A stretch of 64,000 nt of DNA from an uncultured Candidatus Thioglobus sp. (lineage in GTDB: Bacteria > Pseudomonadota > Gammaproteobacteria > PS1 > Pseudothioglobaceae): contig CAZOAA010000001.1 in the NCBI GenBank assembly GCA_964577715.1, positions 13,396-77,395 on the forward strand, in the 5' to 3' direction. Below, piece after piece: positions 1-64,000 of this stretch. Both the position numbers and the translations under genes were made by a program. The notes under the pieces are model-generated. The model saw only the letters and a list, made by a program, of their open reading frames with translations, did no database searches and had not been told where the DNA came from. Within the stretch, counting starts at the first letter, position 1; the number at the start of each line of letters is the position of its first letter.

Positions 1-1
1 T

Positions 2-1375
2 AATTATTTCTATAAAAAAAATGCTTTATACAGTATATATACTCCCCCAAAAAATGTATTAGAGAAAGAAGTTTCAGCCTTTCCATACATAAGTTATAAA
101 GATGTTGAAAATGGTATTGATCTAGAAAGAAAAAAATTTGCCTTAAACAATAGATTGGGATTTAAAAAAACCTCTTGGAATTTATTTGTTGAACTGTATT
201 TTTCAATAATTAAAAACATCAAAACAGTTGGTTTTGGAGAAAACATACCGGTTAAGAATGAAATTGCTATAAATTTTTTAAAAAATAAAATTAAGGTAAA
301 GTTTTTAAGAAATAATGGGGTGGCGGTTAAAGAGGTGTATGCGCAACTACAAATTTTGAAAAAATATATAGGAGAAATTTGCTCTAATTTAGATGCAAAT
401 GAAGTATCTAATTCGTTATTTTTATTAATAGAGAGGCATATTAAAGGTCACGTCTCTAAATACGATCATAAGATTAAATGCGACCTTGTTGTTGTTGGGT
501 CATTATCGGAAAAAACAAATCAATTAAATGCAGTGATTGCAAATAGATTGAAAACCCCTGTATTAACTATGTTTCATGGTGAGGGGGACCAGTCTATATA
601 CGATGAGCCTAGATTTGGATATTGTGAAATGGTATTTGTTGACTATATATTAGGTCATGGATCATTAAATTCATACAATACAAAAAACTCTAAATATCTA
701 AATTCTGTAATTTTGAACAACCCAATTTATATACCTTCAAGCTCTGATTTTATTAAAAGCATTTATAATGGCGGCGCTATCCTCCCTATTGATAATTTAT
801 CTAAATTTCAGTGGATGTATGTCCCAGATTCACTTCAATTTGTTTCTCAATGGGGTCCTTATGGTGGTTATATTAATGACATGCTATATCTGAAATGGCA
901 AAAATCAGTTGTGTCTGCGTTTCCAAATTTAGTATACAAAAGACACCCAAAAGGTAATGTACTGTTTAGAGAGATGTCTAATAATGAGCTGGAAGAGTGG
1001 ATTAATCCCAATCATAGATTCAATGTAACAATTACTAGTGAAAATTTTTATAATATTTATAATGATTGTGATGGGTATGTTTTTGATACTGTTTCTACAG
1101 CATTTATGGTCGCAGTGGCTACCGATAAGCCTATAATTTATTTCAATATAGGTAAAAGGAATTTTAGAAAGGATGTAAAGAAAAAGATAAAAGAAAGGTG
1201 TTTATGGATTGATCATGATCCAGAAGATGATATAAATTTTGATGAAATTTCTAAGAAAATATTAAATTTTAATGGTATTAATAGGGTTACAGAATTATAT
1301 TCGCTTGACTTGCATAATGAATACAATGATAGGGGTGATGTGTTATTAAATTTTATCGATCATTTTGATCTATGA
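2..1375 (+). CDS. 5'-partial hypothetical protein; possible TagF/KpsC-like glycan transferase (function tentative)
   Basis: The frame of the 155..1375 ORF stays open back to nt 2 with no stop. The TTG at 155 is therefore probably not the start, and the gene enters from upstream of the window. The C-terminal YKRHPKGN ... DGYVFDTVSTAFMVAVATDKPIIYFN resembles the HP / S-T-rich / small-helix motif of TagF- or KpsC-type GT-B transferases. Confidence 0.4.
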   Translation, partial: NYFYKKNALYSIYTPPKNVLEKEVSAFPYISYKDVENGIDLERKKFALNNRLGFKKTSWNLFVELYFSIIKNIKTVGFGENIPVKNEIAINFLKNKIKVKFLRNNGVAVKEVYAQLQILKKYIGEICSNLDANEVSNSLFLLIERHIKGHVSKYDHKIKCDLVVVGSLSEKTNQLNAVIANRLKTPVLTMFHGEGDQSIYDEPRFGYCEMVFVDYILGHGSLNSYNTKNSKYLNSVILNNPIYIPSSSDFIKSIYNGGAILPIDNLSKFQWMYVPDSLQFVSQWGPYGGYINDMLYLKWQKSVVSAFPNLVYKRHPKGNVLFREMSNNELEEWINPNHRFNVTITSENFYNIYNDCDGYVFDTVSTAFMVAVATDKPIIYFNIGKRNFRKDVKKKIKERCLWIDHDPEDDINFDEISKKILNFNGINRVTELYSLDLHNEYNDRGDVLLNFIDHFDL

Positions 1376-3102
1376 TTAATCAGCTAAAGCAATTATGGAG
1401 TCACCTGGATGGTAGGCGGCATAGGCAATTTCTCGCATTACTATTGTTAATGGTTTTTTCCTCTGCACTGGAGGTTGTGAGTATTGGGGCGGTTGTTCCT
1501 TTTTTAGGAGTGTTGACATCTCCAGACGTAATTTTTAATCATTCACTTGCACAGCCTTTTGTAAATTTTTTCAATATAAACCATTCTGGAGAGTTGGTCC
1601 AGCCTTTAATTTTATTGTTTGTTGCACTGGTGGTTTTTTCTGGACTTATTAAGATATTATCGTTATATTTGACTACTAAATTTTCTTTTTCGATTGGTGC
1701 AGATATAAGTATAAAAATTTATCGTTTGACTTTGTATCAGGATTATTTGACTCATGCAAATAGAAATAGCAGTGATGTAATTAATGGCGTTATACAGAAA
1801 ACTAATCAGATTTCTGGTGGCGTATTTAGTTCATTTATAGCTATGCTAAATTCAAGCATCTTATTATTTGCAGTTATTTTGGCATTGATTATTGTTGATG
1901 CCGAGATTGCATTTGGAATTGCATCGATATTTTTTGTTTTTTATTTTGTGCTTATGCGTATTACCAGGAAAAGAATTAGAGAAAACAGTTTGTTTATAGC
2001 TAAACATACAACAAATATAATAAAATCTCTTCAAGAGGGTTTGGGCGGCATAAGGGATATTATTATTAATAATAGCCAAGAGTTATATTGTAAACTTTAT
2101 AGAAATTCTGACATCCCTGTGCGTCAAAAATCTGCAGAGAATGCATTTATTGGTGGAGCTCCTAAATATTTGATAGAAATGTTGGGAATGGCATTAATCG
2201 CATTAACAGTATTTTTTTTTAATTCTAGAGATGGTAGTCTTGGTGACTATATTCCAGTGGTTGGCGCTCTGGCTCTTGCGGCACAAAGAATACTCCCTGC
2301 GCTGCAACAAGTTTACAAATCTTACTCGACTGTAAAAAGTTTACAATATTCTATCGATGATGTTTTAGCCTTCCTAAGCCAAACACCTTCAGAGGATATA
2401 CACAGCACGGGAAAAGTGAGCGCACTTCCATTTGACACTGAAATACACTTAAAAGATATACGGTTTAAATATGACGATAAGAAAAAATGGATATTAAATA
2501 ATATTGATCTAACAATAGCCAAAGGTGATAAGGTTGGGTTTATTGGAGAAACAGGGTGTGGTAAGAGTACATTATTAGACATTGTTATGGGTCTGATCAC
2601 CCCGAAAAAGGGAGGGGTGTTTGTTGATGGTCAGTTGGTGAATGAAAAAAACAAAACCTTCTGGCAACGAAATATTGCACATGTTCCGCAAAGTATATTT
2701 TTATCTGATAGTAGTATTATGGAAAATATAGCATTTGGAGTGCCTGTGGGCGATATTAACAATGATCTTGTTAAGGATGTTGCAAAGCAAGCTGAGATTG
2801 ATTCGGTAATTGAGCAGTTGCCACAAAAATATCAAACAATAGTGGGAGAAAATGGCATGCGTCTATCTGGAGGTCAGAGACAGAGAATAGGTATTGCTAG
2901 AGCATTATATAAGCAAGCAAGTATTTTGATCCTTGATGAGGCGACTAGTGCGCTCGATCCAGATACTGAGAAGAGAGTGATGAATACTATTGACAATCTT
3001 AGTAAAGATTTGACTGTATTGATTATTGCGCACAGAATGTCAACTTTAAAAGAGTGTGATATGATTGTGAAGGTTCATCCTAATGGGATTAGATTTGAAT
3101 AA
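1372..3102 (+). CDS. Fused TMD-NBD ABC exporter (MsbA/PglK-like; candidate lipid-linked glycan flippase/exporter)
   Basis: Hydrophobic N-terminal half. Walker A GETGCGKST, Q-loop HVPQS, ABC signature LSGGQRQR, Walker B ILILDEATSALD, H-loop IAHR. ATGA overlap with the upstream ORF. Confidence 0.85.
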   Translation: MINQLKQLWSHLDGRRHRQFLALLLLMVFSSALEVVSIGAVVPFLGVLTSPDVIFNHSLAQPFVNFFNINHSGELVQPLILLFVALVVFSGLIKILSLYLTTKFSFSIGADISIKIYRLTLYQDYLTHANRNSSDVINGVIQKTNQISGGVFSSFIAMLNSSILLFAVILALIIVDAEIAFGIASIFFVFYFVLMRITRKRIRENSLFIAKHTTNIIKSLQEGLGGIRDIIINNSQELYCKLYRNSDIPVRQKSAENAFIGGAPKYLIEMLGMALIALTVFFFNSRDGSLGDYIPVVGALALAAQRILPALQQVYKSYSTVKSLQYSIDDVLAFLSQTPSEDIHSTGKVSALPFDTEIHLKDIRFKYDDKKKWILNNIDLTIAKGDKVGFIGETGCGKSTLLDIVMGLITPKKGGVFVDGQLVNEKNKTFWQRNIAHVPQSIFLSDSSIMENIAFGVPVGDINNDLVKDVAKQAEIDSVIEQLPQKYQTIVGENGMRLSGGQRQRIGIARALYKQASILILDEATSALDPDTEKRVMNTIDNLSKDLTVLIIAHRMSTLKECDMIVKVHPNGIRFE

Positions 3103-3187
3103 CTATTTAAATACTAGATGTTGATAATCAATGAGTCCTATAATAGAATACAATTGTCTTTTTAAATCATAAGTTGATGGATTTTTT

Positions 3188-3961
3188 ATGAAGGCGGTAA
3201 TATTGGCAGGTGGGCTGGGCACTCGATTAAGTGAGGAGACTGCACTTAAGCCCAAGCCAATGGTTGAAATTGGTAACATGCCAATTCTTTGGCATATTAT
3301 GAAAACTTACTCTTACCATGGTGTAAATGATTTTATTATTTGTTGTGGTTACAAAGGGTATGTCATAAAAGAATATTTTTCTAACTATTTTTTACATATG
3401 TCAGATGTTACATTTTGTATGAAGGATCAATCCATGAAAGTTCATCAAAATAACGCAGAACCTTGGACGGTTACCTTGGTTGATACAGGTGATAATACTT
3501 TAACTGGTGGACGTTTAAAACGTGTTTATGATTATATAAAAAATGATGACGCTTGTTGCTTTACCTATGGAGATGGTGTAAGTGATGTAGATATTTCCAG
3601 TCTAATTGAGTTCCATAAAAACCATGGTAAGTTAGCTACACTTACTGCTACACGTCCAACCGGAAGATTTGGCTCACTGAAAATATCTAAAGATAACACT
3701 GTTAACAGTTTTAAAGAAAAAATAAATAGTGACGAAAGTTGGATTAATGGCGGATATTTTGTCCTTTCCCCTAAAGTTATTGAATATATAGATGGTGATA
3801 ATATGGCATGGGAAGAACAGCCTTTAAGAAAGTTATCTAATGAAGGTAATTTAATGTCTTTTAAGCATGATGGATTTTGGCAGCCCATGGATACTTTATA
3901 TGAAAAAATAATGCTAAATAAATTATGGGATAGTGGAAAAGCGCCTTGGAAGGTTTGGTAG
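3188..3961 (+). CDS. rfbF: Glucose-1-phosphate cytidylyltransferase
   Basis: N-terminus MKAVILAGGLGTRLSEET..KPKPMVEIG..PILWHIMK, 257 aa, directly followed by a CDP-glucose 4,6-dehydratase homologue. Confidence 0.9.
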   Translation: MKAVILAGGLGTRLSEETALKPKPMVEIGNMPILWHIMKTYSYHGVNDFIICCGYKGYVIKEYFSNYFLHMSDVTFCMKDQSMKVHQNNAEPWTVTLVDTGDNTLTGGRLKRVYDYIKNDDACCFTYGDGVSDVDISSLIEFHKNHGKLATLTATRPTGRFGSLKISKDNTVNSFKEKINSDESWINGGYFVLSPKVIEYIDGDNMAWEEQPLRKLSNEGNLMSFKHDGFWQPMDTLYEKIMLNKLWDSGKAPWKVW

Positions 3962-5013
3962 TGGATTCAAAATTTTGGAAAGGGCGTAGAGTATTCTTAA
4001 CGGGCCATACTGGGTTTAAGGGGGGGTGGATTGCACTATGGCTTTCGCATATGGGGGCAAAAGTTTATGGGTATTCTTTGGCGCCATTAACAACGCCTAG
4101 CTTCTTTACTGAAACTAAATTGTCTGAACGAGTGGAGCGTTCGATAATGGGTGACATTAGGGATATAGAAAACTTAAAAAAATCTTTATTAGAGTCAAGG
4201 GCAAGTGTCGTCATTCATATGGCTGCACAGCCTCTCGTTCGAAAGTCTTATGCTGATCCAGTAGAAACATACTCTACCAATGTAATGGGTACAGTTAATA
4301 TTTTTGAGGCAATTCGACAAACAAATACAGTTAAAGCGGTTGTTAATATTACAACAGATAAGTGCTATGAAAATATGGAATGGGTGTGGCCCTATCGTGA
4401 AAATGATCGTTTAGGTGGCTATGACCCCTATTCATCTAGTAAGTCCTGCGCTGAAATAGTATCATCAGCTTATCGAAGTTCATTTCTTGCAAGTCAAAAT
4501 ATACATCTAGCGAGTGTTAGAGCGGGGAATGTTATTGGTGGAGGTGACTGGTCTGTTGATCGTTTAATACCAGATTTTTTAAGAGCTATTGAAGCAGGAG
4601 CCTCTCTTAAAATTAGATTGCCAAATGCTGTTAGGCCATGGCAACATGTGTTGGAGCCTTTATCTGGATACTTAATACTAGCTGAAAAGTTAGTTTTATG
4701 TGGTGAAAGATATGCTAGCGAGTGGAATTTTGGTCCAGATGAAAATGACACTAAGTCAGTATCTTGGATTGCCGACTATCTTTGTAGTAATCTTCCTAAC
4801 GCAAGTTGGAGGCATATTGAAACACCTCAGCCTCATGAATCTGGACTACTAAAATTAGATAGTAGCAAAGCAAAGTTGTATTTAGGGTGGTCACCAAAAT
4901 GGAATATAGAGGGCACATTAGATAAGACTATTGAGTGGCACAAGGCGTGGAAACAAGGTAAATGCATGACTGACTTTTCGATAGCTCAAATTGAAGATTA
5001 TCTTGCTATATGA
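3946..5013 (+). CDS. rfbG: CDP-glucose 4,6-dehydratase (a GTG at 3961 is an equally plausible start)
   Basis: FWKGRRVFLTGHTGFKGGW Rossmann N-terminus typical of RfbG/DdhB. Catalytic YSSSK (YxxxK). 355 aa. Confidence 0.88.
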   Translation: MEGLVVDSKFWKGRRVFLTGHTGFKGGWIALWLSHMGAKVYGYSLAPLTTPSFFTETKLSERVERSIMGDIRDIENLKKSLLESRASVVIHMAAQPLVRKSYADPVETYSTNVMGTVNIFEAIRQTNTVKAVVNITTDKCYENMEWVWPYRENDRLGGYDPYSSSKSCAEIVSSAYRSSFLASQNIHLASVRAGNVIGGGDWSVDRLIPDFLRAIEAGASLKIRLPNAVRPWQHVLEPLSGYLILAEKLVLCGERYASEWNFGPDENDTKSVSWIADYLCSNLPNASWRHIETPQPHESGLLKLDSSKAKLYLGWSPKWNIEGTLDKTIEWHKAWKQGKCMTDFSIAQIEDYLAI

Positions 5014-5570
5014 ATCATTTGACAATACATGATACTCATATTTCAGGGCTTCGTATAATTGAGCGTCATTCATTTGAGGATCGCCGAGGATATTTTGAAC
5101 GACTTTACTCCCATAAAGAGTTTGATAGTTTATTGCAGGATAGAATGATCAAGCAAATAAATCATACATTCACCCGTAAAAAAGGCACTGTTCGTGGGCT
5201 ACACTACCAACATCCTCCTTTCTCAGAGGTTAAAATTGTTTCCTGTTTGAAAGGTAGTGTTTGGGATGTTGCAGTTGATCTTAGAAAAAAATCACCAACT
5301 TTTTTGCAATATCATGCGATACGTATGTCAGAAGATGATTCTATTTCTTTCTGGATACCTGAGGGGTTTGCGCACGGTTTTCAAACATTAACCCATGATT
5401 GTAAAATGCTTTATCTACATACTAAAGAATACATGCCAAATTCAGAAGGTGCACTTAATGCAACTGACCCAAAAGTCAAAGTAGAGTGGCCATTAAAAAT
5501 TTCAGATATTTCTGATAAAGATAGAGGGCATCCATTTATCTCTAAGGGCTTTGAGGGAGTAGTTGTATGA
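5010..5570 (+). CDS. RmlC-fold NDP-4-keto-6-deoxyhexose 3,5-epimerase family protein
   Basis: Cupin-type RGLHYQ and WIPEGFAHGFQTL motifs, 186 aa, ATGA overlap with rfbG. Confidence 0.75.
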   Translation: MNHLTIHDTHISGLRIIERHSFEDRRGYFERLYSHKEFDSLLQDRMIKQINHTFTRKKGTVRGLHYQHPPFSEVKIVSCLKGSVWDVAVDLRKKSPTFLQYHAIRMSEDDSISFWIPEGFAHGFQTLTHDCKMLYLHTKEYMPNSEGALNATDPKVKVEWPLKISDISDKDRGHPFISKGFEGVVV

Positions 5571-6796
5571 ATTGCCGCCACTGTAAAAAAGAACTTGTAC
5601 ACACATTTTTAAACCTTGGGTTTTCACCGATATCCAATGCTTATTTGACAGAAGAAGATCTTTCAAAGCCAGAAAAATACTACCCTCTTAATATTAAAAT
5701 TTGCAATCACTGTTGGTTAGTACAAACTGAAGATTATCTCCATGAAGATCAGCTATTTGATTCAAATTATGCTTATTTTTCCAGTACTTCTAGTAGCTGG
5801 ATTGATCATTCTATGAAATATGTTAGAAAGATAACCAAAAAATTAGATTTAGATTCGGAAAGTTTGGTTATTGAAATTGCTTCTAATGATGGATATTTAC
5901 TTAAAAATTTTGTAGAAAATAAAATTCCATGTTTAGGAATTGAGCCTACAGACAGTACTGCAGATGCTGCAGAAGCTTTAGGAATTCCTGTGATTCGAGA
6001 ATTTTTTGTTGAAGATCTTGGTAAAAAGCTTGCTACTGAAGGTAGATTGGCAGATTTAATTATAGGGAATAATGTTTATGCGCATGTGCCTGAAATAAAT
6101 GACTTTACCGCAGGTCTTAAGGCAGTACTAAAAGAAAATGGAACTATTACTCTAGAATTTCCTCACCTATTGAATTTAATTGATCAGAATCAGTTTGATA
6201 CCATCTATCATGAGCATTTTTCATATCTGTCGTTATATACAGTTAGTAAAATATTTGCTATGCACGATCTAAGGATTTATGATGTAGAGCGGGTATTGAC
6301 ACATGGTGGAAGTTTGCGTATTTACGGCTGCCATTATAAGAGTCAATTAATAGAAAACTCAACTGTTCAAAAGATGCTGGAATTGGAAGAACAGTATGGG
6401 TTGAAACGATTAAATACTTATCAGAATTTTCAACAGCGAGTTGACAGGGTTAAAAATAGCTTGTTATATTTTTTAATTCAGCAGAAGCAGCTGGGAAAAA
6501 CCGTCTCAGCCTATGGTGCGGCGGCAAAAGGTAATACGCTACTAAATTATGCGGGTATTAAGCCTGATCTACTCCCTTTTGTTTGTGATGCAGCACCTAT
6601 TAAGCAGGGAAAATATATGCCTGGTAGTCATATACCAATTTTAAAACCTAATGCATTAGAAGTGCAAGCGCCTGATTATGTGTTGATTCTGCCATGGAAT
6701 ATTTCTGAAGAAGTAAAGCAGCAACTTATAAATGATCATTCATTTAAAGGAGATTTTGTAACAGTTATCCCCGAGTTGCAAATTATTAAACAATAG
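5567..6796 (+). CDS. NDP-hexose C-methyltransferase (TylC3-like class I SAM enzyme with N-terminal Zn-ribbon)
   Basis: N-terminal CRHC...CNHC zinc-ribbon pairs, SAM motif VIEIASNDGYLL, about 410 aa length and domain order typical of sugar C3-methyltransferases. Confidence 0.7.
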   Translation: MNCRHCKKELVHTFLNLGFSPISNAYLTEEDLSKPEKYYPLNIKICNHCWLVQTEDYLHEDQLFDSNYAYFSSTSSSWIDHSMKYVRKITKKLDLDSESLVIEIASNDGYLLKNFVENKIPCLGIEPTDSTADAAEALGIPVIREFFVEDLGKKLATEGRLADLIIGNNVYAHVPEINDFTAGLKAVLKENGTITLEFPHLLNLIDQNQFDTIYHEHFSYLSLYTVSKIFAMHDLRIYDVERVLTHGGSLRIYGCHYKSQLIENSTVQKMLELEEQYGLKRLNTYQNFQQRVDRVKNSLLYFLIQQKQLGKTVSAYGAAAKGNTLLNYAGIKPDLLPFVCDAAPIKQGKYMPGSHIPILKPNALEVQAPDYVLILPWNISEEVKQQLINDHSFKGDFVTVIPELQIIKQ

Positions 6797-7920
6797 TGAA
6801 ATCACGCATTCATTATACTAAACCCTCAATAACAGATTTAGAGGTTAAATATGCCGCAGATGCGGCAAAAAATGGTTGGGGTGAAGAATGCTATACTTAC
6901 ATAAGTAATTTTGAAAATCTTTTTAAACAGCACTTAGGTGTAGACTATGCGATAGCAACCTCCAGTTGTACTGGATCGCTTCACATGGGTATGGCTGCAC
7001 TTGGTATAGGGCCGAATGATGAAGTTATTATGGCTGATACCAATTGGATTGCCACAGCATCACCTATTGTTAACCTTGGTGCCAAGCCTGTATTTGTTGA
7101 CATTCTTCCTGATTCATGGTGTATTAATCCTGAGCTAGTAGAGGCAGCAATAACGCCAAATACTAAGGCAATTATTGCGGTACATTTATATGGAAATCTG
7201 TGTGATATGGATCGACTACTGGAAATTGGAAGTAAATATAATATTCCAGTTATTGAAGATGCGGCAGAGGCTATTGGCTCTATCTATCACGGAAAAAGAG
7301 CTGGCTCTATGGGGAAGTTTGGAGTTTTTTCATTTCATGGAACTAAAACTTTAACTACAGGGGAAGGGGGGATTTTTGTTACAAATGATGCAAATCTATA
7401 TGAACGAGTACTAACATTAAGTAATCATGGTCGTTCAAAAGAACAGGTAAAGCAATTTTGGCCTGACTTAGTAGGGTTTAAATATAAAATTTCAAATATT
7501 CAGGCTGCTATAGGTTGTGGCCAGTTAGAACGAATTGATGAGCTGGTTATGAAAAAAAGAGAAGTCTTTAAAATGTACCAGGAGAAATTAAATTCAATTC
7601 CTGGAATAAGCCTCAATTCAGAAGACAAAGGAACGGTAAATGGTGCGTGGATGCCAACTGTTGTTTTTTCTAAGGAATCGGGTGTAAAACGTGAGACTTT
7701 GCAAAGTGCCTTCAAAAGAGAAAATATTGATGCAAGAGTGTTTTTTTGGCCATTGTCTAGCTTACCAATGTTTCAAGCGAAAGAAAAGAATCTGAATGCA
7801 TATTCAATTCCTAAAAGATCTATCAATTTACCTAGTTATCACGATTTGAGCCTTGTAGAGCAACAAAGAGTTGTAGATGTCTTGTATTCTATTTCTTATG
7901 AGTTTGGCTTAAAAAAATGA
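6796..7920 (+). CDS. DegT/DnrJ/EryC1-family PLP-dependent sugar aminotransferase
   Basis: ATSSCTGSLHMGMAALGIGPNDEVI and FSFHGTKTLTTGEGG (PLP-lysine context). 374 aa. Confidence 0.85.
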   Translation: MKSRIHYTKPSITDLEVKYAADAAKNGWGEECYTYISNFENLFKQHLGVDYAIATSSCTGSLHMGMAALGIGPNDEVIMADTNWIATASPIVNLGAKPVFVDILPDSWCINPELVEAAITPNTKAIIAVHLYGNLCDMDRLLEIGSKYNIPVIEDAAEAIGSIYHGKRAGSMGKFGVFSFHGTKTLTTGEGGIFVTNDANLYERVLTLSNHGRSKEQVKQFWPDLVGFKYKISNIQAAIGCGQLERIDELVMKKREVFKMYQEKLNSIPGISLNSEDKGTVNGAWMPTVVFSKESGVKRETLQSAFKRENIDARVFFWPLSSLPMFQAKEKNLNAYSIPKRSINLPSYHDLSLVEQQRVVDVLYSISYEFGLKK

Positions 7921-8651
7921 GAATAATACTTATGGCAGATGGGATAGTTGGGTTTAAGATCGCCCAATACTTATCAAAACAATATCCAGGTGATTTATTT
8001 TTAATTGTTACTATTAAAAAAAATAATATATATAAGTTTTTTAAAAAAAATGGTTTTAATGTATTGGCTTTTGAATCAGAAGAGATTATTTTAAAAAAAC
8101 TTAACCATAAAGAGGTTGACCTTGGAATTCTAGCATGGTGGCCAAATATTATTAGATCACCTTTGATAGATTATCCAAAACAAGGCTTTTTGAACACCCA
8201 TCCAAGTTTCTTACCGTATAATCGCGGGAAGCACTTTAGTTTTTGGGCGATCGTTGAGCAGGCGCCATTTGGAGTATCTATACATTGTGTAAGCAATAAT
8301 ATTGATTCAGGTGATATAATAGCTCAAAAAGAAATAAACTACAACTGGTGTGATAATGGTGAATCTTTATATTATAAGTCCCAGGAAGAGATGTTAAATT
8401 TGTTTATTAAGACTTATCCATCTTTACACATGGGGTGTTTAAGTAAAAAAAAGCAAGATATGTCAAAGGGATCTTATCACCTGTCATGTGAAATTGAAGA
8501 GGCTAGCAAAATTAATCTTGATGATTTGTATACAGGGAGAGACATTCTAAACAAACTAAGGGCTCGAACATTTTCCGGGCATCCTAGTTGTTGGTTTGAG
8601 GATGAAAATATTGTTTATGATGTATCTATAGAAATTAATAAAAAAAAATAA
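7917..8651 (+). CDS. Sugar N-formyltransferase (Fmt/PurN-like formyl-transferase domain)
   Basis: NTHPSFLPYNRG (HxSLLPxxRG-type motif) and downstream IDSGDII. Sits directly after the aminotransferase. Confidence 0.72.
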   Translation: MRIILMADGIVGFKIAQYLSKQYPGDLFLIVTIKKNNIYKFFKKNGFNVLAFESEEIILKKLNHKEVDLGILAWWPNIIRSPLIDYPKQGFLNTHPSFLPYNRGKHFSFWAIVEQAPFGVSIHCVSNNIDSGDIIAQKEINYNWCDNGESLYYKSQEEMLNLFIKTYPSLHMGCLSKKKQDMSKGSYHLSCEIEEASKINLDDLYTGRDILNKLRARTFSGHPSCWFEDENIVYDVSIEINKKK

Positions 8652-8672
8652 TTTAAAAAAAAGTGAAATATT

Positions 8673-9638
8673 ATGGAAGCAAATAAAAGCTATTCCGACA
8701 GAAGTTCCGGATAGGATGTTGAGTCTGGAGTACGGAGTAATTCAGAAATATATGAATTTGACTTTTCAAATGAATCGTCTACCTCAGAAGAAATTAGTGT
8801 CAGTTGGCATTTAGATTCTTACTCAGGAATCCTTGAACATAATGAATTAAAAAGTCTTTCTGACAAAGATAAAGAGTTCGTAAAAGGTATTCAGTTATTA
8901 GAATTTGTCACTAAACAAACAATTTTTGAGATTGATTGTGTTAATTATGTAACTTCTAGACTAACGCATGGGAAATATAAATTTAATTTTTCTGAGTCTT
9001 TAAAGCTTGACGCTTTAAAAGTTTATACCGATGAAGGATATCATGCTTATTACACACAGAAAGTGGCCAATCAGATAAGGCATTATTACCATATTGGTGA
9101 GGACGATATTAGCCCATTTGTTAAAGACTATTATTCAAAGATCGAATTAATTATTTCCAAGTTTGATAAAAAATACAAAGATCTTTGTATGCTGGCATTT
9201 GTTATTGCTGGCGAGAATCAAATTGTCTCAGATCTTTCGAATGATATGCGAAAGATAGTCCATGAGCCTATTCGAAAGATGTTTAGAGATCATATGAAAG
9301 ATGAAGTATTTCATGCTAGATTCTTTAGTATAGTTTTTGAAAAAATTTGGCCTCAACTAAATGCTAAAGAGAAAGAAATTATGGGGTTGTGCTTTTGTGA
9401 CTCTATGGAAATATTAGGATCACCTCGTACTGATATCTATTATTTTTCTTTGGCCAAGCTGGGTTTTAACGAACAACAAATATCGCAATATATCAACGAT
9501 ATATATAATACAATTGAGTGGAAAACAACTAGAATTAGCGCTAGAATGGCTCCAACAATAAGCTTATTAAAATCAAATAATGTTTTTGATATTGAATCAG
9601 TTAAAAATGCGTTTCAGAGAAAAAATTATATAATATAA
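8673..9638 (+). pseudogene. Ferritin-like di-iron oxygenase (AurF-like fold) interrupted by an in-frame TAG at codon 14
   Basis: ATG at 8673 and the 9063..9638 ORF are in the same frame. The only stop between them is TAG at 8712..8714. The 116 codons between the TAG and the GTG at 9063 contain no ATG/GTG/TTG. Two ExxH motifs (DEGYHAYY at about 9030, DEVFHARFF) plus upstream and mid-protein Glu residues fit an E...ExxH...E...ExxH four-helix-bundle di-iron site. Confidence 0.5.
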
Positions 9639-9644
9639 GTAGCA

Positions 9645-9730
9645 ATGTCAAAATATTTAAAAGCAAATAGTGATTATTGGAGTCAGGCGGTTTATGATAA
9701 TCCAAACCCTGAGTCATATGTATTTAGAAT
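9645..9730 (+). pseudogene. 5' fragment (28 codons + 2 nt) of an IS-disrupted class I SAM-methyltransferase
   Basis: ATG 9645: MSKYLKANSDYWSQAVYDNPNPESYVFR, then the IS left end. The frame continues perfectly at 10475. Confidence 0.75.
9723..9730. repeat. Target-site duplication, left copy (TTTAGAAT)
   Basis: The identical 8-mer directly abuts the other IS end at 10467..10474. Confidence 0.85.
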
Positions 9731-9752
9731 GGGTCAAGATAACTTTAGAGGT
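9731..9752. repeat. IS terminal inverted repeat at the left window-side end (contains the transposase stop codon)
   Basis: See the mobile_element entry. 21/22 match to the reverse complement of 10445..10466. Confidence 0.85.
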
Positions 9753-10420
9753 TCATCTCTAAATATTTTAAGCAAATTTTGATACATATCTTCACCTCTA
9801 TTATTAAACCTAAATTCACATTCTTTTAGGTGTAAATTAAACATCTTTTTATCCATACCTTTAAACTTTACTAACCTTGTTTTGGCATAACCCCAGAATG
9901 ATTCAATTCCATTAATATGAGAGTTTCCTCTCACAAACTCATTCTTCCCATGGTGCACTCTAAAGTGCTTCTTATAGCCAAAATCTACTAAACCATTATA
10001 CCCACGCCAACCATCGGAATGAATAACACTACCAACATCAACTTTGCCCTTGATAACCTTCTGCAGCACAGCTGCAGAGCAATCAGGGACAATTTCAGTA
10101 TAAACCTTACCTTGTCTTTTTAACAAACCAAACACTATGGTTTTACCTCTGGCGCCACGGCCGCGTTTTCCGCGGACGCGCCGTGCACCAAAATAACTTT
10201 CATCAATTTCAATCTCACCTTTGAGTGGTGACTGATCTTGACAATACAAAAATATTCTAGACCTAATAGCTGTTAAATATTTGTTAATACTTGGTCTAGA
10301 TATTTTTGTTAAATGAGAGATTTGAGTTGCACTCAAATCCTCAGAAAACAAGTAAATTATTTCTCTAAATTTCTTCTCAGAAATGTGAGAACGAATTACA
10401 TACTTGTTTTTCATTGGCAT
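9734..10420 (-). CDS. IS1595-family (ISXO2-like) DDE transposase
   Basis: 228 aa. N-terminal HTH-like LSATQISHLTKISRPSINKYL, GRG-rich RVRGKRGRGARGK linker, HSDGWRGY and NGIESFWGYAKTRL motifs typical of IS1595 DDE transposases. Confidence 0.85.
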   Translation of the reverse strand: MPMKNKYVIRSHISEKKFREIIYLFSEDLSATQISHLTKISRPSINKYLTAIRSRIFLYCQDQSPLKGEIEIDESYFGARRVRGKRGRGARGKTIVFGLLKRQGKVYTEIVPDCSAAVLQKVIKGKVDVGSVIHSDGWRGYNGLVDFGYKKHFRVHHGKNEFVRGNSHINGIESFWGYAKTRLVKFKGMDKKMFNLHLKECEFRFNNRGEDMYQNLLKIFRDEPLKLS

Positions 10421-10444
10421 AGCAACATATTATCATGTTTTTAT

Positions 10445-10466
10445 ACCTCTAAAGTTATCTAGACCC
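10445..10466. repeat. IS terminal inverted repeat at the right window-side end
   Basis: See the mobile_element entry. Confidence 0.85.
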
Positions 10467-10474
10467 TTTAGAAT
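10467..10474. repeat. Target-site duplication, right copy (TTTAGAAT)
   Basis: Identical to 9723..9730. Confidence 0.85.
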
Positions 10475-11108
10475 ATATGGCCGTATTTTAAATTATCAGT
10501 TTGGCCTGAATGGAAAGAGAAATGATAATGTTCTTGATTTTGGTTGCGGTTCTGGGGGTAATTCTACATTTTTTGACTCTAAAGGTTTTAATGTTTTTGG
10601 TGTAGATCAAAGTGCTGGTGACATTGAAAGGTGTCACAAACGCTTACCAAATAAAGTCAATCAATTCAAAACTATAAGTCCAGAATGCTCTCAAGATGAT
10701 ATCTGGTTTCCTAGAGTAAAATTTAAAATTATTACTTCGTTCCAGGTTTTGTACTATCTCAATGATACAGATCTACAGAGAAGGCTTACATCGTTATACA
10801 ATATGCTTGAACCTGGCGGTATTTTTATTGCAACTATGATGCATACTAGCTCTTGGTATTATGGCATGAGTCATCCATCTGAAGATGGAATGAGGTTTGT
10901 CAAATTTTATCGTGAACAAGATGTTGGTAGGGGTAATCTTTCTATGAATGATCACTATATAAATTTTACTAATGATGAAAAAGATTTAATTGAAAAATTT
11001 AAAATCTTTCTCCCTCTGCATACCAAAGGTTATTATGATGGAGTGTATAGAGATGATCAAGGCTCTGAGAAGCATCTAGTTTTTATTGGTCAAAAACCCA
11101 AGATTTGA
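10475..11108 (+). pseudogene. 3' part of the IS-disrupted class I SAM-methyltransferase
   Basis: The track ORF 10404..11108 borrows its first 21 codons from IS sequence. From FRIYGRILNYQ onward it continues the 9645 fragment. SAM motif I VLDFGCGSGGN and post-I LEPGGIFIA are present. Joining 9645..9730 to 10475..11108 gives 720 nt, i.e. 239 aa plus stop. Confidence 0.8.
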
Positions 11109-11884
11109 AAAAAAATCAGAACCCCATAAGATTGATTGCTAGAATCGATGTTAGGAATGGCTATCATATTAAAACTATCAATGGTGAAGGGGTTAAGAAA
11201 CTACGAACAATTGAGGAGTCATTGGAGCGTTTCACAAAAGGTGTTAATGAGCATGATGAAATTCTTTTAATTGATGCTGTATCCTCTCTTTATGGTTTTG
11301 ATAATTGGTTAATTCGGCAGGATAATAAACATATGTATTGTCCAATACCTTTTTCTATTGGTGGTGGAGTGGCATCTGTTGATATGGCCATTTCCACTTT
11401 AGAAAAAGGTGCAGATAAAATTGTAGTTAATACTGCTGCCATTGCAAAGCCAAAATTATTATCAGATATTTCGAATATTTGTGGCAGGCAAGCAGTTGTG
11501 CTTCAGATTGATACAAGAAAAATTAATAACATTTATAGGTGTTTTATCAATGGATCGCGAGAGCTTTCCAATCTTACTGTGGAAAATTGGTTGCAGCAGG
11601 CCCAGGATAATGGGGTTGGTGAAATCCATGTAACTTGCATTAATTCTGAGGGTGTAGACGCTACTTTCCCTGATGATCTTGCAGATTTGTGCAGATCTAA
11701 TACACAACTCCCTTTGATTGTATCTGGAGGTATTAGAAGCGCCTTGGATATGAAAAATCTTAGATTAAAATTTGAAATTAATGCTTTCAGTTTTTCTTCG
11801 ATTACTAACCATTTGGGCCTAACCGTTGAACAAATCAGGCGCGACCTTTTGACGCTTGGAGAGAGTGTAAGGTGTCCACATTAG
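11105..11884 (+). CDS. wbuZ: HisF-like cyclase subunit of a glycosyl amidation system (WbuZ-type)
   Basis: HisF-type (beta/alpha)8 phosphate-binding motifs FSIGGGV and VSGGIRS. Followed by a HisH-like protein and an N-acetyl-sugar amidotransferase. Confidence 0.75.
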   Translation: MKKNQNPIRLIARIDVRNGYHIKTINGEGVKKLRTIEESLERFTKGVNEHDEILLIDAVSSLYGFDNWLIRQDNKHMYCPIPFSIGGGVASVDMAISTLEKGADKIVVNTAAIAKPKLLSDISNICGRQAVVLQIDTRKINNIYRCFINGSRELSNLTVENWLQQAQDNGVGEIHVTCINSEGVDATFPDDLADLCRSNTQLPLIVSGGIRSALDMKNLRLKFEINAFSFSSITNHLGLTVEQIRRDLLTLGESVRCPH

Positions 11885-12513
11885 TACATATTGTAAAACT
11901 TAAAAGTTCAAACTACAGATCTGTACAACAGGCGGTTATCGCAGGGGGAGGCGGAGTTACGCCAAAAATAATTGAAATAATTGAATTAAAAGATAGTTCA
12001 ATTTTAATTATTCCTGGAATTGGGAATATGGCTTCATTGGTAAGTGAAGTAAGTGAAAATCTTGATATAGAGCGGATTAGAAATTATATTATTTCTCATA
12101 ATATTAAGGTGATTGGGATTTGCTTAGGATTTCAATGGTTGTGCTCCAAGTCTTTTGAAAGCGAGCATTCTAAGTGTTTAAATTTAATTAATTGTACAGT
12201 TGAGTCGATCTTTACTCCAACAATGCCTTCTTTAGGATGGAAGAGGCTTAAAGAGTCTATTTTCAATAAAAATACTAGCTCATTATCGAATTATATTAAA
12301 GGTAAAGATTTCTATTTAACTCACTCTTTTGGGGTAGGCGATTTAGAGCTGAAGGGTGCAGAAGTTTATGTGTATTCTTCTGATGAAGCTAATAATTTGG
12401 TAGCTGCCGTTATAAGTAAAAATATTATTGGTTATCAGTTTCATCCTGAAAAGAGTGGCCAACACGGTGTAAAATTACTTCAGAAACCAATCTTATATTT
12501 GGAGAGTAATTGA
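11872..12513 (+). CDS. wbuY: HisH-like class I glutamine amidotransferase subunit (WbuY-type)
   Basis: Nucleophile elbow GICLGFQWL and C-terminal FHPEKS (His-Glu of the triad). Confidence 0.75.
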   Translation: MSTLVHIVKLKSSNYRSVQQAVIAGGGGVTPKIIEIIELKDSSILIIPGIGNMASLVSEVSENLDIERIRNYIISHNIKVIGICLGFQWLCSKSFESEHSKCLNLINCTVESIFTPTMPSLGWKRLKESIFNKNTSSLSNYIKGKDFYLTHSFGVGDLELKGAEVYVYSSDEANNLVAAVISKNIIGYQFHPEKSGQHGVKLLQKPILYLESN

Positions 12514-13742
12514 TAGTGAATAATTTACCTAAGGCGCCACCTTCTAAAACCGTTATCTTCTGTAAAACTTGTGTAATCTCAAATCAAAAACCTGTTTCAT
12601 CAATTGAATCTTCTCACTCGCAAGGAGATATAAAGAAAACGGTAAACTTTAAAGATGGAATTTGTGATGCTTGCCACTGGGCTAAAATTAAAGATCAAGA
12701 TATTGATTGGCAAGCTAGAGAGAGTGAATTAAAGAAACTACTTGACAAGCATAGAAAAAATAATGGTGAATATGATGTAATTGTCCCAGCTAGTGGGGGT
12801 AAGGATTCAATGTATGTGGCTCATATGTTGAAAGAAAAGTATAATATGAACCCTTTAACTGTAACATGGAAGCCCCATGTTTTTACACCTATTGGATTTG
12901 AAAACTTTATGAGTTTAATAGATAGTGGCCAAAGCAATCTAATGTTTTCTCCCCCTGGAGATATACAAAGGAGATTAACCTCTCTAGCATTTAAGAATCT
13001 AGGCCATCCATTTCAACCTTTTATTGTTGGACAAAGAGTTGTTGGTCCTAAGGCAGCACTAATGAACAATGTTAAGCTGGTCTTTTATGGTGAGAATGTT
13101 GCTGAATATGGTAATCAAATTAAAGATAATTACAGCCCCATTATGGATCCAGAGCTTTACACTTGTTTTAACCATGATAAAGATACTTTAGATTTATTTA
13201 AACTATCTGGTATTACTTTGAAAGACCTTATTGATAAACATGATTTCTCAATCAGTGATTTTGAGTCATATAAATCGCCATCATTGCTTGAAGTTGAGTC
13301 TGCAGGGATTCAAGTTCATTATATGTCTTATTATAAAAAATGGAATCCACAAGAAAACTATTATTATTCGGTTCAATATACAGGATTTAAGGCTAGTGAT
13401 AGGCGCAAAGATGGTAGTTACTCCAAGTACGCAGGAATTGATGATATTATGGAAGACTTGCATTTTTATATGCAAGTAATCAAGTTTGGTATGGGTAGAT
13501 GCACATGGGATGCTGCACAAGAAGTTAGGTCGGGTATGCTTGAAAGGCATGAAGAAGTGGCTTTGGTATCTAAGTATGATCAAGAGCAGCCAACTCAGTA
13601 TTTTCAAGAAATTCTTGAATATTTAAATATTTCTGAAAGTGAGTTTTGGTCAGTGATTGATTTTTTTAGACCTGAACATCTTTGGAGAGAGTTAGATGAT
13701 GGTAGTTTTTCTCTTAAACATCCTATAAGGTATGATACCTGA
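12510..13742 (+). CDS. wbuX: N-acetyl sugar amidotransferase (WbuX/PseA/LfnA-type PP-loop ATPase)
   Basis: N-terminal Cys pairs (CKTC..., CDAC), PP-loop VPASGGKDS, about 410 aa. Forms the canonical partnership with the HisH/HisF-like pair. Confidence 0.78.
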   Translation: MIVNNLPKAPPSKTVIFCKTCVISNQKPVSSIESSHSQGDIKKTVNFKDGICDACHWAKIKDQDIDWQARESELKKLLDKHRKNNGEYDVIVPASGGKDSMYVAHMLKEKYNMNPLTVTWKPHVFTPIGFENFMSLIDSGQSNLMFSPPGDIQRRLTSLAFKNLGHPFQPFIVGQRVVGPKAALMNNVKLVFYGENVAEYGNQIKDNYSPIMDPELYTCFNHDKDTLDLFKLSGITLKDLIDKHDFSISDFESYKSPSLLEVESAGIQVHYMSYYKKWNPQENYYYSVQYTGFKASDRRKDGSYSKYAGIDDIMEDLHFYMQVIKFGMGRCTWDAAQEVRSGMLERHEEVALVSKYDQEQPTQYFQEILEYLNISESEFWSVIDFFRPEHLWRELDDGSFSLKHPIRYDT

Positions 13743-13790
13743 CCCTTGTATTGGAAAATTCTATAATAGATTACATTTTTAATATTTAAT

Positions 13791-14579
13791 ATGACTACAT
13801 TTAAAAAACATCAACAATTCAAAGAGAAGTGCTTTTCAGAAATAAAAAAACAAGGAGAAGATGATGATTTATTGAATTCAACATCTATTTGGTTTGAAAA
13901 AGCAAACAGGTTGAATTATTCATATCACTTTGAATCTTTAGGACGCCCAATAATTCAATATCCACAAGATATGATTGCAATGCAAGAGTTAATATGGAAG
14001 GTTAAGCCCGATCTGATTATTGAAACAGGAATTGCGCATGGAGGGTCTTTAATTATGAGCGCATCCATGTTGGCAACATTGGATATGTGTGACGCGATTG
14101 AATCTGGAGAGACTTTTAACCCTATAGAATCAAAGCGAAAAGTTTTGGGTGTTGATATAGATATTCGTGCACATAATCGAAAAGCAATTGAGATGCACCC
14201 AATGTCGTCCCGTATTCAAATGATTCAAGGTTCTAGTATCGAATCAGAGACCATCGAACAAGTGTACCAGGTTGCAAAAAAATATAAACGCATTCTTGTG
14301 TGCCTTGACTCAAACCACACTCATGATCACGTACTAGCCGAACTCAAGGCATACGCTTTGTTGACAAGTATAGATAGTTACTGTGTAGTCTTTGATACAA
14401 TTATTGAGGATATGCCTGACAATATGTTTTTAAATAGGAAATGGTCTCAAGGTAACAATCCAAAGACTGCAGTATGGGAATATTTAAAAACTTGTTCAGA
14501 GTTTAAGATTGATAAAAGCATGCAAAATAAGTTGCTAATCACTGTGGCGCCAGATGGATATTTAAAGCGTGTAAAGTAA
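13791..14579 (+). CDS. CmcI (cephalosporin hydroxylase) family SAM-dependent O-methyltransferase
   Basis: LGRPIIQYPQDMIAMQELIWKVKPDLIIETGIAHGGS ... VLGVDIDIR matches the CmcI-family signature. Confidence 0.72.
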   Translation: MTTFKKHQQFKEKCFSEIKKQGEDDDLLNSTSIWFEKANRLNYSYHFESLGRPIIQYPQDMIAMQELIWKVKPDLIIETGIAHGGSLIMSASMLATLDMCDAIESGETFNPIESKRKVLGVDIDIRAHNRKAIEMHPMSSRIQMIQGSSIESETIEQVYQVAKKYKRILVCLDSNHTHDHVLAELKAYALLTSIDSYCVVFDTIIEDMPDNMFLNRKWSQGNNPKTAVWEYLKTCSEFKIDKSMQNKLLITVAPDGYLKRVK

Positions 14580-14586
14580 TATTAAA

Positions 14587-15591
14587 ATGAAGAATTTTAC
14601 AATATTGATACCTGTATACCATCAATATGAAAAGCTTTATAGGTTATTGAGTTTTTTAAAGGGTTTTAAAGAGAGTTTTGAGGTTATTATCCTTGATTCT
14701 AGTGTTAGAAAGGCTGAGGTTAGTTTTGATATTGATTTTAAATACTTGTCTTTTGATAGTGATACACCATTAATAGAAAAAATATACCAAGGCTTGGATT
14801 TCGTTAAAACAGAATATTCGGTTTTGTGCGCAGATGATGATTTTATCATGCCCTCTGCTGTGATGGAGTGTGTTGACTTTTTAAGTTTGAACAAAGACTA
14901 TGTTGTAGCTCATGGCCAGTATATTTCCTTTTTAACAACTACAATTAATGAAAAGGAAAAATTTTTCTGGGGGAAGAGGTATGACACTCCCTCTAACGAA
15001 GAAAACAACCCAATTTTACGAATTGAAAAATATTATAGCATCCCCATGTCTCCAAATTTTTACGGTGTATATCGTACTGTAGACCATAAAACTATAATGA
15101 AAATAACTAGAAAATCTGGTTATGATATAAGGTTTGAAGAGAGGCTGCAGGCATCTGTAGCTTTGCTTATTGGGAAAGAGAAAAGATTAGATTCTTTTTA
15201 CTATTCAAGAGAAAAGGTTAAAGAAAAAAAAATAATAGATGACATGGATAGTTATGTCAAATATAAAACTTTTGATGAAAAATATCAAAATTATAAAGCT
15301 GTTTTAGTAGATTTTATCAAGTCTAATAATTATTCTATGGCCAATGATTTTAACAATCAAATCGATGATATTTTTTTCGATTTTGTGGAAAAATTAACTG
15401 CTAGAAATAAAAAATCTCTTTCTTCCTTGGTTAAGGGGGTGATTATAAATACCACCCCATTATATAAATTTATTAATTTTGTGTTAAGAAGAAAGGACTT
15501 GTACGAAAGAACTATGTTGTCTGATGGTGAAATGTGTGACAAGTACAGAGATGTGCTTAAAGTGAAAACGCATTCCTTGGAAAAAAAGTAA
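14587..15591 (+). CDS. GT2-like glycosyltransferase domain protein
   Basis: FTILIPVYH ... VIILDSS ... CADDDF (DxD-like) in the N-terminal 100 aa. Confidence 0.5.
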   Translation: MKNFTILIPVYHQYEKLYRLLSFLKGFKESFEVIILDSSVRKAEVSFDIDFKYLSFDSDTPLIEKIYQGLDFVKTEYSVLCADDDFIMPSAVMECVDFLSLNKDYVVAHGQYISFLTTTINEKEKFFWGKRYDTPSNEENNPILRIEKYYSIPMSPNFYGVYRTVDHKTIMKITRKSGYDIRFEERLQASVALLIGKEKRLDSFYYSREKVKEKKIIDDMDSYVKYKTFDEKYQNYKAVLVDFIKSNNYSMANDFNNQIDDIFFDFVEKLTARNKKSLSSLVKGVIINTTPLYKFINFVLRRKDLYERTMLSDGEMCDKYRDVLKVKTHSLEKK

Positions 15592-15603
15592 ATTTTTGAC
15601 ATT

Positions 15604-17244
15604 ATGGAAAAATGTAATATCTTTATTTTTAGAGGCAAATGCACATTTTTTTTGAAAATATATAGCCGTATATCTAAAAATAAGATCTATTCATGGAATA
15701 AATGCAGATCTATAAAAAAAATACCTTATAGTCACTCCTGTTCTTTCTTCTCTAATAAGGAAAAGGCAAGGCGTATTTTTAATAATTATTTTGAAAATAA
15801 TATGCCTAATAAGGAGTGCCTATCTACTCAGTATATTAAAAAAATGCTGATTAGTGATTTTGATGAATATTATTCATTTACAGCGCAAGTACTGCAAATG
15901 AATAAGAAAATATATAAGATAATTGGCGCTGGAATATTTAAAAATATTTATGATAATAGAAAGATAAAAACAAGCTATTTTTTAATATTTGGATATACTG
16001 TTGCCATAGTTAAGATGTCCCTTGTCTTTTTGAGACTTTACCTCTTGTGTTATATGCAAAAAAGCAGTATTAAGGTTGGAGATGTTGTGTATTTAAGAAG
16101 AAAAGCTCTTCCAGATGCTTTTTTAAATTCTCATAAATTTTTTATAAAAAACAAAGTTTCATTTTCAGGTGTAATTTTTGATTTCAGCAACTCTATATCT
16201 AAATACGATCTTTATTTTTTAAGTAGTTTTGTAAATTCTTTTGCGGCATTGAAAAAAGCAGCAAGAATAGTTGTTAGATCTATTTTAAAAGATACAACTA
16301 CTTTTTATGCTTTATCAGTCTCTACCAGACAGTATTATAATTTTTTAAGGGAAACACTTTATGTTAATACTTTGTTAGAATTAAAGCCAAAGGTTATATA
16401 TGGATCTTTGACAGACCGACCTTACGGTGTTCTTTTGTATAAACATAAAAAACCTTTTCAAAAAATATGCATGCATAGTGATGGGTTTTATTTTGATCCG
16501 TTACCGGGCCCAGAATATGTGTATGCGGATGTATTTTATGGAATGAATGAGTTGGACTGTAATAATATAAACCGCCATGGCGGCGGTATTTTAAAAATAA
16601 TAGATGCAGGGTTTTATCGAAAAACTATTAGGGCTAAGTCTAAAGGGGTGCATAAAGATTTAAAAAGGTTGATTTTTGAATTTGAGCATATTGTGGTTAT
16701 TACCTTGGCAACGGTTAGAGTTAACAAGTATTTTCCAATTGATTTGGCATACTTTAAAGATTTTATTCTTGAAATAATAGAGCAAACAAGTGTTTTTGAT
16801 AAATCCCTCTTTATTCTAAAAGGAAAAAAGGGTGAGATAGAGTTGATTCCAGATGAATATGCTAAATTTTTATCACAAAAGGAAAATGTATACATAGTCC
16901 CATGTGATGTGCCATATTTGCTCGAGTACAATCATTATGAGGATCTTATTGATTATGCAGATTTAGTTGTATCTATGCACTATGCTTCTATGACAGTGTG
17001 GCAGTCAATAGCAAGTGAAATACCTACTATAGGATATAACTATTGTAATGATATAACTGAATTTTCAAACTCTCCATATTTTATTGTTAATAAGGGTGGG
17101 TTACTACAAGCAATTAAATATTGGAAGGGTTTGGATGAATGCACAAAAAAACATTTTTTCCAAAATATTAAAGGAAAGGCAAACTTACATCGCAAAGATG
17201 CGTTACACGATATGTATTCAAGCCTCTCTTCTATGGTTGGCTGA
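15604..17244 (+). CDS. Hypothetical protein; orphan TagF/KpsC-like transferase candidate
   Basis: 546 aa with no strong motif. C-terminal YADLVVSMHYASMTVWQSIASEIPTIGY resembles the terminal GT-B motif shared with the ORFs at 2, 27238 and 43086. Confidence 0.3.
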   Translation: MEKCNIFIFRGKCTFFLKIYSRISKNKIYSWNKCRSIKKIPYSHSCSFFSNKEKARRIFNNYFENNMPNKECLSTQYIKKMLISDFDEYYSFTAQVLQMNKKIYKIIGAGIFKNIYDNRKIKTSYFLIFGYTVAIVKMSLVFLRLYLLCYMQKSSIKVGDVVYLRRKALPDAFLNSHKFFIKNKVSFSGVIFDFSNSISKYDLYFLSSFVNSFAALKKAARIVVRSILKDTTTFYALSVSTRQYYNFLRETLYVNTLLELKPKVIYGSLTDRPYGVLLYKHKKPFQKICMHSDGFYFDPLPGPEYVYADVFYGMNELDCNNINRHGGGILKIIDAGFYRKTIRAKSKGVHKDLKRLIFEFEHIVVITLATVRVNKYFPIDLAYFKDFILEIIEQTSVFDKSLFILKGKKGEIELIPDEYAKFLSQKENVYIVPCDVPYLLEYNHYEDLIDYADLVVSMHYASMTVWQSIASEIPTIGYNYCNDITEFSNSPYFIVNKGGLLQAIKYWKGLDECTKKHFFQNIKGKANLHRKDALHDMYSSLSSMVG

Positions 17245-18146
17245 TGCGAGTGAATATTTTTTATAGAAAAATGGTAAATGTATTGTATTCTTTCAAAGAC
17301 TCGTTTTTTCTTTATAAAATTATATTGAAGTCTTTTTTTGGAGGGGGGGGGAGTAAGATAATTGTTACATCCATTCCAAAGTCTGGCACGCATTTAATTG
17401 AAAAGTTATTGGTTGATTTTTTTAGTTTTATTAAATTTGGTGATGGTATTAATAGAATGCATTATCCAAATAATGAGGGAAGGTTTAATAAAGTAAGAAA
17501 GAAAATCTCCCTCCTTCCTCGATCATGTTTTATTTCAAGTCATTTATTTTATGATGCTGAAATTGGCGAATTGATGGCCAAAAAAGATATAAAAATAATT
17601 TTAATGATTCGAGATCCGAGAGATATTGTTGCTTCAGCTGCAAGATACATCACTGAAAGTTCACATCCTTATTCTCCTCATTTTACAAATAAGTCGAAAG
17701 AAGAAGTTATAGAGATGATTATAACTGGAATTACAGGTCCAATATTAATGCACAGACCTAAAGATCCAAGTATGAGAGCTGAATATACTACGAACCATAA
17801 CATGTTTAGTGGTATTTTAGAAGCATACCGAAGGTTTTTACTGTGGAGTGAAGTTGGTGATGCTTTAGTAGTAAAATTTGAAGATCTTGTCGGGACTTCT
17901 GGAGGTGGTGACATAGGAAGGCAGCGAAAAATAATTTACAAAATAGCTAAATTGTGCAAGAGTCATGTGTCTGATAGTGATATGAGTAATATTATTGACA
18001 ATCTGTTCGGAGGAACGTCAACCTTTAGAAGGGGTAGAATCAACACCTGGAGTGATGAATTTACAGAAAAAAATAAAAAAACTTTTAAAATCAATACTGG
18101 AAGTTTACTTGTTGATTTGGGTTATGAAAAAGACAATAGATGGTGA
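17244..18146 (+). CDS. PAPS-dependent sulfotransferase
   Basis: 5'-PSB loop SIPKSGTHL and 3'-PB motif MIRDPRDIVAS. TGATG junction with the upstream ORF. Confidence 0.8.
   Translation: MRVNIFYRKMVNVLYSFKDSFFLYKIILKSFFGGGGSKIIVTSIPKSGTHLIEKLLVDFFSFIKFGDGINRMHYPNNEGRFNKVRKKISLLPRSCFISSHLFYDAEIGELMAKKDIKIILMIRDPRDIVASAARYITESSHPYSPHFTNKSKEEVIEMIITGITGPILMHRPKDPSMRAEYTTNHNMFSGILEAYRRFLLWSEVGDALVVKFEDLVGTSGGGDIGRQRKIIYKIAKLCKSHVSDSDMSNIIDNLFGGTSTFRRGRINTWSDEFTEKNKKTFKINTGSLLVDLGYEKDNRW
17343..17351 (+). repeat. Poly-G tract (G9) inside the sulfotransferase CDS
   Basis: gga ggg ggg ggg agt encodes GGGGS, lying between the start codon and the PAPS-binding loop. It is the longest G/C homopolymer I found in the window. 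Confidence 0.9.
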
Positions 18147-18156
18147 TCGGTAAAGA

Positions 18157-18659
18157 ATGAACATTAACAATATAGATTTATTTGTATTTGATTTTGACGG
18201 TGTGTTGACCAATAACCTTGTTTATACAAATGAGTTGGGAGAGGAATTTGTTGTTTGTAGTCGTAGTGATGGCTTGGGATTTGATTTGTTAAAGGCAATA
18301 AAAAAAGAGTCTTGTATATTGTCAACCGAAAAAAACCATGCTGTTTCAGCGAGAGCAAAAAACTTAATATCCCTGTAATTCAAGGGGCTGGGGATAAGGT
18401 TGATGTATTGAAAAATATTGCAAAAGAGCGAAATATTAGCCTTGACGGTATTTTTTATGTTGGCAATGATGTTAATGATTATTATGCTATGGATATTTGC
18501 GGTTATACAGCTTGCCCATCTGATAGTCATAGTTTAATTAAAAACAATGTGGACTACATACTTAAAGCTAAAGGTGGGCATGGAATTGTTCGTGAAATAT
18601 TAGAAGATGTTTTTCAATTAAATATACTTAAATTACTTAAAAAACTAAAAGATGAATAA
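18157..18659 (+). pseudogene. KdsC-family HAD phosphatase paralogue, frameshifted at an A6 run (18357..18362)
   Basis: ORF 18157..18378 (DFDGVLT ... STEKNHAVSARAKN) and ORF 18312..18659 (KKLNIPVIQG ... GNDVNDY ...) are the N- and C-terminal halves of one protein. Together they are colinear with the intact paralogue at 19499..20017. Adding one A to the A6 run restores ...ARAKKLNIPVIQG... Confidence 0.8.
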
Positions 18660-19491
18660 ACCAATATTTATTATTGCAGAGATTGGAATAAATCACAATG
18701 GAGATATGCAGATATGTAAAGACTTGATTGATGTTGCTATTGATGCTGGTTGTAATGCAGTAAAGTTTCAAAAAAGAGACGTTAATCAAGTTTATACACA
18801 AGAGTTCTTAGATTCGTCTAGAGAGAGTCCATGGGGTACTACACAAAGGGAGCAAAAGAGCGGACTGGAGTTTGGAGTTGATGAATATCGAGAAATTGAT
18901 CAATATTGTAAAGAAAAAGATATAGAGTGGTTTGCTTCGGCATGGGATTTAAACAGCCAAGTATTCTTGCAGCAGTTTGATTGTAAGTACAATAAAATTG
19001 CCTCAGCCATGATTGTCTGCGAAGACCTTTTAAGGCTGGTTGCCAAAGAAGGAAGGCACACCTTTATATCAACAGGGATGACAACCTATGATGACATTAG
19101 CAAAGCTGTTGACATTTTTAACGAGGAAGGTTGTTCGTTTGAGCTGATGCATACAGTATCTACCTACCCAATGAAAGATGAAAATGCAAATCTAAAAATG
19201 ATCGATACTCTCAAGCGGAAGTACCAATGCAATGTTGGTTATAGTGGACATGAAGTTGGCTTGGCAGTTTCATATGCCGCCGCTGCTTTAGGAATTTCCT
19301 CGCTAGAAAGGCATATTACCATGGACAGATCTATGTACGGTTCTGACCAGTCTGCTTCGGTAGAATCGGCAGGATTGAGAACTTTGGTGGGAGCGGTAAG
19401 AAAAATAGAAAAAGCAATGGGCGACGGTATTAAAAAAACTATAGAGGAAGAAGGGCCAGTGGCACAGAATTTAAGACAACATTTGAGTTAA
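18652..19491 (+). CDS. NeuB-family ulosonic acid (phosphate) synthase, short form without C-terminal SAF domain
   Basis: IIAEIGINHNGDMQICKDLIDVAIDAGCNAVKFQ, GYSGHE and LERHIT motifs. Only 279 aa, whereas typical NeuB is about 340-350 aa. Confidence 0.8.
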   Translation: MNKPIFIIAEIGINHNGDMQICKDLIDVAIDAGCNAVKFQKRDVNQVYTQEFLDSSRESPWGTTQREQKSGLEFGVDEYREIDQYCKEKDIEWFASAWDLNSQVFLQQFDCKYNKIASAMIVCEDLLRLVAKEGRHTFISTGMTTYDDISKAVDIFNEEGCSFELMHTVSTYPMKDENANLKMIDTLKRKYQCNVGYSGHEVGLAVSYAAAALGISSLERHITMDRSMYGSDQSASVESAGLRTLVGAVRKIEKAMGDGIKKTIEEEGPVAQNLRQHLS

Positions 19492-19498
19492 ATAATAA

Positions 19499-20017
19499 AT
19501 GGATAGATTTATATCTATAGACTGCATAGATGTCTTGGTTTTTGACTTTGACGGTGTATTGACTGATAATTCAGTCTATATTGATGAAAGCGGTAGAGAG
19601 CAGGTTAAATGCAGTAGATCGGATGGGTTGGCTTTCGATGTTTTGCGAAAGATTAACAAACCTGTTTGTATTATCTCTACTGAAAAGAATTCCGTTGTCT
19701 CTTCTAGAGCTGCAAAATTACGCATACCAGTAATTCAAGGTGTATCTGATAAAGCAAGAGAATTAGAGAAACTTGCAAATGAGCACTCTTATCAATTGTC
19801 AAAAATACTATTTGTGGGTAATGATTTAAATGATTATCCGGCGATGAACTTATGTGGTTTTACAGCGTGTCCGGGCGACAGTCATCAGGTAATTCAAGAG
19901 TTGTCCACTTTTGTACTTCGAACAGAGGGTGGCAAAGGGGTTGTTAGAGAGTTGATAGAAGAAATCTTCCAGTTAGATCCATTGAAGATATTATTTGAGA
20001 TTGAGAATAAGAGGTAA
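19499..20017 (+). CDS. KdsC-family HAD-IIIA ulosonate-phosphate phosphatase
   Basis: VFDFDGVLTDN (DxDGV), STEKN, GNDLNDY. 172 aa. Confidence 0.8.
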   Translation: MDRFISIDCIDVLVFDFDGVLTDNSVYIDESGREQVKCSRSDGLAFDVLRKINKPVCIISTEKNSVVSSRAAKLRIPVIQGVSDKARELEKLANEHSYQLSKILFVGNDLNDYPAMNLCGFTACPGDSHQVIQELSTFVLRTEGGKGVVRELIEEIFQLDPLKILFEIENKR

Positions 20018-20019
20018 TA

Positions 20020-20856
20020 ATGAAAAATGATTTTGGCGTAATGCAAGGAAGGCTGTTGCCTAAATACCAAGGAAGGTATCAAGCCCATCCGTTAGGGTAC
20101 TGGCAAGAAGAATTTCTTGTGGCATCAGAGTTGGGATTGGATTGTATTGAGTTTATATTGGATTTTAATGATGCCGAGAAAAACCCTTTGTTAGCGAAAG
20201 ATGGAGACTTAAAGATTGCAAATGTGGTCAATAAAACAGGTGTATCTGTTAAAACCATTTGTGCAGACTACTTTATGGAGGTGCCACTGCATACTGATGA
20301 TCAGTTAGTGGCTGATACAAGCTACAAGGTCTTAGAAACACTGGTTGATTCGGCTTCGAAGTTGGGTGTAACAGATATTGTAATACCTTGTGTTGATCAA
20401 TCTTCGTTGAACAGTGAGATTAAAGTCGAACGTTTTATTGGCCAAATAAAGCCCATAATACCAACTCTTAAGAGTAAGAATATTAACCTATCTTTAGAGA
20501 CAGATTTAGCACCAGATGCATTTTCTGCGTTATTAAGAGCAATCGGTTCAGAGAAAGTTACTGTTAATTATGATATCGGTAATAGTGCTGCATTAGGATT
20601 TAACCCAGTCGAGGAGTTGGAGGCCTATGGTGATAGAATTACCGACATACATATTAAGGATAGAGTACTGGGAGGGGGTCCGGTAACATTAGGCGAAGGC
20701 GATGCGGATTTTCAATGTTTTTTCCAAAAGCTAAAAGAGTTTGATTATAGAGGGCCCTTTATTATGCAGGCTTATCGAGATGATGAAGGTGTTGAGATCT
20801 TCAAAAAACAGCAACAGTGGATTTTAGAAATGATGCATAATTTTTATGAGGATTAG
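20020..20856 (+). CDS. Xylose-isomerase-like TIM-barrel sugar(-phosphate) isomerase/epimerase family protein
   Basis: 278 aa. Spaced acidic/His motifs (IEFILDF, LSLETD, NYDIGNS, HIKD) fit the AP_endonuc_2 fold. Confidence 0.55.
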   Translation: MKNDFGVMQGRLLPKYQGRYQAHPLGYWQEEFLVASELGLDCIEFILDFNDAEKNPLLAKDGDLKIANVVNKTGVSVKTICADYFMEVPLHTDDQLVADTSYKVLETLVDSASKLGVTDIVIPCVDQSSLNSEIKVERFIGQIKPIIPTLKSKNINLSLETDLAPDAFSALLRAIGSEKVTVNYDIGNSAALGFNPVEELEAYGDRITDIHIKDRVLGGGPVTLGEGDADFQCFFQKLKEFDYRGPFIMQAYRDDEGVEIFKKQQQWILEMMHNFYED

Positions 20857-21538
20857 TTGCATTATTCTCGCCCGAGGTGGATCAAAGGGTATACCTAAAA
20901 AAAATATTATCGATTTTTGCGGGAAACCGCTAATTGCTTGGACCATTCTACAAGCCTGTAAAGCTGAAGGGGTGAGTGATATCTGGGTAAGCTCTGACAG
21001 TGAAGAGATCTTGGAGGTTGCTGAACAGTATGGCGCTAATACTATTGCTCGACCTGAAGAAATATCAGGAGATTTAGATTCTTCTGAGTCAGCTTGGTTG
21101 CACGCAGTTGATTTTATTGAGCAAAGGTCAAACCATCCAATTGATTATATTCTAGCGCCACAAGCAACTTCCCCATTGCGACACCCTGAAGATTTTTCTG
21201 GCGCTATTAGACAGGTTATACAAGAGAGGTCAGATTCGTTGTTATCTGTATCCGAGATTGAAGATTTTTTTATTTGGAAAAAGGGACGTGAACATATAGA
21301 GTCGGTCAACTATGATTATAAAAATAGAAAGCCTCGACAACAGATTGAAGAAACGTATTTAGAAAATGGCTCTTTCTACTTATTTAAGCCTCAATTATTG
21401 CGCAATGAAAACAACCGATTGGGTGGTGATATTTCATTGTTTAAGATGGATAGATATAAAATGTTTCAGATAGACAATGTTGATGATATTAAACTTTCTT
21501 CGGTAATTATGAAAGGTTTTGGCCTAAATAACTTATGA
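20846..21538 (+). CDS. Acylneuraminate (NeuA-type) cytidylyltransferase
   Basis: IILARGGSKGIPKKN N-terminal motif, 230 aa. Confidence 0.8.
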   Translation: MRISCIILARGGSKGIPKKNIIDFCGKPLIAWTILQACKAEGVSDIWVSSDSEEILEVAEQYGANTIARPEEISGDLDSSESAWLHAVDFIEQRSNHPIDYILAPQATSPLRHPEDFSGAIRQVIQERSDSLLSVSEIEDFFIWKKGREHIESVNYDYKNRKPRQQIEETYLENGSFYLFKPQLLRNENNRLGGDISLFKMDRYKMFQIDNVDDIKLSSVIMKGFGLNNL

Positions 21539-22284
21539 CTGACTATCTTGAGAATCTTTTTTCTCTTAAAGGCAAGACAGCCATTGTAACTGGTGGCTCA
21601 AGAGGTATTGGTGCCGAGATCGCGCTAGCTTATGCTAACTGCGGAGCTAATGTGGTTTGTATTGCTAGATCAGAGTTGGCAGACGATGAGCGACTCCAAT
21701 CGCTTTATCGTCAGTGTGATATCTCCGATGAGAGACAGTTCCAAGAGCTCTGTGAATCAGTAAAATCTAACTATGGCGGCATTGATATTTTAGTAAATGC
21801 CGCTGGTATTAGCCTTTCCGAGGTTGATTCGAAAGATGAATTAGAGCGTTTTACAAAAACTCTTGAGGTTAATTTAATTGCAACCTACCAGTGCTGCAAT
21901 ACCGCCTCTAAATTTATGAAAAATGGAGGTTCAATTATTAACATTACCAGTATTGGTGCTATGCAAGGTTTTCCAAATAACCCGAGTTATGTGGCAAGTA
22001 AAGGCGGCGTTAAAATGTTGACCAAAGCGTTAGCAGTAGACCTAGGAGCTAAGGGTATTCGAGTCAATAATATTGCGCCCGGATATATTAAAACTGACAT
22101 GACAGCCAAGAGCTTTGCAAATCCGGTTGCAAATAAAGAACGAGTAGATCGAATGATCATTCCACGATGGGGCGAAACCATAGATTTGGTTGGAGCTGCG
22201 ATTTTTCTAGCATCGAAAGCCTCTTCTTATACAACAGGGTCAAGTCTAGTGATTGATGGTGGCTGGACCGCCAAAGGTATGTAA
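21535..22284 (+). CDS. Short-chain dehydrogenase/reductase (classical SDR)
   Basis: TGGSRGIGAEIA, NAAG, SYVASKGG (YxxxK). Confidence 0.85.
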   Translation: MTDYLENLFSLKGKTAIVTGGSRGIGAEIALAYANCGANVVCIARSELADDERLQSLYRQCDISDERQFQELCESVKSNYGGIDILVNAAGISLSEVDSKDELERFTKTLEVNLIATYQCCNTASKFMKNGGSIINITSIGAMQGFPNNPSYVASKGGVKMLTKALAVDLGAKGIRVNNIAPGYIKTDMTAKSFANPVANKERVDRMIIPRWGETIDLVGAAIFLASKASSYTTGSSLVIDGGWTAKGM

Positions 22285-22286
22285 AC

Positions 22287-23057
22287 ATGGATCTGCATTT
22301 GCTAAACAAGAGAGTGGTGATTACAGGGTCTTCTGGCGGTATCGGTAAAGCTATTGCAAAAGGATTTCTGGAAGAGGGTGCTAGTGTGATAATAGTGGCA
22401 AGAGACCAAGATAAGTTAAGCAAGACTGCAGCAGAGTTAAGTAAGGCCTATGGTGACGATAAGGTCTTTTTTGCCATCTGTGACTGTTCAAAGGAAGAGA
22501 GCGTGCAACAGTTGAGAGGCTTTGTTAGGAAAACTTGGAATGGTGTAGACATTGTTGTGGCTAATGTTGGCAGTGGTAGAAGCGTTCCAGACGCCATACC
22601 CTCAACCGCACAATGGAGCAGAGTATGGAGTAGTAATTTTGACTCCGCATTACATACTGCGCGTATTTTTACCCCTATGCTAGAAGAATCCAGAGGTAGT
22701 CTGTTGTTTATTTCCTCTATCGCTGGACTAGAGGCATTTGGCGCGCCTGTGGACTATTCAACTGCTAAAGCAGCCATTATCGCTTTTGCTAAGAATATGT
22801 CAAGAAAACTAGCGCATATTCGGGTTAATGTTGTTGCCCCGGGAAATGTTTACTTTGAGGGCGGCTCCTGGGATGAAAAAATTAAGCAAGACAAAGATCG
22901 TGTTGATAGTCTGATTCGCTCAACTGTCCCTGTGAATCGTTTTGCTTCACCAGAGGAGATTTCGGATGCGGTGGTTTTTTTATGCTCTGATAGAGCAAAT
23001 TTTATAACCGGCGCAACTCTAGTAGTTGACGGCGGCCAGACCGTAGGAGTTTATTAA
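22287..23057 (+). CDS. Short-chain dehydrogenase/reductase (classical SDR)
   Basis: TGSSGGIGKAIA, YSTAKAA (YxxxK). Confidence 0.85.
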   Translation: MDLHLLNKRVVITGSSGGIGKAIAKGFLEEGASVIIVARDQDKLSKTAAELSKAYGDDKVFFAICDCSKEESVQQLRGFVRKTWNGVDIVVANVGSGRSVPDAIPSTAQWSRVWSSNFDSALHTARIFTPMLEESRGSLLFISSIAGLEAFGAPVDYSTAKAAIIAFAKNMSRKLAHIRVNVVAPGNVYFEGGSWDEKIKQDKDRVDSLIRSTVPVNRFASPEEISDAVVFLCSDRANFITGATLVVDGGQTVGVY

Positions 23058-23885
23058 ATGTCAGATAATTTATTTCGATTAGATGGAAAGGTGGTGGTTA
23101 TTACTGGAGCTGCCGGCTTACTGGGAAGGCAGCATGCACAAGCAGTGGCGAGTCATGGCGGCACACCTATTTTGTTGGACTTGTCTCAACGCGATGTGGA
23201 CAGTATTGCAACTGAATTAAATGTTAAGTATGGCGTAAACGCATTAGGCTTCTCTGTCGACATTACGAACGAAGAGCAAGTCAAGGAAAATGCAGATTAT
23301 CTATTTAGTTTTTTCGGCAAAATCGATGGACTGGTTAATAATGCTGCCAACAACCCCAAAGTTGAAGACAGTGATGAGGTAAATTTCTCTAGATTGGAGC
23401 ACTTTCCTTTAGATGTTTGGCAGGATGACATAATGGTAGGGCTAACAGGTTCGTTTTTATGTGCAAAGCACTATGGAGCAAAAATAGCGCAAAGCCAAAG
23501 TGGCGGAACGATTGTTAATATTGCCTCAGATCTTGGGCTAATTGCGCCTGATCAGCGCCTTTATAGGCAGGAGGGTGTTGCCGATGATTTGCAAAATGTT
23601 AAGCCTGTCACTTATTCAGTTGTTAAGTCCGGCTTAGTTGGTTTAACGAGATATCTAGCAACATATTGGCCGGACAAGAATGTAAGATGTAACGCCATGT
23701 GTCCAGGCGGGGTAGAAAACGGCCAACCGGAAGACTTTCTGCAGGCTGTACATGCAAGAATACCCATGGGTAGAATGGCACAGCCTAATGAATATCAGAC
23801 TACGCTTTTATGGATGCTGAGCGATGCATCTGGCTACTTGAACGGGGCTGTTATTCCAGTAGATGGTGGCAGAACAACCTGGTAG
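23058..23885 (+). CDS. Short-chain dehydrogenase/reductase (classical SDR)
   Basis: TGAAGLLGRQHA, NNAA, YSVVKSG (YxxxK). Confidence 0.8.
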   Translation: MSDNLFRLDGKVVVITGAAGLLGRQHAQAVASHGGTPILLDLSQRDVDSIATELNVKYGVNALGFSVDITNEEQVKENADYLFSFFGKIDGLVNNAANNPKVEDSDEVNFSRLEHFPLDVWQDDIMVGLTGSFLCAKHYGAKIAQSQSGGTIVNIASDLGLIAPDQRLYRQEGVADDLQNVKPVTYSVVKSGLVGLTRYLATYWPDKNVRCNAMCPGGVENGQPEDFLQAVHARIPMGRMAQPNEYQTTLLWMLSDASGYLNGAVIPVDGGRTTW

Positions 23886-23957
23886 TATTGATAAGCAAAG
23901 AGAATTAGGGGTAAAGAATATGAAAAAAGTTAAGCCGATGCAGGCAAAAACGATGCA

Positions 23958-24200
23958 ATGGCCAGAAGATATGGTGATAACTATAGAATGCTACATGACA
24001 AGACACACGTATCTTTATTTTCTGATTTTGGTTTGAGTGATTTACTAGAGGATGAGGGATTTTTAGTAAAAAATATTAAATATCCATACTTTTATACTAA
24101 GTATTTTAATTCTAAAGAGATAGCAAAACTATTTAAAATGGTAAAACTTCTCCTGCATTTTATGGGAATATTTTTACAATTTACGCCTTAAAAAAATAAA
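23958..24200 (+). pseudogene. Probable 3' remnant of a class I methyltransferase gene (N-terminal SAM domain missing, frameshifted tail)
   Basis: The 77-aa ORF reads DKTHVSLFSDFGLSDLLEDEGFLVKNIKYPYFYTKYFN, typical of a methyltransferase C-terminal segment. A different frame at 24140..24200 reads GKTSPAFYGNIFTIYALKK-stop, which also looks like genuine protein. No SAM-binding motif lies upstream. Confidence 0.4.
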
Positions 24201-24204
24201 TTTT

Positions 24205-25275
24205 ATGAAAAGTTACACTACAGATGGAAAGGTTGTTCACCTCTCGAAAACAGAACAAATAAATGATAAATTGTCTAGAATTTTAGGCAGTAAATTTGTT
24301 GAATATAGGGACGAGTGGGATAGGGCTAACAGATTGGAGTTAGTTACTGAGTTTCCATTATTTTTACAATTAGATATGAATCAAGAGTGTAATTTTGAGT
24401 GTCCTCATTGTATTGTGGGGGATATGAGTGTAGCTAAAAAGTACTACAGTGGAGCTCCATTAAGCTGGGAAAAATATAAAATTATTGTTGATGAGGGTAG
24501 AGAGCATGGCTGTCCATCTATTTCTTTACAAGGAAATAATGAGCCTTTAATGATAAAAGACTTGGAAAAATATATTGAATATGCGCATAATAATGGTTTT
24601 ATGGATATTATGATAAATTCAAATGCTTCACCATTAACTGAAAAAAGAGCTAAATCCATATTAGATAGTGGATTGACAAGAATTAGATTTAGTTTGGATG
24701 CTGCGGATAAGTCTACATTTGAAAAAATTAGATTAGGTGGAAGATATGATCAAGTCATTAGAAATATTGATAGATTTTTGGAGATTAAAGAAAAGGGCGG
24801 GTACAATCTGCCAGTAACTGGCGTTAGTTTTTGCCATCAAAAAGACAATGAAAATCAAGTAGAGTCTTTTATTAAACAGTGGCAAGATAAGGTTGATATG
24901 GTAACAATACAGAAATATATGCCACCTGCTCCAGAGCCAGGATATGACAAGTTTTACCCATCTGCTCAAAAGGATAATGACCAGATTGTAAGTAAGGGTT
25001 TTAAGTGTCCACAACCATTTCAAAGGGTTACCATTAGAAATTCAGAGATAACTCCGTGTTGTGCAGCAATTAGTAGTCAGTTAAAGATAGGGGAAGTTGG
25101 GAAAACAACTATATATGAAGCTTGGAATTCAAAAGGAATGCAGAAGTTGAGAAAATTACATATTGAGGGTAGGTGGTACGATAACCCAGTTTGTAAGGTT
25201 TGTATAGAAATGTCAGACCCTAAGGCAAAATTTTACACCTCTAAAGCAATCGAGTTAGATATGGATTTGTCTTGA
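24205..25275 (+). CDS. Radical SAM enzyme with C-terminal SPASM/twitch-like Cys cluster
   Basis: CNFECPHC (CxxxCxxC) at about residue 62. C-terminal CPQPF ... TPCCA ... CKVC cysteines. Confidence 0.8.
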   Translation: MKSYTTDGKVVHLSKTEQINDKLSRILGSKFVEYRDEWDRANRLELVTEFPLFLQLDMNQECNFECPHCIVGDMSVAKKYYSGAPLSWEKYKIIVDEGREHGCPSISLQGNNEPLMIKDLEKYIEYAHNNGFMDIMINSNASPLTEKRAKSILDSGLTRIRFSLDAADKSTFEKIRLGGRYDQVIRNIDRFLEIKEKGGYNLPVTGVSFCHQKDNENQVESFIKQWQDKVDMVTIQKYMPPAPEPGYDKFYPSAQKDNDQIVSKGFKCPQPFQRVTIRNSEITPCCAAISSQLKIGEVGKTTIYEAWNSKGMQKLRKLHIEGRWYDNPVCKVCIEMSDPKAKFYTSKAIELDMDLS

Positions 25276-26249
25276 TAAATATAGTAATTGTAGGTTGTGG
25301 AGAGTTTGGAAGTAGACATTTACAAGCATTGTCTTATTTACAAGAATCATCAAATGTGTTTTTAGTTGATAGATCTGAACAATCTTTAACTGTTGCAATA
25401 GATAGATTTAATAGTGTTTATAATAAAAAATTACAATCATTAGTCAAGGTTGTTGGTGTTAAAAGTATAGATGAGATACAAGAAAATATTGACTTGGTTA
25501 TTGTTGCTACAAGTTCTAAAGATAGATTGTTAACTTTGTCTAATGTGTTGAGTGTTATTTCTCCAAAATATATTATTCTAGAAAAGTTTTTATTTCAAGA
25601 GTCGCAAGACTTTGTTGATGCTAAGTTGTTGATTGACGCGTCATCAACAGAGGTTTTTGTTAATCAATGGCTAAGTTCTAATTATTTGTTTTCTAGAATT
25701 AGAAGTTGGCTTGGAGAATTCAATAAATTAAAAATGACAGTTAGTGGTGGAAATTGGGGAATTTCATGCAACTCAATACATTTTGTGGATTATTTTGAAA
25801 CTCTTATTGGTAAGAGTATTGATACGGCAAGTGGAATGTTAAATAGAGTTTATGCAGCAAAAAGAGAGGGATTTTATGAGTTTAATGGATCCATTGTATT
25901 AAACAGTGGTACTAATTTCAATCTTGAGTTGATTTCGGAGGATACTCATGAGGTTGATGTGAATATTCTTATTGAAACCGAAGATAAAACAGTTAGTGCC
26001 AGCATAAAACCTAATCAACAGGTTTTTGTCAATTTTAAAGATTTTCAGCAAGATGTTGATGAAATTGGAAGTATTCCATTTCAAAGTAAAATTACTAATG
26101 TATTGGTGGAAGAGTTAATGATATTTGGATACTCAAGATTGCCAACATATGAAAAAGCATCAAGACAGCATATGTTATTATTGCCAATTTTTAATAAATA
26201 TATTAGAGAAAATTCTAGCTGGAACGGACAAGGCTGCCCCATTACATAA
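25272..26249 (+). CDS. Gfo/Idh/MocA-like NAD(P)-binding oxidoreductase (divergent)
   Basis: N-terminal IVIVGCGEFGSRHLQAL Rossmann motif, ILEKF in place of the EKP motif, 325 aa. Confidence 0.55.
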   Translation: MINIVIVGCGEFGSRHLQALSYLQESSNVFLVDRSEQSLTVAIDRFNSVYNKKLQSLVKVVGVKSIDEIQENIDLVIVATSSKDRLLTLSNVLSVISPKYIILEKFLFQESQDFVDAKLLIDASSTEVFVNQWLSSNYLFSRIRSWLGEFNKLKMTVSGGNWGISCNSIHFVDYFETLIGKSIDTASGMLNRVYAAKREGFYEFNGSIVLNSGTNFNLELISEDTHEVDVNILIETEDKTVSASIKPNQQVFVNFKDFQQDVDEIGSIPFQSKITNVLVEELMIFGYSRLPTYEKASRQHMLLLPIFNKYIRENSSWNGQGCPIT

Positions 26250-26270
26250 AATACAATTAAAAGATTAAAT

Positions 26271-27236
26271 ATGAAATTAGCATTGATAGGATGTGGAAAT
26301 ATTGCAGAATTACACGTTCCGGCTTTTAAGGCGGCAGGGTTTGATGTTTGTTGCGTTGCGGGCTCATTAAATTCTATAAATGTTGATGATTTTGCAAAGC
26401 GACACCAGATAGATAAAGTGTATAAAGATCCAGATGATTTGGTACATTCAAACCTATGGGATGCTATCTTAATTGTATCATCAATCGACTCTATACTTGG
26501 ATATATAAAAAAATCCAGTGTCTATAATAAGCCAATTTTAGTAGAAAAGCCTGTTTCGTTAAACTATAAAGAATTGGATAGCGTATTAGATTTTGATAAT
26601 GTTTATGTTGCCTACAATAGAAGATTCTATAGCACAACTAGTTATGCAAATGATTTTTTAAAAAATCATAAAAAGTCTTTAATAAAAATTACTATTCCAG
26701 AATCTAGTATGGGTGAGCTAGGGTTTAACAGTTTTCCGAATCTACTGCCATCAAGGGTTTACGAAAATTCTGTCCATGTAATTGACTTGGTTAATTACAT
26801 CGCTGGAAAGATTGAGTGGACGCATGTCGATCATTTATTAGATAAAGAAAAATATTTATCTGTATCTGCTCTTGGAATAAGCAAAGAAGGGCACAATATT
26901 ATTTTAAATGTGTGTTTTGACGCCCCTGATAATTTTTCTATAGATATTACAAATGGAAATGAGCGCATTGAAATGCGTCCGATTGAGATTGCTTATCATT
27001 ATAAAGGAATGAGAGTTGAGGAGCCAAGTGACGATATTCCGATTAGAAGATATTTGCCTTTGGTAAAAAATACTGTTATTAATTCTAGCTCACGGGAAGA
27101 ATTAAAACCCGGGTTTTATGAGCAAGCTAATGATTTTATGGATATATGCAAGGGTGAAAAAATAACAAATAGTGCAACATTAATAGATGCTAAAAATGCT
27201 CTTGAGGTAGTTCATAGGCTGCGAAATAATATCTAG
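26271..27236 (+). CDS. Gfo/Idh/MocA-family oxidoreductase
   Basis: LALIGCGNIAELHVPAF and ILVEKPVSL motifs. Confidence 0.7.
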   Translation: MKLALIGCGNIAELHVPAFKAAGFDVCCVAGSLNSINVDDFAKRHQIDKVYKDPDDLVHSNLWDAILIVSSIDSILGYIKKSSVYNKPILVEKPVSLNYKELDSVLDFDNVYVAYNRRFYSTTSYANDFLKNHKKSLIKITIPESSMGELGFNSFPNLLPSRVYENSVHVIDLVNYIAGKIEWTHVDHLLDKEKYLSVSALGISKEGHNIILNVCFDAPDNFSIDITNGNERIEMRPIEIAYHYKGMRVEEPSDDIPIRRYLPLVKNTVINSSSREELKPGFYEQANDFMDICKGEKITNSATLIDAKNALEVVHRLRNNI

Positions 27237-27237
27237 C

Positions 27238-28884
27238 ATGAAAAGCATATACATCTATTCTGGTGTAGACGCTAAAGAAGTAACAAATATTTCTGGAGTT
27301 TGTTATCATTTAGATACTGGAGAAGTGGCCTCAGATTCTTTAGTTAATGTGAACAATCAACAACGATTAAATGAAATTGCCAGAGATTACTCTTTAGAGT
27401 ATGCTGATTTTATTTTTTCTCAAAATAAGATATTTCTTGATAATAATATCATTCTCGATAAAGACTTGTCGTTATTTTTTTTATCTGATTTATCATGTAA
27501 GCGTACTGAAATTTTTAATACATATTCGAATTATTGCAATATTGTTTTAATAAAGGAAAGTATTGATAAATATAAAATTACCAATATTATTTTTGATGGA
27601 TGTCCAAAGGATTTTATCGAATCTTGTACAAGTGCTTTTGGTGGGATTTCATATAAAGCAATTAATATTAAAAAAAAAACAGAAAGAATTAAATATATTT
27701 TGATCAGAAATGCCTATTTTTTCTTATCCATAATTGTTGGTAGATTATTTGAAAGTTTATTGTTTTTAAATAAAAAATACACACACACAACCCCCTCTAA
27801 AAAATACTTTTTAACACGTTATCCGTTACACCTTGATGACGATTTTGTTGATGATAAATATGGTAATTTGATTACGAAAAATGATAGCTTGCTGGTAAAC
27901 ATAATGACCGATGGTATTCATCAGTGTGTAAGTCCAATAAGTTATATTAAAAATGTTAAGTATTTAAAGCGATCTTCAAGAGTATGCATTCTAGATAGCT
28001 ACATACAGCTGAAAGACGTGATTAAGAGCGTTAAACTTATGTTTAAAATTAGCCATAGCTTTAAACCGCTATATCAAAAAAGATACATATTTAATGGTGT
28101 TGATGTTTCAATTGGTATATGTAATGAAATTTCATTATCTGCTTTGAGAATTCCAAGATTGGTAATGATAGGTGAGTCCGTAAAAAAATTCGCCTCTTTG
28201 AACTGTATTAATGAATTGTATTACTATCTACATGAGTACAGCTATGGAAAATTGTTTACATATGTATTTTCCCGTTATTTTCCAAATGTTAGGCTTGTTG
28301 GTTATCAGCACGGGCCATCATCAAAGCGAAAAATGGTTTATTTACATGGAAAGGGGGAATTAAGAAGAGACAGTGATGGAGTTCATTCATTCTATCTACC
28401 TGATAAAATATTGGCAGAGGAAAGTTATTCTGCTAATTTATACAGAAAGTCAGGATATCTTAATGTTGAGCTGATGAGTAAAGTGTACAGGTTGTCATAT
28501 TTAAAACGCATACAGGTAAAAAAATCTAATCAAAATGTTGTGCTAATAGTGCCAGGATTGCACGACGGAAGATATTTACTTGAATCGATAAAATATAAGA
28601 TTTTAAATAATGGTGGTAATGCATATGTTTTAAAGCCACATCCTAGAGCTGATAATAGTTATGCAGATGAGTATGTATTTATAAAAAACTTAACCACTTC
28701 AAATGACCATATATCAGAGTTGCTAAAAATAGCAACAAAAGTGATCGCTACGTATAGTTCTGTTGCTATTGAAGCAAATATATTAGGAATTAATGTTGAA
28801 TTGGTGGAAATTCCTGGAAAGATCAATGAAAGCCCTTTAATTGATTCTGATTTTATATCTTGTGTGCAAGATATAAAGTACTAA
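27238..28884 (+). CDS. Hypothetical protein; orphan TagF/KpsC-like transferase candidate
   Basis: 548 aa. C-terminal VLKPHPRADN ... KIATKVIATYSSVAIEANILGINVEL. Confidence 0.35.
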   Translation: MKSIYIYSGVDAKEVTNISGVCYHLDTGEVASDSLVNVNNQQRLNEIARDYSLEYADFIFSQNKIFLDNNIILDKDLSLFFLSDLSCKRTEIFNTYSNYCNIVLIKESIDKYKITNIIFDGCPKDFIESCTSAFGGISYKAINIKKKTERIKYILIRNAYFFLSIIVGRLFESLLFLNKKYTHTTPSKKYFLTRYPLHLDDDFVDDKYGNLITKNDSLLVNIMTDGIHQCVSPISYIKNVKYLKRSSRVCILDSYIQLKDVIKSVKLMFKISHSFKPLYQKRYIFNGVDVSIGICNEISLSALRIPRLVMIGESVKKFASLNCINELYYYLHEYSYGKLFTYVFSRYFPNVRLVGYQHGPSSKRKMVYLHGKGELRRDSDGVHSFYLPDKILAEESYSANLYRKSGYLNVELMSKVYRLSYLKRIQVKKSNQNVVLIVPGLHDGRYLLESIKYKILNNGGNAYVLKPHPRADNSYADEYVFIKNLTTSNDHISELLKIATKVIATYSSVAIEANILGINVELVEIPGKINESPLIDSDFISCVQDIKY

Positions 28885-28892
28885 CTGTAAAA

Positions 28893-30041
28893 ATGACAAT
28901 AAAGGTTTCACATTTTGTAGGTTTATCTGGTATTGGAGGAGTTCAAAGGAATTTTTTTGAATACATGGGATTTGCAAAAGACGCGAATATAACTCATAAA
29001 GTCTACACAATTGGTGGTGTTGGTGAAGAGTATACTGCCGCTTTTAAAACATTTAATATATTGAATGTCATAAACTTATTAGTATTTATAAGGGATATTG
29101 TCTCTAATAATACTATAGTTCATTTCTATAATAATTTATCAAGTTTAAAACTACTTATATTCCTTTTCTTTCTGCCAACAAAAAAAATTATAATGCATGA
29201 GAGAGGGGGGGTATGGAACACGCCATTATCTAGATCCTTTGTTATAAGAAATATTGTAAAAAAAGTGGACATAATTATTGCCAATTCAAATGCAACAAAA
29301 GCAATTCTTAATCAGAAGTTTTACATATCTAATAATAAGATACAAGTTATCCATAATGGAATAGATATCACCACGTATTGTGTTAAAGATAAAGTAAATT
29401 CAGAAAAAAAATTTATTATTGGATTTCTTGGTAGGTTTGACACGCCGAAAGGCATAAAAATATTGATAGATGCAGTTAAGTACATCAATACTACTAAAGG
29501 TCTCCGAAATGATTTTGAGTTGCATATTGCTGGAGATGGCCCACTAAGGGGCTGCTTGAAAGCGATATCGAAGAATATAGATAATATTAAATTTATCGGA
29601 AGAGTTGACAATCCCTATGTTTTTTTAAGCAAGATAGATATATTAATCATTCCTTCAATTAGAGAACCTTTGGGAAATGTTAGTTTAGAGGCTGGACTGT
29701 GCAAGGTTGCTGTTATTGCGAGTAATATAGATGGAATACCAGAAATAATAGATGACAATGTAAGTGGAAAATTAATCACGCCGAAAGATGCGCTGGATAA
29801 AAGTTGCTATTCTAAAGAATCTGTTGCATTTCCAGAGGTGGTATTCTTTCCAGAACGTAAAAAAATAGACGCCCCTTTACAAGTCAATTTTAAAGAGCTA
29901 TCTGACGAAATTATCATACTTATGAATGATGATAAGTTGAGAGACTATTACGCAAATAACTTAAATAAAAGGGTTATAAAATACTTTAATATTAATCGAT
30001 ATGCGTCAGAGTTGCATGATTTATATAAAAGATTGTCATGA
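28893..30041 (+). CDS. GT4-family glycosyltransferase
   Basis: The ATG at 28893 is preferred over the TTG at 28860, which overlaps the upstream stop. IIPSIREPLGNVSLEAGLCKVAVIASNIDGIPEII (E-x7-E region). Confidence 0.85.
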   Translation: MTIKVSHFVGLSGIGGVQRNFFEYMGFAKDANITHKVYTIGGVGEEYTAAFKTFNILNVINLLVFIRDIVSNNTIVHFYNNLSSLKLLIFLFFLPTKKIIMHERGGVWNTPLSRSFVIRNIVKKVDIIIANSNATKAILNQKFYISNNKIQVIHNGIDITTYCVKDKVNSEKKFIIGFLGRFDTPKGIKILIDAVKYINTTKGLRNDFELHIAGDGPLRGCLKAISKNIDNIKFIGRVDNPYVFLSKIDILIIPSIREPLGNVSLEAGLCKVAVIASNIDGIPEIIDDNVSGKLITPKDALDKSCYSKESVAFPEVVFFPERKKIDAPLQVNFKELSDEIIILMNDDKLRDYYANNLNKRVIKYFNINRYASELHDLYKRLS

Positions 30042-31009
30042 ATAAGAGAAAAAATATTTTAGTATTAATAAAACTAATTATCACCATTGCGATATTTTTC
30101 TTTATTGCTGGCAATATTGAGGTAGATAAGACTATCGAAATACTAAAACAAGCAAGCGTTCTTTTTATCTTTTTTGCAATTTCTATACAGGTGTTACAAG
30201 TTTTCGTTGCGAATATTCGTTGGCGTATGATATTAAATTATATGTCAATTCATGTTAAATATTTCCAACTACTACGTTATTTATGGATTGGATTATTTTT
30301 TAATCAAACGTTGCCATCAAGCGTGGGTGGAGATGCCATGAGGGGTTACTGTCTATATAACTCTCATGGGTGTACAACTTCTGAATCTACAATCGTGGTA
30401 TTGCTCGATAGATTTGTAGGTTTGTTAGGGTTGGTATTTTTGATCTTATTACTTTTACCTCTCTCTTTGTATTTGTTAACCGGAGAATCTAGTAAGGAGT
30501 TAGTTCTAATAGCCATTTCTTTATTTTTTATTTTGACTGGAATTATTTTTACCTTAGACGTAAACCCTTTTGTGAAGCGACTAATCCCTCAGAAATTTGA
30601 AGCTTTATTTTCTTTTTCAAAGAATAGTAGAAACCTGATATTCAGTAAAAATCCAGGCATTGCCATGACAATTATATCTTTATGTATCCATATACTGTCA
30701 ATTGTTTCTGTTTATTTGTTAGCAATTAGTATGGGTTTGACTGTTACGTGGATGGACCTTTTATTAATTATACCCCTGGTGATTTTTTTTATAGCACTTC
30801 CTATTTCTATTGCTGGGTGGGGAGTCAGAGAAGGGGTTATGGTAATAGGTTTAGGGTATTTAGGTGTATCTTCTGAAGAAGCTTTAGCCTTATCAATAGT
30901 TTTTGGCCTTTCTAATTTGATTGTTTCTATCCCAGGAAGTGCTATATGGCTTTTAGAGTCTTTAAACAATCATAAGTTAAAGAATGATACTGACCCACCG
31001 ACCTTATAG
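30038..31009 (+). CDS. UPF0104 / LPG-synthase-TM-like flippase-like membrane protein
   Basis: Polytopic membrane protein. LPSSVGGDAMRGY signature of the UPF0104 family. Confidence 0.7.
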   Translation: MNKRKNILVLIKLIITIAIFFFIAGNIEVDKTIEILKQASVLFIFFAISIQVLQVFVANIRWRMILNYMSIHVKYFQLLRYLWIGLFFNQTLPSSVGGDAMRGYCLYNSHGCTTSESTIVVLLDRFVGLLGLVFLILLLLPLSLYLLTGESSKELVLIAISLFFILTGIIFTLDVNPFVKRLIPQKFEALFSFSKNSRNLIFSKNPGIAMTIISLCIHILSIVSVYLLAISMGLTVTWMDLLLIIPLVIFFIALPISIAGWGVREGVMVIGLGYLGVSSEEALALSIVFGLSNLIVSIPGSAIWLLESLNNHKLKNDTDPPTL

Positions 31010-31016
31010 AAAATAT

Positions 31017-32438
31017 ATGACACATAAAGAATTAATAAGAGAAAATTTTGACAACTTGGCTAAAGAGAGAGACAAGTGGATTGATAAGAATAGTTATTTT
31101 TATAAGAATGATTATAACTACATGAGGTTTTTAATTGGAAAGGGTGCTAGAGTGCTAGAGCTTGGGAGCGGTACTGGTCGTCTGTTGAAAGAATTAAACC
31201 CATCATATGGCGTAGGTGTTGATATAAGTGGAGAAATGATAGATATGGCAACAAAGCTATATCCCGACCTAAAATTTATTCAAGGTGATGTTGAAGATCG
31301 TAAATTAATTTCATCACTAGACGGGCCTTTCGATTTTATTGTTCTATCTGATGTTTTGGGATACTTGGAAGATATAGAGGCATTGTTTGATATACTGCAT
31401 AATCTTTGTCATGCTGATACTCGTATTGTAATTGCTTATTATTCATGGCGTTGGGCTCCAGTGCTTAAACTAGGTGAAAAGTTAAGATTAAAAATGCCGT
31501 CTGTAAATATGAGTTGGATTTCTACAGACGATACAATCAATTTTTTAAATCTTTCTGATTTTGAATTGGTAAAGCGAGAATGGAGGCAGTTGATTCCTCG
31601 TAGTATGTTTGGCATAGGTTCGTTCGTTAATAATTTCATAGGGTCGTTGCCTGCAATAAGGCGCTTAGCATTAAGAAATTATGTTGTGGCTAGACCAGTG
31701 AAAAATATTAAGACAAAAGGTCTGTCAGCTACGGTGCTTATCCCCTGTCGGAATGAAAAGGGTAACATAGAAAATGCAATAAAACGCTTACCTCAATTTT
31801 GTGATGATTTAGAAGTTATTTATGTTGAAGGAAATAGTCAGGATGGCACGCTAGATGAAATATATCGAGTGATAGATAAATATCCTGAAAAAGATATCAA
31901 AGTATTTGTCCAAGATGGCAAGGGTAAAGGAGATGCCGTGCGCAAAGGTTTTGATAATGCACGTGGAGATGTTCTGATGATTTTAGATGCTGATCTTACG
32001 GTTCCTCCTGAGGATTTGCCGAAGTTTTATAAAGCTATTGTTAATGGAAAGGGTGAGTATATCAACGGAACGAGATTAGTTTATCCCATGGAAGATGAAG
32101 CAATGCGTTTTTTAAACTTTTGGGCTAATCGCACCTTTTCAGTATTATTTACTTGGCTACTTAACCAAAGATTAACTGATACTTTGTGTGGTACCAAAGT
32201 ATTAACTAAAAAGAATTATGAAAGAATTGTGGCCAATCGTTCGTATTTTGGAGAATTTGATCCATTTGGTGATTTTGATTTAATATTTGGTGCATCTAAA
32301 TTGAATTTAAAAATGATTGAAGTTCCAATTCGTTATGCAGAGAGAAAATACGGAGAGACGCAAATATCACGCTTTCGACATGGTGTGCTATTATTAAAAA
32401 TGGTTTTGTTTGCTTTTAAAAAATTAAAAATTATATAA
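31017..32438 (+). CDS. Bifunctional class I SAM-methyltransferase / GT2 (polyprenyl-phosphate glycosyltransferase-like) fusion
   Basis: The ATG at 31017 is preferred over 30984. N-terminal domain VLELGSGTGR. C-terminal domain SATVLIPCRNEKGNIE ... ILDADLTVPPEDL ... CGTK. Confidence 0.78.
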   Translation: MTHKELIRENFDNLAKERDKWIDKNSYFYKNDYNYMRFLIGKGARVLELGSGTGRLLKELNPSYGVGVDISGEMIDMATKLYPDLKFIQGDVEDRKLISSLDGPFDFIVLSDVLGYLEDIEALFDILHNLCHADTRIVIAYYSWRWAPVLKLGEKLRLKMPSVNMSWISTDDTINFLNLSDFELVKREWRQLIPRSMFGIGSFVNNFIGSLPAIRRLALRNYVVARPVKNIKTKGLSATVLIPCRNEKGNIENAIKRLPQFCDDLEVIYVEGNSQDGTLDEIYRVIDKYPEKDIKVFVQDGKGKGDAVRKGFDNARGDVLMILDADLTVPPEDLPKFYKAIVNGKGEYINGTRLVYPMEDEAMRFLNFWANRTFSVLFTWLLNQRLTDTLCGTKVLTKKNYERIVANRSYFGEFDPFGDFDLIFGASKLNLKMIEVPIRYAERKYGETQISRFRHGVLLLKMVLFAFKKLKII

Positions 32439-33154
32439 TGAAACTTGAAGACTATCTTTATTCGTGGGAGAATAAGCCTGCACTCCGTAAAATATATAAT
32501 AATCTTTATCAAAAAATTTTATCAAAATCTACCGATGGCAAAACTTTAGAGATTGGTGCTGGTATCGGAAACTTTTATGCTAGTAGTGAAAAAGTTTATA
32601 AGATAGACATACAACTTTCTAAAGGTGTAGATGTTGTAGCTGATGCACACAAGCTGCCGTTTTTGGATGGGAGTTTCCCCAACATTGTATTGTTTGATAC
32701 TCTTCATCACCTTCAATGCCCTATGTTATTTTTTTTAGAAGCAGAACGTGTACTTGCTCCGGGGGGGCGTATTATTATGGTTGAACCAGGAATAACCCCT
32801 ATAAGTTGGTTGTTGTATAAATTAGGCCATGAAGAGCCTGTGAATATGAAGTGGAAGCCGAAGAAAAAGTGTGTATTAGATCCTAATAAAGATCCTTATG
32901 AATCTAATCAAGCAATACCTACAATTTTATTTAAAGTTAAACCTGTTTCTTTTGAGAAGTTTATTCCAGGGTTGTTAATTAAAGAATCTAAATGGCTAAG
33001 TATTTTTGCTTATCCAATGTCTGGTGGTTTTAAGAAATGGTGCCTTGTTCCATATAAATGGGTAGATAAAATACTAGCAGTAGAGGAAAAGGTGCTACCT
33101 TTTTTGGGACCAATTATGGCATTTAGGTTACTAATTGTATTAGAGAAAAAGTAG
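32438..33154 (+). CDS. Class I SAM-dependent methyltransferase
   Basis: LEIGAGIGN, FDTLHHL, LAPGGRIIMVEP. Confidence 0.78.
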   Translation: MKLEDYLYSWENKPALRKIYNNLYQKILSKSTDGKTLEIGAGIGNFYASSEKVYKIDIQLSKGVDVVADAHKLPFLDGSFPNIVLFDTLHHLQCPMLFFLEAERVLAPGGRIIMVEPGITPISWLLYKLGHEEPVNMKWKPKKKCVLDPNKDPYESNQAIPTILFKVKPVSFEKFIPGLLIKESKWLSIFAYPMSGGFKKWCLVPYKWVDKILAVEEKVLPFLGPIMAFRLLIVLEKK

Positions 33155-33162
33155 TATTAATC

Positions 33163-34758
33163 ATGCCATTTTTTAGAAAAATCCATATTAAGAATTTTCA
33201 CATGTATTTCGTTGTATTGTGTGTATTTATACTTCAATTTATAAATTCTGATTATGGCAATAAGGTGAATGACTTTCCTTATCTGCAAAACAGCATTGTA
33301 GATACATCTGATATTGGAAGTGCTATGAGTAGGAATGCTATCAATGGTTACGATGTTAGAAGCGAAAATACTAATAAATGGTTAATGCGTTTTCGTCTGT
33401 ATAGTATTGAAGCCGATGAAATGTTAAATATTATGGCACTTGGTAGAATGAAGCCTAACGAGTTGGAATTCGATCCTCATTATTATTCATATGGAGGTGC
33501 GTATTTATACCCATTAGGTGCATGGTATGCCATGTTAAAAAAAATTGGTGTTATAAAGGTTGGGGACATAAACTGGATGATAGATCATCCAGGTGAGATG
33601 GAGAATATATATCGTTATGGTAGAGTATTTTTACTATCATCATTTGTGTTATCGGCTTTATTGATGTTTTACACATTAAAGTCTTTTAGTTCACCTAAGT
33701 TTTCTTTTTTGGCAACAACGATTTATTTAATAATGCCGATAAATATTATGTTTTCAATTATTATGAAGCCATATATATATTCATTATTATGGATAAACCT
33801 TTCCTTATTTATTTTATCTGTTGCTTGGAGTAAAAAGAAATTAACAATAGGTTTGTCATTGGCAATGGGAGTTTCTCTAGGTATGATGGTTGGGTCAGTA
33901 ATTACTAATGGATTATTCGCCGTAATTGCTTGGCTTGTTATTGTTTATTTTTCTATACATTCAAAGATAAATTTTTCAAAAGTTTTTATGATACCAATTG
34001 TTGCTAGTTTGGTATTTTTTATTACAAATCCGTATATTCTTATTAATTATAATGCTTATGTTGAGGAATTTTCGAGGCAATCCGATTGGTTTTTGATTGG
34101 GACGCAGACCAAGTTTGTCATGGACTTTATAAATAATTCACTTATACCTGGATTTGGGATTGCTTTTACAGCTCTTATGTTATATGTTCTGCTATCTAGT
34201 ATCTTTAAAAGCTCACATGTAATAAATAAGATTGTTAGTTATGGTATTGTAGCAATTATTGTGTTTATATCGTTAATAAGTGCCTCAATAAGTGAGTGGC
34301 ATATTAATGCTAGATACGTGTTATATTTTATCCCTATTATATTTATTTTGTTTTCTTTCTCCCTAAATAGAAATAAAATAGGAGTCCTAAAAGCAGTCCT
34401 CTTTGCTACTTTAATTCAATCTGCACCGTTGGTTTTAGCTTATATTGACGAGAATAGTCATGAGTACTCTACCAGATTAAAATCTGCAGATTGGCTAAAC
34501 AAGCAAAATTTAAAAATATGCCCATACGGTGCCATTGCCCCATATGATACGCCACCATTCGATTTTATAAGATTGAATTCTGAGAAGGGTAAATGCAATT
34601 TAGTTGTAAAAGTTGATAGACAGCCTGATTTAGCAGTAGATAAGAAACCTGGAATGTATTTAATTAAAAGATTTGAGCCAAGATTTAATTTGAGTTATAT
34701 ACCGGTAGTATTTAGTCATATTAATCCACAAATATCAATATACAAAAGATATGAATAA
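33163..34758 (+). CDS. Polytopic membrane protein, possible GT-C-fold glycosyltransferase
   Basis: 531 aa with more than 10 hydrophobic segments and a soluble C-terminal tail. Sits in a polyprenyl-P glycosylation context. Confidence 0.35.
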   Translation: MPFFRKIHIKNFHMYFVVLCVFILQFINSDYGNKVNDFPYLQNSIVDTSDIGSAMSRNAINGYDVRSENTNKWLMRFRLYSIEADEMLNIMALGRMKPNELEFDPHYYSYGGAYLYPLGAWYAMLKKIGVIKVGDINWMIDHPGEMENIYRYGRVFLLSSFVLSALLMFYTLKSFSSPKFSFLATTIYLIMPINIMFSIIMKPYIYSLLWINLSLFILSVAWSKKKLTIGLSLAMGVSLGMMVGSVITNGLFAVIAWLVIVYFSIHSKINFSKVFMIPIVASLVFFITNPYILINYNAYVEEFSRQSDWFLIGTQTKFVMDFINNSLIPGFGIAFTALMLYVLLSSIFKSSHVINKIVSYGIVAIIVFISLISASISEWHINARYVLYFIPIIFILFSFSLNRNKIGVLKAVLFATLIQSAPLVLAYIDENSHEYSTRLKSADWLNKQNLKICPYGAIAPYDTPPFDFIRLNSEKGKCNLVVKVDRQPDLAVDKKPGMYLIKRFEPRFNLSYIPVVFSHINPQISIYKRYE

Positions 34759-35695
34759 TAATAAAAAAATAGCTGTAGTTATACCGTGCTATAACGAAGA
34801 AGCGTCAATTGAAAACGTTATTTCTTCATTTTCTGAATCGGTCTCTCAAGCAGAAATTTATGTATATGATAATGCATCGACGGATAATACCGTTGAGGTT
34901 GCTAAAAGAGCTGGAGCAGCTGTATACATGGAGCCAATTAAAGGAAAGGGTAATGTTGTTCGTAGAATGTTTGCAGATATTGAAGCAGAGATCTATGTAA
35001 TGGTAGACGGAGATGATACATATGATGCCTCTAAATGCTGCGATATGATTAATCAACTGATTGATAATAATCTAGATATGGTTGTAGCCACAAGATTGAC
35101 TGATAATCAAGATGGTGAATATCGTTGGGGACATGTTTTTGGAAACTGGATGTTGACAAATTGTGTATCATTTATTTTTGGTCGAGGCTTTACTGATATG
35201 CTTTCAGGGTATAGAGTGATGTCACGTCGTTTTGTTAAATCATTCCCTATAACGTCCGAAGGTTTTGAAATTGAGACAGAAATGACTGTGCATGCCCTTC
35301 AAATTGGAGCTTCCTATAAAGAAGTTGAGACTGTATATAATTCTAGGCCAGAGGGTTCGAAGAGCAAGTTAAACACATTTCGGGATGGTTTTCGGATTCT
35401 GAAAATGATTACAATACTCTTTAAAGAGGAAAAGCCTTTTCAATTTTTTGGCCTACTTTCAATATTATTTTTTATGGTTTCTGTAATCTTATCAATTCCA
35501 ATACTGATTACATATATAGAAACTGGACTGGTTCCTCGGATACCGACAGCAATTTTAAGTACTGGATTGATGATTTTGGCATTTCTTAGTTTAATGTCTG
35601 GAGTGATTTTAGATAGCTTGAGTAGGTCAAAATTGGAAGCAAAGAGATTTAATTATCTATCTTATAAGTCATTAAAGAACAATAATGATAAATAG
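34751..35695 (+). CDS. GT2 polyprenyl-phosphate glycosyltransferase (GtrB/ArnC-like, two C-terminal TM helices)
   Basis: AVVIPCYNEE, VMVDGDDTYD (DxD), C-terminal hydrophobic hairpin. Confidence 0.82.
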   Translation: MNNNKKIAVVIPCYNEEASIENVISSFSESVSQAEIYVYDNASTDNTVEVAKRAGAAVYMEPIKGKGNVVRRMFADIEAEIYVMVDGDDTYDASKCCDMINQLIDNNLDMVVATRLTDNQDGEYRWGHVFGNWMLTNCVSFIFGRGFTDMLSGYRVMSRRFVKSFPITSEGFEIETEMTVHALQIGASYKEVETVYNSRPEGSKSKLNTFRDGFRILKMITILFKEEKPFQFFGLLSILFFMVSVILSIPILITYIETGLVPRIPTAILSTGLMILAFLSLMSGVILDSLSRSKLEAKRFNYLSYKSLKNNNDK

Positions 35696-36893
35696 CTACA
35701 AAGACGTAATATTTATTCAATTGATTAAGGATAAGCCACTTATTGTAGTTCTTTTACTTTCACTTATTGTAAGGCTCGTAATTATGTTGGTTTATCCGGA
35801 TCAAAACTTTCCTGATGCTCGCGCCTATGGCGAGATAGGTAAAGAAATTTTTTCAGGTAATATAATTACAAATAATATCTATATGCCTTTATATCCTATT
35901 TGGAGTTATATAACGGGAAGTATGGGTTTGCAAATAATAATGGATATTGTGGTATCTGTAGCCAGCGTTTGGCTTATTTTTGTTTTGTCAATGCACATAT
36001 TTAATAACAGAACAGTAGCAATAATATCCTCTGTTATTGCTGCTTTTTATCCACATTTTATTTTCTATTCGGTAAGTGGATTGACAGAGATATTTTATAC
36101 TTTTTTATTACTTTTATCATTTTTATTTTTCTATAGAAAGAAGTTTTTGTTTGCAATTGTTCTTTTAATTGCGTCTATATTGGTCAGACCTACCTTAGAT
36201 TTTTTCAATCCAATTTTGGTATTTTTATTTATTGGCTTTGTTCATAAATTAGGATGGGAAAATGTTGCTAAATACATTGGTTTGTATATGATCTTATACA
36301 TTGTTATGTTGTCGCCATGGTGGGTTCATCAGTATCAGAAATATGGTGAATTTGTGCGATTAAATCTTGGAGATGGTATTGTACTTTACTCTGGAAATAA
36401 TAGTCTTAATAAGACTGGGGGAGGTATTGTTGGTCAAGATGTTGATATGAGTATTTTTAATAACGAAAAAAATCCTATATTAAAAAACAATAAAATGAAA
36501 GAACTGGCAACTGATTTTATTATAAATAACCCTCACCGTTTTGTTGAATTGGCAGGATTAAAGTTTTTACGTTTTTGGAGGCTTTGGCCACACACTGAGC
36601 ATTATCAACAATGGTATGTAATAGCAGCATCTCTTTTTAGTTACGGGGTTGTGTTGTTTTTCTCTATAGGTTTTTTTATTCGGCATACGAAAATTCATTT
36701 AAGAAAAGTATTGCCAATTTATGCATTAATGGGATATTTGACATTGGTTCATATGGTTACCATTGGGTCTATTAGGTATCGATTTCCCTTGGAACCTTTT
36801 TTGATTATTTTTGCAAGTTATTTTTTTGTCGATTTTGTAAAAAAATATCGGTGGTTCGACAAAGTTAAACGAAGCATAGAGGCAATCAATTAA
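35685..36893 (+). CDS. GT-C-fold membrane glycosyltransferase (ArnT/PMT-like, GT39/GT83-type)
   Basis: 402 aa polytopic protein. First-loop YPDQNFPDARAYGEIG acidic motif typical of ArnT/PMT-like enzymes. Confidence 0.55.
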   Translation: MINSYKDVIFIQLIKDKPLIVVLLLSLIVRLVIMLVYPDQNFPDARAYGEIGKEIFSGNIITNNIYMPLYPIWSYITGSMGLQIIMDIVVSVASVWLIFVLSMHIFNNRTVAIISSVIAAFYPHFIFYSVSGLTEIFYTFLLLLSFLFFYRKKFLFAIVLLIASILVRPTLDFFNPILVFLFIGFVHKLGWENVAKYIGLYMILYIVMLSPWWVHQYQKYGEFVRLNLGDGIVLYSGNNSLNKTGGGIVGQDVDMSIFNNEKNPILKNNKMKELATDFIINNPHRFVELAGLKFLRFWRLWPHTEHYQQWYVIAASLFSYGVVLFFSIGFFIRHTKIHLRKVLPIYALMGYLTLVHMVTIGSIRYRFPLEPFLIIFASYFFVDFVKKYRWFDKVKRSIEAIN

Positions 36894-36906
36894 TAAAGTT
36901 AGGCTT

Positions 36907-37899
36907 ATGAATAATTCAAAGAAAGTATTAATTACTACTGTTCCATTTGGTGAAAAAAATTCAGAGCCAATAGAGCTACTTGAATCTAATGATATTGAAT
37001 ATGTTATAAATCCTTTGAATAAAAAATTAACTGAAGAAGAGCTTTATGAGTTGGTTAGTGATTTTGATGTAATTATTGCAGGGACTGAACAAATAACAAA
37101 TAAAGTTATTAAAAAGGCGAAAAACTTAAAGTTAATTTCACGAGTAGGTATTGGATTGGATAGCGTGGATTTGTTGTCTGCAGAGAAATACGGTGTAAAA
37201 GTATCTTACACTCCAGATGCTCCAGCTCCAGCAGTTGCAGAGTTAACCATTGGAATGATGCTAATTCTTCTTCGCTCTGTGCATGTGTCGAACTCCCAGA
37301 TGCATTCTGGGAAATGGTATCGATTTTTTGGTAGAAGATTATCTAATATCACAATTGGAATTGTAGGTGCTGGAAGAATCGGGCAAGGTGTTCTTAAACA
37401 TTTACAGGGTTTTGGAGACCCTAATATACTTATTAATGATTTATCCATCAAAGACGATATTTCTGATAAATATAACGTTAAATGGACTGGGAAAGAAGAG
37501 ATTTATAAGCAAGCTGATATTATAAGTTTGCACTTGCCTTTAACAAGTGAAACAAAAAATATGATTAGAAAAGAACAACTTTTATCAATGAAGGAAGATG
37601 CTATTATTATTAATACATCACGTGGCGGAATTATAAATGAAAACGATTTATATGATGTTATGCAATCTGGATACTTAAGCGGTGCAGCAATTGATGTATT
37701 TAATCAAGAGCCTTATAATGGCCCATTGAAAGAAATAGAGCGCTGTCTGTTAACAGCACATATGGGGTCTATGTCTGTTGATTGTAGAGCCAGAATGGAA
37801 ATTGAGGCAACAGAAGAAGCTGTTAGGTTTTTAACTGGAGCAGAATTACAAAGCTCGGTACCGGAAGAAGAATATGAAGTTCAAAGAAAAGGATTGTAG
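36907..37899 (+). CDS. D-isomer-specific 2-hydroxyacid dehydrogenase (PGDH-like)
   Basis: IGIVGAGRIGQGV NAD motif, INTSRGG, TAHMGS (catalytic His region). Confidence 0.8.
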   Translation: MNNSKKVLITTVPFGEKNSEPIELLESNDIEYVINPLNKKLTEEELYELVSDFDVIIAGTEQITNKVIKKAKNLKLISRVGIGLDSVDLLSAEKYGVKVSYTPDAPAPAVAELTIGMMLILLRSVHVSNSQMHSGKWYRFFGRRLSNITIGIVGAGRIGQGVLKHLQGFGDPNILINDLSIKDDISDKYNVKWTGKEEIYKQADIISLHLPLTSETKNMIRKEQLLSMKEDAIIINTSRGGIINENDLYDVMQSGYLSGAAIDVFNQEPYNGPLKEIERCLLTAHMGSMSVDCRARMEIEATEEAVRFLTGAELQSSVPEEEYEVQRKGL

Positions 37900-37902
37900 G
37901 TA

Positions 37903-38799
37903 ATGAAAAAAGCTGTTGTTATAGGGGGAAGTGGATTTATTGGATCCCATGTTGCTGACTGTTTGAGTAATGACGGGTTTAACGTTGTTGTTTTTGATAA
38001 TAACGAATCGCCATGGATCAGAGAAGATCAAAGTATGATTGTTGGCGATATTCTGGATACTGATTTGCTTAATAAAACTATCAAGGATTCTGACATTGTA
38101 TACAATTTTGCCGCATTGGCTGATTTAGATCAAGCCGTTGACAAGCCTTTAGATACGGCGAAAATTAACATTATTGGCAATATCAATGTATTGGAGGCAT
38201 GCAGGATAAATAAAGTTAGTCGATTTGTATATGCCAGTACTATGTATGTATACAGTAGAGAAGGTGGTTTCTATAGATGTAGCAAACAATCATCCGAGCA
38301 TTATGTTGAAGAGTACCAAAAATCTTATGGGCTGGATTACACGATATTGAGATATGGATCGCTCTATGGTCCAAGAGCTGATAATAGCAATGGAATATAT
38401 AGAATAGTTAATAACGCCCTAACAACAGGAAAAATCCGATACAAGGGCGATATTGAATCAATGAGAGAATATATTCATGTTGAAGATGCGGCAAGAGCTA
38501 GTATAGCAATACTTGATGATAGTTATATAAATGAAAGCGTTATCCTTACCGGACAAGAGCCTATGCGTGTTTATCAAATGTTACAGGTATTAAGGGAAAT
38601 ACTAGGCTATGAAAAAGACTCTATTGAATTTTTAGAGGAAAGTTATGAGGCGCATTATATTAGAACACCATATGCATACCAACCAAAGTTAGGAAAAAAA
38701 TTTATCCCTCCGGTTCATGTGGATCTTGGCCAGGGATTGTTACAAGTTGTATCTGATATTGACAATAATATAAAAGCTGAAAAAAATGAACAAGAATGA
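37903..38799 (+). CDS. NAD-dependent sugar epimerase/dehydratase (extended SDR)
   Basis: VIGGSGFIGSHV and YRCSK (YxxxK). Confidence 0.8.
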   Translation: MKKAVVIGGSGFIGSHVADCLSNDGFNVVVFDNNESPWIREDQSMIVGDILDTDLLNKTIKDSDIVYNFAALADLDQAVDKPLDTAKINIIGNINVLEACRINKVSRFVYASTMYVYSREGGFYRCSKQSSEHYVEEYQKSYGLDYTILRYGSLYGPRADNSNGIYRIVNNALTTGKIRYKGDIESMREYIHVEDAARASIAILDDSYINESVILTGQEPMRVYQMLQVLREILGYEKDSIEFLEESYEAHYIRTPYAYQPKLGKKFIPPVHVDLGQGLLQVVSDIDNNIKAEKNEQE

Positions 38800-39442
38800 A
38801 CTGTTAAATTTAATGGTTAATATTCCATGTGTTTTTTGGGATTTTGATGGTGTAATTAAAGACTCAATTGAGGCAAAAACTAACGCATTTAGGTTTATAT
38901 TTTCAAACTCTAAAGAGGGTGTTATAAAAAAAATAATATCTCATCATCAAGAAAATGGTGGCATGTCAAGGTATGAGAAAATTCCACTTTATCTTCAATG
39001 GTCTGGATTAAGTTATGATACAAACAACGTGGAAAATTATTGTAATAAGTTTTCTGCATTTGCAAAAAAAATGGTTATTGACTCACCTTGGGTTGATGGT
39101 GCACGAGATTTTATAGAAAAAAGACATAACCAAGGCTTGTTGAATATAATTGTAACAGCCACACCTCAAAATGAAATAGAAGATATTATTGATACACTTC
39201 AAATAAAAAAAATGTTTACAGGGGTTTATGGTTCTCCATTGAATAAGACTAACTCATTAAAATTTGCTCTAGCAGAGAAAAAAATTGATTACGATAAATC
39301 AATAATGGTTGGCGATGCGAAAACTGATTATGGTGCAGCAAGAGATAACAAGGTTAAATTTATTTTAAGAGAGACTGAATTTAATAGAAATTTGCAAGAA
39401 TTATGCAAAGGAAGAATTATTAATAATTTTATCTATGAATAG
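38786..39442 (+). CDS. HAD-superfamily phosphatase
   Basis: VFWDFDGVIKDS (DxDG motif I), VTATP, VGDAKTD (motif IV). Confidence 0.72.
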   Translation: MNKNELLNLMVNIPCVFWDFDGVIKDSIEAKTNAFRFIFSNSKEGVIKKIISHHQENGGMSRYEKIPLYLQWSGLSYDTNNVENYCNKFSAFAKKMVIDSPWVDGARDFIEKRHNQGLLNIIVTATPQNEIEDIIDTLQIKKMFTGVYGSPLNKTNSLKFALAEKKIDYDKSIMVGDAKTDYGAARDNKVKFILRETEFNRNLQELCKGRIINNFIYE

Positions 39443-40199
39443 AATAGAAAAAATAAGATCTATAAGAAATACCCTTAAAAATGGGAAAGTATCTATAGGT
39501 AGTTGGATGCAAATCCCTAACGGATCTGTTGCAGAAATTTTGGGAAAATCTGGATATGATTGGGTTGCGGTTGATATGGAGCACGGTTCAATTTCAACGC
39601 ATCAGCTGCCTGATATATTTAGATCTCTGGAGTTGGGTGGGACATTGCCTTTGGTAAGGTTGTCAAACGGATCTGAACAGGAATGTAAAAAAGTTTTAGA
39701 TGCTGGGGCTGGAGGGGTTGTAGTCCCTATGGTAGAAAACGCTGAACAATTAATAGATGTTAGAGACGCATGTCGGTGGCCACCAGCTGGAAAAAGAGGG
39801 GTGGCATTTTCAAGAGCTAATTTATTTGGGAAGAATTTTGACCAATATATTGAAGAGGCGCAATCGCCAATTTTAGTAGCGATGATTGAAAGCATCAACG
39901 CAGTTAATAATTTAGATGAAATTTTACAAGTAGATGGTCTAGATGCTATATTAATTGGACCGTATGACCTATCTGCCTCTATGGGCACAACTGCAGAATT
40001 CAATGGTATTGAATTCCAAAAAACAATTGAAAAAATTAAAGAAAAAGCAGATAGAAAAAAAATTGCATGTGGTATTCATGTTGTAGAGCCTTCTGTTTCT
40101 GATTTAAATGAAAAAATTGACAATGGTTATAGATTGATAGCATATTCTATTGATGCTGTATTTCTTCACCACATTTCGCAGAATCCACTAAAAAATTGA
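39435..40199 (+). CDS. HpcH/HpaI-family class II pyruvate aldolase
   Basis: GSWMQIPN ... DWVAVDMEHG ... MIES ... IGPYDLS motifs characteristic of 2-keto-3-deoxy-acid aldolases. Confidence 0.78.
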   Translation: MNRIEKIRSIRNTLKNGKVSIGSWMQIPNGSVAEILGKSGYDWVAVDMEHGSISTHQLPDIFRSLELGGTLPLVRLSNGSEQECKKVLDAGAGGVVVPMVENAEQLIDVRDACRWPPAGKRGVAFSRANLFGKNFDQYIEEAQSPILVAMIESINAVNNLDEILQVDGLDAILIGPYDLSASMGTTAEFNGIEFQKTIEKIKEKADRKKIACGIHVVEPSVSDLNEKIDNGYRLIAYSIDAVFLHHISQNPLKN

Positions 40200-40208
40200 T
40201 TTATTAAA

Positions 40209-40961
40209 ATGAATATATTGGCATTAATTCCGGCCCGTATGGGCAGTAGTAGATTTCCAGGTAAACCAATGGCAGAGATTTTAGGCAAGCCTATGATTGG
40301 GCATGTTTATGATCGTGTGTCGGATTGCGAATTATTAACAAAAACTGTGGTTGCGACTTGTGATACCGAAATAGCAGACTATATTCTCTCTATCAATGGA
40401 GAAGCTGTTATGACCAGCAATAAGCATGAGCGTGCATCAGATCGTTGCGCTGAAGCATTAGAGATTGTAGAAAAGAGCGATGGTGTTATGTATGATATTG
40501 TTGTTATGGTTCAGGGTGATGAACCAATGACACATCCTGATATGATATCTGAAGCTGTAACACCAATGATAAGTGATCCAGATATATTGGTTACAAATCT
40601 GCTTGGAGATATTGAAAACATTCAAGAGTTTGAAGACAGAAACTGCATTAAAGTGGTCTGTGACTTAAATAGCAACGCATTGTTCTTTTCTAGAGAGCCT
40701 ATACCAACCAGGAAATTTGGAGACGTGCAAATGAAAAAGCAGGTTTGCATTATTCCTTTCAGAAGAGATTTTTTATTGAAATATACTAGTCTTGACCCAA
40801 CTCCACTAGAAATTGTAGAATCAGTTGATATGATGCGCATTTTAGAGCACGGTTTAAAAGTAAAGATGGTGCCTACTAAACACCAAACTCATGCTGTTGA
40901 TACAAAGGATGATTTGATTAAGGTCAGCAAAATTATGAATATAGGCTTTAGTGCAGAGTAA
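40209..40961 (+). CDS. KdsB-like 3-deoxy-ulosonate cytidylyltransferase
   Basis: ALIPARMGSSRFPGKPMAEILGKPMIGHV N-terminus, VQGDEP motif, 250 aa. Confidence 0.8.
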   Translation: MNILALIPARMGSSRFPGKPMAEILGKPMIGHVYDRVSDCELLTKTVVATCDTEIADYILSINGEAVMTSNKHERASDRCAEALEIVEKSDGVMYDIVVMVQGDEPMTHPDMISEAVTPMISDPDILVTNLLGDIENIQEFEDRNCIKVVCDLNSNALFFSREPIPTRKFGDVQMKKQVCIIPFRRDFLLKYTSLDPTPLEIVESVDMMRILEHGLKVKMVPTKHQTHAVDTKDDLIKVSKIMNIGFSAE

Positions 40962-42303
40962 AAACACTATATTTAAAAGCATCTTTCATCTTATTGGTGT
41001 TAATAGTATTAGCTACTTTGTTTTACTATTAATCTCTATTGTAATATTTAGAACAGTTGATAAAAGTCATTATGGATTATATGTAATGATGTTGTCTCTA
41101 TTTGCCATTATTGAGCTTTTAATGGCAGGTTTTAATGATTCTATCGTTCGTTTTTTAAAAGACAAAATAACGTTTAAAGACAAGCAAAATATTGTTTTAT
41201 TTGTGCTTATATATAAGTATTCACTCATATTTTTGTTTATTGCTATTACATACCTTGCTAGAAATTATGGCTTTTTCGAATATTTGATTGGAAATTACAA
41301 AGAGGTTTCTGATATTGTTGATAGCTTTTTAATAATTGCTATTTTAAACGGTATTCTTAGCGCCTTTATTGGTGTTAATAATTGTATTTTAAATGCACAT
41401 CACAAATATCACATAACTGCAAATATTGGACTGGCAAGAAATATAATTTATCTTTTTGTTGTTGTGGTGTTAAGTTTCTACACGCAAGATTATTTATATT
41501 ATCTTTATAGCAATATAGTTTTAAGTTTATTTTTATTACTATTTCTAGCGGTAATTATTTATAGGAAGTTTTATGAGTTTTCATTTTTTAGTCTTGTTAG
41601 AGCAAAATTTAGCATTGATACAGGAAAAAAATACATTTTTCCTTATTCTGCCCCCCTAACTGGATCATCATTACTTACCTATGTTAAAAATCACCTGCCA
41701 ACGCTAATTTTAGGTAAAGAATTTGCACTAGAGGACGTGGCTGTGTTCTCTATTATCAAAACATTTTTCAAAGCATTGCATTCAGTGTCAGGGTCTTTTA
41801 TAGATCCAATGATGTCAAAATTTTTGGTAATGAAGAATAATACTAAAGAATTTTCAAGAAATATGAATGGTATTTTTTATGGCGCGCTTGCTTTAAGAGT
41901 GTTTGCTTTTATTGTTTTGGCTTCATTGGCTCAATTTTTCTTCTTAATTTATAAAATAGAATTCAACATAACAAATCAGTTTGTATTCTATGTTTTAGGG
42001 GTTGAGTATGTTCTAGCAGGAATGATGTTGAGTTATGGCATTGTTTTAAGGTTAGAAAAAAATACCAAAAAAGTTCTAATTGCTAGCACAATCAGATTTG
42101 TTATAGAATTGTTGTTAATTTACCTTATATTATGGGATTACGGCATAATAGGTGCGGCGATAATATTGCTTTTGGCAAGATATGTAGAGACTGTTATTTC
42201 TTTTGGTTTTGTGAGCAAAACCGAAACATTTAAAGGAACATGGTTTGTGCTGATACTTTTTGCACTAGTTGCTGCCTTTTTGTTGATGGAGATGTATGTA
42301 TAA
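40951..42303 (+). CDS. wzx: Wzx-like oligosaccharide flippase (MOP superfamily)
   Basis: 450 aa with about 12 or more hydrophobic segments and no soluble domain. Polysaccharide-cluster context. Confidence 0.6.
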   Translation: MQSKNTIFKSIFHLIGVNSISYFVLLLISIVIFRTVDKSHYGLYVMMLSLFAIIELLMAGFNDSIVRFLKDKITFKDKQNIVLFVLIYKYSLIFLFIAITYLARNYGFFEYLIGNYKEVSDIVDSFLIIAILNGILSAFIGVNNCILNAHHKYHITANIGLARNIIYLFVVVVLSFYTQDYLYYLYSNIVLSLFLLLFLAVIIYRKFYEFSFFSLVRAKFSIDTGKKYIFPYSAPLTGSSLLTYVKNHLPTLILGKEFALEDVAVFSIIKTFFKALHSVSGSFIDPMMSKFLVMKNNTKEFSRNMNGIFYGALALRVFAFIVLASLAQFFFLIYKIEFNITNQFVFYVLGVEYVLAGMMLSYGIVLRLEKNTKKVLIASTIRFVIELLLIYLILWDYGIIGAAIILLLARYVETVISFGFVSKTETFKGTWFVLILFALVAAFLLMEMYV

Positions 42304-43081
42304 ATTCTTAAAACATATAGATAAAAATATTTTTAATGGCTTTATAAGAAAAATCTATAGTTATTTTTCTAATTTAAACCGATTTAGAGTGGAAAAAAAG
42401 TCGTTAAATGTGATTACAAATCAGTTTAGTGACAATTATTCCGTTTTATACAATAGAAGGCCAAACTTACTTGCAATTTTATGCGATAAATATGGCTCAG
42501 ATAAGGGTAATAATAATGCCGATGATAAGTCATATGATTGGGATCCTCATACATATACTGATTATTATTACAGCCTTTTTTCTCATTGCAGGAATAGTGT
42601 GTCAAGTGTTTTTGAATGTGGAATTGGAACCAATGATATAAGCTTAAGAGGTAATATGGGCATTAACGGAAATCCAGGCGCATCGTTAAGAGTGTGGAAA
42701 GATTACTTTCCTAATGCATTAATTATTGGTGCCGACATCGATAAAAATATTTTATTTTCTGAAGACAGGATTGAAACATATTATGTAGATCAAACATCTC
42801 AACAGTCAATAAAAAATATGTGGAACAAAGTAAGTGTTGATAAGTTTGATTTAATGATAGATGATGGGTTGCACACTTATGAAGGGGGGGTGAGTCTATT
42901 TGAAAATTCAATTAATTATTTGTCAGAATATGGTCTATACATAATTGAAGATGTAAAGGTTTCTGATTTATCAAGATATGAAAAATATTTCGAAGATAGA
43001 TTTTATATAGTAGAATTTGTTAATCTACATAGAAAAGGACAGATGCTTTTAGATAATTCTCTAATAGTAATTCGTAAATAA
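42296..43081 (+). CDS. Probable class I SAM-dependent methyltransferase
   Basis: VFECGIGTN, ASLRVWKDYFPNALIIGADID, DLMIDDGLH. Confidence 0.5.
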   Translation: MYKFLKHIDKNIFNGFIRKIYSYFSNLNRFRVEKKSLNVITNQFSDNYSVLYNRRPNLLAILCDKYGSDKGNNNADDKSYDWDPHTYTDYYYSLFSHCRNSVSSVFECGIGTNDISLRGNMGINGNPGASLRVWKDYFPNALIIGADIDKNILFSEDRIETYYVDQTSQQSIKNMWNKVSVDKFDLMIDDGLHTYEGGVSLFENSINYLSEYGLYIIEDVKVSDLSRYEKYFEDRFYIVEFVNLHRKGQMLLDNSLIVIRK

Positions 43082-43085
43082 TATC

Positions 43086-44699
43086 TTGGTCAAAAAGTGT
43101 TATATATGCAGTAGTTTTAATGATTGTATAAAAGAAGGAGAGCAAAAAGTATTCATTATTAATGATTTTATTAGTCAGGCTTCAGTAAAAAAAGCTAGAT
43201 ATTTGACTGATAAGATTTTTCAAAAAAATGCTAAGTTTGTCAAAGAATGTCAGATAAACGGATATCAAATAACCTGGGCATGGTATAGCGAGGTATTTCA
43301 GTTTTGCATGAAGTATCTGGAGATCGAATCACTGATAAAAGAAATTAAATTATTAAAGGTTGACAATATTGTTGTCAAAGATATTGATTCTCAATATAGT
43401 AAAGTTCTGCAAACTTATTTTTTCGATAAAAATATTGATGTTCTTCCAGAAAAAAATGGAGTGATTTTTGCCAAAATAAAGCAATTTCTGTTTAATACTG
43501 CAATGCTGTTTTTTTCAATGCTGTCTATATTGTTTTTTTTAAGTAGGCCTGGTAGAAATATAGGTACATATACGGGTGATTTTGTATATAAAGGTTCTAA
43601 GTCTGATTTTAGATTAAATCACCTTTATGATAAATATAAAGAAAACAATATTAAATATGTAGAATTCATACGAAGCACCAAAATAAGAAACTTTTTTGTC
43701 AATATTGTTAAGCGTAGGCGGTTTGCAATTTATTACACTTCGCTAATATACTTTATAAACTTATTTACCAGAATATCAACAAACCCAAAACCAAAAGATT
43801 TTTATCAATCTGTATTATTCAAATATTACTACGATAATATTGTTCTATATAGAAGTGTGGTTGTTATTGAGAAAATTTTAAAAGTTTTAAAAATTGATAA
43901 ATTTGTGATAATTTCATTTTCTTCTCGTAGTGCGCCTCTGTCTTTGGCTGCAAAGTCTTTAGGGATAAAAACTATAGGCATTATGCACGGTTTGCAGCAA
44001 AAAGAATATGCAGTGTATGAGTTTATGGAAAGCTATAACCACAGTAATAAGATAGGGTGCGATAAATATGGCGTATGGAGTCCGCACTATTTAGCGTATT
44101 TTAAGAAATATTCTAAAATATCATACACTGATGCTTTTGAATATAGTGGATTGTTAAGACCGGTTAAAAATTTCCGTAAGAAAAAATTTAAAAGGCTAAA
44201 TCCTAAAAAAGTTAAAGTGTTATTGATTACCGAGCCTTTGGTGTCAGTAGATGAGATCATTCCTTATATTGAGTCATTAAGTAAGTATAACGATATTGAG
44301 ATAGGGATAAAGATAAGACCTATGTATCAGGATATGTTTTTTGAAAATCTTAAGAAAAAACTACCGATTGTTAATTCGTATAAAGTTTATGATGGAAAAA
44401 TAGAAGACGCAGTCAAAGGCTATGATGTTTTGTTAGGTAGTAATAGTACAGCAGTTATCGAAGCCAGTTTGTATGGAAAATTGTCAATATTGTTAAATAC
44501 AGTTAAGTTTGGTGATTATTTTGAAATAGATTCTCTTTTTCCTGGGCAAAATTTACTTGTAAATAATCCTGAATCACTATACGAAAATATATTGTTTCGA
44601 ATAAACAATGAGGATGCATTAGATACAATTGGCAAAATTCAATACAATTTCTTTGGCGATAATAAAGATGGCGCTGAGTGGATTGTTAAGCAACTGTAA
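43086..44699 (+). CDS. Hypothetical protein; orphan TagF/KpsC-like transferase candidate (TTG start)
   Basis: 537 aa. C-terminal VKGYDVLLGSNSTAVIEASLYGKLSILL. Confidence 0.35.
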   Translation: MVKKCYICSSFNDCIKEGEQKVFIINDFISQASVKKARYLTDKIFQKNAKFVKECQINGYQITWAWYSEVFQFCMKYLEIESLIKEIKLLKVDNIVVKDIDSQYSKVLQTYFFDKNIDVLPEKNGVIFAKIKQFLFNTAMLFFSMLSILFFLSRPGRNIGTYTGDFVYKGSKSDFRLNHLYDKYKENNIKYVEFIRSTKIRNFFVNIVKRRRFAIYYTSLIYFINLFTRISTNPKPKDFYQSVLFKYYYDNIVLYRSVVVIEKILKVLKIDKFVIISFSSRSAPLSLAAKSLGIKTIGIMHGLQQKEYAVYEFMESYNHSNKIGCDKYGVWSPHYLAYFKKYSKISYTDAFEYSGLLRPVKNFRKKKFKRLNPKKVKVLLITEPLVSVDEIIPYIESLSKYNDIEIGIKIRPMYQDMFFENLKKKLPIVNSYKVYDGKIEDAVKGYDVLLGSNSTAVIEASLYGKLSILLNTVKFGDYFEIDSLFPGQNLLVNNPESLYENILFRINNEDALDTIGKIQYNFFGDNKDGAEWIVKQL

Positions 44700-45917
44700 A
44701 TGAATATTTTAATTTTAAGTGATTTTTTTCCACCGCAGTTAAGTGCGGGCGCTGAAAACATTGCTTTTGAAATCTCCAAATCATATGTGAGAAAGAGCCA
44801 CAATGTTAGTGTTATAACCATTAACAAACTGTTAAATAAAGGTGAGGTTGTGGTTGAAAACTATGAAGGTATTAAGATTTACCAAATAGGCTTTAGCTAT
44901 AATGAAAAATTATCTGCATTTGTTTGTTTATACAATCCATTTGTTTTGAATATCATTAAAAAAATAATAAAAAATAAAAATTTTAACGTTGCACATATCC
45001 ACAATATACATACTTATATTTCATACAGTGCAATAGGTTTGTTAGCAAAGTACAATATTCCATCTGTTTTGACAGCGCATGATGCTATGTCTATTGCTTA
45101 CGGCAAGTATGACCAAGGTGTTTCGCCTAACAATAAATCTATAGATGCGCATGTTGATTATCGATTAAATTATTTAAAAACTTGGAGGGACAACTGGAAA
45201 AGATTTAATCCAATTAGAAATTTTTTTATTAGATACCAGTTTAAAAAGTTAAAAAAAATTGTATGTGTATCTAAAGAATTGGAAAAGCTTTTAAATGCCA
45301 ATAGCATTAAGAATACAACCGTAATTCACAACGGTCTTTGTCAAATTGGTCAGCCCGATGCAAATAGTATTGTTGAATTTAGAAATAAGCTAGGCATTAA
45401 AAACAATGACAAAGTTGTCTTATTTGCAGGTCGTTTATCCAATCTTAAAGGATTTTCTCAGGTGCAAAAACTTATGATAAGACTGGTGCAGAAAGATAAC
45501 AATATTAAGTTATTAATTGTTGGTAAAAGGGTTTCTGTTGATGAAAAAATCATAAATAACGTTGTAAACACTGGATGGCTTTCTAAAGAAGAGATGGGAT
45601 TAGCATATAGAATTTCTAAATTAAGCTTAGTTCCTTCTATTTATCTTGACCCTTTTCCTACAGTTGTTCTAGAGTCTATGCAGTCTGGAACCCCTGTGAT
45701 AGCAACTTGTTTTGGCGGTGCAAAAGAGGCTATTGTTAATGGTAAAACTGGTTTTGTGGTCAATCCATTTAATATTGATTATTTTTACAATAGAATTACA
45801 GAAATTTTGGATAACGATGAATTGTCTAGTGATATGGGAAAAGAATCAAAAAAGAGATTTGATAATTTATTTACTATTGACAACTGCATTAAACAATATG
45901 CAAAGTTCGTTTATTAG
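44700..45917 (+). CDS. GT4-family glycosyltransferase
   Basis: VPSIYLDPFPTVVLESMQSGTPVIATCFGGAKEAIVNGKTGFVV. Confidence 0.85.
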   Translation: MNILILSDFFPPQLSAGAENIAFEISKSYVRKSHNVSVITINKLLNKGEVVVENYEGIKIYQIGFSYNEKLSAFVCLYNPFVLNIIKKIIKNKNFNVAHIHNIHTYISYSAIGLLAKYNIPSVLTAHDAMSIAYGKYDQGVSPNNKSIDAHVDYRLNYLKTWRDNWKRFNPIRNFFIRYQFKKLKKIVCVSKELEKLLNANSIKNTTVIHNGLCQIGQPDANSIVEFRNKLGIKNNDKVVLFAGRLSNLKGFSQVQKLMIRLVQKDNNIKLLIVGKRVSVDEKIINNVVNTGWLSKEEMGLAYRISKLSLVPSIYLDPFPTVVLESMQSGTPVIATCFGGAKEAIVNGKTGFVVNPFNIDYFYNRITEILDNDELSSDMGKESKKRFDNLFTIDNCIKQYAKFVY

Positions 45918-45920
45918 TTT

Positions 45921-46874
45921 GTGAATATTAAAGAATTAGTTGTAAAAACTCTCAAACATCCCTTGAGTAATGCTGTTAATTACTTGCTTAAGAGTTTTAA
46001 TATATTTGTTATTTATCGAATTGGCAATGCAATTGGCGATCAATTATGTATGAGCGCAATTGTGCGTTTAATTGATAAGCAATATCCATATAAAATAGTG
46101 GTGATTTCATCTTATCCAGAAATTTTTTATAATAATCCAAGAATTTGGAAAAATATAAACATTAATAAAAGCGATTCACCCCTTTTAAGAATCATTAGAT
46201 TCTTAAAAGGGTTTCAAATAGAGCACTTTTTCCCAACTTTTAAAAATATTGTGTTTGAAGACTATATGCGTCAAACAAAATCAAGCATTCACCTTATCGA
46301 AGCACATTCGCAGCATTTTTTTCATAAAATTAAAAAAGATAATTTTAAAAATGAAATATTTTTTTCCAAGGATGAGGTTGAGCAATATCGATCAAAATTT
46401 AAACTGTTAAGTCGATTTTCATTAATTAACCCTGTAGGTAAAGATTCTTATACTCCAAATAAAAATTGGGGGTTTGATAATTTTCAGCAGATAGTTGATT
46501 CGAGTGACAACATTAATTGGATTCAAGTTGGAATTTCTAATGATAAGAAATTATTGGGAGTATTGGATTATCTAGGGGCAACAACTTTGAGAGAATTATT
46601 TTATTTAGTTTCAAAGGCGGAATTTATTCTTGCTAATGAGGGGCTACTAAATCATATTGCCTCAGCGTTTAACGTTAAGTCATATGTAGTACACTCTGGC
46701 TTTTCACAAACTGAATTGTCCAAGTATGGCAATACTACTTTTTTTAGTAATAATATTGCTTGTGAGTATAGCCCGTGTTGGAAGTTAGATGAATGTGGTA
46801 TAAAGAACAAGCCGTGTATTAATAGCATCACTCCGAATAAAGTTTTAGAAAGGATAATTAAAGATAAAGCATGA
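45921..46874 (+). CDS. Possible GT9 (heptosyltransferase-like) glycosyltransferase
   Basis: N-terminal IGNAIGDQLCMSAIVRLIDKQYP and C-terminal ANEGLLNHIASAFNVKSYVV resemble GT9 motifs. GTG start. Confidence 0.4.
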   Translation: MNIKELVVKTLKHPLSNAVNYLLKSFNIFVIYRIGNAIGDQLCMSAIVRLIDKQYPYKIVVISSYPEIFYNNPRIWKNININKSDSPLLRIIRFLKGFQIEHFFPTFKNIVFEDYMRQTKSSIHLIEAHSQHFFHKIKKDNFKNEIFFSKDEVEQYRSKFKLLSRFSLINPVGKDSYTPNKNWGFDNFQQIVDSSDNINWIQVGISNDKKLLGVLDYLGATTLRELFYLVSKAEFILANEGLLNHIASAFNVKSYVVHSGFSQTELSKYGNTTFFSNNIACEYSPCWKLDECGIKNKPCINSITPNKVLERIIKDKA

Positions 46875-47524
46875 AATATATTTTTTTGTTAGTAAAAAGA
46901 TTTAGCAGAAGAAACTGGCATAAATTTTTTTTGAAAAGTCTTACCGAAATTAAATCGGTAGAGAATTTAAAAGTATTAAATATCGGGTCTGGTGGTCCCA
47001 TTCAAGCAATAATAGAGTCATCTTTGCAGGGCAGTATAATTAATATAGACATTGATCCTGGCAGAAAGCCGGATATTGTGATGGATGTTACTAGTTTAGA
47101 GTTTGACAACAATTCTTTTGATTTGGTTATTATGATGGAGGTTCTTGAGCATGTGAAAGAGCCTAAAAAAGCATTATCTGAGATAAGTCGTGTTTTGAGT
47201 CATGATGGTAGGTTAATAATGAGCACCCCTTTTATTTTGGGAATTCATGATGAGCCGTATGATTATTACAGGTTTACAAAATACGGATTAAAATATTTAT
47301 TGAGTGATTTTAAAATTAAGATTCAAGAAACTAATGATTTTGCACACACTATTGTGGTTTTGGTTGGTCGATTACTTAAATCGAAATTAAGAAAAGATAA
47401 GATTATAGGATTGGCGATATTAACACCGATCTTATTAGCATACCCAATAGTTTTTATTATTTCAAAATCTATAAGTTGTAATAATATTACAACGGGTTAT
47501 TTTGTTGACGCTAAAAAGAAGTGA
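46871..47524 (+). CDS. Class I SAM-dependent methyltransferase with C-terminal hydrophobic tail
   Basis: VLNIGSGG, FDLVIMMEVLEHV, LSHDGRLIMSTP. Confidence 0.75.
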   Translation: MKYIFLLVKRFSRRNWHKFFLKSLTEIKSVENLKVLNIGSGGPIQAIIESSLQGSIINIDIDPGRKPDIVMDVTSLEFDNNSFDLVIMMEVLEHVKEPKKALSEISRVLSHDGRLIMSTPFILGIHDEPYDYYRFTKYGLKYLLSDFKIKIQETNDFAHTIVVLVGRLLKSKLRKDKIIGLAILTPILLAYPIVFIISKSISCNNITTGYFVDAKKK

Positions 47525-48663
47525 GATTAATTTATATTACTAATACTCGATTACCCTCTGAGAAGGCTAATAGTTATCAATCTATGCAAATGTGCTATAG
47601 CTTTTCTAAAGTATTTGACGAGGTGGAGTTATGGACTGGAAAGGCAAGGAACACCAAAGAGCTGAAAGAAGTTAAAGATATTTTTGGATATTATGGACTT
47701 AATAAAACTTTTAAGATAAGGCGTTTTTTTCAATATGATTCTTACATACTAGGGCATACAAATGAATGGTTGTGGGCAAATTTAAGAGGTGTGGTTTTTT
47801 CAATAAACACTTGTATACATTTAATCAAGTATAGAAAGTCTAATGATTTGATTGTTTACACAAGAGTATGGAATGTGCTGTTTATTTTTAATCTACTTAA
47901 AAAGTTAAAAATACTTAATGTGCCAATATTTTATGAAGCTCACCGTTTTTCTAAAAGACTTGTCAATCAGCAAAAAAAGACCAACGGCCTGGTTGTTATT
48001 AATCAATATTTAGCAAATTTGTATAAAAAAAACAATATAAAAAGCATTTTTGTCGCCCATGATGGGGTTAATATTGATTTATATGAAAAGATTGGCGATT
48101 ATCAGTTTGATAGCAATAAAACAGAAATTAATATATTGTACACAGGCAGTTTATTTGCCTGGAAGGGAGTTGAGACTTTGGTAGATGCAATGGAGTTTCT
48201 GCCAGAAAAGTATAGGTTGGTATGTATTGGCGGCAGCGGAAAATATTTGCAAGATTTTAAAGAGTATGTTGGTGATAAAAAAGAATGTGACCGTATAAAA
48301 ATTATTGGGCATATGCCTAAGATAGAGCTGCTTAAGTTTGTAGAAAAGGCTGATGTTTTGGTTCTTCCGAATTCGGCAAAAGACAAAATGAGTTTATACA
48401 CATCACCGATCAAACTGTTTGAATATATGGCCTCAAAAAGACCGATAGTTGCATCAGATCTACCCTCTATTAAAGAGGTGCTATCGGATAATAATGCATA
48501 TTTTTTTACACCAGATAACGCAAGAAAATTGGCAATAAAGATTGAAGAAGCTACTGGAAAAGATTGTGGGAGTAAGGTTGAGAATGCATACAAATCAGTA
48601 GAACAATACACTTGGAATAATAGAGCCAAGAATATTGCAAAATTCTTAACTAACAATGCCTGA
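47521..48663 (+). CDS. GT4-family glycosyltransferase
   Basis: VLPNS...TSPIKLFEYMASKRPIVASDLPSIKEVL. GTGA overlap with the upstream gene. Confidence 0.8.
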   Translation: MRLIYITNTRLPSEKANSYQSMQMCYSFSKVFDEVELWTGKARNTKELKEVKDIFGYYGLNKTFKIRRFFQYDSYILGHTNEWLWANLRGVVFSINTCIHLIKYRKSNDLIVYTRVWNVLFIFNLLKKLKILNVPIFYEAHRFSKRLVNQQKKTNGLVVINQYLANLYKKNNIKSIFVAHDGVNIDLYEKIGDYQFDSNKTEINILYTGSLFAWKGVETLVDAMEFLPEKYRLVCIGGSGKYLQDFKEYVGDKKECDRIKIIGHMPKIELLKFVEKADVLVLPNSAKDKMSLYTSPIKLFEYMASKRPIVASDLPSIKEVLSDNNAYFFTPDNARKLAIKIEEATGKDCGSKVENAYKSVEQYTWNNRAKNIAKFLTNNA

Positions 48664-48672
48664 ATATAATTT

Positions 48673-50469
48673 ATGTGTGGTATAGCTGGAATTATCCATA
48701 ACCGCGACGCAGATTATGCGCCTTATGTGGAAAGTATGAACAAGGTTCAGCACCATAGAGGTCCTGATGATAGGGGTGTTGTATCAGTCAAGGGTGCGAC
48801 TTTAGGGCATACCAGATTAAGTATTGTAGATATAGATTCTGGTAACCAGCCCATGTTTTCTAGCGGTCAAGATTCAGTAATCACTTTTAACGGAGAGATT
48901 TACGGATATAAAAAAATAAGACAAGATCTTAATTATGATTTTGCTACTAATAGTGATACTGAGGTCGTTATTGCTTTATACAAGCAGCATGGCATCGATA
49001 TGTTTTCTAAACTTACAGGCATGTTTGCTTTTGGTATTTGGGACTCAAAGAAGCAATCTCTTCTGTTAGGGCGTGATAGGTTTGGCGAAAAGCCTTTATA
49101 TTATGCTTATGGTGAGAATGGTGAGTTTATTTTTGCTTCTGAAATTAAAGCAATTATTACCACAAATTTAGTCAAGCCAAAAGTTTCAAAAAAAGCAATC
49201 AGTCATTATTTTAAATATCTTTATATAGATCCATTGGAAACGATTTATGAAAATATTTACATTTTAGAGCCGGGTTTTTTTCTCGAATTTGCTAATGACA
49301 AAGTTAACATTAATAGGTATTACAACTATCCAGCGACACAAGATGCATCGATAGATGATGCTGTAAATATATTCAGGGAGAAGTTTGAAAAATCTGTTGA
49401 GAATCAATTAGTAGCGGATGTTGATGTCGGTGCTTTTTTAAGTGGGGGGTTGGATTCTAGCACCATAGTTGCCGTTGCGAGCAAATACAAGGCAAATTTA
49501 AAAACTTTCTCGTTTGGTTTTGAGGGATCAAAAAGTGAGTTGAGTTATGCAAGAGAAATTGCAAAAAAATACAACACTGACCATTATGAGTTGTTTGCCA
49601 GAAATATAGATATTGCAGAAGTGTTACTTAAAATGGCAGAAGTTTATGATGAGCCTTTTGCTGACTCATCGAATATCCCGACATATTTAATTTCTAAGTT
49701 AGCCGGAGAGCATTCTAAAGTTATTCTAACAGGTGATGGTGCGGATGAGTTACTTGGAGGGTATGAATGGTGGTATTCTGCGCTTTTAGGCGTTGGAAAT
49801 CCTCACAATGTTGTTAAAGAGGTGGTTTTGAAGGTTTTAGCAAAAAGTTTTTTTAAGGGAAGCAATATAAATGCAAATAGGTTGAAATACGGAAGAAAGT
49901 ATTCGACAGTAAAACAAGCGCATACAAACCGACCAACTTTTTTTACTGATAAAGATGTTAAGGATTTGCTTGATATAGATAATGACGACATTAGAAGCTA
50001 TATTTTTAAGGAAGAAAATACTATTAATGATGCCTTAAATATGGATTTGCAAGAGTATATGGCCGGAGATATTTTGGTTAAAACTGACAGAGCATCTATG
50101 GCTAATTCGCTAGAACTGAGATCGCCTTTTCTTGATGCAGATTTCGCATCATTTTGTATTTCATTGCCACACAGCTTAAAAATAAACAGTAATTCAGATA
50201 AGTTAATTTTAAGAAAAGCATACCAAGACATGTGGACCGAAAGTATTAGAAATAGAAACAAACAAGGTTTTGGATCTCCGGTTAATAAATGGCTAAAACA
50301 AAAAAATGTTCAAGCATTAAAAGACATATATTTCAATCAGTGTAGAAATGTGTTTTCGTGTATTTCTTTTGATGTTGCCAAACAATTCTTTTATAAAGAC
50401 AATTACCAGACTTGGGCATTATTGGTATTGTCTATCTGGTTTGAAAAGAATGCGAGTGATATTAAATGA
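48673..50469 (+). CDS. AsnB-type glutamine-hydrolysing amidotransferase (asparagine synthase family)
   Basis: N-terminal nucleophile MCGIAGI. PP-loop SGGLDSS. 598 aa. Confidence 0.88.
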   Translation: MCGIAGIIHNRDADYAPYVESMNKVQHHRGPDDRGVVSVKGATLGHTRLSIVDIDSGNQPMFSSGQDSVITFNGEIYGYKKIRQDLNYDFATNSDTEVVIALYKQHGIDMFSKLTGMFAFGIWDSKKQSLLLGRDRFGEKPLYYAYGENGEFIFASEIKAIITTNLVKPKVSKKAISHYFKYLYIDPLETIYENIYILEPGFFLEFANDKVNINRYYNYPATQDASIDDAVNIFREKFEKSVENQLVADVDVGAFLSGGLDSSTIVAVASKYKANLKTFSFGFEGSKSELSYAREIAKKYNTDHYELFARNIDIAEVLLKMAEVYDEPFADSSNIPTYLISKLAGEHSKVILTGDGADELLGGYEWWYSALLGVGNPHNVVKEVVLKVLAKSFFKGSNINANRLKYGRKYSTVKQAHTNRPTFFTDKDVKDLLDIDNDDIRSYIFKEENTINDALNMDLQEYMAGDILVKTDRASMANSLELRSPFLDADFASFCISLPHSLKINSNSDKLILRKAYQDMWTESIRNRNKQGFGSPVNKWLKQKNVQALKDIYFNQCRNVFSCISFDVAKQFFYKDNYQTWALLVLSIWFEKNASDIK

Positions 50470-51494
50470 AGTTTGATGTCATTATTGCAACCTATAACCG
50501 TGGAGAAAGTCTACGTACTTTGGTCGAACAGATTCTAGAGTGCAGTATATTGCCTGAGAATATTATTATTGTTGACTCTTCCACAGACAAAAATAAGGAC
50601 ATTTTAGATTTTGATAGGGTTTTGTATATTCACTCGAATTATGGTAACCAGCCATATCAGAGGTATGTTGGATATTTAGCATCGAAACAAGATATATTGT
50701 TTTATTTTGACGATGATATGCGTATTACTGACAAGGATTGTTTCAATAAGGTATTGGAATATTACAATGTTGGTAATGTTGTTGCTGTGCAGCCAAATTT
50801 TGACTATAAACATAAGTTCTTAGATCAAGGTGTGCCAAAGTCTAAACTTAGAGAATTGAGTAGAAAAAATCTTTTTTTTAGGTTTGCTAAGTCTGTATCG
50901 GGCATTCCAAGAATTAAAGAGGGCGGTTTTTGGCTGGCCGGTTTAAGGGGTGCTAGGCCAAAAGATACCGGATATATGGAATATTTCAATGGTCCGGTTT
51001 TTTCAGTTAAAAGAGCAGTGCTTTATCAAAATTTTAACTTTAATTTATTTAATCTCTATCAAAAAAAATACGGCAAGGCGGAGGATGCAATATTGGGATT
51101 TAGTGTTTCAAAACAAGGCAATATTGCTTTTTGTGAAAAAAAATATTTTTATCATGAAGATCAGAATGACTCTAGTTATGCTGTCAATATTTACACATAC
51201 AATAAAAGGGTTGCGTATTCAAGACTATACTTATCTTTTGAATATGCCAGATTACAAAAAAAATCAAAATTTATTGCTTTTTTACATTTCAATGTTTATT
51301 CGATAGGGCGAATGTTGTCTATGTTGATAAATCAGCTAATTTGCTTAGAAACAAAACGTTTTCAAGCATTTAAAGGATATTTATCAGGGTATCTTATGGC
51401 TTTATTTGATTTGCACAATATTAACAATGTTATATCAGCTTCATTTTGGAATGATAGATCGTTGGTAGATATTGGCAATAAAGAAGGTAGTTAA
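50466..51494 (+). CDS. GT2-family glycosyltransferase
   Basis: FDVIIATYNRGESL ... IIVDSS ... FYFDDDM. Confidence 0.7.
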   Translation: MKFDVIIATYNRGESLRTLVEQILECSILPENIIIVDSSTDKNKDILDFDRVLYIHSNYGNQPYQRYVGYLASKQDILFYFDDDMRITDKDCFNKVLEYYNVGNVVAVQPNFDYKHKFLDQGVPKSKLRELSRKNLFFRFAKSVSGIPRIKEGGFWLAGLRGARPKDTGYMEYFNGPVFSVKRAVLYQNFNFNLFNLYQKKYGKAEDAILGFSVSKQGNIAFCEKKYFYHEDQNDSSYAVNIYTYNKRVAYSRLYLSFEYARLQKKSKFIAFLHFNVYSIGRMLSMLINQLICLETKRFQAFKGYLSGYLMALFDLHNINNVISASFWNDRSLVDIGNKEGS

Positions 51495-51496
51495 AA

Positions 51497-52765
51497 ATGT
51501 TGAATGCAATTGCACCACTAATCGCCATCGGGTATTTTTTATTTTTTATAAAAAATAACAAGCTTAATCCTCCTTTAGTTGGGCTAATATTCTTATCTTT
51601 CTTGTTTTTTGCAACCAACTATTCACACTATGGTTTAGAAGTCGATATTTATCGATATTTGCATAGATTTATAGGGGCAATAATTGCAGTTTCCTTAGTT
51701 GTTAAAATCATTAAACAAAAAATACCAATCTATAAAGACCCTGTTGCTATTCTTCTAAGTTTGTTCTTAATGGTATTGTTGTTAAGTTCTGTAGGTAATG
51801 ACTTAAACTTGCCGCACTATACTCATTATGTGAGAAATTTTATTTTTATTGGCTGTATAGTGATGTATTTGTATTTGCAGCTTGATTCAGAAGACAAGTT
51901 AGGCGAGCTTTATAGGCTTGTTATTGGATTAACAGCTATTCTTGCTTTTTTTGTTTTAATTGAGGTTTTTCAATCAGAGTGGAGTAGAACTCAATTGTTT
52001 TATTCCAATCCGAATTATTTAGGTTATGCATTATTGCCTGGATTTATTTTAAGTATTTATAGCAAAATAAAATACAAGTGGTTTTTTGTTGTTTCAATAT
52101 TGATTGCGATTTTTGCCACAGGTTCAAATTCTGCAGAAATTGGTGTTATATTTGCTATATTGACACTTGCTATAAGTCATAGAAATCAAATAAATAAAGT
52201 TCACATATTCATAGCAAGTGTTTTAGTTGTTGTATTTGGCATGTTTTTTAATAAGATTGTTTTAAATCTGGATATTAACTCTACTCGTTATGCATTAAGC
52301 AAAATTGCTATAAATGCCTTTGAAGAAAATCCAGTTAATGGCATAGGCTATGGTCAGTTTAGAACCAAGCTTATCAATTATATTGATAATGATGTGTTAA
52401 GTTTAGATAACCATGAAATCAATGATGTGGTATTAAGTTATGATAACAGTCTCAGTGATAAATATTTAAGGAGTCGGGGCATAGATAGATACTTAGAAAA
52501 AATGACCCACAGTGATTTATTGACAATAATTTCTGAATTGGGTCTTTTGGGTGTTTTGTTTGTTTTCTGGGTTTTTTATAGATTATATTTTTCTCTAAAA
52601 AGAATTAAATTAAATTGTAATAATGCATACTTTTTATCTATAAGTCTTATCGGCGCATCATTATTGTTTTCACTATTTCATAACAATTTAACATCTTTTG
52701 TTTTTTGGTTTGTTCTACTGCTTCCTTTTATAATTATTCGAAATATTGAAAAAACACAATTATGA
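51497..52765 (+). CDS. O-antigen polymerase/ligase-like (Wzy_C-type) membrane protein
   Basis: 422 aa polytopic protein with one larger loop (residues about 270-330) between hydrophobic blocks. Confidence 0.55.
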   Translation: MLNAIAPLIAIGYFLFFIKNNKLNPPLVGLIFLSFLFFATNYSHYGLEVDIYRYLHRFIGAIIAVSLVVKIIKQKIPIYKDPVAILLSLFLMVLLLSSVGNDLNLPHYTHYVRNFIFIGCIVMYLYLQLDSEDKLGELYRLVIGLTAILAFFVLIEVFQSEWSRTQLFYSNPNYLGYALLPGFILSIYSKIKYKWFFVVSILIAIFATGSNSAEIGVIFAILTLAISHRNQINKVHIFIASVLVVVFGMFFNKIVLNLDINSTRYALSKIAINAFEENPVNGIGYGQFRTKLINYIDNDVLSLDNHEINDVVLSYDNSLSDKYLRSRGIDRYLEKMTHSDLLTIISELGLLGVLFVFWVFYRLYFSLKRIKLNCNNAYFLSISLIGASLLFSLFHNNLTSFVFWFVLLLPFIIIRNIEKTQL

Positions 52766-53925
52766 AGATCTGCTATGTTCTGCCCCAATACTATAAAAAC
52801 AGCGCAGAGAATTTTTATCATATTGTTAACTTTTTAAATAAGCTTGGGGAAAAAGTTGAGCTCTATGTTATTGTTGAGAGAAGTGATACAGAAGTTGTCA
52901 TTGATAGTGCCAAACAAATTTTTTTATTAAAACCACAAACTCATCTTTTTAACATATCAAGATTTTTTCAATTAATAAAAATTTATTTTCTTCTTTATAG
53001 AAAAGGAATAAATTTATTTTTTATTCGAGCTTCATTGACTGGTGTTTTGCCAATGATTTTCGCAAATAGATTAATAAATTTCAATCGTGCCCAAGTTGTC
53101 TTTTGGAGTTGTGGGCAAGATGTTGTTCCGTTATCCTTTAGACCAACAAAAAAGAATTTAAAAAGGCTTTTGTCAAAATTTTTATCTAAGGTAGTTTTTA
53201 AAGGTATTAATCACTTGGCTACTGGCCCAGAGATTATGTCTGACTACTATCATAATCACTATGGCATTGGTCAAAGCAAGATTATTACACTTTATAATGA
53301 CATTTCTCCTGAGAGATTTTACCCAATCAAAAAACCCAAAGAAAAATCCCAGCTAAAGCAAGAATTGTTAGGTGCAGATAAAAAAGTTATGCTTTTTGTG
53401 CATACTTTTAATCGGTGTCGTGGAACAGATCTGCTACCTGCGATTGCTAAAAAGATTAAAGAATTAAATATGGATGCAATGGTTGTTGCCATTGGAAGAG
53501 ATGGAGATTATTCTGAGAAACTGAATGCGGAGACAGTGTCCAAAGGCCTGACAGGCTATTTGTTAAATTTAGGAGAAGTTGCAAATCGAAAAATCGAAAA
53601 ATATTACCAATTGGCAGATTTATTCTTAATGCCATCCAGAGGTGAGGGTTTTCCAAGAGTGTTATTAGAATCTATGGCATGTGGCTGCCCGCCATTATCG
53701 TTTGATGTCGGAGGCGTGAAAAATATTTTGCCAGAAGATACGCTGGATGATTTAGTTATATCTTCAATTGAAGACAGTAAGTTTATAGATCGAAGTCTTG
53801 AGATTATTGATAATAAGAAGTTGTTATCACAACTGTCTAACTCAGTTTTAGAGAAGGTTAAAACATATGAAACACAGAATATTGTTGATATGTATGTTGA
53901 GCAATTAGATAGAATTAACAAGTAA
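52762..53925 (+). CDS. GT4-family glycosyltransferase
   Basis: MPSRGEGFPRVLLESMACGCPPLSFDVGGVKNIL. Confidence 0.85.
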   Translation: MKICYVLPQYYKNSAENFYHIVNFLNKLGEKVELYVIVERSDTEVVIDSAKQIFLLKPQTHLFNISRFFQLIKIYFLLYRKGINLFFIRASLTGVLPMIFANRLINFNRAQVVFWSCGQDVVPLSFRPTKKNLKRLLSKFLSKVVFKGINHLATGPEIMSDYYHNHYGIGQSKIITLYNDISPERFYPIKKPKEKSQLKQELLGADKKVMLFVHTFNRCRGTDLLPAIAKKIKELNMDAMVVAIGRDGDYSEKLNAETVSKGLTGYLLNLGEVANRKIEKYYQLADLFLMPSRGEGFPRVLLESMACGCPPLSFDVGGVKNILPEDTLDDLVISSIEDSKFIDRSLEIIDNKKLLSQLSNSVLEKVKTYETQNIVDMYVEQLDRINK

Positions 53926-54611
53926 TGATTGTATCGATACATCAACCGAACTTTTTCCCGTGGATGGGGTATTTTGACAAAATTAACAGAAGTGATGTAT
54001 TTGTATTACTAACATCGTCCACGCGCTCAAAAAATGATAAATATCTAACAAGAACAAAAATATTGAATAATAATTCGACTTCACAATATCTATCAATTCC
54101 ATTAGGCACAAAACAAATACCAATCAATCATCTTAAGATGCCAATAGATAAAACATGGAAACAAAAGTCACTAAATAGAATCCAAGAATCCTATAGAAAC
54201 GCAAATTTTTTTGATGAGGTTTATGATGATATTGAAAGGCTTTTTATGTTTGAGTCTGAACAATTCTCGGACTATAGCGCCAACATAATTAATTTTTTTA
54301 TCACTAAGTTTAATATTGATACTAAACTGTATGTAGATACCAGTTTTAATCAGGATTTTGGCACGTCAAATCAAAGAAATATTGCAATTTGTAATAAGCT
54401 AGGGGCGGATATCTATTTGTCAGGCAATGGTGCAAAAACCTATAATGACGAGCGACTCTATAAACAAAACTCAATCAAACTAATGTATCAAAACTATACG
54501 CCTGTATCTTACCAACAGGCTTCTAATGATTTTATTGCTGGCCTTTCGATTATTGATGCTATTTTTAACTGTGGCTATAAAGCTACAGAGAGCTTAATTA
54601 AACAACCTTAA
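53925..54611 (+). CDS. WbqC-family protein (function unknown)
   Basis: N-terminal IHQPNFFPWMGYFDKI is the family signature. 228 aa. Confidence 0.8.
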   Translation: MIVSIHQPNFFPWMGYFDKINRSDVFVLLTSSTRSKNDKYLTRTKILNNNSTSQYLSIPLGTKQIPINHLKMPIDKTWKQKSLNRIQESYRNANFFDEVYDDIERLFMFESEQFSDYSANIINFFITKFNIDTKLYVDTSFNQDFGTSNQRNIAICNKLGADIYLSGNGAKTYNDERLYKQNSIKLMYQNYTPVSYQQASNDFIAGLSIIDAIFNCGYKATESLIKQP

Positions 54612-54613
54612 AA

Positions 54614-55651
54614 ATGAAAGAGCAGTTAGTTGCAAAGCCGTTCCAAAAATTTACCAATAGCGAGTGGGATAAGTTACTAGATGATTTTAATGCAACAGTT
54701 AATTACACCTCGTGGTTTATTGATTACCTTGAGGTTTTAAATACCCAAACCCAAATAAAAAATTTTACATTTACACTTATTGATAATACTAAGGTTGTTG
54801 CTATCGTTCCCCTATATATTGAAAAAATTAGTAATCGTTGGCAGATGTCTACAGGACAGGAGCCAATTTTTGCCCCAATCTTTTCAAAAAACATATCTAA
54901 TGATAGGGTTTTGGACTATTATCAATTTATTATTGAGCAAATAGACGACACCGCTAATAAACATAAATGTATTTTGGCGCGTTTTCAGTATTCTCCCTTG
55001 TTGCACACTAAATTTAGTCGTAATTATTTTGTGGAGCTAGGATATAAAAAACACATTCTACACCCTGATTGGTATATGTTTAAGGCTAGTAATAGTTATG
55101 TGATTGATTTAAAACAGCCAAAAGACCAACTATTTAAAAAAATTCGAAAGGGTCATAGAGCCAATATTAACCGAACAAAAAAGATTGCGAAGTTGATTAT
55201 ATTGGATGCTTCAACCTTTGATCAAAAAATATTCAAACAATACATTGAATTGTTTTATCAAGTAAAAGGTAACAAAAGAACCAAAGAAGCATTTGCACAA
55301 GATTTAAATGCAATTAAATTTGGACATGAGATTGTGATGATATGCGAATATAATGAATTGTTAGTTGGTGCGATAGCAATACATATACACAATAAAAAAG
55401 CAAGATATAATTCATCTATACAACTTTATGGACTTAGTAAAGATTTATATCCAAATCATTTTTTATTAAGTTCGGCAATTAGTTATTTAAAAGATAGGGA
55501 ATTTGAGTTATTTGAAATTGGAGAACAGGTGCAAGAAAGTAATTTATACAAGGTTTCAAAAAAAGAAAAGAACTTATCGCATTTTAAGTCTGGCTGGGGT
55601 GGCGATTTACATCCTTGCATGAAAGCTCAAAGGGAGTTTATGCATGTTTAA
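54614..55651 (+). CDS. FemAB-like / GNAT-fold acyl(aminoacyl)transferase
   Basis: 345 aa. KIRKGHRANINRTKK motif and tandem-GNAT length typical of FemAB-family proteins. Confidence 0.45.
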   Translation: MKEQLVAKPFQKFTNSEWDKLLDDFNATVNYTSWFIDYLEVLNTQTQIKNFTFTLIDNTKVVAIVPLYIEKISNRWQMSTGQEPIFAPIFSKNISNDRVLDYYQFIIEQIDDTANKHKCILARFQYSPLLHTKFSRNYFVELGYKKHILHPDWYMFKASNSYVIDLKQPKDQLFKKIRKGHRANINRTKKIAKLIILDASTFDQKIFKQYIELFYQVKGNKRTKEAFAQDLNAIKFGHEIVMICEYNELLVGAIAIHIHNKKARYNSSIQLYGLSKDLYPNHFLLSSAISYLKDREFELFEIGEQVQESNLYKVSKKEKNLSHFKSGWGGDLHPCMKAQREFMHV

Positions 55652-56306
55652 AACGGATAAAAGATTAAAAATTTTAGCAATAGGTGCACATGGAGATGAT
55701 ATTGAATTAGCCTGCGGTGGAACGCTTGCAAAAGCCACAGAAAATAACCACGAAGTTGAAATGGTATTGGTGACTGGTAATGGCTCAAGTGATCATAATG
55801 ATGTAACAATTAGAGCAGATGATGTAGCTGAACAAGAGGCAAAAACTGCAGCCGAAGTTTTAGGTGTTTCAAACTTGCATATTCTTGGTTATCAAGATAC
55901 CTGTGTGCCATACTCGGTTGATTTGGTTGCTGAGCTGGATGGGATTATTAGTAGATTTGAACCGGACATTATCTTCACTCATTTTGTATTTGATACACAT
56001 CAAGATCATATTCGCACTGCACACTCTACTATTTCAGCAGCTAGACGTCAAAACACAATTTTTTTATATGAACCTATCAACCCATCGGGGCAAGGGTATG
56101 TGCCGTTTAGGCCACAAACATATGTAGACATTACCAAAACCATAGATAAAAAAGTCGAGTCGTTAAAGGCGCACAAATCCCAATACGAAAAATATACAGA
56201 TAAATGGATAGATGCTGTTGTTGCTAGGGCGCAATTTAGAGGGTTCGAGATGGGAGTTAATTATGCTGAGTGTTTCGAGGTGGTGCGCTCTGAGCTAAGG
56301 TTGTAG
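55644..56306 (+). CDS. PIG-L/LmbE-family N-deacetylase
   Basis: ILAIGAHGDDIELACGGTLAK and THQDH metal-binding motifs. Confidence 0.82.
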   Translation: MFKTDKRLKILAIGAHGDDIELACGGTLAKATENNHEVEMVLVTGNGSSDHNDVTIRADDVAEQEAKTAAEVLGVSNLHILGYQDTCVPYSVDLVAELDGIISRFEPDIIFTHFVFDTHQDHIRTAHSTISAARRQNTIFLYEPINPSGQGYVPFRPQTYVDITKTIDKKVESLKAHKSQYEKYTDKWIDAVVARAQFRGFEMGVNYAECFEVVRSELRL

Positions 56307-56312
56307 AAAAGC

Positions 56313-57029
56313 ATGTCTGAGTGGAGAAAACAAGCCATAACGCTATTTAACGAGTTGGTGTCAGAGCACCAGATTAAATCAGTTTTTGAGGTTGGTTGTG
56401 ATGATGCGGGAATATCGAGGCAATTGGCAAAAAGGTATCCTAATATTTATTTTGATGGTATTGACTATAGAGAAGATAAAATCAACGAAGCCAATCAGTT
56501 ACGCAAACAAGATAATTTGACCAACACCCATTTCTCCTTTGATTATTTTTTAGATATCAAAAATATTGACAAGCAATATGACGTGGTAATTTTTACTGAG
56601 GTTTATGAGCATTTGGTTGCCGAAAATCAAATATACGCACTTAGACTGTTAGGTAATTTATTATCTGACAATGGGTTGATTATTTTTACTTGTCCAAATG
56701 GAGACTATTTATTGTCGTATTTAGAAAAGGGAAAGGACTTTAATAGTAGATATGACCAAGGTTTTTTTGATAACATGCACCAAACAGAGCACTGGTTGGA
56801 ACCAACACATAAGGAGCTAAAAAAAATATTTATATCATTAGGTTTTGATATTGTAAAGTCTGGGTATTTTAATTTGCCCAAAAGACGTTTTCTATTAATA
56901 GAAAAAGTTGAATTAATATTCAATAAAATCCCGTTTTTTAGAGATTGGCTATTTAAAAGCCAGTATCTACTGGCGCGAAAAAATCCCAATAGCCCTCTGT
57001 TAAAGCGACTAAATCTTTATGCAAATTGA
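56313..57029 (+). CDS. Class I SAM-dependent methyltransferase
   Basis: VFEVGCDDAG, DVVIFTEVYEHL, LSDNGLIIFTCP. Confidence 0.75.
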   Translation: MSEWRKQAITLFNELVSEHQIKSVFEVGCDDAGISRQLAKRYPNIYFDGIDYREDKINEANQLRKQDNLTNTHFSFDYFLDIKNIDKQYDVVIFTEVYEHLVAENQIYALRLLGNLLSDNGLIIFTCPNGDYLLSYLEKGKDFNSRYDQGFFDNMHQTEHWLEPTHKELKKIFISLGFDIVKSGYFNLPKRRFLLIEKVELIFNKIPFFRDWLFKSQYLLARKNPNSPLLKRLNLYAN

Positions 57030-58093
57030 GAGGTTTATTGCACATGATCTATAATAGGCCTTTAAAAGATTATTATGTCGATTACGACAGTAAGAATATC
57101 GGTAGCTACGTTCCATTTTTACTTGGCCGGAACGCGATAAATTATGTGATCGAGTCGTTATCAGTCAAATCAATTTTGTTGCCTGCCTTTATATGCCCTA
57201 TGGTTGTTGATATTTTTAAGCATCATAAGATTGAGGTTTTTTTTTATGATGCGCTGGATAAAAAATTATCTATTCCAATTGATGCGATAGTAAATGAACT
57301 GAGCAAAATAAAAAGCAATAATCAATTATTTTTTCTATGGCATGATTATCTTGGCGTTGTTGGCGATATGCCAATTGAAATATACGATTATTTATCAACA
57401 AATAATATAAAAGTGATTATTGATGCCACACATTCCTTGCCCAATGAAAAATATAAGTCTGAAGTTGTGATTTATGGCTATAGAAAATTATTGAATGAAC
57501 CTTTTGGCGCGCTTTTAAAGATGGAATCCGACCCTGGCATTATTGCAAAAAATAACAAGCCTTGGTTAAAATTATGGATCATTTTTTTAGTGTATAAATT
57601 AAAGTCAAATTTGTTATATACATTTGGTTTCTTTAGTAATATCACTATTGTCAGTAAAATACTAAAAAGGCTTTCTGTAATTGACAAAACTTTAAGCTTT
57701 GATAGCAACAATCTTTTTTTAATAGATAGTTTTAAGCATAATAAAATTCTTGCTAAATATAAGAGGCTGGATTATCGAAAGATTTGTTCGCAAAGACAAA
57801 AAAATTTTCTCAGATATGCTGAAAAACTGTCCATGCCAATCGGTTTAGACAAAAATCACATATCATGTCCATATGGGTTTCCATTTTTTACTAAAAACAG
57901 TAGAGCTTTAAGAAAAAAATTGTGGGATGGTAATATCCATTCATTTATTTTGTGGAAAGACCTTCACAATGATATTCCTAGCAAAAATAAAGAGTGCGCA
58001 CATTTTTTATCAAATTCCATTATTGTGTTGCCAGTCAACCATGATTTGTCAAGTAAAGATATTGACAAAGTTATAGAGGTGGTTAGTGGCTGA
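57026..58093 (+). CDS. Divergent DegT-like PLP-fold protein (aminotransferase-like)
   Basis: GRNAINYVIESLSVKSILLPAFICPMVV, IIDATHSL, YGYRKLL (possible PLP-Lys). Confidence 0.4.
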   Translation: MRGLLHMIYNRPLKDYYVDYDSKNIGSYVPFLLGRNAINYVIESLSVKSILLPAFICPMVVDIFKHHKIEVFFYDALDKKLSIPIDAIVNELSKIKSNNQLFFLWHDYLGVVGDMPIEIYDYLSTNNIKVIIDATHSLPNEKYKSEVVIYGYRKLLNEPFGALLKMESDPGIIAKNNKPWLKLWIIFLVYKLKSNLLYTFGFFSNITIVSKILKRLSVIDKTLSFDSNNLFLIDSFKHNKILAKYKRLDYRKICSQRQKNFLRYAEKLSMPIGLDKNHISCPYGFPFFTKNSRALRKKLWDGNIHSFILWKDLHNDIPSKNKECAHFLSNSIIVLPVNHDLSSKDIDKVIEVVSG

Positions 58094-59240
58094 TTACAAT
58101 ATTTGTTTGGTTAGTCGATCAATCTACCCCTATCCAATTGAAAAGCACACTCAAAATATGCAAACATTTGAGGGTTGGTTGCGTTTTTTTAACAATGTTG
58201 TCGTTGTTTCTCAGTGTAGATCTAAAACAATTAAAAAAAGTCAGTATAAAAATATTTTTGGCACCTTGCTGCCACTTATCAAGAATAGGTATATCAACGT
58301 TGTGTATTTTAATATTTATGGCTTAATTCAAGCATTAAGACTTGATAAAATTTATCGATTCGATATTTTTCAAGCAAGCGACGCAGGTGGGGCTTTTTTA
58401 GCATATCTAGCAAGCCGTGCAACTGGAGCTAAGTTTGTTTTTGAGGTGCAGGGCGATATTTTTGGTTATCCAAACCATGTAGGCGGAAGAATACATTCTT
58501 CTTTGGTTAAATTTTTCAGCAAATTGATTGTTAAAAAAGCAGATTATGTCCGGATTGTATCCCCCTTTTTGTATGATTATTTAGATAAATATAACATCAG
58601 CAGATCAAAAGTATTTCTTGTTCCCCCGAGGTGTGATAGTTTGTTGTTTAATCCAAACAATGCGGGCGATATGCCAGATGCCCTAAGAAATAATCAATTT
58701 AATATTTTATTTGTGGGAAATCTGCTTATCGCCAAAGGTGTTGATATTTTATTAGAGGCATTTGCATTAATTGTTGCTGAAAATGCTAATGTCGGTTTGG
58801 TATATATTGGCGATGGCGAGGAATTGGATCAACTTAGGTCAAGAGCCAAAGAGTTGCATGTAAGTGAAAAAGTTTTTTTTGAAGGTAGGGTAGATTACAA
58901 ACGCATTGTGGATTATATGCACTACGCCAATATTTTGGTTTTACCCTCAATAGAAGAGGGTGTTGGGCGAGTTCTACTTGAAGCGATGTCAATGAAACTG
59001 CCTATAGTTGCCAGCAATGTTGGCGGAATACCATTGGTTGTTGATGATAATATAAGTGGGTTATTATTTGAAGTTGGTGACATAAGATCTTTAAAGAAAA
59101 AAGTTCTTATGCTGATTAACAATCAAGATTTTTCCAAACATTTGGTCAAAAATGCCAATATTAAATTTATGAAAAATTATGATTACGAAGTTTCAATGGA
59201 TAAGTTTATTAAGATGTATCAATCAATATTGGAGTCATAA
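58086..59240 (+). CDS. GT4-family glycosyltransferase
   Basis: VLPSIEEGVGRVLLEAMSMKLPIVASNVGGIPLVV. Confidence 0.85.
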   Translation: MADYNICLVSRSIYPYPIEKHTQNMQTFEGWLRFFNNVVVVSQCRSKTIKKSQYKNIFGTLLPLIKNRYINVVYFNIYGLIQALRLDKIYRFDIFQASDAGGAFLAYLASRATGAKFVFEVQGDIFGYPNHVGGRIHSSLVKFFSKLIVKKADYVRIVSPFLYDYLDKYNISRSKVFLVPPRCDSLLFNPNNAGDMPDALRNNQFNILFVGNLLIAKGVDILLEAFALIVAENANVGLVYIGDGEELDQLRSRAKELHVSEKVFFEGRVDYKRIVDYMHYANILVLPSIEEGVGRVLLEAMSMKLPIVASNVGGIPLVVDDNISGLLFEVGDIRSLKKKVLMLINNQDFSKHLVKNANIKFMKNYDYEVSMDKFIKMYQSILES

Positions 59241-59242
59241 TT

Positions 59243-60292
59243 TTGGCCAAGATACTAAGGTTATATACACGTCTGCCACCACTGCCAGGAGGTATGGAAA
59301 AACATATCTCGCAGCTAAGCCAGGAGCAAAGAAAATTAGGACATGGTGTTAGTATTTTTTTTAACCATGGGGAGAAGGTAAGTGATGCCGATGTTAGGGT
59401 GAGCAATATCCCTTTATGGCGTATAAAGCCTCAATCTATAGCAATTTTGTTGTTTCATATTTTTGTTATTTTTAAGTTGATTTTAAGGCGTGAACAATTT
59501 GATATTGTCCACATTCATGGAGATTGGAGCGGGTTGATTTTGGCGTCGTTAATAAAATCATTTGCCCAAGCAAAAAAGATTTTTCTTTCAGTGCACGATG
59601 AGATTATTGATCGAAAACTAACCAACCTTTTTTTTAAAATATTGCTGAATCGTGTAGATATAGTTTTTGCCACGGGAGCAAAGGCTTGTGGACAGTTGCA
59701 AGAGCTAACAGATAAGAAAGTGGTATTGCAACCAAGTGGTATTAATAATATCTACATTACAGAATGCGAAAAATTAACAAAATCAGGCAAACAGATTCTC
59801 ACAGTTGCAAACTTAGTTGAGAGTAAAAATTTAGATCTGGTGTTAGATGTTGCCAAAAAACTACCCAATATAAATTTTTTGATAGCAGGTGATGGCCCTG
59901 AGCGAGATAGACTTATAAATAGAATTCATAATGAGAAAATTGATAACATTAAAATTTTAGGGTATAAAAAAGATTTTGAATTATGGCAGTTGTATTGTGG
60001 TAGTGATATTTTCTTACTGACATCCACTAGAGAAGGGACACCTACTGTTATTCTAGAGGCGATGGCATGTGGCTTGCCAATTGTTAGCACTGATGCAGGA
60101 GGTATTGATAATATAGTTGGTGAGAATAATTGTGTAACTTCGTCTAGAAATAAAGATCAATTAATTGAGTGTATTAATAAAATAATTGCAGATTCTAAGC
60201 TGAGAGCTAAAATTACAAGAGAAAATAAAATATTCGGCAGGGGGTGCAGTTGGCCTACAGTTGTAAAAAATATCAATCATTTTTTTACATAA
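59243..60292 (+). CDS. GT4-family glycosyltransferase (TTG start)
   Basis: LLTSTREGTPTVILEAMACGLPIVSTDAGGIDNIV. Confidence 0.85.
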   Translation: MAKILRLYTRLPPLPGGMEKHISQLSQEQRKLGHGVSIFFNHGEKVSDADVRVSNIPLWRIKPQSIAILLFHIFVIFKLILRREQFDIVHIHGDWSGLILASLIKSFAQAKKIFLSVHDEIIDRKLTNLFFKILLNRVDIVFATGAKACGQLQELTDKKVVLQPSGINNIYITECEKLTKSGKQILTVANLVESKNLDLVLDVAKKLPNINFLIAGDGPERDRLINRIHNEKIDNIKILGYKKDFELWQLYCGSDIFLLTSTREGTPTVILEAMACGLPIVSTDAGGIDNIVGENNCVTSSRNKDQLIECINKIIADSKLRAKITRENKIFGRGCSWPTVVKNINHFFT

Positions 60293-60295
60293 ATT

Positions 60296-61360
60296 GTGAA
60301 CAGGGTTTTTGATTTGAAAAAGATATTAATTTTATTTTCAAGTTCGGATATTGGCGGCGCTGAGCGCTCGTTAAGTAGAATGGCGTTAGCAAATTCCGAC
60401 TCAAAAATTCAATACCAGTTATCCACATATGGGAATGTTGGCACTTGGTCTGAATGGATATTAGATCTAGGTCATAAACCCATATGTTTTAATTTTAAAC
60501 TTAGTGAGTTAATTAAATACATTCTATCTGAAAAGCCGGATATTGTTTATGTTTGTGGATTTAGAATTTCTTTATTTTTAAGGTTTATTTTGCTATTAAT
60601 TAAGGATGTTGATCTTGTTCAAGGGGTTCGTTGGAATCCTAATTCTGATACTAAATTAGACAGAGTATTTAGATTTTTTGAGCGTTACACACAACACTTT
60701 GTGAAAGGTTATATTGCCAATTCTAAATCTGCCAGTGATACATTGAGAAAATTTGTTAAAAATGATGAAAAAGTAATGCTTATATATAATGGTATTGAGC
60801 CAAAGAAGCTGATACCTCAGGCGAATGGGAATAGAGTAACCACCATTGCCAATCTTAGTGTTAGGAAAGGCTATAAGGAGTATCTTAAAGTTATAAAGAT
60901 CGTGGTGAAAAAAATCCCAAATGCGCAGTTTTTTTTTATAGGCAAGGATAGACTCAATGGAGAAATTCAACAGTTAATTAAAGAATATGAATTATCAAGT
61001 AATATTGAATATGTGGGTTTTCAAGAAAACGTGAATAGTTATCTTGCTGAAAGTTTGATTTTTGTTTTGCCGTCACTCTATGGAGAGGGGTGCCCTACAA
61101 GTATTTTAGAGGCTTTTATGCATCAAATACCGGTCGTTGCGTATAAGATTGACGGGATACCAGAATTGGTAACTGATGGTATTGATGGATATTTATCTGA
61201 TGTTGAGGATGTAGAAAGTATGGCTGGGCATATTTTTGCCTTGTTATCAAATACCAATCAGGCAAAAAATATGGGAGAGAGTGGTCGGCAAAAAGTCATT
61301 CATCATTTTTCATTAGAAAAAATGACCAAATTACACAATAAATATTTTTTAGGAGCTTAA
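60296..61360 (+). CDS. GT4-family glycosyltransferase (GTG start)
   Basis: N-terminal SSSDIGGAERS. VLPSLYGEGCPTSILEAFMHQIPVVAYKIDGIPELV. Confidence 0.85.
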   Translation: MNRVFDLKKILILFSSSDIGGAERSLSRMALANSDSKIQYQLSTYGNVGTWSEWILDLGHKPICFNFKLSELIKYILSEKPDIVYVCGFRISLFLRFILLLIKDVDLVQGVRWNPNSDTKLDRVFRFFERYTQHFVKGYIANSKSASDTLRKFVKNDEKVMLIYNGIEPKKLIPQANGNRVTTIANLSVRKGYKEYLKVIKIVVKKIPNAQFFFIGKDRLNGEIQQLIKEYELSSNIEYVGFQENVNSYLAESLIFVLPSLYGEGCPTSILEAFMHQIPVVAYKIDGIPELVTDGIDGYLSDVEDVESMAGHIFALLSNTNQAKNMGESGRQKVIHHFSLEKMTKLHNKYFLGA

Positions 61361-61361
61361 C

Positions 61362-64000
61362 GTGTGCGGTGTTGCTGGTCTGATTAACTTCAAAAATGAT
61401 TATATTGAAACCATAAAAAAAAGCCTTTATCACCGAGGGCCAGACGCACAAACACATTATCAATATAAAAATCTTAGTTTAATACACACACGTTTATCTA
61501 TACAAGATGTTAAGCATGGCGACCAGCCTTTTATTATTGGCAACCATGTGATTGTATTTAATGGCGAGATATACAACCATCTATCACTTAGAAGAAAGGT
61601 AAAAAGACACCAATTTAAAACCCAATCGGATACTGAAACCCTTTTGGCTTTATATATTGAATATGGATCTAAGGCTCTGGAGATGTGTGATGGTATGTTT
61701 GCATTTGTTATTTTTAATAAAGAAAATAACTCTATAACCCTTGGTAGAGATCGAATTGGTAAAAAACCACTTTATATACACAAAAATAAAAATAAAATTT
61801 TTATCGCCAGTGAGCTTAATGTTTTTCTTCAGGTATTGCCAGATTTATCTATTAATGAACAGGCAATAGAGTCTTATCTGCGATGTGGTTTTTTCTATTC
61901 TGGAATCACACCTTATAAAAATACACAGGAGATATTACCAGGCCATGTTTATCAAATTGATATTCACTCAATGGTAATTAAAAAACAATGTTATTTTGAT
62001 ATAGCTAAACAATACAACACCAAAATATCGATTAATCATAATGAGGCTGTTGAAGAGTTAGATAGTCTTTTACGAAAAAGTATTATAAATCGACTAATTT
62101 CTTCCGATCTTAAAGTTGGTGCTTTTCTTAGTGGCGGTGTCGACAGCTCGTTAATTACTGCAATAGCAAGTGAATACACAGATAACTTGAAAACATTTAC
62201 GGTTAAATTTGATAAGGGTATTGATGAGTCTTATCTTGCTAGAAAAACCGCACAACTTCTTTCAACACAACACCATGAACTTGGTATCGCAATGGATTTA
62301 AAAAATGATGTGGAAAATATACTTACTTCCTATGGCGAGCCATTTATGGATAGTAGTGCAATCCCTAGTTATTATGTAAGTCGTGAGGCAAAAAAACACC
62401 TGACAGTTGTGCTTAATGGCGATGGCGCAGATGAGTTATTTGCTGGATATAGACGCTATGTTCCAAGTTATAACAATTGGCACAGTTACGCAAAAAAAAT
62501 TCATTTAGTCAGAAAAATTCTCCCCATTCCTAAAGATAAACAAACTTACTATAATTATTTTTATAGATTGTTGATGATGTCAAATAAGGAAGGGTTGGAT
62601 TATTATCTTTCTTCAACCACAGACATATTCGAAGATTTTTACAGATTCAATACCAATAATACAGTTCTGCTAGAAATAGAGTCGCTGATAAAGCGTATTA
62701 ACAATCAAAATATTTCTAATTTATCCAAATCATTGATTATGGATTCCAAACTTATTTTGCCAAGTGATTTGTTAAAAAAAATGGATATTGCGACTATGGC
62801 AAACTCGGTTGAGGCAAGGAGCCCTTTTCTGAGTAAATATTTACTAGAATGGGTGCCGAAATTACCTGATCGTGAAAAGATCAGTGGTATAAATACAAAA
62901 TATATTTTAAGGGAATTGCTTAAGAAATATTCTCTTAACTATCTTGCTTTAGAGCCTAAAAAAGGTTTTGAGGTGCCTCTAAATTTTTGGGTCAACAATG
63001 ATTTGAAAGAAAATATTTATGACAGAGTGGGGAACAATTCTTATGCTACTCAATTTATAGATACTGCATTTGTTAACAAGCTATTAAGTAATAAGGAGTA
63101 TTTTCCACAAGAGAAACGTGCAAAGATGCTATGGAGCTTATATGCATTAGAAGTTTGGCACAGTAATTATCTACATTGTGCCAAAAATATCAAAACAGAT
63201 GTGCCGATTCTCTCATCAACTCGAGTAAACATATTATTGCTAACAACTGGTTTAGGTTTGGGCGGCGCTGAAAGAGTTGTGCTTGATATTTGTAAGAATA
63301 TTAATAAAAATAAATTCAAACCAATGGTTATTAGTATTTCAAGTCAGGATGAGATGTTAGATGATTTTATCAATTCAAAAATAGACGCAGAAGTGCTAAA
63401 CCATAAAAAAACCATAACCAACTTTATAGTTTCGATACGACATATTTATAAAAAAGTAAAAATAAATGACATAAAAATTATTCATGTGCATATGTTCCAT
63501 GCATTGTTGATCTCCAGTGTCATTAAATTTATTCGACCATCAGTAAAAATTATTTTTACACCTCATAATAGCTTTAAAGCAATGAAGATAAGGCGCTGGT
63601 TACTTTGGATGTTAAAACCATGGCGTGATTTAGATACCGTTTTTTCAAATGGTGCACTTAGTTATTTTCATAAATTAAACAACAAAATTATTCCGAACGC
63701 CATTAATATTTATGAATACAACCCTAACCCTAACCCTAACTCTCTTTTCACTTTTATTATTATTGGCCGTTTAGAAAAAATGAAAAACCATCAGTTTTTA
63801 ATTTCTGTAGTTAGTCGATTAAAGCAATATAACTTTCAGTTGCTCATTGTGGGATCTGGCATTCTTGAGAAGTCATTAAAAATACAGGTCAAGTCTTTAA
63901 ATTTAGATGACAGAATAAAATTTTTAGGTGCGAGAAGGGATGTGCCAGATTTGTTAGAAAAATCTGATTGTTTGTTGCTGCCTTCGCTTTGGGAGGCTTT
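61362..64000 (+). CDS. AsnB-type amidotransferase fused in frame to a GT4 glycosyltransferase domain (3'-partial, runs off the window)
   Basis: This ORF is not in the supplied track because it has no stop in the window. GTG at 61362 gives MCGVAGLINF (Ntn Cys). PP-loop SGGVDSS at about 62130. I translated the frame by eye to 63998 and found no stop. At about 63220 it continues as RVNILLLTTGLGLGGAERVVLDI, then IIIGRLEKMKNH ... LLLPSLWEA, i.e. GT4 N- and C-domain motifs. Confidence 0.7.
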   Translation, partial: MCGVAGLINFKNDYIETIKKSLYHRGPDAQTHYQYKNLSLIHTRLSIQDVKHGDQPFIIGNHVIVFNGEIYNHLSLRRKVKRHQFKTQSDTETLLALYIEYGSKALEMCDGMFAFVIFNKENNSITLGRDRIGKKPLYIHKNKNKIFIASELNVFLQVLPDLSINEQAIESYLRCGFFYSGITPYKNTQEILPGHVYQIDIHSMVIKKQCYFDIAKQYNTKISINHNEAVEELDSLLRKSIINRLISSDLKVGAFLSGGVDSSLITAIASEYTDNLKTFTVKFDKGIDESYLARKTAQLLSTQHHELGIAMDLKNDVENILTSYGEPFMDSSAIPSYYVSREAKKHLTVVLNGDGADELFAGYRRYVPSYNNWHSYAKKIHLVRKILPIPKDKQTYYNYFYRLLMMSNKEGLDYYLSSTTDIFEDFYRFNTNNTVLLEIESLIKRINNQNISNLSKSLIMDSKLILPSDLLKKMDIATMANSVEARSPFLSKYLLEWVPKLPDREKISGINTKYILRELLKKYSLNYLALEPKKGFEVPLNFWVNNDLKENIYDRVGNNSYATQFIDTAFVNKLLSNKEYFPQEKRAKMLWSLYALEVWHSNYLHCAKNIKTDVPILSSTRVNILLLTTGLGLGGAERVVLDICKNINKNKFKPMVISISSQDEMLDDFINSKIDAEVLNHKKTITNFIVSIRHIYKKVKINDIKIIHVHMFHALLISSVIKFIRPSVKIIFTPHNSFKAMKIRRWLLWMLKPWRDLDTVFSNGALSYFHKLNNKIIPNAINIYEYNPNPNPNSLFTFIIIGRLEKMKNHQFLISVVSRLKQYNFQLLIVGSGILEKSLKIQVKSLNLDDRIKFLGARRDVPDLLEKSDCLLLPSLWEA
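63720..63740 (+). repeat. (AACCCT)x3.5 hexanucleotide tandem repeat inside the GT4 domain
   Basis: aac cct aac cct aac cct aac encodes NPNPNPN between the two Rossmann halves of the GT4 domain. Confidence 0.9.

What the first reader, a model, noticed from the sequence alone, without database searches (positions are those of the whole stretch)
17244..18146. G9 homopolymer inside a glycan sulfotransferase: candidate phase-variation switch
Seen:
- Nine consecutive G at 17343..17351 (gga ggg ggg ggg agt) lie between the start codon and the PAPS-binding loop IPKSGTH.
- No in-frame Met lies downstream before that loop, so a +/-1 slip would truncate the enzyme.
- In this AT-rich sequence, with G at roughly 0.15-0.2, a G9 is very unlikely by chance.
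- The gene is currently in the ON frame.

Established: poly-G/C tracts of 8 or more in surface-glycan genes are classic contingency loci, for example in Campylobacter, Haemophilus and Neisseria.

Inference:
- Sulfation of the glycan may be stochastically switched.
- A PAPS-dependent sulfotransferase in a bacterial glycan cluster is noteworthy in itself, and no cysNDC/PAPS genes are in the window.
Basis: partly seen in the sequence, partly recalled or inferred. Interest (0 to 1): 0.65.

Follow-up and report, generated by a model that had tools for sequence, protein, structure and literature searches.

The report
Poly-G tract in glycan sulfotransferase gene
A run of nine G's really does sit near the start of an intact sulfotransferase gene in a large surface-sugar gene cluster and would switch the enzyme off if it slipped by one base, but nothing available shows that it actually varies, so it remains an ordinary, untested candidate for a known kind of genetic on/off switch.

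Summary
G9 lies at 17343..17351, in frame, in a 300-aa Sulfotransfer_1 ORF (17244..18146), 8 codons before the PAPS-binding loop IPKSGTH. It is the only G/C run of 8 or more in the window.

Both G8 and G10 meet a stop within 1-3 codons. The tract encodes three of the four glycines of a GGGGS loop. That loop joins an N-terminal helix to the first strand of a sulfotransferase fold with all motifs intact.

- A synonymous-codon shuffle gives a G9 or longer in 7% of windows, roughly one per Mb.
- G7 runs and GGG-GGG codon pairs are generally over-represented here.
- The window holds no other tract of 8 or more.
- The only orthologue with DNA (51% identity) reads GGA TCA GGA.
- No relative above 52% identity exists among 5.8 billion proteins, so tract lengths cannot be compared.

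Two assemblies agree on G9.

Verdict: a candidate slipped-strand ON/OFF switch, a new member of a known kind, at about 0.4. An incidental Gly-linker tract is about equally likely. Sulfotransferases in bacterial glycan clusters are already known. Interest is modest.

The parts
17343..17351 (+). G9 homopolymer. It forms codons 34-36 (GGG GGG GGG), preceded by GGA, and encodes G33-G36 of the loop GGGGS.
   Evidence: Read directly. It is the only G/C run of 8 or more in the window. An independent Logan contig of SRR8146441 has the identical sequence.
17244..18146 (+). Sulfotransferase ORF, 300 aa, currently in frame (ON).
   Evidence: Pfam PF00685 at E 1e-11. AF2 model with pLDDT 78.8 and pTM 0.79. 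Best Foldseek hits are SULT7A1, SULT1C1 and SULT1E1 with PAP. Every column that is invariant or at least 90% conserved across the 19 aligned sequences is retained.
17244..17342 (+). Codes for the N-terminal extension (residues 1-33), with a predicted helix at 18-32. This is probably a membrane-association segment. The start ATG overlaps the TGA of the upstream ORF.
   Evidence: The 51-52% orthologues P0002 and P0003 carry an ungapped extension of the same length. In L002 the ORF starts at a GTG 3 nt after the upstream stop.
17373..17393 (+). 5'-phosphosulfate binding loop IPKSGTH (residues 44-50). It lies 21 nt downstream of the tract.
   Evidence: I44 P45 K46 G48 T49 H50 nearly invariant; aligned with PKSGTH of SULT7A1.
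17354..17361 (+). Stop codons in the two alternative frames. TAA 17354..17356 is read after G10 or G7. TAA 17359..17361 is read after G8 or G11.
   Evidence: In-silico variants give G10 -> ...GGGGE* and G8 -> ...GGGGVR*.
17338..17340 (+). TTG that comes into frame with the catalytic domain only in the G10 state. It would give a hypothetical 269-aa product, MEGGGSKIIV..., without the N-terminal helix.
   Evidence: No Shine-Dalgarno motif lies upstream, and whether initiation occurs here is pure inference.
15604..17244 (+). Upstream 546-aa ORF of unknown function, translationally coupled to the sulfotransferase and syntenic with it in the orthologous locus L002.
   Evidence: local alignment of its C-terminus with the ORF preceding the sulfotransferase in L002.
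18157..21538 (+). Downstream ulosonic/nonulosonic-acid module that travels with the sulfotransferase. It comprises a frameshifted KdsC-like HAD phosphatase (18157..18659), NeuB (18652..19491), a KDN-9-P-phosphatase-like HAD (19499..20017), a TIM-barrel epimerase-like gene (20020..20856) and a cytidylyltransferase (20846..21538).
   Evidence: family assignments. The same order, ST-HAD-NeuB-AP_endonuc_2, occurs in L002, and ST-HAD-NeuB-CTP_transf_3 occurs on the P0004 contig.

Best explanation
The G9 tract is a real, in-frame homopolymer. It encodes a flexible GGGGS loop between an N-terminal helix, which is probably a membrane anchor, and the first beta-strand and PAPS-binding loop of a Sulfotransfer_1-fold enzyme. 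That enzyme belongs to a NeuB/HAD/cytidylyltransferase module of a surface-glycan cluster longer than 64 kb.

A run of nine G is intrinsically prone to slipped-strand mispairing. Any +/-1 change runs into a TAA within 1-3 codons, upstream of every catalytic motif. The tract therefore acts as a reversible ON/OFF (G9 = ON) frameshift switch for one non-essential glycan decoration, presumably O-sulfation of the ulosonic-acid-containing glycan. Each population would then hold sulfated and unsulfated cells.

- **Shown:** the tract, the reading frame, the in-silico consequences of a slip, the fold and motifs, and the gene context.
- **Inferred:** that the tract mutates fast in this organism, that OFF variants exist, that the switch is maintained by selection, and that the substrate is the glycan.
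For: - **Tract and frame:** read directly.
- **Uniqueness:** it is the only G/C run of 8 or more in the window.
- **Codon usage:** it is built from three consecutive GGG codons, although GGG makes up only 16% of Gly codons.
- **Rarity per window:** the expectation is 0.02-0.07.
- G8 and G10 both terminate within 1-3 codons, and no in-frame start lies before the PSB loop.
- **Tolerant position:** the tract sits at 11% of the gene, in a loop between helix 18-32 and strand 38-43.
- **Lineage-specific gain:** the orthologue has GGA TCA GGA.
- **The enzyme looks functional:** all family-invariant residues are present, and the fold matches PAP-bound SULTs.
- **The gene is a decorating enzyme in a surface-glycan cluster**, which holds Wzx, Wzy, an ABC transporter and many glycosyltransferases. 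This is the gene class that dominates phase-variable genes in Campylobacter, where tracts settle at G9-G10 (PMC8355987).
- **Two assemblies agree on G9**.
Against: - No length polymorphism was observed, and none could be looked for. There are no close relatives and no truncated variants in the databases.
- No other tract of 8 or more lies in 64 kb of glycan genes, and there are no other simple-sequence repeats of note.
- G7 runs number 5, against 1.2 expected (P = 0.005). GGG-GGG codon pairs number 8, against about 2 expected. Both are generally enriched, so G9 may simply be the tail of a compositional habit.
- The codon-shuffle null gives about one G9 per Mb.
- The orthologue lacks the tract.
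- The mismatch-repair status and the taxonomy of the organism are unknown. The only hints point to marine Gammaproteobacteria.
Confidence: 0.4

Rival explanations
1. The tract is incidental. The linker happens to be Gly4-Ser, and this genome tends to repeat GGG after GGG. The G9 is then the tail of an ordinary distribution of G runs at Gly-Gly sites. It is mutable as any G9 is, but it is not maintained as a switch. OFF mutants are simply deleterious or neutral losses.
For: - The synonymous-codon shuffle yields a G run of 9 or more in 6.9% of windows, about one per Mb.
- The run-length series is 7, 5, 1, 1 for runs of at least 6, 7, 8 and 9. P(G|G^n) rises to 0.4-0.5.
- GGG-GGG pairs number 8 of 88, against about 2 expected. 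The four G7 runs lie at conserved Gly-Gly sites of core enzymes.
- The tract falls in a predicted loop. Two of the four Gly positions are also Gly in the orthologues (LGSG).
- No second long tract and no other simple-sequence repeat occurs in the cluster.
Against: - Three GGG codons in a row is still unusual. It is roughly 0.4% under independent codon choice, and about 10% using the window's own codon-pair frequencies.
- From general knowledge, not tested here: long G/C runs inside genes under selection are normally purged by synonymous interruption. Persistence of an uninterrupted G9 in an otherwise intact gene is therefore mildly unexpected.
Confidence: 0.4
2. The locus is under relaxed selection or beginning to decay. 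The sulfotransferase module is eroding, and the G9 is a mutational hazard that will inactivate the gene once and irreversibly, not a reversible switch.
For: - The gene immediately downstream, a KdsC-like HAD at 18157..18659, is already split by a -1 frameshift in an A6 run. An intact paralogue lies 0.8 kb further on.
- An IS1595 transposase sits in the cluster.
- The sulfotransferase is the fastest-diverging gene of the module. It is 51% identical to L002, against 80% for NeuB and 64% for the TIM-barrel gene.
- One orthologue (P0004) is called only as a C-terminal fragment inside its contig.
Against: - The sulfotransferase ORF is intact and keeps every conserved residue.
- The frameshifted HAD has a functional duplicate, so its loss says little about the sulfotransferase.
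Confidence: 0.12
3. The tract length is a sequencing or assembly artefact. The true or majority length is not G9, or the consensus hides a mixture.
For: - The sequence comes from a metagenomic sample, and homopolymers are error-prone.
- A frameshift at an A6 run lies 1 kb away.
- The NCBI-derived window and the Logan contigs of the same run differ by one SNP in 16 kb. This shows some micro-heterogeneity or separate assembly.
Against: - The Logan assembly of SRR8146441 gives the same G9 and the same A6.
- G9 is the length that keeps a 300-aa ORF with all motifs open.
- 11.8 kb shared with four other samples shows 38 substitutions and no indels, so homopolymer length errors are not rife.
Confidence: 0.05
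4. The G-rich stretch GGAGGGGGGGGGAG is an internal ribosome-binding site, or a slippery site for programmed frameshifting or transcriptional slippage. It would then produce a short, anchor-less isoform.
For: - GGAGG is a Shine-Dalgarno core.
- Several distant homologues start 1-2 residues after this point, for example MRIVANSIPKSGTH.
- In the G10 state, TTG 17338 is in frame with the catalytic domain.
Against: - No ATG, GTG or TTG follows the tract in frame before the PSB loop in the G9 state.
- Shine-Dalgarno motifs precede only 11 of 59 ORFs here, against an 11% background.
- There is no RNA structure around the site: z-score 0.09.
- The extension is open, of equal length and translationally coupled in two lineages.
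Confidence: 0.03

Closest known systems
Intragenic poly-G/C contingency loci of Campylobacter jejuni capsule, LOS and flagellar-glycosylation genes (e.g. the MeOPN transferases cj1421c/cj1422c and the methyltransferase cj1426c)
   Same: - A G9 lies within the 5' part of the ORF of an enzyme that adds a non-essential, non-sugar decoration to a surface glycan.
- A +/-1 slip gives immediate termination.
- The genome is AT-rich.
- C. jejuni tracts settle at G9-G10 (PMC8355987).
   Different: - No tract-length variation has been observed here.
- Only one tract occurs in 64 kb, whereas C. jejuni clusters hold several and the genome holds 12-31.
- The organism is an uncultured, probably marine gammaproteobacterium of unknown mismatch-repair status.
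- The enzyme is a sulfotransferase. No phase-variable example turned up in the literature search.
PAPS-dependent polysaccharide sulfotransferases in capsule gene clusters of marine bacteria (Cobetia marina KMM 1449, Vibrio sp. KMM 8419)
   Same: The sulfotransferase gene is embedded in a large CPS/O-antigen-type cluster, together with an ABC transporter, a rhamnose-type pathway and many glycosyltransferases (PMC11766843; PMC11641403).
   Different: - Those clusters carry cysN/C, cysD, cysQ and a sulfate permease. None is in this window.
- No homopolymer switch is reported there.
- Sequence relatedness to those enzymes was not tested.
Cytosolic-type sulfotransferases (Pfam PF00685; SULT7A1 5x2b, SULT1C1 3bfx, SULT1E1 1aqu)
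   Same: - The fold matches, with Foldseek probability 1.00 and TM about 0.55-0.6.
- The 5'-PSB loop PKSGTH, the 3'-PB RDPRD..S motif, the conserved His100 and the C-terminal FRxGxxxxW motif are all present.
   Different: - Identity is only 13-18%.
- It carries an extra N-terminal helix plus a Gly loop.
- The genomic context is bacterial glycan biosynthesis, and the acceptor is unknown.

Membership tests
Simple-sequence-repeat contingency locus (phase-variable gene) | A hypermutable repeat at or above the length at which switching is seen (poly-G/C of about 8 or more) | tested here: met
   An uninterrupted G9 lies at 17343..17351. C. jejuni tracts are mainly G9-G10 (PMC8355987).
Simple-sequence-repeat contingency locus (phase-variable gene) | The repeat is placed so that a change of one unit alters expression (in the 5' ORF or the promoter) | tested here: met
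   The tract covers codons 34-36 of 300. G8 gives ...GGGGVR* and G10 gives ...GGGGE*. There is no in-frame restart before the PSB loop.
Simple-sequence-repeat contingency locus (phase-variable gene) | Tract length polymorphic within populations or between close strains | not testable with these tools
   - No relative above 52% identity and no truncated variant is found.
- The sulfotransferase and NeuB genes are seen only in SRR8146441.
- Related strains in SRR31802804-08 share only 50296..62116.
Simple-sequence-repeat contingency locus (phase-variable gene) | Repeat over-represented relative to composition | tested here: inconclusive
   The expectation is 0.02-0.06 per window. The codon shuffle gives P = 0.069, and runs of G7 or more are generally in excess at P = 0.005.
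Simple-sequence-repeat contingency locus (phase-variable gene) | Part of a set of several such loci in the genome (a phasome) | tested here: not met
   Within the 64-kb window there is no other G/C run of 8 or more and no other candidate repeat. The rest of the genome was not available.
Simple-sequence-repeat contingency locus (phase-variable gene) | Tract conserved as a repeat, at variable length, in orthologues of related lineages | tested here: not met
   The only orthologue with DNA (L002, 51% aa identity) has GGA TCA GGA. The comparison is distant, so the evidence is weak.
PAPS-dependent sulfotransferase (Sulfotransfer_1, PF00685) | Profile match above the curated threshold | tested here: met
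   45 bits against a cut-off of 22, E 1.1e-11.
PAPS-dependent sulfotransferase (Sulfotransfer_1, PF00685) | The 5'-PSB loop (PKxGT), the 3'-PB motif (RxPxD..S) and the catalytic His | tested here: met
   P45 K46 S47 G48 T49, R123-D127 with S131, and H100 are all conserved across the 19 aligned sequences. They align with SULT7A1.
PAPS-dependent sulfotransferase (Sulfotransfer_1, PF00685) | Sulfotransferase fold | tested here: met
   The AF2 model has pLDDT 78.8. The top 50 Foldseek PDB hits are all sulfotransferase-fold entries (nearly all sulfotransferases; also retinol dehydratase) at probability 1.00.
PAPS-dependent sulfotransferase (Sulfotransfer_1, PF00685) | Sulfotransfer activity on a defined acceptor, and a PAPS supply in the cell | not testable with these tools
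   There are no PAPS-synthesis genes in the window. The rest of the genome is unavailable and there is no biochemistry.

The most novel reading that the evidence does not exclude
Slipped-strand phase variation of glycan sulfation in an uncultured, probably marine gammaproteobacterium, which would be an example outside the classic host-adapted pathogens.
- The G9 would toggle a membrane-anchored sulfotransferase that decorates a nonulosonic-acid-type surface glycan, for example as bet-hedging against phages or grazers.
- The switch might have three states: G9 gives the anchored enzyme, G10 gives an anchor-less enzyme from TTG 17338, and G8 gives a null.
- Premature termination might also have polar effects on the downstream NeuB module.
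Probability: 0.25. Interest if true: 0.55.

Novelty: new member of a known kind. Interest (0 to 1): 0.35.

Why it matters
- **If the tract really switches:** it would be an example of simple-sequence-repeat phase variation controlling sulfation of a bacterial surface glycan. I found no such example in the literature searched. It would also extend contingency loci to an environmental, uncultured lineage, where phage pressure rather than host immunity is the likely driver.
- **If it does not switch:** this is just a Gly-linker encoded by an unlucky run of GGG codons.
- **Either way:** the mechanism class is well known, and the test, read pile-ups over one 30-bp site, is simple.

Tried and rejected
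1. **Tract length in relatives.**
   - The search of 5.8 billion proteins found nothing above 52% identity and no truncated copies.
   - The 90% clusters of the sulfotransferase, NeuB, HAD, RmlC, DegT and the ABC transporter hold no other member.
   - The genome-contig scan found nothing.
   - The metagenome scan gave one C-terminal fragment only (L003).
   - DNA for orthologues P0002 and P0004 is not retrievable.
2. **Same organism in other samples.** Contigs from SRR31802804/06/07/08 are 99.7-99.98% identical but cover only 50296..62116. Exact look-ups of NeuB and AsnB returned only SRR8146441. A repeated look-up to extend past the window's end returned nothing new.
3. **Taxonomy.**
   - There are no tRNA genes and no housekeeping genes in the window.
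   - The AsnB scan gave only 35% hits.
   - The named hits for DegT (74-76%) and the IS1595 transposase (76-79%) point to Methylococcales and Ca. Thioglobus, which is only a hint.
   - A literature search for the run accession found nothing.
4. **Internal RBS or alternative start.** Rejected. There is no in-frame start after the tract, and Shine-Dalgarno usage is weak.
5. **RNA structure at the site.** None was found (z-score 0.09).
6. **Promoters and terminators around the gene.** Nothing exceeded the shuffled controls.
7. **NCBIfam.** It has no model for this protein.
Full report
**1. The observation**

The sequence at 17340..17354 reads GGA GGG GGG GGG AGT, so nine consecutive G occupy 17343..17351. 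This is the only G or C run of 8 or more in the 64-kb window. The next longest are four G7 runs and one C6 run.

The tract lies in frame in ORF 17244..18146 (+, 300 aa). The ATG of that ORF shares its A with the TGA of the upstream 546-aa ORF. The + strand is 19.6% G, and overall GC is 33.1%.

An independently built Logan contig from run SRR8146441 (L001, 11.8 kb) is 100% identical to window 15713..27534, G9 included. Every factual element of the finding is confirmed.

**2. What the gene is**

- **Family.** The protein matches Pfam Sulfotransfer_1 at E 1.1e-11, 45 bits against a cut-off of 22. NCBIfam has no model for it.
- **Conserved residues.** In an alignment of it with 18 homologues it keeps every column that is invariant or at least 90% conserved. 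These include the 5'-phosphosulfate loop I44-P-K-S-G-T-H50, H100, the 3'-phosphate motif R123-D-P-R-D127 with S131, and the C-terminal T260-F-R-x-G264...W269.
- **Solved structures.** The best sequence match is mouse SULT7A1 (5x2b), aligned over the PSB loop and the RNPKD motif.
- **Predicted structure.** An AlphaFold2 model has mean pLDDT 78.8 and pTM 0.79. It places a helix at residues 18-32, a loop at 33-37 (GGGGS), and strand 38-43 leading into the PSB loop.
- **Fold search.** Foldseek against the PDB returns PAP-bound cytosolic sulfotransferases at probability 1.00 and TM about 0.55-0.6.

The tract therefore encodes a linker loop between an N-terminal helix and the catalytic domain.

The N-terminal extension is translated rather than being a mis-called start, for three reasons:
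- The two 51-52% orthologues, P0002 and P0003, carry an ungapped extension of equal length.
- In L002 the orthologous ORF starts at a GTG 3 nt after the stop of the same upstream gene.
- Many more distant homologues have hydrophobic N-termini, as does a second sulfotransferase just upstream of the window.

**3. Context**

The whole window is one plus-strand glycan cluster. It holds:
- an ABC transporter;
- an NDP-sugar pathway (nucleotidyltransferase, 4,6-dehydratase, 3,5-epimerase, C-methyltransferase, DegT aminotransferase, N-formyltransferase);
- WbuX with HisH/HisF-like genes;
- many GT2 and GT4 glycosyltransferases and several methyltransferases;
- Wzx and Wzy_C;
- two AsnB-like genes.

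The sulfotransferase sits at the head of a module of KdsC-like HAD, NeuB, KDN-9-P-phosphatase-like HAD, a TIM-barrel gene and a cytidylyltransferase. The same neighbourhood recurs at the two orthologous loci whose gene content could be read clearly:
- L002 has the upstream ORF, then ST, HAD, NeuB and AP_endonuc_2.
- The P0004 contig has ST, HAD, NeuB and CTP_transf_3.

The likely acceptor is thus a glycan containing an ulosonic or nonulosonic acid. This is inference.

**4. Consequences of slippage (in silico)**

- G8 gives MR...FFGGGGVR*.
- G10 gives MR...FFGGGGE*.
- G7 and G11 behave in the same way.

The stops are TAA 17354..17356 and TAA 17359..17361. In the catalytic frame the first start downstream is TTG 17408, beyond the PSB loop. 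A G8 cell could therefore make no active enzyme.

In the G10 state a TTG at 17338 comes into frame with the whole catalytic domain (269 aa). Whether it initiates is unknown. There is no Shine-Dalgarno motif in front of it, and such motifs precede only 11 of 59 ORFs here. No RNA structure surrounds the site (z-score 0.09). No promoter or terminator signal stands out.

**5. Is it more than chance?**

- **Composition models.** They expect 0.02 (iid) to 0.06 (first-order Markov) runs of G9 or more per window.
- **Stricter null.** I shuffled synonymous codons among identical amino acids across all ORFs. This produced a run of 9 or more in 6.9% of 3000 trials, an expected 0.07 per 62 kb or about one per Mb. 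A G9 is unusual for a window but not for a genome.
- **The window's own habit.** It has five runs of G7 or more, against 1.2 expected (P = 0.005). It has eight GGG-GGG codon pairs, where about two are expected. The four G7 runs sit at conserved Gly-Gly dipeptides of core enzymes. The run-length series 7, 5, 1, 1 (for at least 6, 7, 8 and 9) is compatible with G9 being the tail of this habit.
- **On the other side.** GGG makes up only 16% of Gly codons, and the other Gly4 in the window is encoded GGG GGA GGC GGA.

The statistics neither establish nor exclude selection for the tract.

**6. Comparative evidence**

- **Relatives.** The nearest relatives among 5.8 billion proteins are 52% identical. 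Nothing resembling a truncated G8 or G10 product was found. The 90% clusters of the sulfotransferase and its neighbours contain only this genome.
- **Orthologue DNA.** The single orthologue with DNA has TTA GGA TCA GGA GAA AAG (L-G-S-G-E-K), so no homopolymer. The tract is a lineage-specific feature. That fits a recently evolved contingency locus and an accident equally well.
- **Collection scans.** They added one C-terminal fragment only.
- **Related strains.** They do exist. Contigs from SRR31802804/06/07/08 are 99.7-99.98% identical to 50296..62116, with 38 substitutions and no indels. They cover only that end of the cluster. Exact look-ups of the sulfotransferase, NeuB and AsnB returned only the original sample.

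The decisive comparison, tract length among close strains or reads, cannot be made with these tools.

**7. Organism**

This is unresolved. There are no tRNA genes or housekeeping genes in the window. The named relatives of DegT (74-76%) are Methylococcus and Methylomonas. The named relatives of the IS1595 transposase (76-79%) are Candidatus Thioglobus and a Methylococcales sponge symbiont. The one metagenome hit is marine. A marine gammaproteobacterium is the best guess. Its mismatch-repair status is unknown.

**8. Interpretation**

The mechanism is read off the anatomy. The tract is an uninterrupted G9, a length at which C. jejuni tracts switch at 1e-4 to 1.6e-3 per division in the absence of mismatch repair (PMC8355987). 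It lies upstream of all catalytic residues of a dispensable decorating enzyme, and stops follow immediately in both other frames. That is exactly the layout of an intragenic contingency locus.

I rate this reading at about 0.4 and the incidental Gly-linker reading at about the same. Smaller weights go to three others:
- incipient decay of the module, since the adjacent HAD gene is already frameshifted at an A6 run;
- an assembly artefact, which is countered by two concordant assemblies and by the intact ORF;
- an internal-RBS or recoding role.

**9. Comparison with known systems**

The closest analogues in function are the phase-variable capsule-decorating transferases of C. jejuni, the MeOPN transferases and the O-methyltransferase (PMC8355987).

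Of six defining features of a contingency locus:
- two are met (repeat length, and position with a consequence);
- one is inconclusive (over-representation);
- two are not met in the data at hand (other such loci nearby, and a repeat in the orthologue);
- the key one, observed polymorphism, is untestable.

It should therefore be filed as a candidate, not as a member.

As a sulfotransferase it meets the profile, motif and fold criteria. Sulfotransferases in bacterial capsule clusters are already described for Cobetia and Vibrio, there together with PAPS genes (PMC11766843; PMC11641403). A full-text search for sulfotransferase together with phase-variable and homopolymeric returned no paper. A phase-variable sulfotransferase would thus be a new example of a known mechanism.

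**10. Verdict**

Novelty is a new member of a known kind. Interest is 0.35. One read pile-up over a 30-bp site would settle it.

Noticed in passing
window 18157..18659 (frameshift at A6, 18357..18362): The KdsC-like HAD phosphatase gene directly downstream of the sulfotransferase is split into 73-aa and 115-aa ORFs by a -1 frameshift in an A6 run. Adding one A restores a 167-aa protein. The Logan contig shows the same state. An intact paralogue (53% identity) lies at 19499..20017, whereas the orthologous locus L002 has a single intact copy.
   Followed up: partly
window 4020..4026, 29205..29211, 32761..32767, 42884..42890: Four G7 runs lie at conserved Gly-Gly dipeptides of core enzymes (a dehydratase Rossmann motif, a GT4, a methyltransferase and an unknown protein). 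Runs of G7 or more number 5, against 1.2 expected under a synonymous-codon shuffle (P = 0.005). GGG-GGG codon pairs are about four times over-represented.
   Followed up: partly
L008 235..1089 (1-2 kb upstream of window position 1): A second Sulfotransfer_1 gene (284 aa) and a LicD-family gene lie just outside the window in the same cluster. This sulfotransferase also has a hydrophobic N-terminal helix, followed by SGRDK and the PSB loop. It carries a T9 run at its codons 4-6.
   Followed up: partly
window 9063..10420: An IS1595-family (ISXO2-like) transposase gene on the minus strand (9734..10420) interrupts the otherwise all-plus-strand cluster. It sits next to a short AurF-like di-iron oxygenase ORF (191 aa, matching only profile positions 147-248 of 282). 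It overlaps the 5' end of the ORF called at 10404. Its nearest named relatives are in Ca. Thioglobus and a Methylococcales sponge symbiont.
   Followed up: partly
window 50296..62116: Contigs from four other runs (SRR31802804/06/07/08) are 99.7-99.98% identical to this stretch only. All of them end at 62116, inside the AsnB-GT4 fusion gene. Their SNPs are clustered (50464..50571, 52166..52394, 53055..53874), which suggests recombination patches and a mosaic cluster whose middle part is strain-specific.
   Followed up: partly
window 36907..40961: A second sugar-acid-type module is present: a D-2-hydroxyacid dehydrogenase, an NAD epimerase/dehydratase, a HAD_2 phosphatase, an HpcH/HpaI aldolase and a second CTP_transf_3 cytidylyltransferase, followed by a Wzx-like flippase. 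The cluster may therefore make two different CMP-activated acids.
   Followed up: no
window 61353..64000 and 63720..63740: A long ORF fuses an AsnB-like amidotransferase to a GT4 glycosyltransferase (more than 882 aa, running off the window). It contains a perfect hexanucleotide repeat, AACCCT x3.5, that encodes NPNPNPN. This repeat is in frame, so it is not a frameshift switch.
   Followed up: no
contig of P0004 (JGI sample 3300072015; no DNA available): One sulfotransferase orthologue is called only as a 182-aa C-terminal fragment that starts 115 nt inside its contig. It is preceded by a 33-aa ORF in another frame. It may be a disrupted orthologue or an assembly error.
   Followed up: no

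What the first reader, a model, noticed from the sequence alone, without database searches (positions are those of the whole stretch)
18652..23885. Phosphatase-dependent NeuB-like pathway with three SDRs: candidate new CMP-ulosonic acid
Seen, in gene order:
- A short NeuB (279 aa, no SAF domain).
- A KdsC-type phosphatase.
- A xylose-isomerase-fold TIM barrel.
- A NeuA-type cytidylyltransferase.
- Three consecutive classical SDRs.

No NeuC/PseB/LegB-type UDP- or GDP-HexNAc tailoring genes are adjacent.

Established:
- Bacterial Neu5Ac, Pse and Leg synthases condense PEP with non-phosphorylated hexosamines and need no phosphatase.
- Synthase-plus-KdsC-type-phosphatase pairs are the hallmark of Kdo-8-P and of the Kdn-9-P/Neu5Ac-9-P type routes.

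Inference:
- The module likely makes an ulosonic acid via a phosphorylated intermediate from a sugar phosphate supplied by the TIM-barrel isomerase.
- The three SDRs then oxidise, epimerise or reduce it, before or after CMP activation.
- I cannot match this enzyme set to any described nonulosonic or octulosonic acid pathway.
Basis: partly seen in the sequence, partly recalled or inferred. Interest (0 to 1): 0.7.

Follow-up and report, generated by a model that had tools for sequence, protein, structure and literature searches.

The report
Uncharacterised Kdn-type CMP-sugar operon
A seven-gene operon inside a large cell-surface polysaccharide locus most likely builds an activated, sialic-acid-like acidic sugar through a phosphorylated intermediate and then remodels it; the same module is widespread in environmental and marine bacteria, and its product has never been identified.

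Summary
Seven tightly packed + strand genes at 18652-23885 encode a SAF-less NeuB, a KdsC-family HAD phosphatase, a xylose-isomerase-fold TIM barrel, a NeuA-type cytidylyltransferase and three distinct classical SDRs. No NeuC/PseB/LegB gene or second NeuB lies in the 64 kb.

It is not a one-off. NeuB and TIM are 65-87 % identical in thousands of metagenomic proteins, and the module recurs in many phyla, including SAR11, Prochlorococcus and a cultured Azospirillum.

The synthase is outside the curated NeuB/LegI and PseI families. It sits in a 100 %-supported SAF-less clade, sister to animal Neu5Ac-9-P/Kdn-9-P synthase. The HAD is closest to the Bacteroides Kdn-9-P phosphatase. A phosphorylated route is therefore well supported.

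In relatives the likely substrate supplier is a GmhA-type isomerase, which this window lacks. TIM instead co-varies with SDR2 and SDR3. One slot holds either SDR1 (this window) or an aminotransferase, never both.

Best reading: a CMP-activated, Kdn-like, all-hydroxy ulosonic acid, remodelled by oxidation, carbonyl-adjacent rearrangement and reduction. The product, including C9 versus C10, is unresolved. I found no described pathway that matches. Verdict: new variant of a known kind.

The parts
18158..18650 (+). Frameshifted remnant of a second KdsC-type HAD phosphatase gene (pseudogene), in the position where most relatives keep their intact HAD
   Evidence: tblastn of the intact HAD gives two pieces in different frames: 18157-18366 (61 % identity to residues 5-74) and 18303-18623 (47 % identity to residues 54-160). 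The sequence begins ATGAAC... and contains a DFDGVLTNN motif. The 115-aa ORF at 18312-18659 hits only the C-terminal end of Hydrolase_3. GC is 31 %, like the flanks.
18652..19491 (+). SAF-less, NANS-like PEP-condensing ulosonate synthase (short NeuB, 279 aa); inferred to use an aldose phosphate
   Evidence: PF03102 only. Below the NeuB_NnaB and PseI cutoffs. The metal, PEP and catalytic residues of N. meningitidis NeuB are kept, except E134->Met120 and N184->Ser170. It has 'SGH' instead of 'SDH' and a 'PWG' loop insertion shared with recalled human NANS. Clade support is 100 %. More than 8000 homologues; the best 120 listed are 80-87 % identical.
19499..20017 (+). KdsC-family (C0-type) HAD phosphatase, Kdn-9-P-phosphatase-like; inferred ulosonate-phosphate phosphatase
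   Evidence: NCBIfam KDN-9-P phosphatase 110 bits, KdsC subfamily 92 bits, both below cutoff. PDB: 3mmz 112 bits, Bacteroides Kdn-9-P phosphatase 3e81 88.6 bits, KdsC about 64 bits. D10/D12 and E56/R64/K67 (3e81 numbering) are conserved in all syntenic HADs.
20020..20856 (+). Metal-dependent xylose-isomerase-fold TIM barrel, UlaE-like; inferred epimerase/isomerase (or eliminase) acting next to a carbonyl
   Evidence: PF01261. AF2 model pLDDT 86. Best PDB fold match is L-xylulose-5-P 3-epimerase UlaE: TM 0.8, E 2e-17, 22 % identity. Invariant E160/D185/H211/E256 and a basic N-terminal loop. More than 4000 homologues; the best 120 listed are 63-82 % identical. Fused to CTase or VOC in other proteins.
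20846..21538 (+). NeuA/CMAS-type cytidylyltransferase (CMP-ulosonate synthetase)
   Evidence: PF02348. PseF model 121 bits, below the 206 cutoff. Best PDB hit is the mouse CMP-Neu5Ac synthetase 1qwj at 105 bits; KdsB reaches only 33 bits or less.
21535..22284 (+). SDR1: NADP-type classical SDR in the variable slot; inferred ketoreductase that replaces the aminotransferase of most related modules
   Evidence: adh_short_C2 202 bits. TGGSRGIG and ...CIARSE motifs are conserved. Present only in the window, L007, L082-85 and L086, all of which lack an aminotransferase; 16 other TIM/SDR2/SDR3 loci have an aminotransferase and no SDR1.
22287..23057 (+). SDR2: NADP-type classical SDR, core partner of TIM and SDR3; inferred reductase
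   Evidence: adh_short_C2 170 bits. The conserved Arg after strand beta2 (VIIVARDQ) is seen. Co-occurs with TIM and SDR3.
23058..23885 (+). SDR3: NAD-type, PtmA-like SDR, core partner of TIM and SDR2; inferred dehydrogenase that creates the carbonyl
   Evidence: Best NCBIfam hits are PRK09186 (164 bits) and flagellin modification protein PtmA (112 bits), both below cutoff. The conserved Asp at the end of beta2 (PILLDLS) and YxxxK are seen. It is 40 % identical to the PtmA of the Azospirillum Leg cluster.

Best explanation
The seven genes form one operon that makes a CMP-activated 3-deoxy-2-ulosonic acid of the Kdn type, for incorporation into the surrounding Wzx/Wzy-type surface polysaccharide.

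Proposed steps:
1. The SAF-less, NANS-like synthase condenses PEP with an aldose phosphate. Candidates are mannose-6-P or D-glycero-D-manno-heptose-7-P. This genome must make the substrate outside the window, because the dedicated GmhA-type isomerase of related modules is missing here.
2. The Kdn-9-P-phosphatase-like HAD removes the terminal phosphate.
3. The NeuA-type enzyme adds CMP.
4. The sugar is remodelled, probably after condensation. NAD-type SDR3 oxidises a hydroxyl. The UlaE-like metal TIM barrel does enediolate chemistry (epimerisation, carbonyl shift or beta-elimination) next to that carbonyl. NADP-type SDR2 and SDR1 reduce the carbonyl(s).

SDR1 occupies the slot that most relatives fill with an aminotransferase. 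The window variant should therefore give an all-hydroxy (non-amino) sugar where most relatives give an amino sugar.

What is shown: gene content, family membership, conserved synteny, slot exclusivity and fusions.
What is inferred: substrate identity, order of steps, which carbon is modified, and the direction of each SDR.
For: - Domains and tight gene packing.
- The synthase is below the curated NeuB/LegI and PseI cutoffs. It keeps the metal and PEP residues but shares 'SGH' and the PWG loop with recalled NANS. BLAST gives 184 bits to NANS against 100-109 bits to NmNeuB, PseI and SpsE. The NJ tree gives 100 % for the SAF-less clade, 100 % for the window clade, and NANS as sister at 76 %.
- The HAD is closest to Kdn-9-P phosphatase and carries E56/R64/K67. 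HAD-NeuB synteny holds across phyla, and CTase-HAD and HAD-SIS fusions exist.
- NANS-type enzymes from B. thetaiotaomicron, Prymnesium and human use Man-6-P or ManNAc-6-P (PMC6200933).
- The CTase is NeuA/CMAS-type.
- TIM is UlaE-like, co-varies with SDR2 and SDR3 at p = 2e-6, and is fused to a CTase and to a VOC protein.
- SDR1 and aminotransferase are mutually exclusive: 4 loci against 16, none with both, p = 2e-4.
- Cofactor motifs.
- The NeuB phylogeny does not follow slot type, which argues for a common NeuB substrate and late tailoring.
- Polysaccharide context: glycosyltransferases, Wzx, Wzy and an ABC exporter.
Against: - There is no biochemical evidence for any member of this clade.
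- About ten loci have a 70 %-identical NeuB but no KdsC-type HAD within 10 kb, so a phosphatase is not obligatory in cis.
- Catalytic Glu134 is Met here, so the chemistry may differ in detail.
- TIM's nearest relative acts on a sugar phosphate, and PtmA is placed in the early sugar-phosphate segment of the Leg pathway. Tailoring before condensation is therefore a serious alternative.
- The human NANS and E. coli KdsC sequences, and the Glu56/Lys67 specificity markers, were recalled from memory, not fetched.
- The tree is neighbour-joining only.
- SDR cofactor rules do not fix the physiological direction.
Confidence: 0.55

Rival explanations
1. The end product is the same kind of sugar, but tailoring comes first. 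SDR3, TIM, SDR2 and SDR1 remodel a central ketose or aldose phosphate (fructose-6-P, sedoheptulose-7-P or a pentulose-5-P) into an unusual aldose phosphate. NeuB then condenses that with PEP. This is essentially the first reader's idea that the TIM barrel feeds the synthase.
For: - TIM's best sequence and fold match is the phospho-ketose 3-epimerase UlaE.
- The invariant basic N-terminal loop lies where, from memory, UlaE binds phosphate.
- SDR3 resembles PtmA, which is assigned to the first (sugar-phosphate) segment of the Leg pathway.
- The Serratia KL1/KL2 'NeuB' carries a COG1082 TIM domain (PMC9000132).
- In known NulO pathways the core redox and amination steps precede condensation (established knowledge).
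Against: - NeuB is 65-87 % identical across modules with very different tailoring sets (SDR1, class III or class IV aminotransferase, radical SAM, or none), and its tree does not follow slot type.
- TIM is absent from many HAD-NeuB-CTase loci.
- TIM is fused to the CTase, the last enzyme of the pathway.
- A dedicated GmhA-type isomerase already fills the supplier role in relatives.
Confidence: 0.25
2. NeuB, HAD and CTase simply make ordinary CMP-Kdn, as in Bacteroides thetaiotaomicron and Serratia. TIM and the SDRs serve another sugar of the same polysaccharide, or are accessory.
For: - The HAD is Kdn-9-P-phosphatase-like.
- The sister clade, with only CTase-HAD-NeuB, occurs in Arthrobacter/Paeniglutamicibacter and Prevotella and looks like the known Kdn pathway.
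- Serratia strains with only neuA and a NeuB-COG1082 fusion make Kdn.
- Kdn-type acids are common in environmental prokaryotes (PMC8157484).
Against: - TIM, SDR2 and SDR3 stay next to this NeuB clade across many phyla, and never accompany the Kdn-like clade: 0 of 22 loci for TIM and SDR2.
- Gene overlaps indicate one operon.
- The window clade is distinct from the Kdn-like clade (100 % support, about 44 % identity) and differs at the E134 position and in the alpha2beta2 loop.
Confidence: 0.12
3. The module makes a non-glycan metabolite: a free or CMP-linked keto-acid used as a solute, signal or natural-product precursor, not as a polysaccharide building block.
For: - The classical SDRs are FabG/KduD/gluconate-5-dehydrogenase-like.
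- Some related loci carry radical SAM, TPP-enzyme or carbamoyltransferase/SxtJ genes reminiscent of secondary metabolism.
Against: - In the window the module sits among glycosyltransferases, Wzx, Wzy and an ABC exporter.
- The closest relatives lie beside rml genes.
- Azospirillum places it next to a legionaminic-acid and glycosyltransferase locus.
- NeuA-type CMP activation is known only for glycosyl donors (established knowledge).
Confidence: 0.05

Closest known systems
[quoted passage not shown]
   Same: - PEP-condensing NeuB-family synthase, a KdsC-family HAD phosphatase and a NeuA-type CTase.
- The HAD is nearer to BT1713 (3e81) than to KdsC and keeps E56/R64/K67.
- The synthase lacks SAF and shares the 'SGH' and PWG-loop features of the whole SAF-less family.
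   Different: - The window synthase is in a separate, 100 %-supported clade, about 41-45 % identical to the Kdn-like clade.
- It has Met at the E134 position.
- It is accompanied by TIM, SDR2, SDR3 and a slot enzyme, and in relatives by a GmhA-type isomerase. None of these occur in the Kdn-like loci.
Animal sialic acid pathway (NANS Neu5Ac-9-P/Kdn-9-P synthase, NANP phosphatase, CMAS)
   Same: - Phosphorylated substrate logic.
- 38 % identity and 184 bits to recalled human NANS, with a shared loop insertion and 'SGH'.
- The CTase's best PDB hit is mouse CMAS.
- CTase-HAD fusions in relatives mirror the CMAS domain order (the CMAS architecture is from memory).
   Different: - No AFP/SAF domain.
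- No ManNAc kinase or epimerase.
- Extra redox and TIM enzymes.
Kdo pathway (KdsD, KdsA, KdsC, KdsB)
   Same: Same four-step logic: SIS isomerase, PEP condensation, C0-type HAD phosphatase, CMP activation.
   Different: - The synthase is NeuB-family, not KdsA.
- The CTase is NeuA-type: KdsB models reach at most 44 bits and KdsB structures at most 33 bits.
- The HAD carries Kdn-type rather than KdsC-type residues.
- The SIS partner in relatives is GmhA-type, not KdsD.
Canonical bacterial NeuB / LegI / PseI nonulosonic acid pathways
   Same: NeuB-fold synthase with conserved metal and PEP ligands. SDR3 is PtmA-like.
   Different: - Scores are below both curated cutoffs.
- No SAF domain.
- No NeuC/PseB/LegB or NDP-sugar enzymes feeding it.
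- Canonical long paralogues coexist separately in some genomes, for example the LegI in Azospirillum.
Serratia marcescens KL1/KL2 capsule neuA plus 746-aa neuB (PF03102 + COG1082), which gives Kdn (PMC9000132)
   Same: A NeuB-family synthase is physically linked to a sugar-phosphate isomerase/epimerase-type TIM domain and a NeuA, inside a capsule locus.
   Different: - That locus has no SDRs reported next to neuAB, and the paper does not mention a phosphatase.
- I could not retrieve the sequence, so orthology of its TIM domain to the window protein is untested.

Membership tests
N-acetylneuraminate / legionaminate synthase (NCBIfam TIGR03569 NeuB_NnaB) | Whole-protein score at or above the curated cutoff (399.65 bits) | tested here: not met
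   244.9 bits, matching model positions 1-278 of 329.
N-acetylneuraminate / legionaminate synthase (NCBIfam TIGR03569 NeuB_NnaB) | C-terminal SAF/antifreeze-like domain that contributes Arg314 to the substrate site | tested here: not met
   The protein ends at residue 279. Pfam finds PF03102 only. The alignment to 1xuu stops at residue 272 of 349.
N-acetylneuraminate / legionaminate synthase (NCBIfam TIGR03569 NeuB_NnaB) | Catalytic and metal residues E25, E134, E234, H215 and H236 (N. meningitidis numbering) | tested here: inconclusive
   E25, E234, H215 and H236 are conserved. E134 is replaced by Met120 throughout the window clade.
Pseudaminic acid synthase PseI (TIGR03586) | Score at or above the curated cutoff (340.25 bits), and clustering with PseI | tested here: not met
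   173.5 bits. PseI (8h2c) falls outside the SAF-less clade in the tree.
Phospho-sugar-using sialic acid synthases (NANS / Kdn-9-P synthase type) | Groups phylogenetically with NANS or Kdn-9-P synthases rather than with NeuB/LegI/PseI | tested here: met
   The SAF-less clade has 100 % support and recalled human NANS is its sister at 76 %. BLAST gives 184 bits to NANS against 100-109 bits to canonical enzymes. Caveats: the NANS sequence came from memory, BT1714 itself was not available, and the tree is NJ only.
Phospho-sugar-using sialic acid synthases (NANS / Kdn-9-P synthase type) | Uses an aldose 6-phosphate (Man-6-P or ManNAc-6-P) and not the free sugar | not testable with these tools
   This needs an enzyme assay. 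The indirect support is the syntenic Kdn-9-P-phosphatase-like HAD.
Kdn-9-P phosphatase (NCBIfam NF058599) | Score at or above the curated cutoff (180 bits) | tested here: not met
   109.7 bits. It is the best family hit, ahead of the KdsC models.
Kdn-9-P phosphatase (NCBIfam NF058599) | HAD catalytic Asp pair plus the Glu56/Arg64/Lys67 substrate-site residues (marker status recalled from Lu et al. 2009; the paper was not retrievable) | tested here: met
   D16/D18, E62, R70 and K73 align with D10/D12, E56, R64 and K67 of 3e81. Recalled E. coli KdsC has Arg and Thr at positions 56 and 67.
KdsC, Kdo-8-P phosphatase (NF007019 / TIGR01670) | Score at or above the curated cutoffs (208 and 106.95 bits) | tested here: not met
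   90.7 and 92.4 bits. KdsC structures score about 54-64 bits, against 88.6 for Kdn-9-P phosphatase.
L-xylulose/L-ribulose-5-P 3-epimerase (UlaE/SgbU; NF009689, TIGR00542) | Score at or above the curated cutoffs (200-317 bits) | tested here: not met
   71-82 bits. Only 22 % identity to UlaE, although UlaE is the best fold match. The protein is like UlaE but is not a member of that family.
L-xylulose/L-ribulose-5-P 3-epimerase (UlaE/SgbU; NF009689, TIGR00542) | Four-residue metal site (Glu, Asp, His, Glu) of the xylose-isomerase-like TIM barrel | tested here: inconclusive
   E160, D185, H211 and E256 are invariant in 26 homologues and fall close to UlaE's E155/D185/H211/E251 (numbers recalled from memory). 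No residue-level superposition was made.
CMP-sialic acid synthetase, NeuA/CMAS type (PF02348) | CTP_transf_3 domain above the gathering score, and closer to NeuA/CMAS than to KdsB | tested here: met
   PF02348 87.6 bits against a 22.6 cutoff. 1qwj scores 104.7 bits; KdsB scores 33 bits or less. The specific PseF equivalog is not met (121 vs 205.7 bits).
Flagellin modification protein PtmA (NF050062) | Score at or above the curated cutoff (350 bits) | tested here: not met
   SDR3 scores 112 bits, and 164 bits against PRK09186 (cutoff 255). It is 40 % identical to the PtmA-position SDR of the Azospirillum Leg cluster.

The most novel reading that the evidence does not exclude
The dedicated GmhA-type isomerase found beside HAD-NeuB in most related modules supplies D-glycero-D-manno-heptose-7-phosphate. 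The NANS-like synthase would then make a ten-carbon 3-deoxy-deculosonic acid 10-phosphate. On this reading the module family, including this window's all-hydroxy variant, encodes a previously unknown class of CMP-activated C10 acidic sugars, spread through abundant marine and environmental bacteria such as SAR11, Prochlorococcus and the SUP05 group.
Probability: 0.18. Interest if true: 0.85.

Novelty: new variant of a known kind. Interest (0 to 1): 0.62.

Why it matters
Sialic-acid-like sugars on bacterial surfaces shape phage recognition, grazing, immune evasion and particle stickiness. Known bacterial routes either start from NDP-hexosamines (Neu5Ac, Leg, Pse) or give plain Kdn.

This module would be a third design: a Kdn-type phosphorylated route followed by modular redox tailoring, with an interchangeable reductase or aminotransferase step. 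It is strongly conserved, horizontally mobile, and present in some of the most abundant marine bacteria. Automatic annotation still gives only generic names.

Identifying the product would do three things:
- assign function to thousands of 'N-acetylneuraminate synthase' and 'L-ribulose-5-P 3-epimerase' annotations that are probably wrong;
- explain part of the Kdn-type and unassigned ulosonic acid signals seen in environmental surveys (PMC8157484);
- provide new enzymes for making rare ulosonic acids.

Tried and rejected
- **A second NeuB, NeuC, or PseB/LegB elsewhere in the window.** None was found.
- **TIM as a recent fusion partner of NeuB.** The exhaustive HMMER search found CTase-TIM, VOC-TIM and TIM-TIM fusions among the best 150 hits, but no NeuB-TIM fusion.
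- **Literature searches** for C10 ulosonic acids linked to GmhA/NeuB, for the gene combination, and for the Kdn-9-P phosphatase marker residues. None returned a matching pathway. Lu et al. 2009 is not in the searchable library.
- **Link to the C10 CMP-ulosonic acids of Magnetospirillum** (SugarBase preprint; PMC8157484). These are diamino/N-acetylated Pse/Leg-like compounds and no gene link is given, so I did not connect them to this module.
- **Promoter and terminator scan** of 17.9-24.4 kb. Counts were no higher than in shuffles, so it is uninformative.
- **Downstream radical SAM and two GFO_IDH_MocA genes (24205-27236) as part of the module.** Rejected as core. They are not conserved next to the module in the closest relatives, and they did not match the representative of the GFO cluster (c19) that accompanies SDR3 elsewhere.
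- **Organism identity.** Not determined. The exact proteins are known only from one NCBI/Logan contig without names.

Full report

Yes. The ORF listing gives seven consecutive + strand ORFs at exactly the stated coordinates. Their junctions run from an 11-base overlap to a 7-base gap.

Pfam and NCBIfam confirm each assignment:
- a 279-aa protein with only the NeuB domain (PF03102, residues 25-261) and no SAF domain;
- a 172-aa HAD whose best curated hits are the Kdn-9-P phosphatase and KdsC models;
- a 278-aa AP_endonuc_2 (xylose-isomerase-like) TIM barrel;
- a 230-aa CTP_transf_3 cytidylyltransferase;
- three classical SDRs.

The SDRs are only about 26 % identical to each other. I annotated nearly every ORF of 150 aa or more in the 64 kb. 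The window is one long, almost single-strand surface-polysaccharide locus. It holds an ABC exporter, an NDP-hexose pathway for a C-methylated N-formyl amino sugar, many GT2/GT4 glycosyltransferases, Wzx, Wzy, a sulfotransferase and methyltransferases. It has no NeuC, no PseB/LegB-type enzyme beside the module and no second NeuB.

Directly upstream of NeuB (about 18158-18650) lies a frameshifted second KdsC-type HAD gene.

The module is compositionally distinct: 40.5 % GC against 32.4 % for the rest of the window, with sharp edges at both ends.

**2. How widespread is it?**

The short NeuB has more than 8000 database homologues, and the best 120 are 80-87 % identical. The TIM barrel has more than 4000, and the best 120 listed are 63-82 % identical.

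A scan of one genome per species returned 80 loci. They come from Alpha-, Gamma- and Deltaproteobacteria, Bacteroidota, Cyanobacteria (Prochlorococcus, Phormidium), SAR11 single cells, Elusimicrobiota, Planctomycetota, Bacillota, Actinomycetota, Omnitrophota and others.

tblastn and all-against-all clustering of the neighbouring ORFs show a recurring architecture. It has a fixed core: [GmhA-type SIS isomerase]-HAD-NeuB-TIM-CTase ... SDR2-SDR3. One variable slot sits between the CTase and SDR2. The closest relatives (87 % NeuB; L082-85) have the same gene order as the window, with a carbamoyltransferase cassette inserted. A Methylomarinum MAG (L007) has all seven genes at 60-77 % identity, plus the SIS gene.

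A cultured strain, Azospirillum thermophilum CFH 70021, carries the module on plasmid NZ_CP029359.1. There the genes are CTase, SDR1 (52 %), TIM (43 %), SDR2 (42 %), SDR3 (54 %), HAD and short NeuB (56 %). They lie beside a complete legionaminic acid cluster that has its own canonical 358-aa NeuB. RefSeq gives the module only generic names there.

**3. What kind of synthase is it?**

It fails the curated cutoffs for NeuB/LegI (245 vs 400 bits) and PseI (174 vs 340 bits).

Against N. meningitidis NeuB (1xuu), residues E25, K53, Q55, K129, S132, S154, Y186, S213, H215, E234, H236 and D247 are kept. Catalytic E134 is Met120, and N184 is Ser170.

All SAF-less homologues share two features that canonical NeuB, PseI, SpsE, 6ncs and the long paralogues in the same loci lack. 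One is 'SGH' instead of 'SDH' at the metal histidine. The other is a 'PWG' insertion in the alpha2-beta2 loop.

With one method (blastp), the window protein scores 184 bits to NANS, 156 to the short Leptospira-type 6ncs, and 100-109 to NmNeuB, PseI and SpsE.

A bootstrapped NJ tree gives these supports:
- 100 % for the whole SAF-less family;
- 100 % for the window clade (55 sequences);
- 82 % for a second clade that is about 44 % identical to the window;
- NANS as sister to the SAF-less family at 76 %, with the canonical enzymes outside.

The second clade has the context CTase-HAD-NeuB only. It occurs in Arthrobacter/Paeniglutamicibacter, Prevotella and Lachnospiraceae, and looks like the known Kdn pathway.

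The refutation criterion 'clusters within canonical NeuB/LegI/PseI' is therefore not met. Published work shows that enzymes of the NANS/BT1714/Prymnesium type use Man-6-P or ManNAc-6-P and that the Prymnesium enzyme rejects free sugars (PMC6200933). A large phylogenetic study had noted SAF-less 'environmental' NeuBs without assigning them a function (PMC8208679).

**4. The phosphatase and the cytidylyltransferase.**

The HAD's best solved relatives are a Streptomyces HAD (3mmz, 112 bits) and the Bacteroides Kdn-9-P phosphatase (3e81, 88.6 bits). Both rank ahead of the KdsC enzymes (about 54-64 bits).

Every syntenic HAD, in both SAF-less clades, has the Asp pair and Glu56/Arg64/Lys67 of 3e81. 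From memory these are the Kdn-9-P phosphatase markers, where E. coli KdsC has Arg and Thr at positions 56 and 67.

HAD is fused to the CTase (cluster c12, the same domain order as vertebrate CMAS) or to the SIS isomerase (c24) in other genomes. The CTase is NeuA/CMAS-type: mouse CMAS scores 105 bits and KdsB at most 33.

Together these points make a phosphorylated Kdn-type route the best-supported reading.

There is one complication. About ten loci have a 70 %-identical NeuB but no such HAD within 10 kb. Prymnesium likewise lacks a recognisable Kdn-9-P phosphatase.

**5. Who supplies the substrate, and is the sugar C9 or C10?**

In 21 of 35 well-flanked window-clade loci, a SIS protein sits beside HAD-NeuB. 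It occurs in 0 of 22 loci of the Kdn-like clade (p = 2e-6). It scores 201.8 bits against the GmhA equivalog, whose cutoff is 209.45.

It is therefore a sedoheptulose-7-P isomerase or a very near variant. There are two options:
- The substrate is D-glycero-D-manno-heptose-7-P, which would give a ten-carbon acid.
- The enzyme has been recruited for the stereochemically analogous Fru-6-P to Man-6-P step.

Sequence cannot decide between these. The window has no SIS gene at all, so this genome must make the substrate elsewhere.

I found no literature on GmhA/NeuB-linked C10 acids. The C10 CMP-ulosonic acids reported in Magnetospirillum are N-acetylated Pse/Leg-like compounds with no gene link.

**6. 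The TIM barrel and the SDRs.**

The TIM model (pLDDT 86) matches the L-xylulose-5-P 3-epimerase UlaE best (TM 0.8, E 2e-17). Ketose 3-epimerases, the 3-keto-glucoside epimerase YcjR and a 3-keto-glucal hydratase follow at E of about 1e-12. It is far below the UlaE family cutoffs. It is therefore UlaE-like but not a UlaE.

The putative metal ligands and a basic N-terminal loop are invariant.

TIM does not track NeuB/HAD. It tracks SDR2 and SDR3: 11 of 12 TIM-positive loci have both, against 2 of 23 TIM-negative loci (p = 2e-6). In some loci a GFO/IDH/MocA oxidoreductase replaces SDR2, which recalls the PtmA (SDR) plus PtmF (oxidoreductase) pair of Leg clusters. Remote homologues include CTase-TIM, VOC-TIM and TIM-TIM fusions.

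The cofactor motifs are conserved. By the standard SDR rules, which are established knowledge and do not prove direction, they read as follows:
- SDR3 has an Asp at the end of beta2, which is NAD-type and fits a dehydrogenase.
- SDR1 and SDR2 have the basic residues of NADP-type reductases.

The slot between CTase and SDR2 is filled in one of three ways:
- SDR1, in the window, L007, L082-85 and Azospirillum;
- a class IV aminotransferase;
- a class III aminotransferase with a VOC protein and a methyltransferase.

The two aminotransferase forms together account for 16 loci. SDR1 and an aminotransferase never occur together (p = 2e-4).

The simplest reading is a shared keto intermediate. It is reduced here, giving a hydroxy sugar, and transaminated in most relatives, giving an amino sugar.

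NeuB is highly conserved whatever the tailoring set, and its tree does not follow slot type. I therefore favour a common NeuB substrate with tailoring after condensation.

It remains serious because TIM's nearest relative and PtmA both act on sugar phosphates, and because the Serratia KL1/KL2 'NeuB' (746 aa, PF03102 + COG1082) is linked to Kdn production (PMC9000132).

**7. Comparison with known systems, and novelty.**

The module works like the Kdn-9-P/Neu5Ac-9-P route. It fails the curated membership tests for NeuB/LegI, PseI, Kdn-9-P phosphatase, KdsC, UlaE, PseF and PtmA. It adds a conserved TIM/SDR2/SDR3 triad and a reductase-or-aminotransferase slot for which I found no description.

I file it as a new variant of a known kind. 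The general logic (PEP condensation with a sugar phosphate, dephosphorylation, CMP activation) is known. The tailoring logic, the product and possibly the chain length are not. Kdn-type and unassigned ulosonic acids are frequent in environmental prokaryotes (PMC8157484), so a chemical counterpart may already have been seen.

**8. Caveats.**

- No member of this clade has been studied biochemically.
- Three reference items came from my memory: the human NANS sequence, the E. coli KdsC sequence, and the Glu56/Lys67 marker status together with the UlaE ligand numbers.
- The tree is NJ on 275 columns.
- Co-occurrence counts depend on tblastn identity thresholds and on contig ends.
- The source organism is unknown.

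**Scores.**

- Interest: 0.62.
- Best explanation: 0.55.
- C10 reading: probability 0.18, interest 0.85 if true.

Noticed in passing
window 18158-18650 (+): A frameshifted KdsC-type HAD pseudogene lies directly upstream of NeuB, where most related modules keep their intact HAD. An intact, 47-61 % identical copy lies downstream (19499-20017). This suggests recombination between two module variants.
   Followed up: partly
window 36907-40961 (+): A second CMP-sugar-like cassette: D-2-hydroxyacid dehydrogenase, NAD epimerase/dehydratase, HAD_2 hydrolase, HpcH/HpaI class II pyruvate aldolase and a second CTP_transf_3 cytidylyltransferase (250 aa), followed by a Wzx-like flippase. An aldolase plus a CTase may indicate another keto-deoxy acid sugar pathway that uses an aldolase instead of a NeuB/KdsA-type synthase.
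   Followed up: no
window 9063-10420: The only minus-strand gene is an IS1595 (ISXO2-like) transposase (9734-10420). It sits beside a truncated AurF-like N-oxygenase fragment (9063-9638). This is a scar of mobile-element activity inside the polysaccharide locus.
   Followed up: no
window 18652-23885 versus flanks: The module has 40.5 % GC (GC3 0.31-0.39), against 32.4 % (GC3 about 0.21-0.29) for neighbouring genes, with sharp boundaries. This fits horizontal acquisition of the cassette from a higher-GC donor.
   Followed up: partly
window 3188-8651 (+): An NDP-hexose pathway: nucleotidyltransferase, 4,6-dehydratase, 3,5-epimerase, C-methyltransferase (PF08421/PF08484), DegT aminotransferase and N-formyltransferase. 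It predicts a C-methylated, N-formylated amino-deoxy sugar in the same glycan.
   Followed up: no
window 11105-13742 (+): HisF-like and HisH-like genes are followed by a 410-aa ORF with no Pfam hit. The arrangement resembles the WbuY/WbuZ/WbuX acetamidino-forming amidotransferase set. The Azospirillum Leg cluster has the same trio, annotated with an 'N-acetyl sugar amidotransferase'.
   Followed up: no
window 17244-18146 (+): A Sulfotransfer_1-family sulfotransferase lies immediately upstream of the module. It is also present in the independent Logan contig L001. The glycan may be sulfated.
   Followed up: no
window 18652-19491, residue 120: The window-clade NeuB has Met where N. meningitidis NeuB has catalytic Glu134. 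Met is nearly invariant in this clade. The Kdn-like clade has S/T/K/H there, and recalled NANS has Asp.
   Followed up: partly
L086 (NZ_CP029359.1, 109-135 kb): In cultured Azospirillum thermophilum CFH 70021, the SDR1-type module is split by an IS21 element. It lies next to a complete legionaminic-acid cluster (LegB, LegC, NeuC, LegH, PtmE, a GFO-type PtmF-like protein, LegF, PtmA, canonical NeuB and the acetamidino genes). One replicon thus carries both a canonical and a SAF-less synthase pathway.
   Followed up: partly
L047-L053: A sub-clade of the window-type NeuB (59-65 % identical) is followed by an acetolactate-synthase-like TPP enzyme instead of HAD/TIM/SDRs. In L051-L053 there is also a HAD-SIS fusion. 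This looks like yet another pathway built on the same synthase.
   Followed up: no
L020, L026, L028-L031, L034, L041, L045: An alternative architecture: SIS (in some loci)-NeuB-CTase, class III aminotransferase, VOC, methyltransferase and a small radical SAM protein. It has no KdsC-type HAD, TIM, SDR2 or SDR3. The small radical SAM protein and TIM never co-occur.
   Followed up: partly

What the first reader, a model, noticed from the sequence alone, without database searches (positions are those of the whole stretch)
24205..27236. Radical SAM/SPASM enzyme teamed with two Gfo/Idh/MocA oxidoreductases inside a glycan cluster
Seen:
- The CxxxCxxC radical-SAM core (CNFECPHC) is accompanied by a C-terminal Cys-rich auxiliary-cluster region.
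- It is translationally coupled (TTGA overlap) to a divergent oxidoreductase and followed by a canonical Gfo/Idh/MocA oxidoreductase.

Established:
- SPASM/twitch radical-SAM enzymes are mostly peptide maturases, but the family includes the carbohydrate-type dehydrogenase BtrN.
- Gfo/Idh/MocA enzymes oxidise sugar or inositol hydroxyls to ketones.

Inference: the trio may carry out an oxygen-independent oxidation, epimerisation or C-C/C-H modification of a sugar, ulosonate or cyclitol. That chemistry has not been described for surface-glycan clusters. The TIM-barrel protein at 20020 belongs to the same fold family as the inosose isomerases/dehydratases.
Basis: partly seen in the sequence, partly recalled or inferred. 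Interest (0 to 1): 0.6.

Follow-up and report, generated by a model that had tools for sequence, protein, structure and literature searches.

The report
Radical SAM enzyme in sialic-acid-like sugar pathway
An iron-sulfur "radical SAM" enzyme of the sugar-oxidising BtrN type sits in a gene set for a sialic-acid-like surface sugar. It is an optional add-on seen in SAR11, Prochlorococcus, marine archaea and Leptospira, its chemistry is undescribed, and it is not a fixed partner of the two oxidoreductases next to it.

Summary
The three genes are real and tightly packed. The radical SAM protein (24205-25275) has the CNFECPHC cluster motif. It also has one four-Cys auxiliary-cluster ("twitch") domain, not a full SPASM domain. 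These Cys align with the auxiliary-cluster Cys of BtrN, which is the best solved-structure match for the family profile.

All seven cluster Cys are invariant in 20 orthologues and 9 paralogues. I found no precursor peptide and no RiPP or anSME signal.

The trio is not a conserved unit:
- In 39 non-redundant loci with orthologues of the radical SAM enzyme, NeuB lies within 10 kb in 31 and a CMP-sugar cytidylyltransferase in 29. Homologues of the window's two oxidoreductases occur in none.
- The two Gfo/Idh/MocA genes form their own widespread pair: adjacent in 52 of 64 loci, and downstream of NeuB and the cytidylyltransferase. None of 80 loci has this radical SAM family.
- A collinear relative (L044) has SDR-GfoL-Gfo-548aa-GT4 with no radical SAM gene.

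Most likely the enzyme is an optional radical tailoring step for the CMP-ulosonic acid made by the module at 18652-23885. The Gfo pair and the SDRs probably work by ElaA/ElaC-type oxidation and reduction. The exact chemistry is unknown, and I found no literature on it.

The parts
24205..25275 (+). Twitch-type radical SAM enzyme (P0001, 356 aa). It has a family-specific N-terminal domain of about 50 aa, a radical SAM core and a BtrN-like C-terminal twitch domain.
   Evidence: AF2 pLDDT 92.3. dN 0.13 against L048 with dS saturated.
24388..24411 (+). CxxxCxxC motif (C62, C66, C69) that binds the radical SAM [4Fe-4S] cluster.
   Evidence: Invariant in 36 + 29 sequences.
25006..25203 (+). Twitch auxiliary-cluster domain. 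C268, C285, C330 and C333 align with the four auxiliary-cluster Cys of BtrN. C286 is an extra Cys that is nearly family-specific.
   Evidence: profile positions 265-346 against BtrN 163-245. (invariant in orthologues and paralogues).
25272..26249 (+). GfoL (P0002): divergent two-domain Gfo/Idh/MocA oxidoreductase, first gene of a conserved pair. R85, E104, K105 and H170 are among the invariant residues.
   Evidence: The family has 2813 50%-identity clusters.
26271..27236 (+). Gfo (P0003): Gfo/Idh/MocA oxidoreductase with an EKP motif, second gene of the pair.
   Evidence: A Gfo-superfamily gene lies directly downstream of GfoL in 52 of 64 loci.
27238..28884 (+). 548-aa orphan protein that follows the Gfo pair. 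It is a candidate transferase for the finished sugar (inference).
   Evidence: No Pfam or NCBIfam hit. 70% identical and in the same position in L044, 67% in L048. A LIC12162-family protein occupies the same position in L046.
28860..30041 (+). GT4 glycosyltransferase, collinear with L044 (83% identity).
18652..23885 (+). Upstream CMP-ulosonic acid module and likely source of the radical SAM enzyme's substrate: short NeuB, HAD phosphatase, xylose-isomerase-like TIM barrel, CTP_transf_3 and three SDRs.
   Evidence: The same module holds orthologues of the radical SAM enzyme in L006, L010, L011, L016 and L019. A window-type NeuB (49-64% identity) lies near the radical SAM gene in 12 of 21 subfamily-A loci.
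23886..24204 (+). Junction gap, 28% GC. It holds a 77-aa ORF (23958-24191) that resembles the C-terminal part of the Methyltransf_23 family found next to the radical SAM gene in other loci. This is probably a scar of a methyltransferase-radical SAM cassette insertion.
   Evidence: HMM positions 214-260, E 2e-4, only 7.9 bits, other five frames E >= 0.56. No Pfam hit. No Rfam hit. No terminator found. In L044 the SDR3-GfoL spacer is about 80 nt.

Best explanation
P0001 is a BtrN-type twitch radical SAM enzyme with one SAM-binding [4Fe-4S] cluster and one fully Cys-ligated auxiliary [4Fe-4S] cluster. It tailors a sugar in a NeuB-type CMP-ulosonic (sialic-acid-like) acid pathway. In this window that pathway is the module at 18652-23885.

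It is an optional accessory. Probably a methyltransferase-radical SAM cassette was inserted between SDR3 and GfoL in an otherwise conserved string, SDR2-SDR3-GfoL-Gfo-548aa-GT4. The methyltransferase has since decayed.

Most likely mechanism (inferred, not shown):
- Reductive cleavage of SAM gives the 5'-deoxyadenosyl radical.
- This radical abstracts H from a carbinol C-H of the ulosonate, its CMP ester or its sugar-phosphate precursor.
- The substrate radical loses a proton and passes an electron to the auxiliary cluster, giving a ketone, as in BtrN.
- A neighbouring NAD(P)H enzyme (SDR or Gfo), or in other loci an aminotransferase or methyltransferase, then processes the ketone.

The GfoL-Gfo pair is a separate, widespread unit of nonulosonic-acid clusters. 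Together with the SDRs it probably oxidises and re-reduces hydroxyls of the CMP-sugar in the manner proposed for ElaA/ElaC.

My confidence is about 0.75 that it is a sugar-tailoring accessory of the NeuB pathway and not an obligate trio. It is about 0.35 for alcohol-to-ketone oxidation specifically.
For: BtrN-type enzyme:
- The family profile hits BtrN best in the PDB (5.6e-16), through the twitch domain, with all four auxiliary Cys aligned.
- The seven cluster Cys are invariant across 20 orthologues (27-63% identity) and 9 paralogues.
- There is no CX2CX5CX3C motif, so no second auxiliary cluster.
- Foldseek neighbours include the sugar or nucleotide enzymes BtrN, BlsE, DesII and viperin, as well as MoaA.

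Link to the NeuB pathway:
- NeuB is within 10 kb in 31 of 39 loci and CTP_transf_3 in 29 of 39.
- The radical SAM gene is embedded in the same NeuB/TIM/3xSDR module in L006, L010, L011, L016 and L019.
- The Leptospira string is [CBS-NeuB-SAF-TIM fusion]-DegT-CTP_transf_3-FeADH-radical SAM-methyltransferase-carbamoyltransferase.

Optional accessory:
- L044 is collinear with the window (57-83% identity) but has no radical SAM gene. L048 has it.
- No orthologue occurs in 36 genomes of the same family.
- Purifying selection: dN 0.13 with dS saturated.

Other points:
- Several Arg are invariant (R35, R159, R161, R176, R274). This fits an anionic substrate (inference).
- ElaA/ElaB/ElaC precedent for the CTP-transferase + Gfo/Idh/MocA + SDR logic (PMC13656337).
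- The GfoL-Gfo pair is conserved and NulO-linked.
Against: - No biochemical data exist for any member. Substrate and reaction type are inferred only from fold, Cys pattern and gene neighbourhood.
- Similarity to BtrN is confined to the core and the twitch domain (about 17% identity; TM normalised to the query about 0.5). Twitch enzymes also include epimerases and MoaA.
- NeuB and CTP_transf_3 are missing within 10 kb in about a quarter of loci, for example Prochlorococcus L001 and L022.
- In SAR11 loci the gene sits beside SIS isomerase, kinase and aldolase genes. The substrate may therefore be a sugar-phosphate precursor rather than the finished ulosonate.
- Gfo-superfamily genes of other subfamilies are present in 13 of 39 loci. 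Other twitch radical SAM enzymes lie next to GfoL-Gfo in 5 of 80 loci. A looser functional link to Gfo enzymes is therefore not excluded.
Confidence: 0.6

Rival explanations
1. First reader's model. The radical SAM enzyme and the two Gfo/Idh/MocA enzymes form one dedicated catalytic team that acts on the same intermediate. For example, radical oxidation would be followed by stereo-controlled reduction by the Gfo proteins.
For: - Translational coupling through the TTGA overlap and tight spacing.
- The trio recurs in L048.
- Other twitch radical SAM subfamilies lie beside GfoL-Gfo in L065, L120 and L101.
- Gfo-superfamily genes lie directly beside orthologues of the radical SAM enzyme in L013, L023 and L041.
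Against: - 0 of 39 loci with orthologues of the radical SAM enzyme hold GfoL or Gfo homologues.
- 0 of 80 GfoL loci hold this radical SAM family.
- L044 and L046 keep SDR-GfoL-Gfo without any radical SAM gene.
- Nearly every gene in this one-strand locus overlaps or abuts its neighbour, so coupling carries little information.
Confidence: 0.15
2. The enzyme is a redox-neutral radical epimerase of the HygY/NeoN type (recalled from my own knowledge). H is abstracted from a sugar carbon and returned to the opposite face by a Cys thiol. This would invert a stereocentre that NAD enzymes cannot reach.
For: - Twitch architecture.
- An extra Cys, C286, is conserved in 19 of 20 orthologues. C103 and C210 are conserved within subfamily A.
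- The peptide epimerase EpeE is among the Foldseek hits.
Against: - C103 and C210 are replaced in Leptospira-type orthologues. C286 is G in a Prochlorococcus orthologue and D, S or A in most paralogues. No universally conserved H-donor Cys was identified.
- C286 sits next to a cluster ligand rather than in the barrel.
Confidence: 0.15
3. The enzyme is a radical lyase or dehydratase resembling AprD4, DesII or viperin. H abstraction next to a hydroxyl or phosphate leaving group is followed by elimination and one-electron reduction, giving a deoxy-keto sugar that an SDR then reduces. The net result is deoxygenation.
For: - DesII, viperin and AprD4 are among the structural neighbours.
- Five NAD(P) oxidoreductases sit nearby.
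- The pathway appears to use phosphorylated intermediates: a HAD phosphatase here, and SIS, kinase and IMPase-family genes beside orthologues of the radical SAM enzyme.
Against: - Profile and structure scores for these enzymes are weaker than for BtrN.
- From my own recollection, AprD4 and DesII lack an auxiliary cluster, whereas this family keeps a four-Cys one.
Confidence: 0.08
4. The enzyme is a peptide or protein maturase: a RiPP SPASM enzyme, or an anSME acting on a sulfatase-family protein.
For: - Pfam SPASM hit.
- A sulfatase-family gene lies directly upstream in L003 and L004.
- A 77-aa ORF lies upstream in the window.
Against: - There is a single auxiliary cluster only.
- anSME and the peptide maturases are absent from, or very weak in, the profile search: SkfB 8e-3, anSME no hit.
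- A sulfatase neighbour occurs in only 2 of 39 loci.
- The 77-aa ORF has no counterpart in other loci and looks like a methyltransferase remnant.
- No PqqD or RRE domain was found.
Confidence: 0.02

Closest known systems
BtrN (2-deoxy-scyllo-inosamine dehydrogenase of butirosin biosynthesis; PDB 4M7S/4M7T)
   Same: - Radical SAM core plus a C-terminal twitch domain.
- Its four auxiliary-cluster Cys align one-to-one with C268, C285, C330 and C333.
- It is the best PDB hit of the family profile and among the top Foldseek hits.
- It acts on a carbohydrate-type substrate without a peptide.
   Different: - About 17% identity, and the Foldseek TM-score normalised to the query is only 0.47-0.49 (0.69-0.76 normalised to the shorter BtrN).
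- The window protein is about 90-110 aa longer. It has a conserved 50-aa N-terminal domain and a longer barrel.
- The context is NeuB/CMP-ulosonic acid clusters, not 2-deoxystreptamine aminoglycoside clusters.
- The substrate is probably anionic rather than an aminocyclitol.
- The reaction is untested.
ElaA/ElaB/ElaC cassette for CMP-Leg5,7Ac2 C8 epimerisation (Acinetobacter baumannii KL49; PMC13656337)
   Same: - The same parts list sits in a nonulosonic-acid cluster: a CMP-sugar cytidylyltransferase, Gfo/Idh/MocA oxidoreductase(s) and SDR(s).
- It gives a precedent for oxidation and re-reduction on the CMP-activated sugar.
   Different: - Orthology of P0002 or P0003 to ElaA was not tested, because I had no ElaA sequence.
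- Here there are two Gfo genes in a fixed pair, three SDRs, no aminotransferase or acetyltransferase in the module, and an additional radical SAM enzyme.
- The ElaA/ElaC roles are themselves based on crystal structures, docking and knock-outs.
Leptospira interrogans NulO cluster (Ricaldi et al. 2012, PMC3438082)
   Same: It contains an orthologue of the radical SAM enzyme (43% identity) in the string NeuB fusion-DegT-CTP_transf_3-FeADH-radical SAM-methyltransferase-carbamoyltransferase.
   Different: - The paper never mentions the radical SAM gene.
- That cluster makes di-N-acetylated NulOs and has aminotransferases.
- The window module has none, and it uses a short NeuB without the SAF domain.
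anSME and RiPP SPASM maturases (for example anSMEcpe, SuiB, SkfB, PqqE)
   Same: Same broad SPASM/twitch clade. Foldseek E-values are 1e-9 to 1e-6.
   Different: - Most of them carry two auxiliary clusters and act on peptides. SkfB is, from my recollection, a one-cluster twitch enzyme but still acts on a peptide.
- This family has one auxiliary cluster, no peptide partner and no RRE domain.

Membership tests
Radical SAM superfamily (PF04055) | CxxxCxxC cluster motif and a Pfam score over the gathering threshold | tested here: met
   C62/C66/C69 are invariant. Score 61 bits against a cut-off of 29.5.
Radical SAM superfamily (PF04055) | Partial TIM-barrel fold with a GGE-like SAM-binding motif | tested here: met
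   The AF2 model (pLDDT 92) matches MoaA, BtrN, BlsE and viperin. The QGNNEP motif aligns with FYGEP of BtrN.
Full SPASM subclass (two auxiliary clusters) | Seven-Cys pattern including CX2CX5CX3C | tested here: not met
   Only C268, C285/C286 and C330xxC333 lie after residue 250. There is no CX2CX5CX3C motif.
Twitch subclass (BtrN-like) | A single auxiliary [4Fe-4S] site whose four Cys align with those of BtrN | tested here: met
   The HMM alignment pairs C268, C285, C330 and C333 with the BtrN Cys at chain positions 169, 187, 232 and 235. They are invariant in 29 further sequences. Actual cluster content cannot be tested in silico.
BtrN orthologue (DOIA dehydrogenase) | 2-Deoxystreptamine aminoglycoside cluster context and close sequence similarity | tested here: not met
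   The context is NeuB/CTP_transf_3 in 29-31 of 39 loci. Identity is about 17%.
NCBIfam NF033640 N_Twi_rSAM | Score over the curated cut-off (170 bits) | tested here: not met
   76 bits. This is the best NCBIfam hit but is below the cut-off.
RiPP maturase / anSME | Conserved adjacent precursor peptide or sulfatase substrate; RRE domain | tested here: not met
   No conserved small ORF. A sulfatase neighbour occurs in 2 of 39 loci. No PqqD or RRE hit. anSME is not hit by the profile.
Gfo/Idh/MocA oxidoreductases (P0002, P0003) | N-terminal Rossmann domain over the Pfam cut-off, two-domain fold, and the EKP-type Lys | tested here: met
   Scores are 26.4 and 39 bits against a cut-off of 24. The P0002 model has TM 0.65-0.75 to Gfo/Idh/MocA structures. 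E104, K105 and H170 are invariant in the P0002 family. P0003 has VEKP.
ElaA-type CMP-NulO dehydrogenase | Orthology to ElaA, with CMP-Leg5,7Ac2 as substrate | not tested
   No ElaA sequence or structure was reachable. Only the cluster logic matches.

The most novel reading that the evidence does not exclude
BtrN-like twitch radical SAM enzymes carry out an undescribed radical step in the biosynthesis of sialic-acid-like (ulosonic) sugars. The step would be C-H oxidation to a keto intermediate, or radical deoxygenation through hydroxyl or phosphate elimination. A partner class-I methyltransferase often follows. The same step would operate in some of the most abundant marine microbes (SAR11, Prochlorococcus, marine Thaumarchaeota) and in the NulO cluster of pathogenic Leptospira. 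It would yield sugar structures not yet catalogued.
Probability: 0.45. Interest if true: 0.7.

Novelty: new variant of a known kind. Interest (0 to 1): 0.55.

Why it matters
Nonulosonic and related ulosonic acids decorate capsules, LPS, flagella and S-layers. They shape phage, grazer and immune recognition. Known tailoring uses NAD(P), PLP, acyl-CoA and SAM-methyl chemistry.

A radical SAM step would add a new reaction class to these pathways. It would also imply unknown sugars on the surfaces of SAR11, Prochlorococcus, ammonia-oxidising archaea and Leptospira.

For this window specifically, the result redraws the functional units. The radical SAM enzyme belongs with the upstream NeuB module. 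The two Gfo genes form an independent, very common pair whose role in NulO clusters is itself poorly defined.

Tried and rejected
- Literature: full-text searches found nothing relevant for radical SAM with nonulosonic acid, with Leptospira and sialic acid, with NeuB and cytidylyltransferase, with pseudaminic acid, or with legionaminic. One paper only lists phase-variable radical SAM genes in Campylobacter fetus.
- Organism identity: SSU rRNA searches of the genome, archaeal and bacterial, found nothing. The organism is inferred only as gammaproteobacterium-like from the RpoB/RpoC N-termini and from NarG (my own knowledge).
- Viruses: the viral contig scan gave only one remote 23% hit.
- Junction gap: blastx against neighbouring genes was not significant. 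Only a weak HMM match to the Methyltransf_23 family was found. There were no Rfam hits and no terminator.
- 548-aa orphan: no BLAST similarity to the LIC12162-family proteins that sit in the same position elsewhere.
- MoaA paralogue: rejected. MoaA aligns only over the core. The weak hits (E 1e-11 to 1e-15) in related genomes cover only the radical SAM core and look MoaA-like; this was not verified.


Full report
**1. Observation**

The three ORFs exist as described: 24205-25275 (356 aa), 25272-26249 (325 aa, TTG start) and 26271-27236 (321 aa).
- CNFECPHC is at residues 62-69.
- Pfam gives Radical_SAM (2e-16) and SPASM (1.3e-7, residues 268-333) for the first protein. It gives GFO_IDH_MocA N-domains for the other two, at 26.4 and 39 bits against a cut-off of 24.
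- The stop of the radical SAM gene overlaps the TTG start of the next gene as TTGA. That start agrees with the N-termini of homologues.
- The window is a one-strand surface-glycan locus of about 60 genes. Its GC is 33%, in a 1.6-Mb genome of 36.8% GC. The genome looks gammaproteobacterial from RpoB/RpoC and NarG, on my own knowledge.

**2. What kind of radical SAM enzyme it is**

An alignment of 36 homologues (49-81% identity) shows these Cys as invariant: C62, C66 and C69, then C268, C285, C286, C330 and C333. There is no CX2CX5CX3C motif, so only one auxiliary cluster is possible. This is a twitch domain, not a full SPASM domain.

A profile of the family finds BtrN as the best solved structure (5.6e-16). 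The strongest stretch is the C-terminal domain. There C268, C285, C330 and C333 pair with the BtrN Cys at chain positions 169, 187, 232 and 235. Weaker hits follow:

| PDB protein | Profile E-value |
|---|---|
| BtrN | 5.6e-16 |
| MoaA | 1.8e-13 |
| GDGT-MAS | 6e-12 |
| DesII | 7e-4 |
| SkfB | 8e-3 |
| anSME | no hit |

I extended the alignment to 19 more orthologues (27-63% identity, including Leptospira, Thaumarchaeota and Prochlorococcus) and to 9 paralogues (23-29% identity).
- The three radical SAM Cys and the four twitch Cys stay invariant.
- C103 and C210 are specific to one subfamily.
- C286 is kept in 19 of 20 orthologues but in only one of the nine paralogues.

The AF2 model is confident (pLDDT 92.3). 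It has no close structural relative. MoaA, BtrN, BlsE, SkfB, SuiB, DesII, EpeE, anSME and viperin all score with query-normalised TM about 0.5-0.6. All NCBIfam hits are far below their cut-offs; the best is the generic N_Twi_rSAM model.

The protein falls nearer BtrN than anSME, the peptide maturases or the methylases, and the auxiliary Cys are conserved.

**3. Who the radical SAM enzyme travels with**

The family is large: 315 hits, and the listed top 120 are all at least 50% identical. Most come from marine metagenomes.

Loci from reference genomes come from these organisms:
- SAR11
- Prochlorococcus
- marine group I Thaumarchaeota
- Terasakiella
- Parcubacteria
- Omnitrophota
- Gallionella
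- a Nitrospirota magnetotactic bacterium
- six named Leptospira species plus related Leptospira/Leptospirales MAGs

In 39 non-redundant loci with 10-kb flanks:
- NeuB is present in 31 and a CTP_transf_3 cytidylyltransferase in 29.
- Also recurrent are DegT aminotransferase (18), a Methyltransf_23 methyltransferase (16), Fe-ADH (12) and SDRs (12).
- No homologue of the window's P0002, P0003 or the 548-aa protein was detected by BLAST.

In L006, L010, L011, L016 and L019 the radical SAM gene sits inside the same module that lies upstream in the window: short NeuB, TIM barrel, CTP_transf_3, three SDRs, with or without HAD or SIS.

A short NeuB that is 49-64% identical to the window's lies near the radical SAM gene in 12 of 21 subfamily-A loci.

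In Leptospira-type loci the conserved string is [CBS-NeuB-SAF-TIM-barrel fusion]-DegT-CTP_transf_3-FeADH-radical SAM-methyltransferase-carbamoyltransferase. Five genomes whose radical SAM locus lacked NeuB nearby encode NeuB elsewhere. This is weak evidence, because NeuB is common.

**4. The two oxidoreductases are a separate unit**

P0002 belongs to a family of 2813 50%-identity clusters. R85, E104, K105 and H170 are among its invariant residues. It has a full Gfo/Idh/MocA fold: pLDDT 95 and TM 0.65-0.75.

In 80 metagenome loci of this family:
- A Gfo-superfamily gene follows directly in 52 of the 64 loci with room downstream.
- CTP_transf_3 lies within 4.5 kb upstream in 30 of 39.
- NeuB lies upstream in 21 of 23.
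- None contains an orthologue of P0001.
- Five contain other twitch radical SAM subfamilies. In L065 and L120 these are BtrN-sized proteins of 266-274 aa just upstream of GfoL. The other three loci are L101, L071 and L083.

Conversely, HMMs detect some Gfo-superfamily gene in 13 of the 39 radical SAM loci. It is directly adjacent in L013, L023 and L041.

L044 is decisive. It is collinear with the window but has only an ~80-nt spacer where the radical SAM gene sits.

| Gene | Identity, window vs L044 |
|---|---|
| SDR2 | 67% |
| SDR3 | 72% |
| GfoL | 57% |
| Gfo | 64% |
| 548-aa protein | 70% |
| GT4 | 83% |

L046 carries HAD-NeuB-TIM-CTP_transf_3-SDRs-GfoL-Gfo-LIC12162 without a radical SAM gene. 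L048 has the radical SAM gene (81% identity) in front of the pair.

So the radical SAM enzyme and the Gfo pair are two independent accessories of NeuB-type pathways. They are combined here and occasionally elsewhere.

**5. History of the locus**

GC content changes along the locus:

| Segment | GC |
|---|---|
| NeuB to SDR3 | 37-44% |
| Junction gap | 28% |
| Radical SAM gene | 34% |
| GfoL to GT4 | 29-33% |

- The 319-nt gap upstream of the radical SAM gene contains a 77-aa ORF (23958-24191). It weakly matches positions 214-260 of the Methyltransf_23 family (E 2e-4, 7.9 bits; the other five frames give E >= 0.56).
- That family flanks the radical SAM gene in 11 of 39 loci. It is upstream in L006, as it would be here.
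- I read this, tentatively, as a methyltransferase-radical SAM cassette inserted at the SDR3/GfoL junction, followed by decay of the methyltransferase.
- The radical SAM gene itself is under strong purifying selection: dN 0.13 against L048 with dS saturated. For comparison, dN is 0.31 for GfoL and 0.28 for Gfo.
- No orthologue exists in 36 genomes of the same family. This fits a strain-variable glycan island.

**6. Mechanism**

*Shown:* the cluster-binding motifs, the BtrN-like twitch domain, and the association with NeuB/CTP_transf_3.

*Inferred:* the substrate is the ulosonic acid of the upstream module, its CMP ester or a sugar-phosphate precursor.
- Several invariant Arg (R35, R159, R161, R176, R274) fit an anionic substrate.
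- By analogy with BtrN, a fully ligated auxiliary cluster suggests it accepts an electron from a substrate ketyl radical. The net reaction would be alcohol-to-ketone oxidation.
- The ketone would then be reduced by SDR or Gfo enzymes (epimerisation). In other loci it could be transaminated (DegT, class III aminotransferase) or methylated.

For the Gfo/SDR set, the closest precedent is ElaB (CTP transferase), ElaA (Gfo/Idh/MocA, C8 oxidation of CMP-Leg5,7Ac2) and ElaC (SDR, face-selective reduction) (PMC13656337).

Rival chemistries, namely a redox-neutral epimerase or a radical dehydratase/phosphate lyase, cannot be excluded. In SAR11 loci the gene lies beside SIS isomerase, GHMP kinase, transaldolase, IMPase-family and HpcH-aldolase genes. 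This keeps a precursor-level role open.

**7. Novelty**

I found no paper linking a radical SAM enzyme to nonulosonic-acid biosynthesis. The paper on the Leptospira NulO cluster does not mention the gene.

Earlier notes of this scan describe the same theme in other genomes. They are leads, not independent evidence, but my tests on this family agree with them.

I rate this as a new variant of a known kind: a twitch radical SAM sugar enzyme in a new pathway class. It is moderately interesting. The specific "trio" idea is largely not supported.

Noticed in passing
window 23958-24191 (+): A 77-aa ORF lies in the 319-nt gap upstream of the radical SAM gene. It weakly matches the C-terminal third of the Methyltransf_23 family that neighbours the radical SAM gene in other loci (E 2e-4, 7.9 bits). 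It has no Pfam or Rfam hit. It is probably a decayed methyltransferase.
   Followed up: partly
L027-L031, L036, L040 (Leptospira), about 4700-7000: The second NeuB of the Leptospira NulO cluster is a CBS-NeuB-SAF-AP_endonuc_2 (xylose-isomerase-like TIM barrel) fusion. Ricaldi et al. 2012 called its C-terminal part a phosphatase domain. In the window, NeuB and the same kind of TIM barrel are separate genes.
   Followed up: partly
L046 10092-11894; L040 11847-13622; window 27238-28884: A 600-aa LIC12162-family (PF27859) protein closes the GfoL-Gfo string in L046. It is homologous (24% identity, 2e-33) to the 591-aa protein downstream of the radical SAM gene in Leptospira-type loci. The window's 548-aa orphan holds the same position but shows no BLAST similarity to them.
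   Followed up: partly
L011, L013, L018, L022, L034, L037-L040; L008, L021, L024, L033-L035, L039: Many loci with orthologues of the radical SAM enzyme also carry a second twitch radical SAM paralogue (23-29% identity). Many also carry B12-binding radical SAM genes. Several radical enzymes therefore cluster in nonulosonic-acid loci.
   Followed up: partly
L065 4923-5723; L120 8305-9129: BtrN-sized (266-274 aa) twitch radical SAM proteins lie just upstream of the GfoL-Gfo pair, in loci whose NeuB is 67-71% identical to the window's. In L120 a Methyltransf_23 gene sits between the radical SAM gene and GfoL.
   Followed up: partly
L018 1255-5388 (SAR11): The gene string is radical SAM-SIS isomerase-GHMP kinase-transaldolase/FSA-inositol-monophosphatase family, upstream of NeuB. 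This suggests de novo construction of an unusual sugar phosphate next to the radical SAM enzyme.
   Followed up: no
window 3188-8651 and 9063-9638: This is a separate NDP-sugar module: nucleotidyltransferase, 4,6-dehydratase, 3,5-epimerase, TylC3-type C-methyltransferase (Methyltransf_13/14), DegT aminotransferase and N-formyltransferase. It is followed by a short AurF-like (N-oxygenase family) ORF of 191 aa.
   Followed up: no
window 18652-23885 against 24205-30041: There is a compositional step. The NeuB-to-SDR3 module has 37-44% GC. The radical SAM-to-GT4 stretch has 29-34%, and the genome 36.8%. This suggests different origins for the two halves.
   Followed up: partly
PMC6321876 (Campylobacter fetus subsp. 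testudinum CFT03427_1545 and _1558): Two MoaA/NifB/PqqE/SkfB-type radical SAM genes with poly-G tracts are listed in the phase-variable gene table next to SDR, methyltransferase and formyltransferase genes. Relatives of this theme may be phase-variable in Campylobacter.
   Followed up: no
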